DNA of 64,000 nucleotides from Paraphysomonas bandaiensis. Lineage: Eukaryota > Protista > Chrysophyceae. The notes beneath the pieces were generated by a model that was not told where the DNA came from, ran no database searches, and saw only the letters and a program-made list of their open reading frames with translations. Position 1 is the stretch's first letter. Each line of letters starts with the position of its first letter. The stretch covers positions 186,001 through 250,000 of the forward strand of contig CBFFRP010000377.1 of assembly GCA_965644295.1 (NCBI GenBank), read 5' to 3'. This document shows positions 1 through 64,000 of this stretch, piece by piece. A program made the position numbers and the translations under genes.

Positions 1-1094
1 AGGATAGCTATATAGCTATAAGGCACATCATCTACTGTCAATTCCAGAACCCCCTAGTTAATCTTGTATAGTATTGAGTATTGTAACTTTAGTGTGGTAG
101 GAGCAAAATATAAACAGTTATTCGCCCTTATATGAGCCTTCCAGTACATTCTATTCTACATTTTTACCACATGAGAATATCGGATATGAGATTTCTTGTA
201 ATACTAGAGGAATAATTTTACCGACAATTTCACATATACTTTGGATCAAGGAATATGAGGGTCGTGTTTTAGTTTGATGTAGTGTTGGTACTATAGAGAG
301 TTGTCAAGATATATATATCCGAGTTTGGACACTCAAGATTTTACCTACAGTGATTTGGTCACTTTGGGAGGGGTCAGGTGAATAATGTGTGTTAATCAAG
401 ACTTCATGTATAATAATATGTATATTGCACACAATAATATGCAATCTTAATATTACTTTGTAGATACAACAATGGCAATATATATATATTTAGTTTTATT
501 TCGTCTCTGTGTAGTTTTTAACTGTGAACTTGGCTAAATTAAATAAATTAAATAATGAAACATCACATACGTACAGTTTTAAAGACATCTAAAAAAAAGT
601 ACAATGCTTTTTAGTCAAAAGTTAACATCACTATACAGCAATGTATGTTGAGGTTTGCTGTATAATATTATATATATCGTCGGTGTGAAATAGCTAACAG
701 AATTTTTGTGAGGAATGGGTGAATTGAGTTTCGAAGGAAGTAATTTAGTTCCCGATATAATAAACTTATTCAAGATATTTAAGGCTACGAAACTCGTGAA
801 GCACTGAGAAATAAATGACAAACATATGTGAACAAGAATAGATGTAAATTGTTACGATTAATAGTTCCAATTCTTCTTGGAAGTGCAGATCTGAAAATAA
901 CCAGTGCTTGCAGCAAAGCAATATCGAGGTTTACTTAGTACATGGTTAACTTCAGTGATATGTCCATACTTAACTGACTAAAGTAAAATATATATATAAA
1001 GTCCAATCTATGTACACTGTAATTGTGGTCGACCATTTCTGTAGTGGCTACATTTGCCAATCTTCAGTCTTTACCTAACGGATAAAATATACAT

Positions 1095-2227
1095 TTAACA
1101 CACTCGGAGTGGTTGTTGCTGTGTTATGCAATGAATTCCTCCACCCCCTGTAGCCAGTGCTGTAACATCAACCATCACCACCTCTCTTTCTGGGAAAACA
1201 CTTCTGAGAATATCTGCCGCTCTATCATCAGATGGCACACCGAATGCCGGAGCAACTACACCACCATTGGGCATGTAGAAGTTGATGTACGAGTTGCAGA
1301 ATGCACCTTTGCATTTCCTCGCAATTTTTAAGTCAAGCGCTTCCTTACTTTCTGGCAAATCTATAATTTCAAGCCTACGGCCTTTGGCATCAAGCGCTTC
1401 TTCGAGCGCACGCCGATTTTTTGTCATTGCTCTCGCGTATTCTCTGTCGTCGCAAGGGAAGGTAGTCGCGTTGAACAGCACCACACCTGGGCGAGCGAAG
1501 CAAGCAATCCCATCAATATGACCATCTGTAATAGGATCCAGTTTAGAGCTTAGTCCTGGAAGCCACACCACTACCTGTAGTATATGCACTGTTTAGCACA
1601 AATTGAGGTAACAACGCAGTCGCGTACCTCTATCCCTAGTGACTTTCGCAGCTCGTCCTCCACTTCTTCGCGACTCCAACATTTGTTGCGATTCATGTTC
1701 AAAACAGACGACTCAGTTATTAGCAGAGTGCCTTCCCCATCCGTATGCAGACTACCTCCTTCTACAGTAAGCTGAGAGCAATATATACTAGAAGAGTCAG
1801 ACAGGGTCGACACAGCCCTGCCCAGACGCGCATCACAATCATAAGGCTTAAACTTCTCACCCCACGAGTTAAAAGTCCAACACACAGATAGCAATCGCGC
1901 CATATCTCTGCTTAAGCAGAATGTGGGTCCAGTATCACGTACCCACACATCATCGATATCGCACACGTATAGTGTGACTGGGTATCTAGATTGAGCACTC
2001 GTTTCAAGAATGGAAACCGCTTCGTTTCTATCATCCTCATTCGCAGCGATTAAATGAACAGGTTCGAAGGAAGCTATTGCAAACAACACCGACACGAAGT
2101 CCTCCTTCGCCCTCCTAAATCCACTTACCTTCCACGTGCCCTTGCTCTGTGATGAAGTCGGCCAGGCCATCCATACGCACTCATGAGGTGACCACTCAGC
2201 AGGCATGAAACCGAATGTTTCACACAT
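1095..2227 (-). CDS. aguA: Agmatine deiminase (PAD_porph/AguA family), 2 exons
   Basis: Motifs MPAEW, DDVWVRDTGP, EGGSLHTDGEGT, TDGHIDG, SYINFY and catalytic GGGGIHCITQQQP. A GT-AG intron at 1575-1627 (53 bp) joins LGIE|VVVWLPG. Confidence 0.95.
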
Positions 2228-2397
2228 TCCTCTTCACTGTGCTTATGGACTTCTATCCACACCACGACAAGATACAGCCTTTTCCTATGCATATGCATCT
2301 TACACGCACGTAGTACATATTATATATGTATCAATATACACTGTTGGTACGTACATATGTACAGTAGGTCGGTAGGTACAAATATACGTACATGCGC

Positions 2398-2398
<1 letters not shown>

Positions 2399-2428
<30 letters not shown>

Positions 2429-2634
2429 TGTATGTATGTATGTATGTATGTATGTATGTATGTATGTATGTATGTATGTATGTATGTATGTATGTATGTA
2501 TGTATGTATGTATGTATGTATGTATGTATGTATGTATGTATGTATGTATGTATGTATGTATGTATGTATGTATGTATGTATGTATGTATGTATGTATGTA
2601 TGTATGTATGTATGTATGTATGTATGTATGTATG
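2399..2634. repeat. (TATG)~59 microsatellite, left flank of Copia-1
   Basis: Perfect tetranucleotide array read directly from the sequence. Confidence 0.99.
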
Positions 2635-2921
2635 CGCAGAGAAAAATACGGTACTCGGTCGAATGTTACGGATGTTACAAATCAATAAACGGACGGAATA
2701 CCCCCGTTGCTTTCACACAGTCTACACTACAGGTAGTCAAAGCAAGGTTCTCTTTATAGTTACTACAGAACTTCTCAGTAAGAGGAAATTATGCCTCTAT
2801 TCTACAGCCGTACACTACACACTGCATAATATAACACCATACACCTCTATGTGCCCTATGCATATCTTATACAGTCACTTCAAGTACTAAACTGAAAAGA
2901 ACATCCTCTCATTCCTCTACG
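2635..2921 (-). repeat. 3' LTR of Copia-1
   Basis: Direct repeat of 7336-7622. Element-strand ends are CGTAGAG...CTCTGCG. Confidence 0.97.
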
Positions 2922-2937
2922 CACCCCTGTGATGTGT

Positions 2938-5900
2938 CTACTCGTTCCCAACGATCAGACATATCAAATGACGAAACAATTTGCCTTGTAGGGGTTTAGT
3001 CAGCACATCAGCCAACATCTCTCCTGTAGGTAAGTACTGAAGCTTCACGTCTCCCCTATCATGGTGTTCTTCGACTAAAGCCTGCCTTACTCGTAGATAC
3101 TTCGATCGGTATTTGCCTCCTCCTTTCGTTACGAGACTGAGATTCGACAAGTTGTCCTGATAAATAACAGGTGGGTCAAGCGCATAGCCCTGCCCACACA
3201 CAAACTCATGTAATCTCATTGCATTAGACATCATATCAGATAGGCCGACCAGCTCGGATTCGGTCGAGTCTTTCGTCACGATTCGTTGCTTAGTTGATCG
3301 GCATAGTACTGTGGCCCCTCCAAGCTGTACAACTACGCCTGTATGCCCTTTTCCGTCTTCGTGGGTGGCGAACGAAGCGTCGATGAAGCTTCTTACCCGC
3401 AGCTGCTCTCCAATCTTCAGCTGCAGATCTTGATCCCTTGTGTGCGCAAGGTATTTCAGCACTCGATTCAACTTCTGCTGATCTCCGATAGTCGGACCCT
3501 TCACTCTTGTTGTGAGGTACGCTATACTGAGCAGGATGTCTGGTCTAACTCTTATTGACAGATATAGCAATTTGGCCACCACTGAATGGAAATTGGCAGC
3601 CTCCTTCCTCCCCAATTTCTGTCCTGCGCCCTCTGTGAACAGTGATGATGTCGCTGGAGATGCTGCTCTGCCAGTGACCGCTGCCTCCTCCAGCACTCCG
3701 TCTAGGTAAGCCCTCATTGACACCACTGCCCTGTCATCTATCATGCTCACATGCATACCTAAATACGACATGTCTTTGTCATCACAGTATTTTACCTCAC
3801 CATATTGTTTCTTTAGTTGTTCCACCAACCACTCGGTGTCACGCTTGTCTTGTGATAGCACTAGCAGATCGTCCACGTGTAGTGTTATAGTGCACTGCTT
3901 GCCGTTGACAGTCCTATTGAGAACACACTGATCCACCGGGTTAGCCACGAAACCAATGCTCTCCAGGTAAGCTCTTATCGTGTTGTACCAGAGCTTGGCG
4001 CTCTGCACGCATCCATATAACGCTTTGTCTAGGCGCACCAATATTTTGCCTCTTTCATCAACATACGGCTGGATTGTGGGGTCTAGTTTTCTGAGTATTG
4101 TGGCCAACATCGGCTCCAATTCCATTATTACCTCTTCGCCTGACATCTCCGCATTGAGGTATGCACCACCTATATCAATTGTCGATACATGTCTCCCCTC
4201 TCTCGCTGCTATTGCTAGGCATGCAAATACTGACTGTATGTCCACAGTGGGTGACGACGTGTCTGGGTACAGTTTCCGATCCTGCTGTGCCCCGTTCGCA
4301 ACCAGCCTCGCCTTGATTTTCTCGAACCTTCCGAGTCCGTCGTATTTCGTCTTCAAAAACATCAGCGATCGAATTGTTCGTTTGAGTTGAGTCTTTGATA
4401 GGTCACTCCGGTGTACTGGAACTATCGCCTTTTTTTCATGCAGCAGCTGCTTCAGCTCCCGTACTATCGCCAGGTAGGCTTCTTTGCCGTGTTCCTTTAA
4501 GCCTTTGGTTACGCTTGTATGATAGGCTCGATACATTACGGGCTTTCTTCTTGTGCCTGCCGCTATCCTTGCTCCGGCTGATGATGATGATGATAGTAGT
4601 TCGCTTGTGTTATGTGTCATCCCTGCAGTTTCCACCCCTGTAAATTCCGGATCGTCGATGTCGTTGGGTGTTGCAGCGCCCGGCTCCTGTTCGCTCGGCC
4701 CATCAGCCCGGTCGCCATCATCGTCGACTGGTTCCGTGATTTTTGTTCTCTCTCTCTCTTCTGTGTGGCCGTGCCCTTCGTCTGTGTCAACTGCTGTCAT
4801 CTGCCCCTCCTCGTGAGGCTCCTTCGGCTTATCGATCTCGTCATTCTCAGCTGGTGGCGTGGTATCCTCGATCTCTCGACTCTCATTCTCGCTGGTCGTG
4901 ACAGGTGAGTGTGACTTGTTGTGCAATGACGATATTCTGTTCACGGCGTCTATTACTATTTGTGTGGTCACCATCTTCACCCAGTTGGTCCTACTCACAT
5001 ATTTATTTGTTTTAAGGTTTAAAAATATCCAACTCCCGTTTGCGTTGCCGGATGGATACAGCGCGATACATGGTTCTGTTCTGGCCTGCTCCGCGTTATT
5101 GCTCTTGACCTTCGGGTCATAACATTCTACGTAGTCCCCAAAAGCCAGTGACAGTTCCTTTTTATAATTGGGTTTCCGACCAGTCAATGCCACTCGCGGT
5201 GCTACAGTTGTGCCATTGGTGGATGGCCTCCTCAAGTTCATGCGGCTGTTGGCGTATCTCACCAGGTCTCTGACGTTGGCATCTGGTAGGTTCCATGGTA
5301 GCCCTGAATGTACACTGCGTATTGTCTCTTTGAGTCGCCTAATCTTCGCGTCGATCTTGTCCAGGTGATCTCCAGCCCCTGCCACGTCAATCTCCATCCC
5401 TGAGATTTTGCCTCTCAGGGCCTTGAATCCCGGCTGAGGGTCCAGGTAGGTAACTGTCGGTATGTACCCGTAGCTTCTTAACAGGTTTACTTGTTCCTGT
5501 AGGGCCAATCCCAACTGATCCGTTGTTTCGTTTTCGAGTGAAGTAACGATGGTTAGTCCCAATGGTTCCGCTAGTGTGAGCATGAACGATTGCTGTCTCA
5601 CACTGAAGATGTCTGTGTACAGCCTTTGCTCCTTCTGCTGTTCTGCCTTCAGTTCCGGATCCGCGTATTGCCGGCTGACTTTCTTATTCGTCTGCTTGCC
5701 TCTCACCGCTTCGAACGGTCTCCCATATATGTCAAAAGCTCTTCTGATATCACTCGGGGTAAGTCGCACCCCTGTAACGTTTCCGTCGCTCACTAGCTGC
5801 ACAGCATCTCTCTCCGAGTCGAAGCCCGAGTTTCGGATCAGGTCTCGTGCTTCTCGCGCTCTCGCGACTTCTACTTTCGAATATTGGGCTTCGCGCTCCG

Positions 5901-7323
5901 CTACAGTCGTTACGTTGACTTTGGCCGTCGCCCAGTCGCGCATGTCGGCCACATACATCTTGTTCTTTCGATAGAAAGTCAAATCACTGTCAGGTAAGTG
6001 GACAGTGAAAGACTCTCCCTGCCTATATGTCACTTCATATATGTCTTCTACGTCCGCCTGACATAGCACGCTTGCCCTTAGCTCATCTGCTGTCTTACAG
6101 GTGAAGAATTGGTCTAGCTCGCCTACATTCGGTAGTTCCAGTGCGTGTCCCGATAATCCCGCCACGGTGCATCCTTTGGACGCCGGTCTTACATTGTTCA
6201 GTAGTCTTGGGTGTACTACCGAGACATCCGCCTGGTTGTCGAGTAATACCTCGTACCATTGGAATGGCTCGCTTCCTGACGTGAAGGCGTTCAACATTGT
6301 TGTCGTGCAGTGCTTGTTTTCTGATTCTTGGCTACTGTCTGGGCATTCGTTCATTCTGTGGCCTGGCTCACCGCAGCCCCAACATATGAGCTGCCTTTTT
6401 TTCTGACCACGTTTGCTGTTGTGCGACTTCGTGTCGTTCCCTTGTTGCTGCTCTGGTGTATCATCGCTATCTGCTGATTTCTTGCCTTTGTCAGACTTCC
6501 ATTTGCTCACGAATGCGGATCCGCCGCCTGCTCTCGTTGCTCTCTTCGGCGTTAGATATTTTGATGCTTTAGTATATATTTCATTCACATGCGTAGGTGC
6601 TGTTTGCGTTCCCATTGTTAGATCGTTGAGATAGCTAGTTTTGAACTCGCCATATCTCGTGTCGTCCAGCCCTTCGAAGAAATCCATCGCGATGTCCTCT
6701 TCATTCATTTCCGCGTTGTTCATGTCTTTGTAGGCTTCTAATAGATGATCAAACCTCTCCTTATAAGTAACTATACTCTCATATGCTCCCTGTTTAGCGT
6801 CTTTGTACCTTTTCCTCGCTTCTGCTCGTACCACTGTACTTACGCTGGAGATAGTGGATACTTTGTGGGTTTGTTTGATAGCCAGCCATAGTAGTAGAGG
6901 ATCCTTAGTCCTGTTCATGAGCTCGTATTCATCTAATAGCTTGACTGCATCCATTGATTCGTGGCTCAGATGGTCTACCATGAATGAGTAGAATGCCGAT
7001 CTATCGTTCCGCATCTTGTCTATTAATCTCCCTCTGGTCTTGGTCTTGTCCTTCATCAGGTCGAGGTTAACTCCATAGGGGTCGTCTTCCAAATCAAAAT
7101 CCTCTGGGTTTATCGCATCGGGCTCATAATATTTGTCCAGCTCTACTAGGCGTGCAAGATCACCGTACTTTTGCATGCCCACCACTACAAGCCTCTGTTT
7201 GAATGTGGCGAAGTTCGAGTTGGCACCGTATCTTAAAGTCGGTACATGTTCTGGTCTATCGGTGCTCGGTTTCTTGCCGAATCTTGCAAATCTTGTTGGC
7301 TTGTCGTTCGTTGTCTTCTTCAT
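2938..7323 (-). CDS. Copia-1 gag-pol polyprotein, 1461 aa, uninterrupted
   Basis: Zn knuckle CWGCGEPGHRMNEC, protease LLDNQA, integrase YTD..YLD..HLDKIDAKIR, RT KARLVANG / DIGGAYLNA / LDKALYG / LHVDDLL, RNase H FIDASFA / STESE / YQDN / ADVLTKPL. Confidence 0.97.
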   Translation of the reverse strand: MKKTTNDKPTRFARFGKKPSTDRPEHVPTLRYGANSNFATFKQRLVVVGMQKYGDLARLVELDKYYEPDAINPEDFDLEDDPYGVNLDLMKDKTKTRGRLIDKMRNDRSAFYSFMVDHLSHESMDAVKLLDEYELMNRTKDPLLLWLAIKQTHKVSTISSVSTVVRAEARKRYKDAKQGAYESIVTYKERFDHLLEAYKDMNNAEMNEEDIAMDFFEGLDDTRYGEFKTSYLNDLTMGTQTAPTHVNEIYTKASKYLTPKRATRAGGGSAFVSKWKSDKGKKSADSDDTPEQQQGNDTKSHNSKRGQKKRQLICWGCGEPGHRMNECPDSSQESENKHCTTTMLNAFTSGSEPFQWYEVLLDNQADVSVVHPRLLNNVRPASKGCTVAGLSGHALELPNVGELDQFFTCKTADELRASVLCQADVEDIYEVTYRQGESFTVHLPDSDLTFYRKNKMYVADMRDWATAKVNVTTVAEREAQYSKVEVARAREARDLIRNSGFDSERDAVQLVSDGNVTGVRLTPSDIRRAFDIYGRPFEAVRGKQTNKKVSRQYADPELKAEQQKEQRLYTDIFSVRQQSFMLTLAEPLGLTIVTSLENETTDQLGLALQEQVNLLRSYGYIPTVTYLDPQPGFKALRGKISGMEIDVAGAGDHLDKIDAKIRRLKETIRSVHSGLPWNLPDANVRDLVRYANSRMNLRRPSTNGTTVAPRVALTGRKPNYKKELSLAFGDYVECYDPKVKSNNAEQARTEPCIALYPSGNANGSWIFLNLKTNKYVSRTNWVKMVTTQIVIDAVNRISSLHNKSHSPVTTSENESREIEDTTPPAENDEIDKPKEPHEEGQMTAVDTDEGHGHTEERERTKITEPVDDDGDRADGPSEQEPGAATPNDIDDPEFTGVETAGMTHNTSELLSSSSSAGARIAAGTRRKPVMYRAYHTSVTKGLKEHGKEAYLAIVRELKQLLHEKKAIVPVHRSDLSKTQLKRTIRSLMFLKTKYDGLGRFEKIKARLVANGAQQDRKLYPDTSSPTVDIQSVFACLAIAAREGRHVSTIDIGGAYLNAEMSGEEVIMELEPMLATILRKLDPTIQPYVDERGKILVRLDKALYGCVQSAKLWYNTIRAYLESIGFVANPVDQCVLNRTVNGKQCTITLHVDDLLVLSQDKRDTEWLVEQLKKQYGEVKYCDDKDMSYLGMHVSMIDDRAVVSMRAYLDGVLEEAAVTGRAASPATSSLFTEGAGQKLGRKEAANFHSVVAKLLYLSIRVRPDILLSIAYLTTRVKGPTIGDQQKLNRVLKYLAHTRDQDLQLKIGEQLRVRSFIDASFATHEDGKGHTGVVVQLGGATVLCRSTKQRIVTKDSTESELVGLSDMMSNAMRLHEFVCGQGYALDPPVIYQDNLSNLSLVTKGGGKYRSKYLRVRQALVEEHHDRGDVKLQYLPTGEMLADVLTKPLQGKLFRHLICLIVGNE

Positions 7324-7335
7324 AATTTCCTCTTA
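7321..7335 (-). promoter_or_regulatory. Putative self-priming primer-binding site of Copia-1 (TAAGAGGAAATTATG)
   Basis: Abuts the 5' LTR and lacks the TGG that would pair with tRNA CCA. It is the exact reverse complement of LTR positions 7480-7494. Its last 3 nt are the gag ATG. Confidence 0.75.
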
Positions 7336-7622
7336 CGCAGAGAAAAATACGGTACTCGGTCGAATGTTACGGATGTTGCAAATCAATAAACGGACGGAAT
7401 ACCCCCGTTGCTTTCACACAGTCTACACTACAGGTAGTCAAAGCAAGGTTCTCTTTATAGTTACTACAGAACTTCTCAGTAAGAGGAAATTATGCCTCTA
7501 TTCTACAGCCGTACACTACACACTGCATAATATAACACCATACACCTCTATGTGCCCTATGCATATCTTATACAGTCACTTCAAGTACTAAACTGAAAAG
7601 AACATCCTCTCATTCCTCTACG
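7336..7622 (-). repeat. 5' LTR of Copia-1
   Basis: Direct repeat of 2635-2921. Confidence 0.97.
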
Positions 7623-7623
7623 G

Positions 7624-7807
7624 TATGTATGTATGTATGTATGTATGTATGTATGTATGTATGTATGTATGTATGTATGTATGTATGTATGTATGTATGT
7701 ATGTATGTATGTATGTATGTATGTATGTATGTATGTATGTATGTATGTATGTATGTATGTATGTATGTATGTATGTATGTATGTATGTATGTATGTATGT
7801 ATGTATG
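7624..7807. repeat. (TATG)~46 microsatellite, right flank of Copia-1
   Basis: Perfect tetranucleotide array. Confidence 0.99.
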
Positions 7808-7946
7808 TACCAGTATGCATATATGGAGCTGTCTGTGCGTAGATGTGGGTAGGTAGGTATGATAGCAGTGTCATCAGGTTACATGGATTCTAAATTTAGA
7901 ATTTGAGGATAGCTTTGTATATATTGAGAATTTTATCTAGAAGAAG

Positions 7947-9308
7947 ATGTTAAGTAGATTGCGTTGTGGTATTGTCTTGTGTGAGCGCCGAGCGCTCTCA
8001 ATGGCTGTGAAGCATAGTGTATGTGGTGCCCCTCAGAGTGTTCTCAAGTGAGCCTTTCGCGTCTTTTGGTTATATTCACGTTTAGTCGACTGTATTAATT
8101 TGTAGAATGGAGACTATCGATTCTATTGGCAAAGTTGGTCCCACTCAAGTTGCATTAAAAATGTTGGCAGCACCGATTAATCCATCAGACTTGAACATGG
8201 CACGTAGTCATATGTGTGTGATGTAAATTATAACGCAGTCAAAGCAGATTGAGGGTGTATACGGAATCAAGGCGAAGCTTCCGGCTGTACCTGGTAATGA
8301 GGGTGTAGCATTAGTAAAAAGCGTTGGGAAGAATGTTACGTCGTTGAAAGAAGGTGATTGGGTGATTCCTCACGGCGGGGGGTTTGGTAAGCGAGATAAA
8401 CTTAGCAAGAAAAAATATACTGGATATGATATCTGATTGATACTTGTACAGGTACTTGGAGAGAAGAAGTTCTTGTTGAAGGAGATGACGTTGACAAAAT
8501 ACCTAACGATATACCTGCTGCATACGCTGCGGTTTTGGGCGTGAATCCGTCCACGGCATACAGACTGCTCAGAGACTTTGGTAACCTGCAGCCTGGAGAC
8601 TATGTTATACAGAACGCAGCCAACAGCATGGTTGGACTGGCAGTAGTTCAACTGGCTAATTTGATGGGGCTGAAGACAATCAACATCGTTCGCTCTGATA
8701 GGTTAGTTGAAAGGTTGTCATGCAGTATATGTGCTCACGTATTGTGCAGGCCCGATGTCTACACAGAGCTGCGGCTTCTTGATAATCTAGGCGGAATGTT
8801 AAACGTCCCGTCCGACTATGTGGGGACACATGCCTTCCGGGATATAATCGCCGACCTGGACCGTCCTGTGCGCTTAGCTTTAAATGCTGTTGGGGGTCGT
8901 AGTGCGGAGGACATGGCCCGGGTCCTTCAGCATGGGGGAACAATGGTTACTTATGGGGGAATGTCCAAGCGTCCAGTCGAGTTGTCTCAAGAGATACTCA
9001 ATTATAAGCAGTTAGACATGCGAGGATTCTGGATGACAGAATGGGTGAACAGAAGCAGCAGAGAGGACCGCTTGGTAATGCTAGAAGACTTGGCCGGGTG
9101 GGTGAAGCAAGAACAGCTTTCACTGTTCCTCGAACTCCATGATTTCGATGACTTCCACTATGCGCTCGAGCGATCACTCCTTCCTAACCGCCGTCGTAAG
9201 GTGGTTTTGAATATGGACTACCCTGACCGTATGGCGCAACACGACGAGCTCGCTAAAGACAAGGAAGAAAACTACTCCATGTTTGACGTGGACCCTTTAA
9301 TGCATTAA
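7947..9308 (+). CDS. MECR: Mitochondrial trans-2-enoyl-CoA/ACP reductase (MDR family), multi-exon
   Basis: N-terminal MLSRLR targeting-like peptide. Motifs [13 protein letters not shown]|[62 protein letters not shown]. Confidence 0.9.
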
Positions 9309-9905
9309 TTGCACTGCGGTGTATCTATAGTTGTAATAACTTGTTTCAATAGTTAAGTTGAAGGACTGAGTATATAATGCATACCTCACTGGCCAACTGC
9401 ACTTCTTTATATATGTGGAGCGCCTGTGTCAGCAGTCTTTATTAAACCTGATGACTAACATTTGAGCTTTACAATATATGAGGGCTATGCATATAAGAAG
9501 AAATACTAATGTGCATGAAGTCATAAGTAGTTGCATTTATAACCTATTACGATCAGTAAGTCGTGAGAATTAACTTGTAATCGGTATGTGCAATATTCTA
9601 ATATGGCATTCAAATTGTTTCCTCCAACAAGGGCTTAGTAACCTCGAACAAATTTTATGATCAAAAGCGATATAAATGGGGAATAATATTTAACCCAGTC
9701 AAATTGGCTGAATAACCAATTACCTACTAGTCACACTAATAACAAATAACTATATAATGACAAAGTGGTGCTGTGTGCTGTGAATGCCACGATAACTACA
9801 GGTTCAATTTTCAAGATACTATAAAATGAAAATAGCATAAGATAAGCAGCGATTGCATGATATTCAATGGAACTAGCATAACAGCAAACCACAAACATTA
9901 GTGAA

Positions 9906-11567
9906 TTAAGAAATCCACTTGTCCTGGAACCAGCACGCTGGATTTTGCATAGGAAACATGCACTTCATTAGGGCCTCCTGTCTATCAAATAGTGTCTTGC
10001 AAAGGAAGCTTTCTGGAGTTTCATCACCAATATACCCTGCTCGACGCCAAACTTCCATAGAAAAAAACAAGCTTTGAGACAATGACGCTCTGTGAAGAAA
10101 CTCACTCAATGAAGATGTCGTAAACTCGTTTGCGCCGCTGTCAATTACCGCTTATGTCAAAATTAAGAGCAAGCGCGAAAGAATTATACCTAATTTTGCG
10201 CCAGGACTGCAAACTACCGCTGTGTCTATCCCAAGCTCCTAAATAAGGGCGCTGTCCTGATAATTTTGCGGCAGTGTTTTCATCGAGTAAATTGAACTTG
10301 TACTGTGTAAAGTCCAAAATAGTCCCAGTTTCACTCGACCTGTGGACAACGTGAAATGAGGGCTGATTTCTTCCTCTCGGGGACACACCCGGTGCAACTA
10401 TCGATGGGAATATTGGAAGGTAAGTGGTGGACAGTACCGGAGGCATGAAAGCAAGATTATGATGCCCGAAGAGGCCCACCTTGATAACATCAGCGTACTC
10501 GCCAAACAGCTCTTTCAAGCGCAGATAGTGTTTTCCTACAGTGTTCATTTCATCTCTACCATCCTTGGTGGTCATCGGTTGATGACCAACCACGTAAACA
10601 TATAGACCACTCTCATCTGCATTGCGCAGCTGGTCCTCTACCCAAAGAAGCAAGCGGTCTCGTACTAGAGACAGAGTGGGATCAGAGCTTGCACCAGGGC
10701 GGGGAGCAAGAAACAGAGAGAAGTCAATGCACAGATAGCGCACATTTGCAACATCAACAGAACTGCTTCCATGGGAAACGAATTGATCATACTGCTTCTG
10801 AGTAAAAAAGCCCTCCGATAGTAGCATACTTCCAAATTTGTCGATATAAGGCTGCCAGTAGGTATCTTTCGGGAAATGGTCGTTGTTTCCCATCGCAAAC
10901 GCCCATCGCGTGTTGGGAAAAGCTATAAAACACATCACCCAATCAGATACGTTAAAAGCGTGTGGCCACACCTACCTTCTACGAGACTGCGCACAATAGA
11001 CTGTGTGGCATCGAACTTCAGGCGGCATAAATTCTCTAACTTCAAGTTTGGAGTTACCACAACCGAATCATCAGGGTACCCGTGGGGTGATATGTCACCT
11101 GTAAATACTATAACAGGCGGATCAGGGTCGATATCCTGCATTTTCGCAAGAAGAGATTTCAGTAGTAGTGGCGGAGGGTTACAATCGTATCTTCCAAAGG
11201 CGTAGCCTTGCTCTCTGGCATAAAACGCAGTATTCTTACTTTTATTGGACAGGTCATAGCACGAATGCATGAAGTCACACGTATGACAGGCTCCATGAAA
11301 CATTGATTGATTAGGATCAAAGAAATGGTCCACATGAATATCGCTAATGTGCATAAAGAATGGCTCATCAGTCACATCAAACGTCTCTCCACTATGCGTG
11401 AAGAATAGCTTTGGAGTATCAAATACCCATAAGAGTATGCCACAAAAAAGACCAAATGCAAAAAATAGCACAGAGGAAGAATTGATGGGCTCAAATTTTC
11501 TGTGCATGCGATGGCCCCGATCATCTTCCTGCTCTTGGCCCACACTCTCGTATTGATAGCTGTACAT
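9906..11567 (-). CDS. Calcineurin-like metallophosphoesterase of the endopolyphosphatase PPN1 / acid sphingomyelinase-like family, with N-terminal membrane anchor
   Basis: Motifs HISDIHVD, FGRYDCNPP, FTGD, AMGNND (GNND as in PPN1), VVGHQP, LFGHHN, PGVSP...NQPSF. Hydrophobic segment near the N-terminus. Short introns near 10924-10975 and ~10140-10190 explain the ORF breaks. Confidence 0.8.
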
Positions 11568-11914
11568 GTGCTAACTAGGCACTGAGAGTTTAATGGTGTT
11601 CACCACGAAGACTCTCGTTGAATAGTTTGGTCTTATCTCCCATTGTGCAGTGCTGGGAGTGCCTTCAACTACACAGAGCACATGTGTCGATGTTAACGTA
11701 CAGCAGTATACAGTACCACATGCTGCTGTATATACACTAAATACAGCAGTATTATTATAGATGCAGATATAGTATGAGAATACGCCCCTATATGCATGCA
11801 GAGATGTCACGCTGCTATCACTGTCAGTCCTGTCAACAGCACTCATACAGCACTCACAGTCTGTTGACGGAGTCTCCTGCTGTGATCATGGAACACAGGT
11901 GCACTGCGGGACAC

Positions 11915-12939
11915 ATGTCATATTCGTGCCATAAATCTAAAATACCACAACACAGCAGTGCATCTTATGCGATCAAGATACAGGCTCTGTGTCGAGGTTA
12001 CTTGATTCGAAGAGTATTCAGACGCGCAAGAGCTATTGTGCTGGAAGCCAGCGCTGACGTGGAAAGTGTTCTGAAGAAAGAGTGCGCAGCGTACTCCTGT
12101 TCGGTCATATTTACCAACTGCTCTGCGTCTTTCTGGTAAGTGAACTACGTGTTTATATATACGCCTTGACACCTATACGATTATTTACCAGTGATACCAT
12201 CCACAATGATCCGCTCTTTTCCGATAATGCCATTTCTACACGGGCTGGTGTATATTCGTCGGTGCAACCGGCAAATGAGGTCGATAATGTTGGACATAAT
12301 TTCCACTATCCTGCTGGTGATAAAGAGGATCTACCTAACTCCCCTCTACAATCGTCGTCTCCGTTAGCTTCCGTATCTTCAGATCCAAAGTGGTCCGAAT
12401 TAGAGAGCCAAACACACTCCCTGAAAGATATCCCACATCCTTTGCAGAGAAGCACGTCGCCTACGTTTGAAAGCTCACCGCCTATGCGGAAGAGCTCGTC
12501 GCCTACGATAAGCTCACTTCCAATGGGGAAGAGCTTATCGCCGACCTTAGAAAGTCTATCCTCTACGCATAAGAGCTCGTCGCCTACATTAGAAAGCCCG
12601 CCTCCATCACAGAGAAGCTCGCCATCTACTATAGAAAGCTCGCCTCCTATGAGGAAGAGCTCGTCGCCTGCGTTAGAAAGTGCACCTCCATCACAGAGGA
12701 GCTCGCCGCCTACTACAGAAAGCTCGCCTCCTATGGAGAAGAGCTCGTCGCCTGCGTTAGAAAGTTCACCTACTGCTGCATCTGTGTTTGAAAGCTCCTC
12801 TGCAGCACCTATACCTCCTTCACCCATTTCACCTACTATAAGCGACTTGGATACATTACTTTTAGATGAGAAATGGTTAGCTAGTGCTCTATTAGAAAGA
12901 ATACAGGTGTTAAAAGATATGCGGTCAAAGAAAGGTTAG
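11915..12939 (+). CDS. IQ-motif protein with Ser/Pro-rich tandem repeats
   Basis: IQ motif IQALCRGYLIRR. An intron GTAAGT..CAG from ~12136 joins it to the SSSP-repeat ORF. The start codon is uncertain (alternative ATG at 11888). Confidence 0.65.
12450..12800 (+). repeat. Coding minisatellite, ~7-8 x 45 bp (15 aa, approx. KSSSPTLESSPPMR)
   Basis: Recurrent AAGAGCTCGTCGCCT...AGAAAG units. Confidence 0.85.
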
Positions 12940-13264
12940 AATATAGTCCCTGCTGTTGATGTTTCTATCTTTCGTTGCGTTTTAGTCGAAGTCTGACTTG
13001 CCGCCAAAGTTATATTACGTGTGAATCATTAATGTATATTCTGTGTGTTGTCGTCAGAGGATTGGGTTTAATTCACATATACAAATCTATATAATCATTA
13101 GCCAACTTGTGCTTAGAAACTCGAAAGTAGTTAATGCTAATTAATACTGCAAAACCCTCGTAGTTTCTATTGGACGTACTATAACGCCACTACAACCACT
13201 AATACTAGCTTAGAATCACCTACAACAATCACAAATTGGCATTCCCTAACACTAATACGTGATA

Positions 13265-15069
13265 CTACTCCACTAAGGGGTGAATTTCGCATATATCTTC
13301 AAAAATACTGATAGCATGTTCGATAAGATTTTTCACTATGCCAATACCGTTCTGCAACTCATACAACCCGAGCTCCTGGGCTCCTTCCGGTCGAAGCAGG
13401 GACGGCGCAAATACGATAGCTAAATTCTCTTTCGTCATTTTATTTTCAGCGGTATGCTTTGTTAGTTCATGCAGCAATCGAAATAAGTGGGCTATGATTC
13501 GAAGGTTGAGAACGGTCACGCCGGGTGGGTGTAAAATAGTGCGTGCGAGCTCTACAAAATTCCCATTATCAGCAGTAACGGCATCACAGAGTGAACGGTA
13601 GCATGCACGCGGAATGAGAGGCTCCGGCAGGGACCGAAAATATAACTTTAGCAACGATGCAGCTGTGTGGAGATCGGTGTCAGATACTCGCTGTTTGGAT
13701 CTGAGTACGTCCCCACCCTTTCCTTCATCATAATGCCTGCGGAGATCTGCTATCTCATCCTCATCCCCCGAAACACGGAATAAGCCTTCCGTTTGAAGGC
13801 CCAGGCGCCGAAGGAATTCCAGTGTGTCAACTACCACAGCAGGCATTTCGGAGAGGTCCTGAAGTGGATGACCGAAGACCTCACCAAGCACACCCATATG
13901 CAGGTTCAGCGCGTAGGTGTAGTCTTCCAGCTCAGCTGGAGCAACTTCGTCAAAAGATCTACTCATTGCTCGTTGGGAGTACGAAGCAGGAGCGCTCCCA
14001 GGAGGGGGGGGTGATGGAGATCGACTGACAGGTCTACTGGAGGGTCGTGGCTGGCGAATTGTTGACACCCCCTCCCCACTCCCAGATATAGCAACAGCAT
14101 CAAGAGATGCCTTTACAGACATCACTCGTCTCTCTTGCAGCATGATTTGGTATCCGGTGAGTTGATCCATCACCGCCATCTGATCGGCTGACAGACCGTT
14201 TTCCTCGGATGCTATTCCACATCCCGCAGACACCTGATGAATGAGTAGTTATATCACATAATCTACAGGAACAAAGTTTGCAGGCTTACCGCTTGACCAA
14301 CGAACTTCTGTATCGCGAAAATCATATTGCTCACACGCTTGCATAAACGAGAATATGTGAATTCATATGCTGCAATATTGGCTTCTATGAATAAGTTTCC
14401 CTCTTTCAGCCGCAGCGCTGACGCTTCAACTTTTCCCTACTCAACTGTCATACTCGGCTTACCAGCAGGGTTATATTACCTGGCGAATTTTGATGTCGTC
14501 GCAGAGACTCTCACGCTTAGAAGATGCGGCTGCTTTCTCCTGAAGAACTTCTAACTTACGCATATGGTGTTGATAGTCGAGGAGAAGCACTGCTGAAATT
14601 GTTAGTGCGTGAGTCATACAAACTATGCAGCAGTGATACCTTCATTACGATGGTGTAGCAGTTGCTCTATTTCATCAGTTTTCTTAGACAGTATATTTAT
14701 TGGAGATTCAATCTCATTCGAAAGAAAATACTCCACGACTTCAACAACTTGATTATCTATCAATTCGGCACATAGGCGGCTGGCAGGTGTGTCATGATGC
14801 AGAAATGACAATTTCGCAGTCGCAGCGTGGAGGTATATCCTATAATCCGCACAAAACTTTTCACATTCACCCTTCATAATTGAAACTTTTCCACAAATGT
14901 TATGGAACCTGTCGAGGCGCATATCCACATTCCCCGTGACGTCATCCTTAAAGTCGTGAGCAAGACCTAGCTTCAGTCTCGTCTTCTGTCCCACACGCCT
15001 TTTCCAGTCATTAAAAGGCTTATTAGAATCTGATGTGCCAGGTGGGGGAGAAGTTGACCGTCTGAACAT
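13265..15069 (-). CDS. RhoGAP protein with N-terminal helical (BAR-like) region, multi-exon
   Basis: Motifs EGLFRVSG (Arg finger), ASLLKLYFRSLPEPL and NKMTKENLAIVFAPSLL. The upstream exons are helical/coiled; the BAR assignment is an inference. Confidence 0.85.
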
Positions 15070-15453
15070 ACCTCGCTTGGTCAATAAGAGTGGCGTTGCG
15101 GAGTTTATTGGATCAGTCAGCTGCTATCTTGTAAGGGGGTTCCTCATCAGTGGTATTTATAGGGGGTTTAAACACTCAAATCTGAAAATTCGGCTATTTT
15201 ATTTCCTGAAAACAGGAGTTCGATCCGAAAAGATATACGATCGCAGCAGACATGCTACACCGCAGTATACGGCGTACGGTATACCACGTAGGAATTCCTA
15301 CAGCTTTGTAGAGTATAGTATACGTACACCACACTCCACACTCCATACGCACCTGTGCGTGACTGCTAAGCAGACATTTCTTTGCAGACACTAACATATA
15401 TATACACTAACACGCACTGTCAGTATACTCCGTTTGCTGCGAAACTATTCATA

Positions 15454-17203
15454 ATGTCTGAATTCACTCAGCCTGATGCTAAGGAGGAGCCCTCTGCTCC
15501 CTCTACCGACACTAAGGAGGAGTCCTCCCCTGCTGCCGCTGCTCCCTCCACCGACACTAAGTCTACATCCGATGACAAAGATGCACCTGAGGAGTCACAG
15601 ACTGAAGAAATTGTGAGATTATCACTTACTCTTGTTAGGTTTAATTTTACGTGTACCCTGTAGTCTGTGAGCGATGTATCTGAGCAGCTCTCAAAGATGG
15701 GGACAGATGATAAGAAGCATGAGATATCTGCCGACTCTCATTTATCTTCTGATTTAACATTTAGTGATCCCTTGTTGAATATGTAAGGCGGTTTATCCTT
15801 TTCGGTGTATTGTTACATATTTTGTATCGTGCAGGCCTGACAAGATACGTGACGCAATAACCCTTAACCTGAAATTCGAACATCCTTCCCAAATTCAAGC
15901 AGCAGCACTTCCTATCATACTGCGTGGTAAAAATTTAATTGCTCAAGCCCAAAGTGGAGCAGGAAAAACCCTGGCTTTTGTAGTTGGTCTTCTGAACAAA
16001 ATAGATGTCTCAAGCGACTCATTGCAGGCGATTTGTTTAAGCCCCACACGTGAGGTTGCTGACCAAATATACCAACTCGGGGTGTTGCCTATAAGCAGCC
16101 GTATTCCAGGACTGCGGGTGGAAAGAGTTCTCAAAGGAATGCAATTGCGGGGACGTAGTCGTGCGCATTTGGTTGTGGGTACTCCTGGCAAAGTGAAAGA
16201 CTTGTTAACTTCCCAGTACCTACATCCCGGAAACGTGAAAGTGTTTGTTGTGGACGAAGCTGATGAGATGTTGCATAATGCAAATAAACGCGAATCCCTC
16301 GCACACGACACACTCTTCGTTCGACAGGCTATACACCCATCAGCACAGGTTCTCTTCTTTTCAGCTACATTCTCTGATGAGGTGCGAGATTTTTGTCGAC
16401 GCGTGGTACAGGGTGCCTACGAGATCACTCTTGAGAAGGCAGATGACATTGTACTATCGGAGATCATGCAGGTATGGGTGAACCCCTCGAACAGAAAAAA
16501 CAGCTGGGCTTCGGATAGCGAGGGCAGCTCTAAGCTGGGTGTGTTGCAAGACATCTACTCCATGATGACCATCCAACAATCGATCGTGTTCGTTGAATCT
16601 ATTAAAGCGGCAAATGAAGTCTCACGTATGATGGTAGAGGAAGGTTTCACAGTCTCAACTCTGCACTCAAAACTATCTTCGGGGGAAGAGCGAGACCGTG
16701 TTATGAACGCATTTAGGGCTGGAGAAAGTAAGGTTCTAATAACCACTAATGTTCTGGCTCGAGGCGTGGATGTGCCTGCAGTAGCTGTAGTGGTTAACTA
16801 CGACCTACCAACCAAGCGAAGGGGTCGGACAGTTATTGCAGATGTGGATACCTACATACACCGCATTGGTCGAACAGGGCGCTTTGGTAGAGTGGGGACA
16901 GCTATCAGTTTTGTGGAAGGTCCGGACGACAAAAGAATTTTGGGTGAAATAGAGAGTGCTCTCCACGGCGATACGCCAGGAAAGAGAATCATTAAGCCGT
17001 GGGACGTGCGTGACATCGAAGGCCTAGCTGACCTCCACAACAGCCGAACTGAAGGTATGGAGGCGACATCAAATGACAAGGCGCCTCCAACCATCAAGAT
17101 CTTCTCTCCTTCTAGGGAAGTTCTCTTCAGCAAATTCCGTGTATCACAGGAGTCATTCTCGTCGTTGATTTCGGCACTGGATAAGACTGATAGAAGTGGC
17201 TAG
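15454..17203 (+). CDS. DDX19: DEAD-box RNA helicase DDX19/Dbp5 (mRNA export), 3 exons
   Basis: Motifs PSQIQ, AQAQSGAGKT, PTREVA, GTPGK, DEAD, FSAT, TNVLARGVD, YIHRIGRTGRFG. Confidence 0.88.
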
Positions 17204-17511
17204 ATAGCCAGTATTGTGTTAATCCACAACAGTGCTGCGTAGGTCATGTTATGTTTTCACTTTGTTATTTAAAGGCAGGTGGGAATAGTAGAGAATAATA
17301 ACACTCTATATCTTTTTGACTATTATATTTTCGTGCCAGCCATTTTTTGTTCAAAGGAATTCTACTTTACAGGCGACCTACTTATTGTAAATTCAGTTAT
17401 GTAGTTATTCAACTAGGCTGGTGCTTTATACTCTATATACGGCCTGATCTTATATACTGGGATAGGAATTGTGCAATTGAAAATTATGTTCCGTTACAGA
17501 TTACAGATGTT

Positions 17512-20500
17512 TATTAGAATATGGATCTTATTCTAGTATATTCAGTATGTCACTTCAAGACAATGTACGAGAATACAGTGAAATATAGTGATGTACAAAT
17601 GCTGTGATGATGTTGAGAAACTGAAATAGTTTGATCGTTCAAGATATGTTCAGTAACGAGAGGTTCGCATATGTAGGATATTATGCAGGGATTATAATGA
17701 GTTAGTGTTGGTTATCACAACTTCGTGTAAACGATATTAATAAATCTATCTAGTCTTACGACAAATTCTCTCTGTGATCTAGTGTAAAATGAGCGTTTCT
17801 CAATATGGTAGCGAGCGAGGAGGAGAGAAGGAGGATAGAGGAGTAGTGCCACAGTTTAATGAGAGCAATGTTGAACAATGGATTGAAGACTTCGAAACGT
17901 TCCTCATGAGGAAAGAGCAAAGTGAAGTAGCGGTGGAGCCACCACCGAAGGAAAGCGACTTTGGGGAACAGCCACTCACGTTAATGGAGGAGAAGTCTTA
18001 CAGACAGGCTGTGAAGAAGTACTGGAAGGCGAATGCCATAGCGTATTCGTACTGCAGAGAGGCAGTGCAAACATCTTCGAAGGCGCTTCAGAAATTCCAT
18101 CTTCTACATAAAGGGTTCAAGGCTGATGGAAAAGGAAGCAACAGGTTTAAGGCGCATATTATGATTGATGAGTTGAAGAAGTGCTTTGCTGGAGGGAAGC
18201 AAAACAAGATCAGTGAGCTGTTGACTCAGTATGGATCTTTCCGTATGCGTCCGGAGGAGACTGCGAAGGACTATATAATACGGTTTGAAATACTGCTGAA
18301 AGAGCTACAGGAGCAGCAGCAGGACATATCGGAGCTCTCAAAAATAACACGGTTACGAGAAGGTCTGTTGAATGAAGAATATGCTCCTCTGAATGTTGCT
18401 TTGTATTTGATGCCTGATGATGTTGATTATGCAACATTATCAAGGAAGATAGAAAGGTATGATGATACCATTCCTGGAAGGATTGCGTTAGAGCGGAAAC
18501 GCAAGAAGGTGGAGGAGCTGAATTTCATTGAAAAGAGCAAACGGTCTCGAACAGAACGGGATAAGCGTAAGAAGGGCAACTGTAGATATTGCAGGAAAGA
18601 AGGAATTCCTCATAGCCATTCAACTGAACAGTGCAGGAGGAAGCAGAGGAAGAAGGATGGAGAGATATCAGGGCAGCGTCCTGGAAGTGCTGAGTATACG
18701 GGATGCAGAAATTGCAAGTCTCTGGAACATCTTGCTGCTGATTGTCCAACGACGAAGAAAAAGCATTCTAGAAGAGGAGAGAAAGGGAAGAATCATGGTA
18801 GGAAGCCGGACAAAAGGCTGCTGACAGTAGAGAATATACGGCGTGGAGAACCAGCAGAATTCTCTGATGAAGATGAAGCAAATATGATCGAGGATGTTAT
18901 GAAATTGTCATGCAATATACATGAAACGAATATATGTAGTGTAAATGATGACATGCATTATACATATATTGACACCTGCTGTTCATCATCAATGTTCTTG
19001 ATGAATGATGTGACCATGCTTGACACTCATATGAATACATCAAAGGTGATAAACGGCTCTAAGAAGGGATCAGAGATTCATATCACAAGTGTGGGTTCCC
19101 GTGGAGCATGGAGAGACATAGAAATTTCAGATCAGATCAATCGATGCCTGTGCTCCGGACGTAAGCTGAATGAAATGGGATATCGATTCACGGTGTGGTA
19201 TGGGATCCAAATTTATGACTGTAATACTGGTGAACTGGTACTGGAGGGACCCATGAAGAATGGAATGACTGCAGTTCCAACTCAGCAGCTGTTGGAGCTT
19301 CCAGATGTGTCTACACCGAGTAATTGTGAAGTAAATCTTAGCGATAGGACTGGTGAGGACGAGCTGGAGTTGCTGCATCGGAGAGCGGGTCACTTCAACA
19401 AACATGCTTTAGTGGAGGCACATAAGAGGATGCTCATCATGGGTACAGGGTTGAAACGAAAACACCACACAGCCAAGGTACACAAAAATCAGTGTTTGTG
19501 TGATGTGTGTGCCAGGTCTAAGATAACCCGAGTCAGCTTCCGAACGAAGGACGAGAATTCCGTTAAACCGAATTTTTCAGCAGATATCGCTGTGTACTTA
19601 AATTGTCCTGCTAGAGGTGGTGAGAGGTATGTGTTAAAGATAACGCATCATGCCAGCAAAATGTTCTGGGCGACGGGTTTAGTCCACAGAACTGGGGAAG
19701 CGGTCTTAGAAGTCTTCAAAGAGCTATTTAGAGGAGATGTTAAAAGGTACAAGCTCAAGATGGAGCACTATCATGCAGATGGTGCAGGAGAGTTAATCAG
19801 TGAAGAGCTGCGTCAGTATCTTAGGACACAGGAGTGCTATCAACATACGTGGAGCTCAACAGACTCTCCAGAAATGAATGCCATAGAGGAGAGGAAGTTC
19901 AGAACTGCTGGAGAGATGACTCTTGCAATGTTAATCCAATCTGGACTGCCACCGCAATTTTGGCTGGATGCATACATGGCAGCCAGATATATTTTGATTC
20001 GATTGCCAACGAAAACAGATAAAGGGTATATGTCTCCTATAGAGTTTCTAACGGGCGAGCCTCCAAATTTGAGATATCTTAGGGTATGGGGGTGTCGAAC
20101 TTATGTTCTTTCACCGAAGGCGGATCGACGAAAGGATTGGGAGGATAAGGCTCTAGTTGGATATTTAATGGGTTACTCTGATGAGAAGGTAGGATACCAT
20201 GTATATCTTCCTGAATCAAACAAGGTGGTGACTACAGTCCATATATTGACTGATGAGTCAACGCCATCACGATCAGAAAAGTATTTCGCAGAGATTGATG
20301 CTCTTCGAGTGCGGGAGGCCGCTAGACCCAAGCTTGCATCCGACTATGTCAGCTTAGAAGGAACGTATCATATTGATGATGAGGACGGACTTCTGTATAA
20401 GACAACAAGAGTTGTAGAACGTAAGGGTGTGATTGTAGCATACCGTTCACTTGTTACTGCAGGTCGCGAGCATATAGAGCACCGGGTGCCTATACACGTC

Positions 20501-23023
20501 GAAGACGTGGTGCGTATGACTGCAGAAACCCCCGGGAATACCGGGTACATAGGAAAGGGGGACGCCCTGAGTACTACGCCAGCCAGGGAGCTGGACCAGG
20601 GAAGACCTGGAGGGTTCCAGGAGAGTCCTGACCCAACCTGTCAACAGACAGTCGTGAGGTTGCAGACCTTGACAGACCGTGGGTCTGGGGATGCGAGCGG
20701 GGCTCCTCCCACACCGCAAGATTTGCGGGCTCAGGATGAGCAAGGTATGGGTTCGTATATATCTACTAGACGACCTATTGAACTAGATGGTGATGGTCGT
20801 GTACGGCGGAAACGGCTACAGCGTAGGTTGGCGAACGCATCGGTGTTAGGAGAAATAAATATGGTTGAGGTGCCAGATGCATGCACTGTTAACTTTAAAT
20901 ATGCAGAGTTTCAACATGATGACTTTAAGATACCAGACTCCTATGCTGAAGCGGAGAGATCTCCACAGTACATGAAGTGGCGAGAAGCTCGAAAGGTGGA
21001 GAAGACCTCACTACTGAAGAGACGTGTCTTAAAGATTGTGCGGACTCCACGGGGAGTGAAGTTGGTGCGAGCAAAGTATGTTCACACGGTGAAGAGAGAC
21101 CTTCTGGGGAATGTAGTCAAGTATAAGGCGCGGCTGGTTGCATTAGGGAATCTACAAGAAAAAACGGAGGAGGAGCAGTCCACGTTTGCTCCAGTGGTCA
21201 AAGGAATAACCATTCGACTGGTCCTCGCGATTGCGTTTATGTTCCATATATGCATGTACATCAGTTGGATGTATCATCAGCGTTTTGTTATGCCGATCTT
21301 GAAGAGGATGTTTATATGGCACCTCCACCTGATGAAGAGTTGCCAGCGGGGTGGTGTTTTCAATTGATCAAGGCCTTATATGGTTTGCGGTCATCACCGA
21401 GGCAGTGGAACAAGCATATTGACAAGTTTATCAAATCGTTACATTTTACTGCTTGCATTTTAGATACATGCTTGTATATGCGATGGAGTAATGGTCAATT
21501 GCACTTATTGCTGATATATGTTGATGATATTATCATTGCATCTGCTGATCTCACCTACTTAGAAAGTGTTAAACGTAGGTTCTGCGAAACGTTTGAAATG
21601 CACGATCTGGGTGTGTGCAAACGGTTTCTGAATATCAGAATCACGAGAGGAGAGGACTGGTACATGTTAGATCAATCGGAATATGCCAAGAATATTGTAA
21701 AGAAATTCGATTCGTTTATGGGGAAGAGCAGTAAGAATAAGGAGACTCCACTACCTACCAATGTTCAGGATTTGTTGGCAGAGCAACGTGAGCTGACGGA
21801 GGAGCAGAAGCAGTGGGTCGAATCATTTCCGTATAGAGGAATTATTGGAGCGGTGTTGCATTTGGCGATTCACACTAGACCTGATCTGGCTTACGCTGTG
21901 GGGTTATTGGCTCGATTTAGTACTTCTCCAACATATGCGACTTGCAGATTAGCTATTCATTTGTTGAAATATTTACGTGGTACAGTTGATAAGGGAATCA
22001 GATTCAGTGGGAGTGAGTTTGATTTACATGTATTCAGTGATTCAGACTGGGCTGGTGATAGGATGACTAGGCGGTCCACAACGGGATACATCGTGCTTTT
22101 ATGTGCGGGCGCTTTGGCCTGGCAGTCCAAGCTTCAGACCACAGTTGCGACTTCGAGCATGGAATCTGAGTATATGGCGGAGTATGCGGCTTTGCAAGAA
22201 CTGGTGTGGCTTCGGGGGGTGTTCAAGGAGCTCGGACTCTTGGTAGCGAAGCCGACTCCATTCTTTATGGATAGTAAGAGTGCAAAGGATCTTTCAGAGA
22301 ATCCAGTGTATCATAAGAGGTCGAAGCATATTGACATCAAGTATCACTGGATAAGAGAACATGTTAATGGCAAATTTCCTACAGCAAAGTTGATTCATGT
22401 ATCTACGGATGATATGGCGGCCGATATTTTTACAAAGGCGTTGTCCACGAAGATCTTCAGCCGTCATGAGAAAACGATTACCGGGGTTAAGAGGAGTGTG
22501 TCTAACAGTGTGGAGGAGCAGCAGAAGAAACGACCCCGAAGAGGTTAAAGGTGTGTTTTAGTGGGTGAAAATCCTACATAACTGTATATCTAGTTGACTG
22601 CTAGATATATATGTATCTTTAAAAGATTTCACATCTGTTTTTACCTATATGGGACTAGATAGTCATAGCATTATCAGATTATTGTGATCACTGTTGTTTT
22701 ATCTCACTGCATTCTACATTGAGTGGGAGTATTAGAATATGGATCTTATTCTAGTATATTCAGTATGTCACTTCAAGACAATGTACGAGAATACAGTGAA
22801 ATATAGTGATGTACAAATGCTGTGATGATGTTGAGAAACTGAAATAGTTTGATCGTTCAAGATATGTTCAGTAACGAGAGGTTCGCATATGTAGGATATT
22901 ATGCAGGGATTATAATGAGTTAGTGTTGGTTATCACAACTTCGTGTAAACGATATTAATAAATCTATCTAGTCTTACGACAAATTCTCTCTGTGATCTAG
23001 TGTAAAATGAGCGTTTCTCAATA
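17512..23023 (+). mobile_element. Copia-2: Ty1/Copia LTR retrotransposon with TA..TA LTR ends
   Basis: 294-bp LTRs at 17512-17805 and 22730-23023 with no difference noticed. TSD ATGTT at 17507-17511 and 23024-23028. PBS TGGTAGCGAGC. PPT GAGTGGGAG. Confidence 0.97.
17789..22548 (+). pseudogene. Copia-2 gag-pol with a 2-bp frameshift in RT (~21246-21251)
   Basis: Two Zn knuckles, protease YIDTCC, HHCC, IN SAD/HAD/EER, RT YVDD, RNase H SDSDWA. The extra AT in CATATATGCAT splits AIAFMFH|MHVHQLDVSSAF. Confidence 0.88.
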
Positions 23024-23179
23024 ATGTTCGGTACAAATATATGAACCGATTTCCATGTGTTCTATTGGTATAGGGTACAGTGTGCAGTAAATGCTACGCT
23101 CTGCACCTATTAGAGTTCAGTTAAAACATAAAAAGTTATGCACAAAAATCATATTTCTCTACCAGTAGTTATTGTTGGA

Positions 23180-23847
23180 AGAGTCAGAAGTAAAATGTAG
23201 CAAAAGTATTTAACTCTGATATTCTACTATATTTGGCGCTATGAGAGCCGCTTATGCGTAACCGCAAGGAGCATCAAGGTGCAACCACTATTGTTGCAAA
23301 CGCAATAAGCAAGCAGAGCGTTGATATACCTGGCATCTACTGACTTCAAGACTTTTGAGTCCTTAAAGTGAACAGCCCGGATGCTTGGCTTCGCTCAGTA
23401 GGCAGTAGGCAGCCCAATACCCCGGATGCCTGCTTATTCGTCAAGGTCCAAAGACGTCTACACAAGCGACACCTCTTCCTAGTGTCCCTTATATATTGAA
23501 AGTCTTATTATTTAGCAATAGGCGTTAAAAAGTTGTACCAATGTAGTGGCTAGTTGAATGCTAGACATACTAGTTAGACCTCTACCCATAACTAATCAGC
23601 ACAAATTCTATTATCCTACTATTTAGAGCTACAGAAGCTGCTTGTGCGTCGCCGCTCGCCGCAAGCACCAAGGTGCGGCCACTTCCGTTCTTAACATTGT
23701 GTCCCTTATATATTATATACCACACAAGCATTATCTCACGTTATCTTCTGACTATATATGCGGCTCACGTTAGTTACCCGGAAAAATATCTTCGACACTC
23801 ATCCCCCAGAACACTACGAAAATGTGCGAGTCCGACTTTGTTGAGGG
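23180..23847 (-). mobile_element. Family-X non-coding element (inverted copy) containing a nested truncated copy at ~23498-23698
   Basis: Ends in GCGAGTCCGACTTTGTTGAGGG, the reverse complement of the family terminus. The inner fragment is flanked by the direct repeat GTGTCCCTTATATATT (23482-23497, 23699-23714). Left boundary approximate. Confidence 0.8.
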
Positions 23848-24339
23848 TATTGTTCACTCATTATATTCGTGCGTCTGAATGTACTCTTTAGTCTAGCACA
23901 TTATTATTAAAAGGTCAGACATATATCACACATTGGTTGGCTTTCTATAGGTATAGATATACCTACATTCCTACAGATTCGTTATGAAGTAAACCTTATA
24001 GTGTCTATTAGGAACCTGTTTAGTATGTACCTGTTACCTATAGGTAATTGGTACCTAATATGGCCCACCGATATATCAGTGTTCATTCCACATGCTAATA
24101 CTGATCGATTCAAATGTGTATTGAGTAAAATAGCACAGAAGTAACCTGCTTGCATATAGTTCTTATTACAATCCACTAGCAATAAATCCCAATTTGATTA
24201 TACGAGCTAGATACCTAATATTCCGCAGCAAGTATGAGGTGTGGCTCAAACTTCAAAGTCACCATTTACGAATTATTTTCTCAGCAGACATCATACATTT
24301 ACAATATTTCGTCATCACAATGTATGCCAGTGTGTTAAG

Positions 24340-25772
24340 CTATAGCGTTGTAGCAGATGCAAATAAAGACTGACTCAAGTCATCGATGAGGTCTCCGGGA
24401 TCCTCTAACCCCACAGATATACGTAACAGATTGGGAGGTGATACGGGGTACGCCCCTTCCACTGATCTCCTTGATGTAAAAATAAAAAATACTGCATATA
24501 CAAATAATTCACACAGACCTATGTTCTATCAGACTCTCTGTACCACCAAGACTTGTCGCTCTCTTAAAGAGTTGAACGTTTCGTACAACCTAATAATAAT
24601 AACAGTATCGACAAAACGTGAGACCTACTAGTGGCAGAAAAACGTTATGCTATTCGCAAACCTTTAGCGCCTCCATGCTTCCATTGCTGGTCTCACAAGC
24701 AGGTCGAACCAATAAAGAGAGCATGCCACCATAACCCCGCATTTGCTTCGTCGCTAGATCATGCTGTGGGTGAGAAGGAAGACCAGGATAGTGTACCAAC
24801 TCTACACAAGGGTGTGAATTCATAGCGGCTGCAACGGCAGAGGCGCCTGCGCAGTGCTGCCTCATACGCACCGGTAGCGTTCTCACTCCTCTCATGGCCA
24901 TCCAGCTGTCCCACGCGGAAAGGACCCCCCCTCCCAGCTGGTGCGTGAGACGGAGTCGTGGAAGCAAAGTTGATGCTGCAGGAGTGTCACCTGCGGTTAG
25001 TACGCCTCCAAGTACATCAGAGTGCCCAGCAACATATTTGGTAAGTGAATGCATTACAACATCTGCTCCCAGACACAGTGGATTCAAAAGGTAAGGCGAC
25101 GCCCAAGTTGAATCAACTGCAACAACGACTCGGTCACATAGCGCATTCCTTGCCATACTAACCAAGGATGCAATATCTGACACCTTACACTGTGGGTTAG
25201 AAGGGGTCTCCAGCCACAACAGCACCGGCCTCGTATTATCCAACTCAGCAGTATATTCGAGTCTTTTCTTCACAAGGTTGTGATTAGTCATATCTAACTT
25301 TTCCATTGTCATACCCCACTGACTCAGCAAATCTTTGGCGACTAGATAAACCTGCAGGTAGAATAAACACAATACATGATCGTTTGTATACTTTTACCCC
25401 GTGATATAAGTCGTCAGGTAGTAGGACATGACACTTTGGCATTGCCAACATGAGCGCGGTTGCAGCCTGCATACCGCTTGAGAAAGCAAGAGACTCTTTT
25501 CCGAACTCTAACTCCGTGAATATCTTTTCGAACATACATCGAGTGGGATTTCCGAGTCTCGAATAATTAAATCCGCGAGAGAATTCGCCATTAATGTCTC
25601 TTTCAAAAGTAGTTGATAAATCTATAGGGGGGCTTATAGCTCCTGTCGCGGGATTGCTGTCGCAAGACACATACGCAGTGTCCGTTCCTCTGCCATGCAA
25701 CGACAGCCTCCTCGAATACTGTACAGGGAGAGACCATTTCAATGTCGAAGAAATCGATCGAATGCTATTCAT
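24340..25772 (-). CDS. Cys/Met metabolism PLP enzyme (cystathionine gamma-lyase/synthase family), multi-exon
   Basis: Motifs YSRLGNPT, FSSGM, WLETPSNP, VDSTWASP, HSLTKYVAGHSDV (PLP Lys), ATSLGGTESL, LLRISVGLED. Confidence 0.92.
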
Positions 25773-26139
25773 ACTCTTTGCACAGACTCTGTGATACTAT
25801 GCTACACCCACCAGGCTATGTGCGATTGTTGTGTGCGTATGACATATTTGGTGTTTGCATATGCCTGCTCTTGTAGAGACGATATCCGATAAAGTAACCA
25901 ATGAATATTATAAATTCGCCCTTACACGTATATCATTGGTTAATATATGAACCTGTTTTTTTCAACATGTTTTGTCCAAAGACTGGATATTTTTGACACT
26001 ACACAGCACAGCGAACACAGCACTACTGTGTGACATTCACTTCATTCCACCATACACATAAAGAAGTGCACAGAGCACTCACTCACTTCACTTCACCATA
26101 CAACAAACTACTACAGCACTTCACCCCTACGAGAGATAC

Positions 26140-29100
26140 ATGGCGTCTACTGATCACCTTTCTGTGCGCTCATATCAGCTAGAGATACTTAACGCTGCTC
26201 TACAGGGTAATACGCTCGCTTTCCTCCCCACAGGTAGACCTGTATGCCTGTCGCTGTATGTGCTGCACATGTGTCCACTTTTGATAACTGATATTCACTA
26301 GGAGCTGGCAAGACATTAATATCTGTGTTGTTGATAAAGCACCACATCGAGATAGTCCGCAAGCGTGTGTTAGAGGGACAGCCAAAGAAATGTATTGCCT
26401 TTCTCGCGCCAACTAAAGTATTAGTAGCACAACAGTTCAGATATATTACAGGAAACTGTGATGCTGTGGTACGCTCGTACACTGGTGACACTACATCAGA
26501 GGGTGACGTACTTGTAGACAAATGGTGTGCGCATACTTGGACCAGCGAACTTAGAGCAGTTGACGTAATGGTAATGACCTCTGAAATATTGCGAAATATA
26601 TTGGAAAGAAAGTTTTTATCAGTAACAGACTTTGAACTTATAGTTCTGGTATATTATTTTCTCATCTCTTTAATTCATCTAAGATGGGCAACCGCAGGAT
26701 GAATGCCACCACGCTAATGGAAGTAGTCCAATGGCAGTGGTATGTGACATCGTTAGAGAAACTGTGGAAACCAAACCTCGAATTTTTGGTATGACGGCGT
26801 CGCCACTGCAGTGTAAAAAGGGTAATATATATTGGAAGATCCATGCCTTGGAACAAACAACTGGATGTCGTCTGGTGGCTCCAATGGAAACTGATGAACT
26901 GAGAAAGTATGCGCCTCGTCCTCGATTCTCCATTCTCGTCCACCCGCGGTCATTATGGGCTGACAAGGACTTCAAAATCTATCCGTGGCAAGAGAAACAG
27001 TACGTAGACCCAGTCGCCGCACCTACACTCTGTTTACAGCATTGTTACTTGCGGACAAGACACGGGGCCTGGATTGAGGAAATTAGGGTACTACTGCACA
27101 CACTGCAAGAAAGAGCGGGAAATGTACCACAACTGGCGGGGATTCGATTACTACTTGAGAAGACCAAAAATAAACATCTATCAGCCTGTATATTGGGTGA
27201 CATGCAACAGTTAATAGGGCAAATAATAAAAGTAGTAGAAGATGGTGGGGTGTTATGCGGGCTACATGCGCTTGTGGTCGCTCTAGGATCATCTGAAAAA
27301 GAAGAGAGTCTGCGGTGGAGACAGGACAATGCATCTGAAGAAAAAAAGTACAGTCGAAGGTCGCAAAGGAGTAACAATATGGCACCGAGGACTACGACAT
27401 ATATTGACTGGGATCGGTTTCAGAACATGGCCAATGATATCCTTGCTGGCCCATTTTCCGTACGACAAGAACACAGTGTGCTGTGCGATACTTCCGCTCT
27501 GATGTTATTCTCTCTCCTTGATGTATTTGCCTCACTAGCGCTCAGTATGGGACCACATAGATGCAGGGCGGCTGCTTCTCGATTGTCCAAATCGAATGAC
27601 GGGGGATGGCATTCCGTTGTGACGAGGATTCTTGAAAACTCTGTAGAGTCTGGGTCTGGGTCACCTTCTCTGCTTACATTTACTGTTGGCTCTCTAGGAG
27701 TCGTGAGCTCACCCCTGTTGTCACCTTTTGATTTCGAGAGTCTTGTAAAGAGTGGGTTTGCAGAAATGTCAAATAAAATTGGAGAAGCAGCACACACCCT
27801 TCTTGTCGCCATGACAGTCCATGACTTGATTTGTACGACGTTGTCTATAGATGGCGGAAATGAAAGTATTTTGGACTACAATCTTCAATTACCTCCCGAG
27901 TCTTATCAATCCATTAACTTGGCGACGGCGAGGTCTCTACAGTTGCCTTCATCGCAAAGTTTTTGTGAGTTGCAGGCGTTTACCAAGCTAGAAGGACCTC
28001 ATCTTATTACGCCCAAGGTCAGTACGTGCTTCAGAGATATAGTTTCTCGTGGCGAAAGTCGCTTAGTTCGAGATCTAGTGAAAATTAGCGTGGGCAATGA
28101 TACGGATAGGAATTCTATGTACAATGACTCAAGCGGTGGTATAAATGGAAATCGTGCCCACAATGTTGACTATGATGAATGGGCTGCAATAGTTTTTTGT
28201 CGTATGAGATTATCTGCGGTGACGCTCAGTAATCTGCTCCAGCGCACTTTAGATGCTGTGAAGCAGTGTGTGATAGAAAACGAAAACCAGGAATGTAGTC
28301 CAAATGTATACTCATCTTTAATTAGGCCTGGTCATATTATTGGTGGATGTCATGCGAAATATCTAAACAACCGTTTATGGGAATTCAAAACAGGTTTATT
28401 CAACGTTCTGTTTGCAACGGATATGGCGGAAGAAGGGCTAGATATGCGTTCTTGCCAAAGAATTATTAATTTTGATCCACCATCGACTGTGAAGAGCTAT
28501 GTCCAACGGCGTGGGCGAGCTCGAGCAAGTAATTCTGTCATGATTACGCTCGTGTCGGATGACGAGGACGGTATAAAAGTTATGGATGGCACACAAGATA
28601 TTATCTTCCAGGAAGCTGAGATGGATAACTATGATATCAACCATAGACAACCCGAGAATATGAGGCCGGGAGAGAGCTGTGTAACTGGTGTGGAACTCCG
28701 GTCCCAATATGAACTGTGTGACACCCAATATGTTGTCGAACACTCTGGTGCTCGTGCTGATGTCAATAATTCGACGCAACTGCTATTTCAATATTGTCAG
28801 CAAATACCTCATGACAAATATTTTTTCCCGGATCCTATCTTTTGGATAGCGACACAAAAGGCGTATCAATTTGATAGTGATGAGGCTGTCTGCGAACCTA
28901 CTTCCATGACAGTATATCGCTGCTCTGTTCTGCTGCCTAATAGTGTGCCCGCTGGAATACGGTGCGCTATCGGTCCACCCGCTCGAACGAAGTCGCTTGC
29001 AAAGAGTCTTGTTTCACTTATTTGTCTCCGCAATCTTCATAGATATGGCGAGCTAGATCACTGGCTATTAGCATCAAATTCGTTTACATCTGCGCATCGT

Positions 29101-31770
29101 CGACAAACCAATTGCGATATTGCCGAGAGCGGTGAGAAAAGTTCTAGTACTAGCGGTAACGGGCGAAGCGGTAATGTTCCCAAGAAATATATTGAAAATA
29201 ATCCTGATACTATTACCACTGTGAATATTAAAATGGTTCCTGATTGCGTCACCCCTAAAAATTCCGGGGCGAGTTTGCCGAAATTGTTGTACATGTATCG
29301 TTTTATCGCCAAGTGTGATAACTGTGTTCATGAGTCATATATCAATAGCTGTGCATTATGTTCAAGGCATTTGCATGCAATGAATGCTTTTGGTGTTGCA
29401 TTTTTACGAGAGCTTCCTTCTGAGGTAGCGGCAGAGACCATGAACTTATATGTACGAGGGGTACAAGTGAATATATCACTAGTTTCTCTTGGTAGCAAAG
29501 TAGTTACTTTACCTGAGTTGGATGCAATGCAGCGATTTCACAGAGCTGTACTATGCTGGGAGGTTGATGAGAATGAGTCCGATACGAAGTCTTCGTTGGA
29601 GTCTATCATAGGAAGCCGTTGGTGTTCAAATAGCAATAAAGCATGGTACATGTTGTTTCCAGTGGGAGAAAAATTAATCAATATGGCAAGTAATGCATCT
29701 AGTTCTTCAGAATATGTCCAATCAACAGACAGTACCATTCCTGGCTGGTCGAGACTCGCAGAATATTCGATATCAGCAGAAACGCTTACCAAAAATTTAG
29801 TACGTCACCACGAGAGGATTTGTGAAACTGAGTGTAGTGGTGATCATCCACGCAAGGGCTCACCTGAGGAATATCTAGCGGGTGATGCAGTGTGTTATGA
29901 GTCCCTGACCAATGTTTTGTTCAGTCGTGGTTACAACAGAATCTACATCGGTATAAATGACCCACATGAGCTGAAATCACTGTGTGATGTAATGAAATCA
30001 ACGACAGCTGGTTCTAAATGCATGCCGGTGACTTTCAAAGAACACTACCTTTCAAAGAACAGGATTTCTCCTTCTGAGGTTGCTAGGATAGAAAGTGATC
30101 CATCGCATCGACTCGTACATGCGGCATCAGTGTCTGGTCGTCTCTCGCTTGTTCAAGTTTTAGATAAAGTGGTCACTGAAAATATTATTGACCAAGAGCA
30201 TTCGCATGTTTCAATTCAACATCTCTTGCCGGAACAGTGTGTAGTTCTTGGTGACGCTCTATGGTTTTTGGTCGGACAAGTAGCCCCGTCTATGATGTGG
30301 AGAGTCATGTCGTTGTTGCTGGCATTAGAGGCAAGGGATCACATTATGGCAACCCTGCCACTGCCGGTACCGTTGCACATCATTCAGTCAGCGGTCGATA
30401 TGGATTATCCCAAGGAATCTACTTGTGCATGTGAGAACTATAGAAACGTAAGGCTTCCATCACCTAAGCTTGTACTTGAAGCTCTTACTCCTAGAATGAC
30501 CAAAGAGGTTCTAGACAGCGAAAGATTGGAATTTTTTGGTGATTGCATCTTAAAATATATATCTACTTGGGCTGTATATAATATATTTCCGGGGAAGCAC
30601 GAGGGCCATCTCACTAGAGCGAGAATGAAAATTATATCCAATGAGTATCTGACAATGTGTGCTAGAGCTTCCGGTATGGTCCAGTATATGCGCGCTCATG
30701 CCTTGTCAAATGGAAAGCAGGAACTCCGCTTTTGTCCACCTGGGCGGTGTCAAAGCTTTAGGAATACGAAATCGGTTTGGAATCTTGATATAACCAAACC
30801 TCGAGATAGTGTTAAAGAACAGAGTAAGGGGGATACCGATGAATTCATGTTGTCACAGCACGCTCCCGTTGATGTCAAGGCTAAAAAGATAGCTGATGTT
30901 ATGGAGGCCCTTTTGGGCTGTTTTTACGAAGCAGGAGGTGAAAACTTGACCGTTGCTCTTATCCGCGCCTTTGGCTTATGGCCTCAGACGAATATATATA
31001 CCAGGGAGGATACAATTACCGATTGTGTCACCTCCGTTTGCAGCAATCGTGACGAGGAGCTTGTTATCCCTGAGGGGTATCCCGAGCAGCTGGAGCGCAT
31101 AGCGCGAGGCTCCATCGAACAGTCAAAGTTTCCCCCTGCAAACACGCCATATTCTAATATGGCTACGAGGAGAAGTTATCTATGTGCTACAGCTATCGAC
31201 ATCATTCACTCAAAAATTGGATATAGGTTTACAAACTTTTCTTTAATGGACCAGGCACTCACTCACTGCTCCGTTCTCCATAAGGCCTCCAACCAGCGCC
31301 TTGAGTTTTTAGGGGACGCAATTCTGGATTTCGCAGTTGTTTGTGTACTTTACTCATCTCTCCCCAGGGCGTCACAGGGACAGCTTTCTAGTATCAAGAG
31401 CAAGTTGCTATGCAATCGCAATTTAGCCTTGATTGGTCTCGATATCGATCTCTATCAAAGTATGACAGTGATGTCATCAGCCTTAATTCAACAGTTTGGT
31501 GATATGCAGGAGTGGAAGTTACGTAAAGCCGATGTCGTTGCGAATGAAAACCATGAATACGAAAAACTTAGAGATAAATTTGCATGTATGGGCGGCGGGA
31601 AGGTGCTCGCTGATGCTATGGAAGCACTTGTAGGGGCAGTCTTTATTGACAGTCAGTGCTCCATTCAAGCTGTTCGTGATGTTGTGAAGCACACGAAGAT
31701 AATTCCTGAATCATTTTTTACCGATCCGTACTCTATTCTAGACCCTACCAGCAGTAATACAACTAACTAA
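26140..31770 (+). CDS. DCL: Dicer (helicase-DUF283-divergent PAZ-RNase IIIa/IIIb), 3 exons
   Basis: Motifs RSYQLE, LPTG|AGKT, DECHH, GMTASP, AEEGLD, YVQRRGRAR, LLFQYCQQIPHDKYF, HLLPEQC, ERLEFFGD...IADVMEALLG, QRLEFLGD...LADAMEALVGA. Confidence 0.95.
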
Positions 31771-34164
31771 GTGGTCGATTCACTGACAGGGCAGGTCGAT
31801 CATGGCGTTGCAGATGACGTATTGTTAGAAGACATTTTGTTTAGAGGTATTCTTTCCTTTTAATGTAAATGTGTAAGTAAAGTAGTGATATTTTCGCACC
31901 TTTCGGCATTACTCACTTGTTAAGTTTTTCTATACAGTAGTGCAATATGAAAAACGATCTCGATTTATGATTACTTATACGGGATACTGAGTATAAAAGT
32001 GAGGGAGCTCGTAATGCAAGATATATATTAACCACGTTTCCATTTTATGTATATATAAGAGATTACGTATTATTAGTCACCATCAAGTTGGTCAATCCCA
32101 CATGTTGAGTGTCGCTTAAAGGCTGCAGTTTAAGGTTTCTGGCTTATAGCTGCTGATGAAAAATACAGTAGATAGTAGTTAAATGCCGTAAAATATGAAT
32201 TGAATACAATTTCACATATTAATCACATAACCTCTTGTGAACATCAGTTCTCGTGTGTTGACCAACCCCACATTCATATATATCTCTTGTATAAACATAT
32301 ACATTAAATTTTCCTTTCACTACCTACTGGTGCACACTATAAATTGATTCACTTCAATTGCACAATACATATCATGTCATACGTTAGCAGAGCCAGATAA
32401 GAATATATTGGATTGCAATAATATAATATTGCAATATAAATATATAACAATTATTTATTTTTTCTTGCCACAATAGCATATTTATCATTATTACTGTACT
32501 TTTTAGCATAATTTGGCTTTGCAATATATATTTATATATATCATATATAATATTGTTCATGCTAGTGTGTGTCTTTGAAAATATATTTGATTTATTATAA
32601 ATTACTCTTCATAATCACATAACTTGTCCATTATTTTATAACATACATCGTACAATTCTGTTAATTATTAATTACCAGCAACGAAGAACACTATTTATAC
32701 ATCATGTTCGATATTAGAGTTCATAAACTCTCTCTGTCAACAAGCTATTCACCAAAATATTGTAAACTTCAAACTGTTAAAAGTGTGCTACCTACCTCAT
32801 ACAACTAAAGACTGATAAATTAAATTTTTCTTATGATCATGTATGTTGTGTAAAAACTGTCAATAAATGGAAGATTGCATATATCCACCCATTTCGGTCA
32901 AAAAACCAAAAAATAATCATTCGATTTCAAATTATTCGATCGTCTTGTCTTTCATATTTACTGCACATAAGTTGTCGGAATTACTTCCTCGAAGCAAAAA
33001 GCTAGAAGAAGTTTTCTCTTTCTTGACAGCTTATGGTTCCTACATTGCATATATATCGTCAATGTAGGGTGTTATGAATATGCTCGTTAGCTATGAAGTA
33101 TGTATTTTCCAAGTACTGTAGTTTCCAGTACAAACATTGTGCATCGTTTGTTCAGCAGAGCCAAGATTATCATGACACACTTGCGACAAGAAATAACCCC
33201 ACGACGCCTCGAACTGCTGCTGTTCCTTTGCTTCAACAAGCACTTGTGAACAGCAGTGCAACAGGTCATCGATGATATACTGTCCTATTTTATCATGACG
33301 AGAACGAGGACAACTATGGCAAAGCAAAGAGTTGGAATACAGAATACTTAGAGTACTAGTCGCTAGTTGCTGCATTGTTATTGGGTTTTCATCATAATAT
33401 TTAATCCACTCTAGTATTGAGTTGGATACTACCGATCGAGCAACTGTTTTCTTCTTAGCGCCCAAAATATATTAATATATGCTTAGGCTATAGACTATTG
33501 GATTTTATATGTAAAATGGGATTTTACTTAGAAAAAAGCTATAGTATTATAGGAATAATAGTAGCTTGATTAGACGTTATTGTATACTTAAGTTTTATTT
33601 ATTCATACATATATGTTACGTTAGTTATAATAATATTATTCACAATTAGAAAATTCAAAGAACCAATATTATTCCAGTACTCAGTGACAAGAAGCATTCA
33701 ATTATATGATATTATATATAAAAGTAGATAACAACAATATAATAAGTTATATTATATTCAATTAAAAATATAATATATCTTATTATATATACACAATGTC
33801 AGAACTTACTACCTCTCCTGGTTCTTGCTGCAAATCTTTCCACCAATGCTTTTCTGCGAAAGGAGTTTACCTCAGTCTGCATCTTCTGTAATTCCTCCAT
33901 ATTTGAAGAGAGCTCCAACATGTTTTCGACTTCACCTCTATCGAGAAACTGGTATCGTACATGGAAGGACAGTGCTTATTAGCAATGTTTCGTGGTCCCG
34001 TATTGGCCATACCTCCTCTCGAAAGAGACATATCAACGGTATGTCGTGATGGGCTACGCGATCGGTGCCTTGATGATGAACGATCACGCGGCAATGAATT
34101 ATAAGAGCTTTCCCTGTGAAACGAAGTTCTGTCCCCTCGAACGGGGCCGATATCTCACTAATGA

Positions 34165-34674
34165 CGGACTCGCACCTTGTCTTGGTGTTCTGGGGATACG
34201 TACCGGAGATATTTCTCCAGGAAACTAACGTGAGCCGCATATATCATATATATATATAGCATATAGTCGGCAGATATTGTTCTGTCCACTCATAGCAAAC
34301 TACTTGTGTGGTATACAAGAGACACTAAGAAGAGGTGTCGCTTGTGTAGACGTCTTTGGGCCTTGACAAATAACGAATATGCAGGCATCCGGGAATGAGC
34401 CCACCTCTAGGGCATCCGGGGCATTGGACTGCCTGTTGAAGTCAAGAACCCGGGCTGTTCACCTTAAGGACCCAGAAGTCTTGAAGACAACAGATGTCAG
34501 GTATATCAACATTCCACTTGCTCACTGCATTTGCTTTGAGTAATAGAGCGAGCAAAACGGGTTGCTCCTTGGTGCTTGCGGTTACAGCAGGTTTCGTAGC
34601 GTTAAATAGTAGGATATCAGCGTTAAGCACTGACTCTTAAACGCCTATTGCTAATAATAAGACATTCACTACTA
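34165..34674 (+). mobile_element. Family-X non-coding element copy (terminus slightly truncated)
   Basis: Near-identical to 37670-38161 (CGGACTCGCACC...GACATTCACTACTA). Confidence 0.9.
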
Positions 34675-34679
34675 TCAAT

Positions 34680-34715
34680 CAGGGCCTGGTCACCATTAAT
34701 GGTTATCAGGCCCTG
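34680..34715. mobile_element. 36-bp minimal hAT-type element (fused TIRs)
   Basis: The near-palindrome CAGGGCCTGGTCACCATTAATGGTTATCAGGCCCTG is flanked by a perfect 8-bp TSD CTATCAAT (34672-34679, 34716-34723). Confidence 0.85.
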
Positions 34716-35018
34716 CTATCAATACATTGCAATATATTTATTATTGGACATTAGAATGCTATATTTATTTCTTTGCTGGCATTATATTGCTATCGGGCCC
34801 TGTATAGTTATAGTCTTTGTTTGTGCTTGCCGATAGCACAAAACAACATAGCATGTTAGATCAGACAACATATCTATATTCGAACTTAACTCATTGCCAA
34901 TTTTACATTAAGAGCTCGATGATATTATTTAACAAGTAGTTATTATTAAACTTTCAAGACTTCTGAAAACTACCCCGTATATGCTTACCATACAACAGCA
35001 ACAATTTAAGCGCCACAT

Positions 35019-36440
35019 CTACAGAGACTTAGAAGATAAAACCCCTGCACCATTGTCAAGATACTCTTTTTTCGATACCCACATACTCTTGAAGGTCGAG
35101 AGTGAAGCGAGGATAGATCCTCCTATCCAGGTAGAGTACAGCCGCTCCGGCGGGGCCGCTATTCTAATCTTTGTGTCTTTGGGTAGCAAAGGATGCTTGC
35201 GGATTTCATTCAGTAGTCTGTCTCCGAAACCTGAGTGCATGTGAACTTGACAATAGGTTGTTTAACATTTCCTCACCTTGGAAGAGCGTAGAGCCACCAG
35301 AAAGCACCATCTGGGATAGCAGCACACGACGAAGGTCCATATCAGACTTCATCACTGCCTTGACGAGACAATCATGAACTCCCTTGCTCTCACTACCAAT
35401 GATATCCGGCTGGAAGAGAACCTCGGGAGCGCGGAAAGCCTCAGCCCCAAGCTCTACACGAGACCCATCTGGCAGTTCGTAGGTCCTGCCAGCTCCCTGC
35501 TGCCTACTCTTCCCCTCTATTTCCTCGCGTTGAGGATCGAACGCTACATAACAGCAAGTTTCCTTTATCTGCCGCACAATTTCAACCTCGGCCGAAGTGA
35601 CCATACGCCGCCCGGCCCGTCGCAAGAGGAGCTGCAATTGTGAGGTGACATCGCGCCCAGCAACGTCTACCCGCACCATTGCATGTCGGAGGGCAAAACC
35701 CTCATATATAGGAACTGCATGTGTCACACCATCCCCTGCACATAATATTCCAGTCATTAAATACTCGAAAAACAACGTTTTCATCAATACCGCAATCCAA
35801 GACAAGGCCTGTTGTTCTCCCAGAGGCATACAGACTTAATATCGCCTTCACAGATAGCACAATCAACAGCACATAGTTACTGCATCATACACCACACACC
35901 TGTGGGGCACAAAACATCGCAGGAGCATTGAACCCTTCAAAAAATATTTCTGCAGCCTTTTCCCTGTTTTCATAGGGGTTCAATGGCGCCTCCGTTAGAA
36001 GCACCTGACATCACACCAATATCACCGGAGCGACACTAAAACGAGATTCTTACAGCATGCTCCTCACTGGCAACATTTAAATTTTCTCTAGAATATACAT
36101 GAGCCCATATCCTCTCCATATCATTCCAGTTTCTGACTATGCCATGCTCCATAGGATAGGACAGCACTAGTGCTCCTCTGTGCTCCTCTGCCTTAGAGCC
36201 AACGAATCTACCATAGCAACAACACACTCACAGACAGCGAGTATAGTCCAGATACACTCACATTTCACCTCCATCAAGGGCGCCCCCCGGCATCATGCGT
36301 GTGTGTTTGGTGCGTCCCACATATGACCGAAATATAACGCGGGGCTTGTCAGCTCCGGCGAAGCCTGCCTTCAAAACACCCGTTCCATTGTCAATAACAA
36401 CGGGCTGATTAGCCAACACCTCACTAAAAGTATCAGACAT
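35019..36440 (-). CDS. ACTR1: Actin-related protein 1 (centractin), multi-exon
   Basis: Motifs [60 protein letters not shown]. Confidence 0.93.
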
Positions 36441-37657
36441 GCGTACTGCAGCAAGCGTCGAGCACTCGGAGTGTGCTGCCTCTTCAAATATACGCGCTTC
36501 TCGTCATCTCATCTGCAGCCTTGTCATCATACTGCTGTATGCACAGTACAGCACTGTATACGTATACACAGCTAGATCACTGTATACCGTCTCTGTATAT
36601 CATAATATACTGTACCATATAAAGCCTCACAGGAGCAGCAGTGCCAGTGTGGACACGCACAGCCGGCAGTTCCAGTTGCTTCGATTGGAAGATGTATGCA
36701 CTGTGCCTAGTTGGGCACGATCATGAGCTCTCCGCTCTCATTGAACATGACAAACACAGAGTGACGGAGTGCTTCGATCATGATTGACCAGCAAGAGGCC
36801 CGTACAGTGATGTGATGATACGACAGCCGGTACTGTTGCTGCAGTGAGTGCATTGAACAGATTGAACATATATGTCGCGACCCTACATCATTTTATCTCT
36901 GGCTATTGTAAACCACTCCCTCTTCCCATCTTACCCGAATACTGCAGGATTTGGTGATATTCTTTTAGTTTATTTAAACGCACTTAAGAAATGCTACATA
37001 CAACTACCTGGTTGCAGGTATAGGAAACAACGTCTACTACCGTGATCTTTAAATCATGATGGACAGTTAGCGAACTCCGATAAAGCGTCTGTATGATTTT
37101 CTGGTATACACTGCAGTCTCAGTAGTGTTTGATGTGATGCTGCCCTTGCTTAGGGGCCTTTCTTTTCACTACATTATTGTTGTTACAGGCATATACTGAG
37201 CACTGTTATGATACGTGCGTATTATAGAGTGACTAGTGTTAAAAAATATGTAGTGGTGTAAAGTGTAAAATATTTACCATATGAGAGAAGACAAAACAAA
37301 CTGAACTATCTTGTCAATACAAGATATTTTGGATGAAAGGTCGTTGACGTTCACGAGCGACAGATTTCGTGCCACAACTCCATTGTTTAGTAATAAGTCA
37401 ATCTATTTTACTGGACTTTGACTTGTCTTACTTCTTTCTAGCGACGTGACATCAAAAAATAATTTCGGACAATCTATAGGGAATAGGGCTAGTGACAAAA
37501 GCATACGCCATAAATATAAATTATGTATGTCGTGAAAATCAAGGTGAATACAAACCTATATATGACTTGAGGCTTGTAGCAATCCTTTTTTCCTGCATTA
37601 ATTGTCACCAATATTCAATATTTTATTTCGTAGCATATAAAATTTAACATTGTGTCA

Positions 37658-38161
37658 CCCTCAACAACGTCGGACTCGCACCTTGTCGTGGTGTTCTGGG
37701 GATAAGTACCGGAGATATTTCTCCAGGAAACTAACGTGAGCCGCATATATCATATATATATATAGCATATAGTCGGCAGATATTGTTCTGTCCACTCATA
37801 GCAAACTACTTGTGTGGTATACAAGAGACACTAAGAAGAGGTGTCGCTTGTGTAGACGTCTTTGGGCCTTGACGAATATGCAGGCATCCGGGAATGAGCC
37901 CACCTCTAGGGCATCCGGGAATGAGTCAAGCACCCGGGCTGTTCACCTTAAGGACCCAGAAGTCTTGAAGACAACAGATGTCAGGTATATCAACATTCCA
38001 CTTGCTCACTGCATTTGCTTTGAGTAATAGAGCGAGCAAAACGGGTTGCTCCTTGGTGCTTGCGATTACGCACAAGCAGGTTTCGTAGCGTTAAATAGTA
38101 GGATATCAGCGTTAAGCACTGACTCTTAAACGCCTATTGCTAATAATAAGACATTCACTAC
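37658..38161 (+). mobile_element. Family-X non-coding element, full-length copy
   Basis: Starts CCCTCAAC. 13-bp TSD TAACATTGTGTCA at 37645-37657 and 38162-38174. Confidence 0.92.
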
Positions 38162-38365
38162 TAACATTGTGTCATCTTGAAAATAAATACCTCATTTCAG
38201 TACATGACAACGACGGGTGTTTGGTATTTGGTAATAAAATGTTGATGTCTTAAATTTGACATTTAAATAGGTACTCAGACGTGTAAACAAAATGTGACAT
38301 ATTTCTTTCTACAACAATGGTATACAGGCTCTATATCATAAGATATTAAATAATACTATATAGCT

Positions 38366-39198
38366 CTACAGTTTTTTAAAGACCCCATGTACGAAAACAC
38401 GACGCATTTCAATTCCTTTTTTTCTATTGCGATTTATCACTGTGGCATATTTAAGTTCTAATGGAGTGAAACCGCACTGTAAACAGAGGTCGGATACATA
38501 CTCAATGTCAAAATAGTAGGAAAGGGTACCATCTGCTCTTTCGTATAAATTTTCTCCTCTTCGAGTTTCATGTCGCAGCATTGTCATATCGAATATCCCA
38601 TAATCGCGAAATAGCACTACCCCCCCGACATTCAAGATGTTGTGAACATTTTCCATCGCTGATATATGGTCATCGGGATGAACAGCCGATAGTGCAAATA
38701 TCATCAAAACGGCATTGACTGGTGAAGCAGAAAATGTATGTGTTTTCGTAATATCCCACTTCTCCACCTGTATCCTAGACGAATCAAACTTCTTATTGCC
38801 AGCAAAAATTTGTAGAGCGTCATGACTGTAATCAGTTGCAATAAAAGAAAGATCAGGGAATCTATCCAACAATGGGAAGATGCTACAACCATATCCACAC
38901 CCCACCTAAGTACGACATAAGATAAGTAAGATAAGAAAAAACGGCCAACCTCCAATACACACGCTGATTGTCCAGAGAGCCACTTTTCAAACTCCACACT
39001 TAGATATTTGCGTGGCTTGAAGAAATTTCCGGTTACATGACTTTGATAGAAGTTATTCCACCGGGAATATTGTTCTTCGTCACAGTTATCCAGCGGCTTA
39101 ATTAGCGGCAGAGGGCGCTCCGCACACTGCACTCGCCATTCGTCGAAATCAAAATCACAGTCAAAGTAAGAAGCGTCTCGAGGAGCAGAAGATGTCAT
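38366..39198 (-). CDS. METTL6: tRNA N3-methylcytidine methyltransferase (METTL2/6/8, Trm140 family), 2 exons
   Basis: Motifs WNNFY..NFFKPRKYL..EF, LE|VGCGYG, IFALSAVHP, FRDYG, YERADGTLSYYF. Confidence 0.85.
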
Positions 39199-39343
39199 GA
39201 TGAAGATGCCAATTTGTCGATTCTCAACCGTATTGGCACTCCACAGTGCGATCAAAGCACAGTCTCATGACCACATCGACTCACATCGTCCGTCTCTCTG
39301 ATTCTTTCATCTGATTGGAGTGCTGCTTCTCGTAGGAGCTGAA

Positions 39344-41131
39344 TTTTGATTGGCTGAGAGCCAGCCACACCATATTTTCACCGTTTTTTTGACTTGGTTT
39401 CGATATCTGTGTGAGTATTCAGATCCGACGAGAGATCATCATCATCATGCATTTGTTCCTGCTCAGCATGAAATGGTATGCTTCAATGAATTGCTTGTAA
39501 TCTTCCACCTTCAGAAGTAATTTTCAGGTACTATAGAGTCACCCGTGTATGCACCATGGTGCTCAAAGCGATGCATAAGTAGTCCCGAGACGGTTGATCC
39601 ATCACTATATAATATAGCAAACCAAGTAGTAAGTGTATAGATACAAACCTAGATTCTAGACACAATCGTTCTCATGTAATAATCAGATATTCCTATGTAG
39701 AGTCACCCATGTGTAATGTGTAATTTCATCAACTATGTTCCCATTTATACGGTGGCATGAAATTGAGATCACAACAACAAAAATACTTGTGGTTAACACT
39801 AGTCGGTTCGTAGGTATGCGATTGCAACAGTATCCTTTTTATAAAGTTTGTAGAACAATCCCAATCTGCTCTCGCTGTATAAATTTTCTGCAAAAATATC
39901 TATAATCTCGACTGGTCCCCCAAAGAATTACAAGAGTAGCTTTTACTAGTATCAATCACACTACAATGGCATTTATGCGTAGTATTGATCTGGTTCTACG
40001 AATTACCCAATGTAATACACAAGCATTCTATCACTGCCTGATGATAACGTCGTATAATTTATAATGTATATATAATATATTGTTGTGACATAATTAAAGT
40101 GCCACCAAAACAATATCGCTTACTCTAGTAGCCACTATTAGATAATAGAATGGAAATGTATTATTTCAGAGTTGTTGTGATTCTATATTTGCTGATTTAA
40201 GTACATACATACATACTCAATACTCAATATACAATATAGCATAGTGAGTGAAGCTTAGAGCATTGCTACATACTACATACATGATCAACGCAGGGGAAGT
40301 CACATAGTAAGTTATTATTCGAATTGTGTAATTTTAAGCCCATTACTAACCGCCAACATGCCAGTAACACATAAGACATAACCACAGCTCCCTCTACTGA
40401 CTGTAAGAGTAGATACTAATCTCTAAACTACATTGTCACTGAAATACTGATGTGAGGGTTACTAATACATAGCACTCCACTTCAGCATCAAGGCTTCCAT
40501 TTAGTGCTGAACTTTTTATAATCTTGAGAACTATGGGTTTACGAATACAAGCACTTATATTCATAGGGAGCCTTGCTGGAAATACAGCCGTTCCATTCTA
40601 AGCTTCACCATCATACCACCATAAAGTATAGTAGGTACATACTACTTCACTCTTCAACACTGACTGCAATCCTGGTAATGGAGAATGTCTTATCATCGCG
40701 GTCAGTTCTGTACCCACAATCCTCAAGCAGCCTACTGATCCTTCCATTCATCTGTGATTTCCAATCAGACAGACATTCATAAGAAACTATTTCCGATAAG
40801 ACGAACATACCTATTACGTAAACTCTTTGCCCCGTAACTTTATTATTATCTGCTTCATGGGACAATGATGAATTGAGATCCTCATATTTCTTGCGCACCT
40901 GCATAGTTGATGAATGAGGCGAGTTGAGATATTACACATGGGTGACTCTACAGTGCCTGAAAATTACTTCTGAAGGTGGAAGATTACAAGCAATTCATTG
41001 AAGCATACCATTTCATGCTGAGCAGGAACAAATGCATGATGATGATGATCTCTCGTCGGATCTGAATACTCACACAGATATCGAAACCAAGTCAAAAAAA
41101 CGGTGAAAATATGGCTCTCAGCCAATCAAAA
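39344..41131. repeat. ~200-bp inverted repeat pair (arms ~39344-39544 and ~40940-41131) around a ~1.4-kb spacer
   Basis: The arms are near-identical reverse complements with one 9-nt indel and a few substitutions. No TSD found. Confidence 0.92.
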
Positions 41132-41318
41132 GTGCTGGATTGGTTCGTATTTTGTGTATATGGACGTATGTACGAGTGGACACAGTCCACAGCCACTCCG
41201 CTGTATACGGTATACTGGGCATATACAGGACTGTACTGAGGAGTGGATGCTGTACGAGACACTCAGTGACAGTGAGAGGTGGAATCAACGTTCCACGGGA
41301 CAGAAGCACTGTGAGAGG

Positions 41319-44300
41319 ATGCGAGGAGTGAAGAGAAAGACCACGTCTCTGAATGAGGGCATAAGGAACCAGCTGGGTCTAAGTCCTTCCCCCCATAGCA
41401 GCAGGAAGAGGAGCAGGACCAGGAAGGAGGTCAGTTGCACTGGAGTTGTGTTGAGATGACTCATAACGATACTAAAACAGATTCGAAAGGAGCTTCGGGC
41501 TGCAAAGCGACAGAAGTCGCGTCCCACATCTTCCACTAAACAAAAACAAGAGCAGCCGAAGCTCATCTCAGAGGATCCGAAACCATCCGAGTCGACTAAA
41601 CCTACAAAGAAACAGAGAACGGAGCCTACTCGTGATAGACCCAGCAATATGCGCCCCGAATATGTCGATCCTGAAGACGAGGAAATTGCCCGTTTAGAGA
41701 AACTTTTGGGAGTGTCTAAAAAAGGTTGCATATGTCTATTCGCTCCCATAGTTGTAATTTGCACTCTGGTGTAGATAAGAAGAAGAGCGCAAAGAAACTC
41801 AACAAAGAGTTTGAACTTTATGAGGTATATGTTCATATTCGGAATACACGTTTCATCTCCATATGTACAGGGTATTAGTGGAAACCTGGGCGATTTTTTG
41901 TTGAAGTTAGATGACCTCTCTAGTAGTATGTGTGGTGGCGGAGAGGGGGGAGAGTGGAGAAGCATCCTAGGAGGGAGTGATATCGAAAGCGATAATGATG
42001 ATATGGAAGAAAAGCATCACATCATTGACGATAGTGAGCAGGAAGTGTCCGATGTAGACTATTCGGATGACGAGGACGAGGAGGAAGAAGAGATGGAAGA
42101 AGGGAACGAAACGGAGTCTTTGAAAAGCAAGAATGCGGAGGAGATTCATGCCGATGTGTATCGGCCTAGGCCGGGAGAGGATATATATGGACGGCCAGTG
42201 ACCCAAGAGACAAGTGCAGTGCCAGGGAAATATGTGCCACCTGCCCGCCGTAATCAGCAACCAGAGAAGCAAACAAATATTATAGCGGAGGTGGGCCGGA
42301 TGTTGTTGTGGTACCGTCAAGAAATGATTTGAGCTAATGTTTCACGTACTTAGGACGATGAAAAAGCACGAATGATCCGCCGGATTGTCAATGGACAACT
42401 TAATCGGTGCAGATCAACTCCTTTCAGCATCATACTCTAGCTGACGAATTTGTGTTTCTTGCAGGCTGTCGGAGCAGTCCAGAGACTCTGTCCTCCGAGC
42501 TATTGCAGGTGAAGACTGTCACTCTTTATGTACTCCAATGTATCCTCACACTGCACACGTTTTTTCTACTAGATGTATTTCGTGAAAACAGCTTTACCAT
42601 TACATGTACCATACTAAAGGAGTGCCTCATCGCTGTGTGTGCCAACACGAGTCAGCTGATGACAACTCTCGTCCCGCACTATGCCGCACTAGTTGCTGCT
42701 TTACACTTTAGCGTACATAGCGATATTGGTGCATATATGGTGGAGGCACTCACTGTGAAACTGGTGCAGGTAGTTTCGAATTGTATGCAGCCACTTTTTT
42801 AAGGCGTTTAGTAGGAAATAGAGGGTGGGGACACCACTGAAAAGAGTCATGCACTCATAAGCAGTAAAGTGGCGAGTAATGTTTTGGTGCTGCTCGTATA
42901 TCTGTACAATCTACGCGTTGTGCAGCATCGTCTTGTAATGGACATTTTGACGATGGTGGTTCGAGGGAATGATAGACCGATGTCGGAGCAGCGTGCAGAA
43001 TTGGCTTTGTGCGTTGTCGAGCACTGTGGCCCTTCACTACGCTCTGACGATCCCCAGGGTCTGCGCCAGGTTGTTCTCGAAGTTCAGCAGCGTGTGAAAC
43101 AAGAGCAATATGAAGTAGTCGATGGAAGAGTCAGATTTATGCTGGAGGCACTTGCTGACCTTAAAAACAACAAGTCTAGAAGAACTCAGACCGCCAATGC
43201 AGAGATGGTAGCTGCGCTGAGGAAGTGGGTAGGACGTGCAAAAGTTGCAGCTAGGGGCAAAATCAATGGCGTGAGTGGGGCTGCTGAGTCTGGTTTGAAG
43301 GTATCTTTGCAGGACTTGCTACAGGCTGAGACTGTAGGTAGGTGGTGGCGGGCAGGGGCTTATTGGGGAGGAGCTGGGATGCTTCGAGAGTCGGAGGTTG
43401 ACTATGCAGGGAAAGAGGAGAAGCAAGTTAGTGGGGCGCGTAGCTCTACAGATCATGACGAGGAGCAGAAGTTGCTTAAGCTTGCTAAGAAGCTTCACAT
43501 GAATACCTCTGTGCGACGCAATATATTCGTGGTACTCATGAGTAGTAGAGATACTACTGACGCTTTTGAGCGACTTTCTCGGCTTGATCTCAAGGGTAAG
43601 CAGGACAGAGAAGTCATCCGTGTGATTGCAACGTGCTGCGGGTTGGAAAATACTTACAACGAGTTCTACGCTGAATTGGCCACAGTTTTTTGTCTCCAGA
43701 ATCGTCAGAACAGGACAACTCTTCAATTTGTATTCTGGGACCTGTTCAAGGTATTGACATCGCCCGATGAGGCTGCTATGAAAGAAAGTAGCATAGAGCG
43801 GAAGGCAATTAATATGGCTCGAATGCTTGCATGCTTGGTATCAAATTTTCAGCTCTCTCTTTCCGTTCTAAAAGTGATCGATATGGCGGATTTATCCTCT
43901 CAAATGATGCTCTTTCTGGCCACATTCTTTCTCGCTCTGTTTTCAGTGAAGGTATTTTTCAGCGCGTTACAGTATGTTGCTAAAATTCCACTTATCAGAT
44001 TACGGAGGAGGCTTTCGCTGGTGTGCTGGATCGAGTTGCTACTACTTCTGACTGTCTGGCCGTACGAGAGAATGTTTTGGTCTTCCTTCAGGTAATGATA
44101 TGTATTCTTGCTTCAGTATTGTTGAGAACCCTTTACGTGTAGCGACACTTGACTGATTTCCCTTCTGGTCTTCCGAAAGAAGAACTAAAGATTATGCAGA
44201 AGCGACGCCTAAAAACGATTCGAACGATGGAAGCTATGAGTGTACTTGACATAGCAAAAGGATTGAGTAAGGACAAAACCGAACAACATGATGACTACAA

Positions 44301-44319
44301 TGCGGATTTCGGGTTATAA
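41319..44319 (+). CDS. NOM1: Nucleolar MIF4G/MA3 domain protein NOM1/Sgd1, multi-exon
   Basis: Motifs EDEEIARLEKLLG, DIYG, KYVPPARR, NGQLNRLSE, RVRFMLE..DLKNNK, GRWW..GA, MNTSVRRNIF..MSS, KQDREVIRV. Confidence 0.88.
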
Positions 44320-44924
44320 ATGCTACAACTGTACCGTATCATGCCCTAGTTTGCTAATTTGAATATACCATTTAGAAAAAGCAGCGTAGTGTGAGTTTAA
44401 TTAATATGTATTACAAAGTGAGACTACAATATAGAAGCCAAGGAAAGTTATTGTAATCATTTGTTTACCTAAAGTTCGCTTAAATAGATTATGTAAAGCT
44501 GTGCGTTCCTGTAGAACAGAAATTTTCGGGTAATACCATTTATTTTTCAAGTAGTTTGAGTACAACCTACCAATATGTAAACCTCGATTACACTCTGTGT
44601 AAATAATACGTGTATTCGTGTATGAATATTAAAAGTGGGATCATTACTGAATATTTCAAAAGAGTAACGCAAGGTTAAAAATATATCTTACGACAGGAAT
44701 ATATAATACATACGTCAGTGGCTTATTACCTGGGCCTGGTAATCGCTGATGGTAATGACATTACTATTAGTATATGCCAATATAATTGCCGGGACATTTT
44801 TCATTAATAGCATTATAAGTGCCGGCAACTGGGCACCCATTAATGGAATTTACCATTTTTACCATTTACTGGTAACTAATATCTGGATATAATATGCTAT
44901 ATATAGAATGAACTGTTTTTAATA

Positions 44925-45832
44925 TAGTAGTGAGTGTCTGATTATTAGAATATAGGCGTGTAAGAGTCCCTCAACAAAGTCGGACTCGCACCTTTTTGTG
45001 GTGTTCTGGGGGATAAGTACCGGAGAGATTCTCTCTGAGAAACTAACGTGAGCCGCAAACATAGTCAGCAGATATTATTCTTCTGCCCACTCATAGCCGA
45101 ATTCTTGTGTGGTACAAGGGACACCAATAAGTGTCACATGTGTAGACGTCTTTGGGCCCTGACAAATAAACAGGCATCCGGGACAGGACCCACCTGAAGA
45201 GTAACCGGTAACCGGGGTATTGGGCTGCCTGCTGATGTCAAGCATCCGGGGTGGTCGCCCCTTCTTGGTGCTTGCGGCGACGCACAAGCAGCTTCCGTAG
45301 CATTAAATAGTAGGATAAAAAAGTATGTACTGATTAGTTACAGGTAGAGGTCTAACTAGTTTGTCTAGCATTCATCTAGCTACTAAGTTGGAACAGGTTT
45401 TTCTATTGCTAATAATATGACTTTCAATATGGCGTGTAAGAGTCAGAACTAATGTAGCAATTCAACTAACTATAGTGCTTAACTCTGACATCCTACTATT
45501 TGGCGCTACGAAAGCTGCTTGTGCGTTACCGCAAGCACCAGAGTGCAACCACATTCGCTCTCTGTCCTTATAAGAGGTGAAGTAGCCCGGATGTTTGTCT
45601 TTTGACTTCAGTAGGCAACCCAATACCCCGGATGCTCTAGAGGGGGGCCCATTTTCGAATGCCTGTTTATACGTCAAGGCTCAAAGACGTCTATACAAGC
45701 ATTTGGCTATGAGTGGGCTGAACGTTATCTGCTGATTATATATAATATGCGGCTCACGTTAGTTTATTTCCGGTACTTATCTCCTAAAACACCACGACAA
45801 GGTAATAGTACGACTTTATTTATTATTTAGGG
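44925..45832 (-). mobile_element. Family-X element, inverted older copy split by a younger copy
   Basis: 44925-44967 plus 45444-45832 reconstitute the reverse complement of the family consensus. Confidence 0.8.
44968..45430 (+). mobile_element. Family-X element, full-length nested copy
   Basis: Starts CCCTCAACAAAGTCGG. 13-bp TSD GGCGTGTAAGAGT at 44955-44967 and 45431-45443. Confidence 0.92.
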
Positions 45833-46113
45833 ATTTGTTATAAGCGTTTTTATCTACGTAGCTATTAATGGTCATAATGGCCATTATAATTGCTGGGAAT
45901 TAGACTACCCTTAATGTGCCATTAATGGCTACCAGGTCCTACTTATTACTGTTTCACGCATGAAAAAATAGTAGTAAGAAGATACACATAAGAAGCAATG
46001 TTGAGCTGAATTGTGATCTTCATACTAGATACATTTCGATGTTCTTGTAAAGGTCTTGTGAGCAATATAGGAATTATTACTCAGTTGTCAGTTGTAATCT
46101 ACTTTGGTTTGGT

Positions 46114-49100
46114 TAACAGAAGTTGACATTATTTGCTAAGGTTTACTATTCTCAACTGATAAGATGAAATTATAAACATTACATGATAAAGAACCTAAGT
46201 TGTGTTCGATGTGTTCAACACCATTCATTTACTACTATAGTGTACAAACCACACACTCAGTGATCGTATCCTGTATAGTCATCCACTTCTACTTCAGTTT
46301 CATACTACATAATATAATGTACTAATTACATATATATCTTTCGATCCTTGCATCTCACATAATACTGCACTCAATTGCAAGTATATAGAATCTTCAGATC
46401 TCAACACTCCCCCTCAATTGAGTGTTGTACTATGACACCTCCCAGCTATTGAATGCCTGAGATAAAAAAAATTCTTGACAGTAAAATAGACTCATCTCTA
46501 AGTCTAAACCTCTGTCTAAAAAAACTCAGTACCTACTTGCGCCTTCTTTTATCCCTTGGTCCCTCATTAATCACTTCAGTGGAACTCTTAACTTTCTCTC
46601 CAAGATTTCTCTTTCTCTGCTCCATATATGATAAACCAACCAATGACTTTGTATAAATATCTGCTGCTTGTTGCGATGTATGCATATGCACTAACTTAAT
46701 CGTATTGAACTGATTGGGATCCACGTGCTCTCTCACCATGTGATACTTAATCTCAATGTGCTTCGACTTCTTGTGAAACACTGGGTTTTCGGCCAAATCC
46801 TGGGCACTCTGACTGTCGATGAAGAATGGTGTGGGTTTGATGAGCCTCAACTTAATCTCACCCGTCACCCCCCGAACCCATAGCACTTCTTGGAGACCCG
46901 AGTAAATACACTGATACTCAGACTGCATGCTTGACGTTGCCACTGTCGTCTGCAGTTTGGACTGCCAGACTATAGGCCCTCCCGCTGCAAACCCAACGTA
47001 CCCCGACGTGGACTTCCTGGAGAGCTGATCTCCCGCCCAATCCGCGTCAGTAAACATATGGAAGTCGAACCGTCTACTCCCATATTGAATCCCTTTGTCA
47101 ATAGAACCACGAATATATTGCCATACATGTGTTAATAGCTTGCATACTTCAATATTCACCTTATTACTGAACCGAGACAGTACTCCCACTGCATAGGCAA
47201 TATCCGGCCTCGTGTTCATCGATAGATATAGTAATGCACCTATCAGCGGCCGATATGGGAAGTTATCTACTATAAGCTGTTCCTCCTCGGTATGCTCATG
47301 CCGCGCCCCTTTTGCCACTAAATCCATTGCTTCCGCCGGTAGAGGACTCTTCCGTACCTTTCGCGGTGACCCAAGATACTTTTCAAACTTTTCTAAGATC
47401 TTAGCCGCATATACTGATTGGTCAAGACGAATATACTCTGGCGTTCTTGTGACTCGAACATTCAGAAAATGTTCCATCTCGCCCATATCCTTCATATCAA
47501 ACCGGGCACACAGTTGAGCTTTAATATCCTTCACTATGTTGACATCACGACCTAACACTAGGATATCATCCACATATATCGTTAATAATATCAATTCATC
47601 GCCCTTATACTGATAATACAAACACGGGTCTAATACACATGGTTTAAAATGCATAGATCGTATGAATTTATCCAATGTTTTCCACCACGACCGCGGGGAA
47701 CTCCGAAGCCCGTATAACGACTTCTTCAACTTAAAGCAGTACCCCTCAGGCAGCTGAAAGTCCGGAGTTGCCTTCATATATACATCCCCCTCTATATCTG
47801 CATATAGAAATGCGTTAGACACATCCAGTTGATGAATTACCATGTTCATCACGAAAGCTATGGCGATTAACAGTCGCACTGTTACCCCCTTAACAACGGG
47901 TGCGAAATGGTTCGCCCAACCACTCGACTGCTGTCCACAACCGATTGCTACAAGACGAGCCTTATATCGGCGGACCTCTCCCTCCTTATCGTACTTCTTT
48001 CCATAGACGTACTTGGAGTGCAGTGGGACGACTCCGTCCGGTATACGAGTCACCTCCATGGTATCTCGCTTCGCCAAACCCTCTCGCTCTACACGGCGAG
48101 CTCGTCTCCACTCCCTGTGCTCGGCACTCTCCAAGGACTCACGATGTGTCTGAGGCACTGTCGACTCTTCCGCTGACATCCACACTGAGTCTGCCTCCTG
48201 TAAAAGGTCACTCACATCACTCTCATCACTCAAATGATGGATTTGTCCTAACACCGACACATTCGTTACCGTCCTTGGAGTTCTTGCGCGTTTGCCGTGC
48301 GGATGATTCTCGGCAGGGGTCCCTTCCCCCGAAGGTAATGCTGAGTCAGCCTGGGGCTGCACCTGCCCACTTTCCGACTGCTGTGGCACCACTCCGCTGA
48401 TACCGCCGTCACGGTTGTCAGTAACTCTGGCCCTAACCACCCTCTGCGCAAGATCCTCTGTCATCTTCTTGATGTCAGCAATATGAATAGGAGTTTTATC
48501 CTCCACTTGAACCTGGTTACCAGTAACCAACGACCGGTATCCCACAATAAGTCCCTTCCTTATCACCACTCTGTTAGTCTTGTATAGCAGACCACCATCC
48601 TCATGGTGCTTTCCGATAAGATACTCAAACTCACCCGGTTGACGAGCCTCGGGATCTATAGCCACTTGAGCCTCCTCCAGCTCTCTATAATAATCCTGAG
48701 ACCTCTCAGGTACCGATTCATCAAATAATACATGTACCGAGTGTACTACGGTGTCCCCCACTAGCACCTTGTATCCTTTTCGATCAGCTGGATACCCTAT
48801 GAAATAACCTGTCATTGCTTTGTCCTCCCAGTCCTTCCTCCTGTCGGCCTTGGGTGTTAGCACATATGCTTTGCACCCCCATTTCCGTAGCCACGATAGG
48901 CTGGGAACGCTCCCCCTGGGACACACTCATATGGAGACATCCATCCTTGCCACGTCCGAGTTGGCATTCGTCGCACAATGTAACATGCAGTTTGATAAGC
49001 ATCAAACCAGAACGACTTTGGAAGTCCAGATGCCGTCAACATCGTCAGTGTCATCTCCCCAATTGTTCGGAATTTCCTCTCAGACACCGCGTTGAGCTCT

Positions 49101-51407
49101 GGCGTGTCTCGTGTTGTATGTGACACCCGAGTCCCATATCGCTGCAACAGATACTCTCTTATCTGCTGACTAATAAGTTCGGATCCTCCATCGGCATGAT
49201 ACTCCACTATACGGTTCCACCCCTCGTACTTCACTAAGTGGACCTCGCACAAGTGTCGTAGACATTTGAACACCTCCTCTCCGCTTCGAGTCCTCAATCC
49301 ATATTCCCATATCATCTTTGTTGCTAAGTCCGTGAATAGGAGCACGTACTTATACCCTTGTCTGGATTCACAATTCAGGTAGACTGAGATGTCCGCTGTC
49401 ACTCGTTCCAGAAACCTGACTGCGCTTAGCTCTTCGTTGTCCCGTGATTTGAACGAATGCCTGGTTATCTTCGCCTTGGCACACCATTTACACAGGGGTT
49501 TCTTGCAACTCTTCTCCTTTGCCTTCGAAAGGTGATGTCGTTGTAGTCCTGATCCTCTGAATAACATGTGTCGGTGAGCTTCTAATAACTTCGATTTCGA
49601 GACATGTCCAGTACGCTCATGTAAGCGATCCAACGCATCTTGTCCTGTATTATCCGACAAATTTACCTCCTCCATCTGATTGCACATAGACACATTTGGC
49701 AGATTTAACACCTCCATCAAGTCCACATACGGCATTCCTCCATGCTCATCGTACTCTCCAGTCAACACCTCGTTTCCAGAGTCCAATTCCACGATTTTAG
49801 GCTTTCGAAGCAGTTGTAATCCGTATCCCATTGATCTCAGCATTCCTCCTGACACAATGTTCTTCACCGCTTCCTCACTAACTCTGATGTCTCTCCATTC
49901 CCCGAATGTACCAGCCCCCTGTGTCTCCAATTGAGAACCCTTTCTAGTTAGTTGGATTGCCCCAAACTCAGGAGTAAATGACTCCAGTGCAATTTTATCC
50001 TTTACTATAAACAGTCTTTTACTTGCACAACTGTCCAGATATACACGAGGTTCTTCCGACGTATCCACCGATAGCAAAACCTCTTCTCCAAACATATTCG
50101 CTTCATCATCCGACGACTCTCCGTCGTTGACGTATTTCTTCCATTCTGTCTCGAATTTCCTGTTCGATTTTCGAGGATTCTCATTATCCGGGTTTTTTAT
50201 GTTCTTCCGTTTTTTCGACTTGCACTGTCGGGCTTTATGACTAAAATCTCCACAGATATGACAACCAGTATAATCCTTTGATCCTGGCTGCTGCACACTC
50301 TTCGAAGCCTTTTCCTTTGTCTTCCCTTTTCTTTTGAACTTATCCATTTTTCTTTGTCGTTCCTTAGCATAACAATTCGCTGCTACATGTCCCTTCTTCC
50401 GACAAAATGAACAAACCACTGGCTCCTTCGACGCCGTAAAATTGATCTCTTCAGATTTGTCTCCCTTTAGTTTCTTCAGCTGCGTCATAGCCTCGTCATA
50501 CTCTTCACAAGCCTCTTTCACCGAATCAAATGTAGTTGTTGCTTTAGGCATCATCGCTACCGACATCCATAAATCATGTAATTCCTCTATCTGCAGCGCT
50601 GCTTTTATCTTTGCTAATTTACTTGCCTCTGTCTGCGGTTGTCCCAATTTTATGAGCTTCTGGATTATACCGTTCAGTCGATCTACCCCAACAGACACCT
50701 TTTCCCCCGGCCTTATTTTGAACGAATGGTATTCTGCCGTAGTCTTCTCCAATACAGTCCCAATCTCGCCTCTGAACCTATCAACCAGTGTCTGAAGGAG
50801 CTCACTGGATAACACCTCCTTAGCAGGATCATCAGCAGGTAAAATTGCCTTCCCCTCCAAATATTGATTGGCTACCTCCAACACATCAGGGTCATGCTCG
50901 CAAGCCTCCCAAATAGTACTAACACAGGTATCATTACGCTCTCTCCATGACTCTAAATTCCTTCCTCCGGCTGGCGGGTCCTCCAAGCCAAGATGGTTTC
51001 GGTTTTTCTTCATTAGATGCATCTTGATTTTTCTCGCTGAATAGTCTGCTTGGTTCTTGTCAAACCGTAGCTTCTTGTCATCTTCCCCATCCCTACAACT
51101 AGCATTCGCTACCATAACAGAAGTTGACATTATTTGCTAAGGTTTACTATTCTCAACTGATAAGATGAAATTATAAACATTACATGATAAAGAACCTAAG
51201 TTGTGTTCGATGTGTTCAACACCATTCATTTACTACTATAGTGTACAAACCACCCACTCAGTGATCGTATCCTGTATAGTCATCCACTTCTACTTCAGTT
51301 TCATACTACATAATATAATGTACTAATTACATATATATCTTTCGATCCTTGCATCTCACATAATACTGCACTCAATTGCAAGTATATAGAATCTTCAGAT
51401 CTCAACA
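46114..51407 (-). mobile_element. Copia-3: Ty1/Copia LTR retrotransposon with TG..TA LTR ends
   Basis: 293-bp LTRs at 46114-46406 and 51115-51407 with one mismatch seen (46253 A vs 51254 C). TSD TTGGT at 46109-46113 and 51408-51412. PBS TGGTAGCGAA. PPT GAGGGGGAG. Confidence 0.97.
46533..51130 (-). pseudogene. Copia-3 gag-pol with a 1-bp frameshift in integrase (~48912-48916)
   Basis: Two Zn knuckles, YLDSCAS, HHCC, TAD/HAD/SER, YVDD, TDADWA. The frame changes in a G5 run: ECVPGG|SVPSLSWLRKWGC. Confidence 0.88.
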
Positions 51408-51703
51408 TTGGTTGGATGGCGAACTCGTTTGCCGTTTCACATCATAATTCTACTCGACTTTCAACTATAATATCCTGTATTAACATGGTATTTCAGTGTC
51501 TTGATTTTTAGCATTTAATGCTAATGTATATTGTTCTTATGGACAAAGAACACATTAGTAGTTACACACTTCGTCACGTACTCCAACAAGCAGTCCGTTT
51601 AAGTTTCAGTCAGAATAAAGCATGTTAAGTAATGCGATCGTCGTAAATATAATATATAATATGAAAGCAGCACCTATACTATTAATACGCATTATTTCTA
51701 GTG

Positions 51704-53077
51704 TCATACATTTTCCAGAAGCTGAACATCCTCGTTACTATCGAATCGCAACAGAGTGTCGGACAGCATACTGTTGTTTGATGACGCTCGTTCGATATCG
51801 AGGCTTGAGCTTTCCTTTCGAGTTGGCAAAGGAGGTTCCGGATGAATATTTTTGATGTACCTGCGCATTAATACTTAGTTGACACATGCATACAACACAA
51901 GATCAAGCCATCTCACCTAAATGTGGCATGTCCTATGATAATAATAATCACAAAGTTAATGACCCATAGTAGCATTGATATCTGAATTCAAATTAAATGA
52001 CACGTAGTTAGTGCGTAACTCCACAAAGCAAATCAATATATCTTACTAGGCCAGTGTTTATATATACGTTAGTATTGTGTCTGGATCGGCCATGCTCCCA
52101 GTTGAGAAAGGCAATGGCAAGACACACCCCGCAGTTGACCACAGGTGGGAGAAGGGATGCGGATATAGCCGTTCCCACTATCACATTAAACCCACCACGA
52201 GAAAGTGCAAGTACTACCCCCATACCCGAGGCTGCCGCAACCACTACCCCAAGCAGTAACCCACTCGCTGAACACCAGTACCACTTCACCCGAGTCATCT
52301 ATACAGAAGCCCACTCACCTTTGCCTCTGGACATCATCTCTTCGCTTCTAAAGTCGGCCCCATAGACAGGATATGCACAAAGACCCATCACCACACCAAC
52401 AATAAGGGAAATTAGCACCCCCAAGAATTCATTTCGAAGGCCCCGGTGGATGATATGCATCTTCATCGTCGCGAAACCAAATGTTATTGAGAGGATCGGT
52501 CCCATCAGTGGCGATACTATAACCAATTAAGGGAGATATATAAAAGTCGACAATCGCTATACCTAGCATAGATGCTATGACAGCTGTTGGGCTGTCACCA
52601 AGCAAACCAGCTCCGGCAATGACAGAAGCCACAGCGAGAAGGGCCATGTAATCGAAGGTCATGTGGTTTCCATCTTCTACCACATCCTTTGAGTGACACG
52701 ACCAAAATTTCAAATAATGAGATATAATTTGGTACAAAGTTTAAAGCAGCAGATACCTCGATTTCATCTACGGTCATTCGATCACTGATAGAGTATAGCT
52801 TCCGGCTAGGAATAGTGTTGTCTTTAAAGCTTATGATTGGCCTCGTTGCTATAAGCGAGAACACATCCACAGTACCATACACTTTCCCGCACCCCACATC
52901 TGCAAGCCGGATGAGAACATCCTCGAGATGCTTTGATTGTACTTTAAAGCTAATGTGAACAGAGTCGACGGTGTTGAATCGGACCACTTTGAACACCTTC
53001 TTAGACGAGTACAATATGTCCAACACTGTCCCGGCTTGGGGCTGATGAACAACAACATTCACATGTCTCGTCGTCAT
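51704..53077 (-). CDS. DUF389-family membrane protein, multi-exon
   Basis: Motifs TFDYM..ASVIAGAGLLGDS..VIASML|VSPLMGPI and VGTAISASLLPPVVNCG, with multiple TM segments. Confidence 0.85.
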
Positions 53078-53348
53078 TTAAAATAACAATAAGCAACTAT
53101 TCGATTAGGGATGAACTGGGTGCAGCCACCTCTCATGCAACTGGAAGCATATCACATGCAGCAAAATCTCATCATGATGTACAATCCAGCACTTCATGTA
53201 TCTACACAGAAATACATATGTATAGATGCGTACTTATATCAACACACCACACCATGTACAGTATTGGACAGCAAAAAATGTATGGTGCTGTGTAGGTACA
53301 TATGTATGTACAGAGTATGTATGTATATATGTATGTATGTATGTACAG

Positions 53349-53692
53349 TATGTATGTATGTATGTATGTATGTATGTATGTATGTATGTATGTATGTATG
53401 TATGTATGTATGTATGTATGTATGTATGTATGTATGTATGTATGTATGTATGTATGTATGTATGTATGTATGTATGTATGTATGTATGTATGTATGTATG
53501 TATGTATGTATGTATGTATGTATGTATGTATGTATGTATGTATGTATGTATGTATGTATGTATGTATGTATGTATGTATGTATGTATGTATGTATGTATG
53601 TATGTATGTATGTATGTATGTATGTATGTATGTATGTATGTATGTATGTATGTATGTATGTATGTATGTATATATGTATGTATGTATGTATG

Positions 53693-53758
<66 letters not shown>

Positions 53759-54056
53759 TGTATGTATGTATGTATGTATGTATGTATGTATGTATGTATG
53801 TATGTATGTATGTATGTATGTATGTATGTATGTATGTATGTATGTATGTATGTATGTATGTATGTATGTATGTATGTATGTATGTATGTATGTATGTATG
53901 TATGTATGTATGTATGTATGTATGTATGTATGTATGTATGTATGTATGTATGTATGTATGTATGTATGTATGTATGTATGTATGTATGTATGTATGTATG
54001 TATGTATGTATGTATGTATGTATGTATGTATGTATGTATGTATGTATGTATGTATG
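53349..54056. repeat. (TATG)n microsatellite, ~700 bp with three TATA interruptions
   Basis: Read directly from the sequence. Confidence 0.99.
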
Positions 54057-54073
54057 CACAGAGTATGTATGTA

Positions 54074-54250
54074 CAGGGGGTGGTTGTGCATATCGATTTC
54101 ATCGATTTGTTCATCGTTTATTTCATTGAAAAATCATCGTTTTTTCATTAAAAAGTCGCTTTTTTTCACTTTTCACTGAAAAAACGATGATTTTTCGATG
54201 AAATAAACGGTGAACAAATCGATGAAATCGATATGCACAACCACCCCCAG
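54074..54250. mobile_element. Tc1/mariner-type (Stowaway-like) MITE, 177 bp
   Basis: ~72-74 bp TIRs CAGGGGGTGGTTGTGCATATCG...CGATATGCACAACCACCCCCAG, flanked by TA on both sides (54072-54073, 54251-54252). Confidence 0.85.
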
Positions 54251-54591
54251 TATGTATGTGCACAGAGTATGTATGAATGTATATATACAGAGTAGTATGG
54301 TATGACGCACACTTCTGCTCACTGTGAGCCACCCAATTTCTTGTCCCGCAACAGAAGTATAAATATCCCAATTTTGTCGTGAAAATCGTCTACCTAAAAT
54401 ATGACTATTTTGTTGATATGTACTTGTACATACAGAGACGCCGTCCCGTCCTCTCTGGAGATACAGCCACTCTGTAGTCGTATTTGCTTTCTTGTTGTAT
54501 GGTTTAACAACAATCATTGCGTAGACAAGTAGTGTCTTTTGTTATCAATTGAATAGAGGTGTTGTGGAGCTGTGTCTACATTTAATTCTCA

Positions 54592-57500
54592 ATGGTTCAG
54601 TGGACAGGGAAGCGTATTGTGAAGCTCTCTCTCTTCAGGCAGGTTAACACAGCTGTGGTGGGGAGCATCGGACTAGAGCATGTGCTCTTCATGTGCCTCT
54701 ATGTCGTGTCTCTCTACTATTGCTATATCACTATTGGGGAGCAGCATTTGGAGGCTCTGTCTCGAGCTGAGGCGCAGAATATTGATATATTTGATGACTC
54801 GGAAAAGCTCCGTAACAGTGCGGAGAAATTCTTCGCAGGAGAGTCAGTAGAGGAGGACCCTTCTACTCCTGGAATTAGAATTCCTTCAAAATGGCTACCT
54901 GGTTTCTGGCCAAGTGTCAGTTTCGGTGTTATATGTATTTTACATGCTTTGATGGTGCTCGGACAGATGTGGTCTGTATCGTTTCGTTGTTTGATTCGGT
55001 TTCGTAAGGTGGACAATGTTAATGACGCCACTCACGCCCATGTTACGCCCCAGAAGCATCAAGGCAAAGAAGAGCTAGTAGAGCTTCAGCGTGTTGATAA
55101 CTCCACATTCATGGAATTCCATCGTAGAAAGTATATCTATGATCCCAAGCAGGATTCTTTCGTAAAAGTCAGATGTCGTGTGAACTACCCCCTACGACAT
55201 TTTATCAGATGGGGTGGAATACCTAGTCTGGATGTGTGCACTCAGTTAAGAAATCTACATGGTCCGAACAAATTTCAAATGAGAACGCCAGCATTCATGG
55301 AACTGTACTATGCTCAGATTACGTCGCCTTTCACCGTCTTCCAGATATTCTGCATCGTGCTATGGATGCTGGACGACTACTGGCAGTACTCACTTTTCAC
55401 CCTTTTTATGATTTGTTCATTTGAAGCGACAACTGTTTTTTCCCGGCTCAAGAGTATAGGAGCTCTCAAAGGAATGGGCAACGAACCCCGCCCCATATTC
55501 GTGCATCGGTGTGGTGAATGGCGAGAGGTGAGTACGGAAGAGCTTTTACCCGGTGACTTGTTTTCGCTGACAAAGCATGAGAAAGACGATGTTATTCCTT
55601 GTGATGCTCTCATTGTGCGAGGGGGTGCTGTGGTCAATGAATCAACCCTCACTGGAGAGAGTGTACCCCAGATGAAGGATGGGCTTGCCTCAGGTAGTCT
55701 GGGCGCTGTCGGCATTGATGATGACAGTCTCGATGAGGAAATTAGCATCAAGGGTCAACACAAAGTACATGCTTTATTTGGGGGCACCAGAGTGTTACAA
55801 GTAACCTCAGTGGCTGCTAGGACTGCGGAATTCGAGGAGGACCTCGCTGATGAGGAGGAGGCCGCCGAGGAAGTGGAGCCCCCAAGTTGTAGTGAGCAAG
55901 GAAATTGTGAATCAGTGGACCCTCTTAGCCCTCCGGACGGAGGTTGTCTTTGCTATTGCACGCGAACTGGATTTAGTTCTTCCCAGGGCAAGCTCGTGCG
56001 GATGATTGAACACTCCACGGCATCTGTGTCTGGGGACACGCGGGACACCGTACTTCTCCTCCTCCTGTTGCTGGTTTTTGCGCTTTCCGCCTCTGGTTAC
56101 GTCCTCTACAAGGGAATGCAGGATGACTCTAGGTCAAAGTACCAATTGCTTCTACATTGCATCCTTATCATCACATCCGTCATTCCGCCTGAGCTTCCCA
56201 TGCAAACCGCATTAGCAGTGAATGCCTCATTGATGACTTTGATGAAGATGCAAATATTCTGCACTGAGCCCTTCCGTGTACCGATTGCGGGGAAAGTGGA
56301 CACATGCGTCTTCGACAAAACGGGAACTCTAACTACTGACGAGCTGGTAGCTGTGGGTATTGTTTCCCCGTTGGTACGAGTGGAGCACCTTAGGAAACTT
56401 CACGAGGAGGCGATACTGGCAATGGAGAAATCTGCTAGAGAGCAGACTAGGACAGGACCCGCCTCCAAGCGTGGCAGCGATGCACCATCTTCTGCGCCTT
56501 CCGTTGTATCTGCTGCCACGGCGGGAATGACCCCCATTTCTGAAGCCTTCCCTGATGCGACCCTCGTTCTCGGGGCCTGCCACTCTGTTGTTCTGGTTGA
56601 CGGTAAACCTGCTGGTGATCCGTTAGAGGTTGCGTCGCTGAAGGCGATCAAGTGGGAGATTCCTCCTGTGGGCAAAGACTGTGCCAGACCAAAACCTGAA
56701 ACTATGGTGGAGCGACAGGTTAAAGTGCACACTCTAGACTCTGGTGATGTACCTATTACTCAAGTCAAGATACTCTCCCGACATCATTTCAGCAGCAAGC
56801 TGCAACGCATGAGCGTCGTCGCACGGGTAAAGGGTGACTCTGGGGGCGCTTGGGCTCTTGTCAAGGGTAGCCCGGATGCCTTGAGCGTAATGTGTGTAGA
56901 TTGCCCACCGGACTACCACAAAGTTGCTGCAGATTTAGCCAAACGTGGGATGAGAGTTATTGCTCTTGGTTTAAGGCGATTGGTAAGTCCTGAGGAGATC
57001 CAGAACTGCTGCGACTCCAGAGCCAGTACTGAAACTAACCTCAGGTTTGCTGGTTTTGTTGCGTTCACCTGTCGCGTCAGAAAGGATACAGCAACTTGTG
57101 TTCAGAACTTGCGCAAGGGTGGAAACGCTGTCATCATGGCAACCGGGGATGCAACATTGACAGCCGTTCATGTCGCACAGGAGGTGGGGATTACGAGCTC
57201 CTCCAAAAAGGGCATTCTTATTCTCGAAGGAAAAGATACTGGCTTTCAGTGGATAGACTATGATTCTGGGGATGTAGCTGGCGTTGTGTTTTCAGTGGAG
57301 TCAATGCCCTCTGTTGCGAGGGACTATGACTTGTGTGTTACTGGTGCCACACTTAACGCTGTTACGGAAAAATTCCCGGGAATAGCCGCACACATGGATA
57401 AGTTCGTAGTTTACGCTCGAATGAGACCTGACGAAAAAGAGAGAGTAATATTAGCCATGAAAAACCATGGAAATACGGTGCTTATGTGCGGCGACGGTAG

Positions 57501-59244
57501 CAACGACGTGGGGGCTCTTAAACAGGCGCACGTTGGCGTAGCTCTGCTGAGCGGGTTTGGAGACCTCAATGTTTCACGGGAAAAGGGGACAGATGAAGCG
57601 GCAAAGAAGGAAGGAGGCGCGGATGCGAAAAAGCATCCTGTGACAGCTCTCATGACTCACCAGGACTTTGAGGTGTGTGTATATGTGGAGTATAATTCCC
57701 CTCTCATAGCTTTTTTTGAAGGAGCTAAAACGAATGCGAGTCCAGGAAATTAAGACGCGATTGCGGCAAATAGGAGTGGAACCAGACGACTTCCCTGATT
57801 GTGTGGAGAAGAACGACCTAATTGAGTTGTACCGCAAGAAATCAGCGGCCAAAGCCCAGGAGAACCACGATCTCAAGCGACAGAAAGAGCTGATGAAGAT
57901 GAATCCTAAGGTCGAATATGTTCACTGGTTGAATTTCCTATATGTAAGGCTCATGTTGTACAGGAAAGACAAAAGTTTCTTGCGGAAGAGCGAAAAGCCC
58001 TGGCAATTAAGCAGCAGGAGGACTTTAAGAAGGAGTATGATGAACTTCTTGCCAAGGGGGAAAGTTGGGCGATGATGAAAGCAATGCAGAATGTTTGGAA
58101 GCGTAACATGGAGGAGGCAAAGAAGAAATCTAAAGATAATTCTCTAACTGGCTCAGCTGGACGAATGGCGGCATTGATGGACGAAATGGAGGGGATGGAG
58201 GATTTGGAGACACCCATGGTTAAGATTGGAGATGCCAGTGTAGCGTCTCCTTTTACATCAAAAATGCCCTCTATCAAGGGCACCGTTGATATCATTCGAC
58301 AGGGGCGGTGCACCCTAGTGACGACCATACAAATGTACCAAATACTGGCTCTCAATTGCCTTATCAACGCCTACTCTTTGTCTGTTCTTCACTTGGACGG
58401 TGTAAAATATGGGGACAGACAAATGACTTCTCTTGGGATTCTTATGTCGGTCTCTTTCGTTACCATTTCTCGGTCCAAACCTCTCGATCAGCTGTCTTCA
58501 GTTCTCCCACTGAAATCTGTTTTCCACCCTGCGTTATTTTTTAGCCTTTTGGGACAATTTGCCCTTCATATTGGTACTATGTACTTCTTAGTGAAAGAGT
58601 GCAAATCTTACCTACCTGAGGATCACGTTGTCGAACTCGACAGTGAGTTCAAGCCAAACATCGTTAATTCCGTTGTTTTTTTGGTTACGGCTGTTCAGCA
58701 GGTTAGCGTGTTCGTTGTTAATCTAAAAGGTCCCCCTTTCATGGGCGGGCTTGTACAGAACACACCTTTGCTGTGGTCGTTGGTGATAACATTCGTCGGT
58801 ACTTTCCTTCTTGCCTCCGAGTCGATTCCGCAACTGAATTCCGGGTTACAACTGGAACCATTCCCATCCGTTGCATTCCGGAACATGGTCCTACTATGCC
58901 TTGCAGTGGATGTGGCAGGAGCCTTTTTATGGGACCGTTTTTTGTTGGGGTTACTGGCATTTCCAGTTTTGAAAGCTTCTCTCGAGAATACCACACGCAA
59001 AGAAATAATGAGCATTATGCGAGTGGTGGCAATCGTATGTGCTGCATTGTATTATCTGGCCTCGCAGGACTACACCGAGCTGTTAGAGGAGATGGAACGA
59101 CAGGAGGCTGCAGCAAAATTGGCGGAGGGTGGATCCGCTGCAGCTGATAGTGGTAGTGCTGGGTGGATGGAGTACTCAGCATCTGAAGGAGAGAGTGCTA
59201 GCATGTTCGAGCGCACAGTTTCTAGTGTTGGTAAAGAGTTGTAG
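54592..59244 (+). CDS. ATP13A1: P5A-type ATPase (ATP13A1/Spf1), 3 exons
   Basis: Motifs LTGESVP, PPELP, FDKTGTLT, GDPLE, MCGDGSNDVGALKQAHVG, GDASVASPFTSK, GRCTLVTTIQMYQILALNCLI. Introns start at ~57673 and ~57911. Confidence 0.95.
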
Positions 59245-59733
59245 TTCTAATAGAGCTGATCGTTTATAAGTCGGAAATATCCTATATAATAAATTCGAAT
59301 TCTCATATCGACCTTGTTGGAGATAGAAATTGAAATATAAAATTGTTGAATTGTTAAGACAACCTATGCTGTCATGCTACATATATTAACAATGCATCTT
59401 GTTGGGGTACGTGGCATGGCCAAGCACATGACAAGTAACACAAGAAGAAGACGCCGTACTCTGGATGCTAATAGAGGTCGTTTCAAGGTTCATGATAGAT
59501 TATTAGAGTAAATACTACATCTGGAGACAGTGTAAAGCAATCTGTGCACTTGAATATTCAAGAGATGTCAACAAAAAGTGGTTAGTTCATCGACTTCATA
59601 GAGGGTTACTCGAATATGGCATTGACACGAAATGGAGTAGTGATGGCTGGCAGAAAAGTAGGGAGAAGAGAGTGTTGGAATATGTATGGTTCTCTAAGAT
59701 AGTACTGTGTACTGTAGAATACGTTAAATACAA

Positions 59734-60206
59734 CCCTCAACAAAGTCGGACTTGCGCCTTTTCATGGTGTTCTGGGGGATAAGTACCGGAGAGATTCTCT
59801 CTCTGGGAAACTAACGTGAGCCGCAAACATAGTCAGCAGATATTATTCTGCCCACTCATAGCCGAATGCTTGTGTGGTACAAGGGACACCAATAATTTTC
59901 ACATGTGTAGACGTCTTTAAGCCCTGACGAATAAACAGGCATCCGGGACAGGACCCACCTGAAGGGTAACCGGTAACCGGGGTATTGGGCTGCCTGCTGA
60001 TGTCAAGCATCCGGGGTGGTCGCCCCTTCTTGGTGCTTGCGGCGACGCACAAGCAGCTTCCGTAGCATTAAATAGTAGGATAAAAAAAGTATGTACTGAT
60101 TAATTACAGGTAGAGGTCTAACTAGTTTGTCTAGCATTCATCTATAGCTACTAAGTTGGTGCAGGTTGTTAACGCCTATTGCTAATAATAAGACTTTCAA
60201 TATAAT
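59734..60206 (+). mobile_element. Family-X element, full-length copy
   Basis: Starts CCCTCAACAAAGTCGG. 15-bp TSD ATACGTTAAATACAA at 59719-59733 and 60207-60221. Closely matches 44968-45430. Confidence 0.93.
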
Positions 60207-62029
60207 ATACGTTAAATACAATGTCTCTACCTCAACATGCTGAAGGAGGCACTGACTATGGCACTATATGTTTGATGCTAAAAGACGTCAGAAATTTGTT
60301 TTGAGATTGAAGTGGATGCGTGTCGGAACGGCCATGGCATCATGTCGGAGAGGTAATATTATTGCTACAATGAGATGAAGAATACAATAGAATTCCTGTA
60401 GTAAAATACAAAAGCCAAGTACTCACAGCTACTGAAAGAGTATTGTCTTGTTATGCCTCACGTGATAGCTATCTGTGTGTTGGGAAGTATATATATGGGG
60501 GCACTTGACGTGGATATAGATACAGATTATCAGTTTGATATTATAATATTATATATGTATTATACATATTATATGTAAACGAGACAATAATGATCACAAT
60601 TATAAATGCGGTATCTATTGGACTTAATTTATGTCGGTGAATTTTAAGCTTCACTCTGTTAGCAACAGACGAAGAATATGGACTCGCGGTATCAAGGCTG
60701 CAGCAGTGAGGAGAGGAATCAACAACGTAGTACTTATTAGCTGATGATATGAATGGGAGAAAAGGGTTAGGGTTAGGGTATAATGAACGACACTACTGTG
60801 GTGATGAAAAAGAAGGTTTCTAATCAAAATAAATGACTACCGTGGCAATCAGCAAGAGAAGACTATTAAGGAGTGCACTTGAGGGAGAATATATATCATA
60901 ACAAAGTACCTTCTTCAGAGAGGCTGGGAGATTCTCACAGAGTACTTCTTCCACGAGCTCAAAGGACCCAGTGCAGAACAATCTTCATAGAGAGCGGACT
61001 GAGACGATTCCAAAGTCACCAAAATCTGAGAGAATAGGAGAGGGAATGTTGTACCGCTGAGAGGTAGTGTATGACGTGTACTGGTTGAGTGATGTATATG
61101 TTGAGCTGGGTGAATACTGTATCATGAGATAATAGTATGTGTGGCGTGAATAGGTTCTATGATGACTATATATATTGTGTACAGAGTTATACTGCTACAA
61201 TGTGTGTTATATCTCGTTATTAGCGGTGTGAATACATTTTATAAATATTGTTATACAACGTGTGTCTCACGATGAGCTGAGCGAAGACTCAGTATACTCA
61301 TTATGTACCGCTGAGAGATAGTGTATGACGTGTGTTGATTGAGTGATCTATATGTTGAACTGACTGAATACTTTAGTAATAGATATGTGTGACCTATTGG
61401 TTATGTGATGGTTATGTAATATGATGTATTAGGGTATAGATAGCACTACTACTGTATGTATAATGTAACCGTTGCATTCTCACTTTTAATATAAAATTTA
61501 TTAAATGTCTCTAAAATCATGTTCTCTTTACACCTACTACATTATTAATTGCTAAATGCAACAAAACTTCAACTTAAATCAATATTTTCAAAATTTCACC
61601 AGGTTTCGACCGCTTTACCAGGTTTGGGCATCATATCAACTTTTATTAACAAGAATTAAAATTAGATAAGAATAGAGGGAGCAGGTAAAATAGCTGCAAC
61701 ACCCTTCTCTCAGATAATTAATCATCTGTTGAGCTCAATAATATTATACCCAATGAGCGATTATATATATATATATTATATAATACCAAAGTAATATATA
61801 TATATATAGTAGTAATTCATAAGCTCAACATTGTCCATATGATGGTATAGATAGTATATATATATAAAATAATATATTATATTATACAGTGATGAATGTA
61901 TAATATAATATTATTATGATTATAATGATGACCCTTCTAAAATATGTTTATTTAAAATCTGAAGCTTGTGTATTACCATGTGATATAATATTATATTATA
62001 AAATACTATAATTACTTAAGGTAAAATAA

Positions 62030-62528
62030 CCCTCAACAAAGTCGGACTCGCACCTTTTTCGTGGTGTTCTGGGGGATAATAACCAAAACTGGACAACTCA
62101 CGTGGCGCTATAAATATGATATCATCTATCTCTAGTTACGTTTACATGTCCTAGGAAGTTTTAAACTATATACATATATTATTATTACTATTTAGTTATT
62201 AGTTATATATATTATATTATATATATATTATACTACTACAGGCATGATGTATGTGGTTACATCGTGTTGCGTTCTGGCTTTGGTATACCTACAAAGTCAA
62301 GCGTCTGGGAGGACCACCTTAAGGACTAAAACCTACAGAAATTCAGCAGATGTCAGGTATATATATCAACCCCATGCCTTCTCACCTCGTGTGCTTTGAA
62401 TGATTGATAGCGTTGGTGACTCCACAGTGACGCACAAATAGTAGGATATTAACATCAGTATTTATTAGGTTATTTCAATCTAGTATCCCCTTGCTTACAC
62501 GTCTACTGCTAAATAAACAGACATTCAA
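62030..62528 (+). mobile_element. Family-X element, degenerate copy
   Basis: Intact CCCTCAACAAAGTCGGACTCGCACC start, with scattered matches further on (CACCTTAAGGAC, CAGATGTCAGGTATAT, AAATAGTAGGATAT, GACATTCA). Confidence 0.7.
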
Positions 62529-63574
62529 CCTTGACTGACTTCTTCTTCAGCGTAACAAAAATAGGAAATTATTTACTTTTTCGTACAGTTAGGAAGAATA
62601 ATACTGATATCAAGAGAATAAAAGAGGAGTACATATGGTGATATTATAGGACCACAAAGAATTCAAGTGAGTATAGAATTAACCTGGTGGTTATGTTTAC
62701 ATTTTTATTTATTATTATTTGCATAACAAATAAAAAGGTTTTTAATTTCCGATTGGAATAGTGTTGCTGGTGGGACGGACTTGTACATTCGATAGTATTT
62801 GATTGGTTTGTATATCAATGCGTGGTATGTAACTTCTATACCGTACATGATGAAATGCATTTTTCATTTATTACTTATTACTTACTACTGACTTATAGCT
62901 AATAGCTACGACAAGTCATTTTTGTGGCTGTGACATATGTCCGCTTCGTAATCGTTCCCTGTTACACGATAAAATACCCCTTTGATCTACTCAGCGCGTG
63001 TACTGAAATTCCTCTTCCTTGTAGTTTTCGACGATGTGCGTATACGAGAGATGCTCTCTGCTATCTGTTATGCAACCGACGTTGCCAGCTAACTGGGTGC
63101 GCCAGGCGGTCAGCCAGGCTTGTCTTGTTGACTTTTATTGCATCATACGTTTTTACTGGGTAAGTTCAGCACCTTTCAGAAAGTCAGAAAGTACAAGCTA
63201 AGGAGATTCTGCTGCATTGCTATCTCGTAGACATAGGATATGTCAAAGAATGAAAAAAGTTTGACTGTTCAATCAGAACACTTAATTATACAATTAGATA
63301 AGTCTTATTCTGGACTCTGGACAACGACTACATGATATGCGATACAATGTACACGGGCACCGATATAACCAGATATCATCCACTATCTAAAAAGTGATTT
63401 GAGGCTGACTGCACGCAATCAGATTCCAGAACCCACATTCAATTGCTATGCTGTAAGGCCCGAACGATGAAATCACACAACAAGGAGCATCAATCAAATA
63501 AATAACCTTCTCGCACACACATTTCGAGAACTATATCCTGCTTTTTACGACTTTTTACGATTTCGAAATACATC

Positions 63575-64000
63575 TCACGTTTGAACATCGTTTTCGTCCT
63601 CTCCTAGTACTCCAAATACTCCCGATATGGTTGACATTCGGACTGATGAAGAGTTCGTCTGGTCCTCATCATGCTCATCATCGTGCCCCCGAGGAGTAGA
63701 AAGATTGGGCGCGGAGTGTCTGTTAGTTAAGGTGTTTATCTTACGTCCTCCACCCCGACCACGGCTGACATTCATAGGTCTCAAAGATATGGATCCCAGC
63801 GCCACTCGCTTTCGTTGTTTTTCCTCACTTTCGTCGGATATATCACCATCGCTAGAGGACTTGCGCACAGAGGACTTAGTTTCGTCAGCACCATGAGGGG
63901 TATGGATATGTCCTACTTTTGAACTGCTAGGTGCTGCAATAAAAAATTACGACAACACGTCAAAAGTAAAAGTAAACTTAATACCTGTAGAGATCGATAT
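63575..64000 (-). CDS. Part of an unidentified gene extending beyond the window (low-complexity, Ser/acidic-rich exon)
   Basis: Coding-like open frame with intron-like flanks. No recognisable motif. Confidence 0.4.

Follow-up and report, generated by a model that had tools for sequence, protein, structure and literature searches.

What primes minus-strand synthesis in a Copia element that lacks a tRNA site? Priming by a tRNA is usually taken as the rule for LTR retroelements, and two of the Copias in the window (the whole 64-kb stretch of DNA analysed here) follow it, with TGGTAGCG sites directly after their LTRs, as the initial annotation had stated. A third has no TGG at its site; what abuts its U5 is a stretch complementary to the RNA of its own LTR, a pattern that recurs across its clade and that probably places the element in the self-primed class.

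An intact Copia-type element

The element is an intact, recently inserted Copia-type retrotransposon (Table 1). Its ORF is intact and its LTRs are identical at 286 of 287 positions (99.65%), differing only at c7378 versus t2677, both as first annotated, and a near-identical copy exists in nature, represented by a 99% identical protein on a Tara Oceans metagenome scaffold; these three observations point to recent activity. The insertion target is an (ACAT)n microsatellite. The 5-bp length of the target duplication is that of Ty1/Copia, in the window copy (CATAC) as in the relative L089 (TTGAA). TG...CA termini, usual but not universal in Ty1/Copia, are absent, with CG...CG in the window copy and L089, and the tRNA-type Copia at 17512-23023 likewise lacks TG/CA termini.

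The reverse transcriptase is of the Ty1/Copia type (RVT_2, PF07727), and the order of the domains is Gag-PR-INT-RT-RH, with the zinc knuckle at residues 314-328, the modelled integrase within 345-800 and the reverse transcriptase from 984. Residues 345-800 have no Pfam or PDB sequence match, and no match to rve at the sequence level. An AlphaFold2 model of this region (pLDDT 86) retrieved the PFV, RSV, MVV and HIV integrases in Foldseek (best E 3e-11), a predicted fold that matches retroviral integrases and would put the integrase upstream of the reverse transcriptase. Membership of the Tf1/sushi clade (Ty3/gypsy chromoviruses) was rejected on the RVT_2 reverse transcriptase and this position of the integrase. 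A relative with 38% identity comes from a Chaetoceros transcriptome.

Table 1. Features of the self-complementary Copia-type element, in window coordinates.
Feature	Position	Strand	Description
Copia-type element	7622-2635	-	LTRs 7622-7336 and 2921-2635 flanking one intact ORF
5' LTR	7336..7622	-	287 nt; termini CGTAGAG...CTCTGCG (without TG/CA); direct repeat D2
3' LTR	2635..2921	-	287 nt; direct repeat with 5' LTR
Target-site duplication CATAC, left copy	7623..7627	.	read from sequence
Target-site duplication CATAC, right copy	2630..2634	.	read from sequence
TATA-like TTATATTAT	7527..7535	-	33-41 nt upstream of arm; weak, only loosely conserved in relatives
LTR-internal arm CATAATTTCCTCTTAC, candidate self-primer	7479..7494	-	inverted repeat I5, fold, covariation, Inr statistics; CATA initiator-like motif at 5' edge
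Same arm in 3' LTR	2778..2793	-	repeat finder and pattern search
AGAGAA, predicted partner UUCUCU at U5 end (7339-7344)	7449..7454	-	RNAalifold, four subfamily members
Candidate primer binding site GTAAGAGGAAATTATG	7321..7336	-	first base is last LTR base; last three bases are gag start codon
gag-pol ORF, intact	2938..7323	-	1461 aa
CCHC zinc knuckle of Gag/NC	6340..6384	-	residues 314-328; Pfam PF00098, E 0.0034; PDB nucleocapsid matches
Protease-like and integrase region	4924..6291	-	residues 345-800; AlphaFold2 and Foldseek
Copia-type reverse transcriptase RVT_2	3667..4374	-	residues 984-1219; Pfam PF07727, E 1e-26
Polypurine-tract-like CACAGGGGTG	2922..2931	-	directly upstream of 3' LTR; kept in relatives

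The site at the LTR edge and its arm

Directly after the 5' LTR the minus strand reads TAAGAGGAAATTATG (7335-7321). Reading of the sequence and a repeat finder agree with the initial annotation that this 15-mer is the exact reverse complement of LTR positions 7494-7480 and of 2793-2779 in the 3' LTR, and the pattern has exactly three occurrences in the 64 kb at zero mismatches. For a 15-mer that abuts the LTR directly and has a perfect match at any position of the 287-nt LTR, the chance expectation is ~3e-7. The one extra C:G pair that had been proposed is also present (C7479:G7336), and it uses the last base of the LTR. A feature absent from that annotation is that the ATG within the 15-mer (7323-7321) is the start codon of the 1461-aa ORF; the 12 nt between LTR and ATG are too few to hold a second primer site. 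In the window's two tRNA-type Copias the best self-repeats reach only 7 and 10 nt, neither of them significant, and tRNA and Rfam scans of the 64-kb window found no tRNA gene. The LTR of the Copia at 46114-51407 also matches the arm at 13/15 positions; this was set aside as chance (~0.3 expected), since that element is tRNA-primed and the match occupies another part of its LTR.

In a predicted fold of the RNA from 7494 to 7300 the terminal stem forms, with an MFE of -53.3 kcal/mol and a z of -3.1. The further GAGAA/TTCTC extension of the duplex that was first described holds for the window copy and L002 but is missing in L003 and L004, and is thus not conserved. RNAalifold predicts an AGAGAA/UUCUCU helix of the Tf1-style U5-IR helper type from four subfamily members (n=4); it is invariant in the subfamily and hence carries no covariation signal.

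Arm and site in relatives

The initial annotation had suggested asking whether the site and LTR 15-mers co-vary in related families, and they do. Relatives were drawn from marine and freshwater metagenomes, many of them short contigs on which the two LTRs are collapsed. With a shuffle p<=0.01 as the cut-off for an arm pair, a perfect Watson-Crick repeat of 11-17 nt lies at the same place in 27 of 56 evaluable loci, which represent 23 distinct arm pairs. The arms are almost wholly different in sequence between families and yet the pairing is perfect in each of the 23, so that a site matches its own arm at 11/11 positions versus a cross-family mean of 4.45/11. Four further loci (L030, L089, L090 and L051) fit by inspection, and the pattern is seen in long-read contigs as well as in short metagenome contigs. 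About half of the 56 evaluable loci are without a significant repeat; many of these have mis-set ORF starts or truncated LTRs, and for many the 'no repeat' label is unreliable, the start having been set at the first ATG of ORFs that were broken or extended too far. One locus, L007, was considered as tRNA-primed and dropped, its TGGTGGCG sitting in the zinc-knuckle coding sequence.

Closer to the window element, arm and site read CATAATTTTCTCTTA with TAAGAGAAAATTATG in L003 and CATAATTTTCTATCA with TGATAGAAAATTATG in L004, and three columns are fully compensated among four subfamily members; in L002 a single position towards the outer end of the duplex is mismatched. The flanks are kept while the arms vary: the 5' arm is followed by CTAACGAG, and a run of pyrimidines precedes the 3' arm. 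At the level of sequence comparison, these data show the pairing to be functional in this clade of relatives. The 3' end of the primer had been placed exactly at the LTR boundary, which needs a small correction: the 3' end of the LTR is defined in six elements, and in five of them (the window element, L004, L020, L089 and L090) the duplex extends 1 nt into the LTR, pairing its last base; in L030 it starts one base later.

The 5' edge of the arm carries signals of its own. CA occurs there in 21 of 23 families versus a background of 0.146, and the diatom initiator-like TCAH(+1)W overlaps the edge in 16/23 versus 0.055, both counts ignoring shared ancestry. The window subfamily has CATA at this edge, which fits CAY(+1)A, also a diatom consensus (motif definitions from PMC4686930). 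The presence of an initiator-like motif supports a transcription start at or near the arm's 5' edge. The TATA-like TTATATTAT of the initial annotation is present as described, at 7535-7527, and is poorly conserved in relatives. Two other sources of promoter information were discarded: contig starts near the arm (L030, L034) and Logan contigs cannot be read as RNA 5' ends, since these are assembled DNA whose breaks fall in the LTR, and a promoter/terminator scan of the window used bacterial consensus sequences, irrelevant for a eukaryote.

Probable priming by the element's own RNA

The use of its own RNA as primer, not a tRNA, as first proposed for this element, is strongly supported by the covariation in 23 families, the lack of a repeat in the two tRNA-type Copias and the initiator-like motif at the arm edge, and because of these findings Tf1-like self-priming is the best explanation of the site, and a likely one. 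Transcription would start at, or 1-2 nt from, the CA at 7494/7493. The first 15-16 nt of the RNA would then fold back onto the U5-abutting site (7336/7335-7321), to which their complementarity is plain, and the element's RNase H, by analogy with Tf1, would free the primer by nicking the RNA on the arm's 3' side. Reverse transcriptase would extend it through U5 and R to give strong-stop DNA. Plus-strand synthesis may subsequently copy the primer RNA and regenerate the binding site, which would always mirror the LTR arm; we propose that complementarity is perfect in every family despite the differing sequences because the site is recopied in this way. If polyadenylation occurs downstream of the arm, the 3'-LTR arm would lie in R at the 3' end of the RNA. 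The duplex would hide the gag AUG in the window copy and several relatives, and one may speculate that it serves as a switch between translation and reverse transcription.

The inverted repeat might instead be an RNA structure only, closing the 5' UTR and hiding the gag AUG for translation control, packaging or dimerisation, with some other primer used. The fold is indeed stable, the start codon lies within the duplex in five subfamilies, and covariation alone proves pairing, not priming. However, the 3' arm sits at the U5 edge with an offset of 0-1 nt in 6/6 elements with defined LTR ends, which is the position of a minus-strand primer, and in the window copy there are no other bases between LTR and ATG and no TGG-type site. 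Furthermore, in most families the AUG is 1-28 nt outside the duplex, which excludes its concealment as the function that is conserved. We consider this reading improbable. Less probable again is priming in trans, with a second packaged RNA providing the arm, or from the arm copy in the 3' R region. Retroelement RNAs are generally packaged as dimers and the 3' LTR contains the same 16-mer; the sequence is neutral on cis versus trans, but an arm that forms the 5' end of the RNA accounts more simply for the initiator motif at its 5' edge.

Non-3'-end tRNA priming exists in Copia and Ty5, and the site could in principle bind a host tRNA, a tRNA fragment or another small RNA, the LTR match being secondary. 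The site, however, differs almost wholly between related families while always matching its own LTR, and conserved host tRNAs cannot track a site that changes between families along with the LTR. The absence of TGG, the AT-rich arm, which is unlike tRNA, and the use of TGGTAGCG by tRNA-primed Copias of the same genome also make this explanation very improbable. A match due to chance or to assembly is already refuted by the comparative sequence data, for although many relatives are on short metagenome contigs with collapsed LTRs, in the window copy two LTRs, flanking sequence and a target duplication are all present, and the pattern, with its minute chance expectation, is found again in 23 families of distinct sequence and on long-read contigs.

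Self-priming has been shown experimentally for Tf1 of S. pombe (Tf1/sushi group, Ty3/gypsy), in which the arm is 11 nt, and to our knowledge experiments have established it for no elements other than the Tf1-type gypsy group, while in Copia a prediction exists for a single plant lineage. The window element resembles Tf1/sushi elements in its U5-adjacent site complementary to its own LTR RNA, presumably the 5' end of the transcript, in lacking a tRNA site, and in that complementarity is conserved as a principle across relatives. It differs in superfamily, having an RVT_2 reverse transcriptase with the integrase upstream. In its clade the arm is 11-17 nt and the site often overlaps the gag AUG, and whereas Tf1 priming was shown by experiment, that of the window element is predicted from sequence.

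The initial annotation knew of no self-priming in Ty1/Copia, which the literature contradicts: in the TAR lineage of plant Ty1/copia it is predicted in 89% of 203 elements (Neumann et al. 2019, PMC6317226), and for Houba and Osr-1 of this lineage it had been proposed earlier (PMC6317226). By the criterion used there, the sequence beginning 0-5 bp downstream of the 5' LTR had, over 10 bp or more, a complement within the LTR, and the TAR target duplication is 5 bp (PMC6317226). The window element shares with TAR the superfamily, the diagnostic self-complementary site and the 5-bp duplication. TAR elements, however, come from green plants, whereas members of the window clade are found in metagenomes of marine and fresh waters and in the genome to which the window belongs, and the window element has an integrase and protease too divergent for Pfam and LTR termini of CG...CG. 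Self-priming in Copia is thus already known as a prediction, to which the window element adds a protist clade.

Hemivirus-type elements (Drosophila copia, Ty5), which use an internal or half initiator tRNA, are likewise of the Copia superfamily with a site not complementary to the 3' end of a tRNA, but their sites match a conserved tRNA-iMet segment, whereas those of the window clade vary by family and match only their own LTR. The fungal GalEa Copias have a 'Conserved Hairpin Site' in place of a PBS, a local palindromic hairpin for which no LTR complement was found (PMC5445492); they resemble the window element in being Copias that have no tRNA primer site and show a conserved structure where one is expected, but the partner of the window element's site is a distant LTR segment, not a local palindrome. 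The CoDi lineages, Copia-like elements of diatoms and marine metagenomes, some without TG/CA termini, are also similar, and the paper describing them (Maumus et al. 2009, PMC2806351) is silent on primer sites. Our literature searches found no report of self-priming in diatom or CoDi elements.

Self-priming as a solution probably marks a large, sequence-diverse Copia clade of marine and freshwater protists, in which the covariation is unusually clean, and it would widen the known range of tRNA-independent priming. A tentative extension, which we regard as possible but doubtful, is that self-priming is ancestral in a deep-branching aquatic-protist Copia clade and independent of Tf1/sushi and plant TAR, with the capped, initiator-set 5' end as primer, the site rewritten every cycle and the AUG-overlapping duplex acting as a switch in several families. 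LTR-annotation pipelines gain a concrete rule for elements otherwise reported without a primer site. Such elements are predicted to escape host control via tRNA fragments or tRNA availability. Active Copia elements of diatoms respond to stress, and in these hosts the shared position of site and gag start codon, together with the initiator motif, offers testable links among the onset of transcription, translation and reverse transcription.

Anatomy of W1 and its candidate primer-site region

W1, the minus-strand Copia element carrying the candidate self-priming site, retains an intact ORF between LTRs that differ by a single base over 287 nt, in agreement with the initial annotation. It is flanked by a 5-bp target duplication, CATAC, with the insertion point within an (ACAT)n microsatellite. 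Long microsatellites of this type occur at three places in the window, and the ORFs listed in two regions are probably repeat artefacts.

Coordinates of W1 and other features of the window
Feature	Position	Strand	Details
W1 5' LTR	7622-7336	-	287 nt
W1 3' LTR	2921-2635	-	287 nt
W1 ORF	7323-2938	-	single, intact, 1461 aa
W1 site	7335-7321	-	TAAGAGGAAATTATG
W1 arm	7494-7480; second copy 2793-2779	-	CATAATTTCCTCTTA
W1 helper helix (predicted)	7454-7449 / 7344-7339	-	AGAGAA / UUCUCU
W1 protease and integrase region	4924-6291	-	alignment A2
First tRNA-type Copia	17512-23023	+	294-nt LTRs, 100% identical; termini TA...TA; duplication ATGTT; primer site TGGTAGCGAGCG
Its ORFs	17789-21367, 21250-22548	+	overlapping
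Second tRNA-type Copia	46114-51407	-	293-nt LTRs, one difference; primer site TGGTAGCGAATGC
Its ORFs	48857-51130, 46533-48926	-	overlap ~70 nt
Dicer-like ORF	26731-31770	+	uninterrupted, 1679 aa
Direct repeats	34154-34585 / 37660-38069		97-99% identity, 3.5 kb apart
Direct repeats	45076-45322 / 59841-60087		97-99% identity, 14.8 kb apart
(ACAT)n-type microsatellites	2298-2634, 7623-7800, about 53164-54100
ORFs, probably repeat artefacts	53111-54179, around 2320-2890

In W1, Pfam detected a CCHC knuckle and a reverse transcriptase of Copia type (RVT_2, E 1e-26), but neither an integrase nor a protease, relaxed thresholds included, and a PDB sequence search with the family profile did not find these two domains. 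Modelled with AlphaFold2 on a 30-sequence alignment, residues 345-800 (pLDDT 86) matched the retroviral integrases of PFV, RSV, MVV and HIV in Foldseek, with E down to 3e-11. Together with RVT_2 and the knuckle, this integrase-like fold gives the domain order Gag-PR-INT-RT-RH, and W1 is thus a divergent Ty1/Copia element. Throughout the clade the protease and integrase region is unseen by Pfam and PDB sequence search, and the integrase is recognisable by predicted fold only (Foldseek: PFV, RSV and HIV integrases). The clade's protease-like motif is LLDNQAD, versus the usual D-S/T-G, and LYTD571, YLD628 and D658/E666 are putative catalytic residues read from the sequence. The W1 LTRs end in CG...CG, not TG...CA, termini shared with the 42%-identical relative L089 (2485-2957), which likewise has a clean 5-bp duplication, TTGAA. 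A polypurine-like tract, CACAGGGGTG, lies just ahead of the W1 3' LTR, and CACAGGG(G)T(C)G is kept at this position throughout the clade.

The sequence immediately 3' of the 5' LTR on the element strand, TAAGAGGAAATTATG (the site), is the exact reverse complement of CATAATTTCCTCTTA (the arm) inside the LTR, so sequence and repeat match both bear out the perfect complementarity first reported. A sixteenth pair forms between C7479 and G7336, the base at which the LTR ends. Because the site closes with the ATG that starts gag, the LTR and the coding region have nothing else between them. The terminal stem forms when RNA from 7494 to 7300 is folded, in the minimum-energy structure (-53.3 kcal/mol, z -3.1) as well as in the centroid.

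Complementarity among relatives and in the other window Copias

Hundreds of relatives from metagenomes (marine, freshwater and other), plus one from a Chaetoceros transcriptome, came up in a protein search with W1; the contigs of the closest were retrieved for arm and site comparison. L001, from a Tara Oceans sample, is 99% identical to W1 and carries an identical pair. In L002 (75% amino-acid identity) the arm is retained, and the site, TAAGAGGAAATTAGG, has one mismatch near the outer end; its ATG is shifted 8 nt downstream relative to the site, so conservation of the site is not merely due to coding. The pairs are CATAATTTTCTCTTA / TAAGAGAAAATTATG in L003 (68%) and CATAATTTTCTATCA / TGATAGAAAATTATG in L004 (60%). 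Across W1 and L002-L004, RNAalifold gave a 16-bp stem in which three columns carry changes in both pairing partners and one mismatch occurs. The predicted helper helix is invariant in this subfamily by RNAalifold, and the GAGAA/TTCTC extension of the pairing that had been proposed is not conserved among the four members. A pair unrelated to these, CATTTCGTTTTAC / GTAAAACGAAATG, occurs in L005 (48%), with the start codon at the site end as in W1.

Eighty further loci came from a family-alignment scan of JGI metagenome contigs and three from Logan assemblies. Wherever a locus had a usable 5' end, the ~60 nt upstream of the gag ATG were compared with the remaining non-coding sequence for their longest exact reverse-complement match, and 200 shuffles per locus set its significance. 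A perfect match of 11-17 nt (p<=0.01) was present in 27 of 56 loci, representing 23 distinct arm pairs. Several of the "negative" loci are false negatives with mis-set ORF starts or truncated LTRs; direct inspection found the pairing in L030, L089 and L090, and L051 had a 12-nt repeat in the first-pass search. The arms differ almost entirely in sequence from family to family (e.g. CTTTTAATTAAGAC, ACTTGATCCTAATAT, ATAATTTCCTGTAAGT, CACTAATCGATAATTAT and ATAATTTCTAATTTTAT), yet when anchored LTR-proximally every family's site matched its own arm at 11/11 positions, against a cross-family mean of 4.45/11. The flanks are conserved, with CTAACGAG or CTCAAAG 3' of the arm and a pyrimidine run 5' of the site, and a quick RT tree distributes the feature across the entire 78-row clade. 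Metagenome contigs of L033, L046 and L069 contain LTR-internal-LTR-internal-LTR arrays, which could be genuine tandem elements or assembly loops.

The two other Copias of the window do carry tRNA sites, TGGTAGCG directly after their LTRs, as initially annotated. The same repeat search gave best matches of just 7 and 10 nt in these elements, neither significant, and since they belong to the same genome they serve as internal controls. A 13/15 match to the W1 arm in the LTR of the second (46160, 51161) was judged to be chance. The ORF break of the first lies in or near RT; a frameshift mutation, programmed recoding or an intron could each account for it. The two direct-repeat pairs may represent segmental duplications or the LTRs of further elements. 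The Dicer-like ORF encodes a helicase C and a Dicer dimerisation domain plus a pair of RNase III domains; nearby genes are for an eIF4G-like protein, a P5A ATPase, a RhoGAP and a DEAD helicase. The window is a diatom-like eukaryotic region rather than human DNA, compatible with an intron-poor protist host, a diatom for example.

Site position, proposed transcription start and priming

The arm had been proposed to form the RNA 5' end, and the motif at its edge supports this placement, from which we infer the start site. A CA dinucleotide marks the 5' edge of the complementarity in 21/23 families (background 0.146) and TCAH(+1)W, a proposed diatom initiator-like motif, in 16/23 (background 0.055); these statistics ignore shared ancestry, but the pattern nonetheless recurs in sequence-unrelated arms. 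The CATA of the W1 subfamily fits CAY(+1)A, reported around P. tricornutum FCP gene starts (both motifs as cited in PMC4686930). The TATA-like box noted upstream of the arm is only loosely conserved among relatives.

Among the six elements whose 3' LTR has real flanking DNA, the duplex starts on the last LTR base in W1, L004, L020, L089 and L090, and on the first base past the LTR in L030. A minus-strand primer must anneal at exactly this edge. The one-base overlap may mean that RNase H cuts one base into the duplex or that the U5 end keeps one nucleotide of the primer. The gag AUG lies inside the duplex in W1, L003, L004, L005 and L015/L018 and 1-28 nt downstream of it in the remaining families, so a translation switch, possible where the duplex contains the AUG, is not the conserved role.

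Complementarity, position, covariation and initiator motif give strong comparative support to Tf1-like self-priming, the best-supported reading for the W1 clade. The RNA 5' end would fold back on the site adjoining U5, RNase H would release it as a primer, RT would elongate it into strong-stop DNA, and the site would be recopied from the primer in plus-strand synthesis. In retroelements the primer templates the plus-strand copy of the site, which therefore records the last cycle's primer; this model predicts a perfect match to the family's own arm in recently inserted copies, as observed. In L012, L024 and L080 the arm-to-site spacing is just 40-52 nt, so R plus U5 would be extremely short and the fold-back close to a 5'-terminal hairpin.

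A purely structural stem is improbable, since it would explain neither why the site keeps to the U5 edge nor why no other primer site is present. Still less probable is priming in trans or from the 3' copy of the arm, although the sequence itself fits these as well as it fits priming in cis. We give very little credence to a host tRNA or small RNA as primer, which could not follow sites that differ between sister families, and a chance match for the W1 pairing and an assembly artefact are excluded.

Relation to known and predicted self-priming elements

Self-priming is established for S. pombe Tf1 and by inference extends to the Tf1/sushi group. The initial view that it was unknown in Ty1/Copia is contradicted by its prediction for 89% of 203 elements of the plant TAR lineage, and by earlier proposals for Houba and Osr-1 cited in the same work (PMC6317226). 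Neumann et al. 2019 required complementarity of at least 10 bp between the LTR and sequence beginning 0-5 bp after it (PMC6317226), a criterion essentially identical to that used for the W1 clade. GalEa, a fungal Copia, differs in having a local hairpin with neither a primer site nor an LTR complement (PMC5445492). The description of diatom CoDi elements (PMC2806351) is silent on primer sites, and our literature search turned up no report of self-priming among Copia elements of diatoms or protists. The comparative sequence evidence strongly supports the W1 clade as a large protist Copia clade with Tf1/TAR-style self-priming, distinguished by arms of 11-17 nt, LTRs ending in CG...CG, a highly divergent integrase and, in some families, overlap with the AUG.
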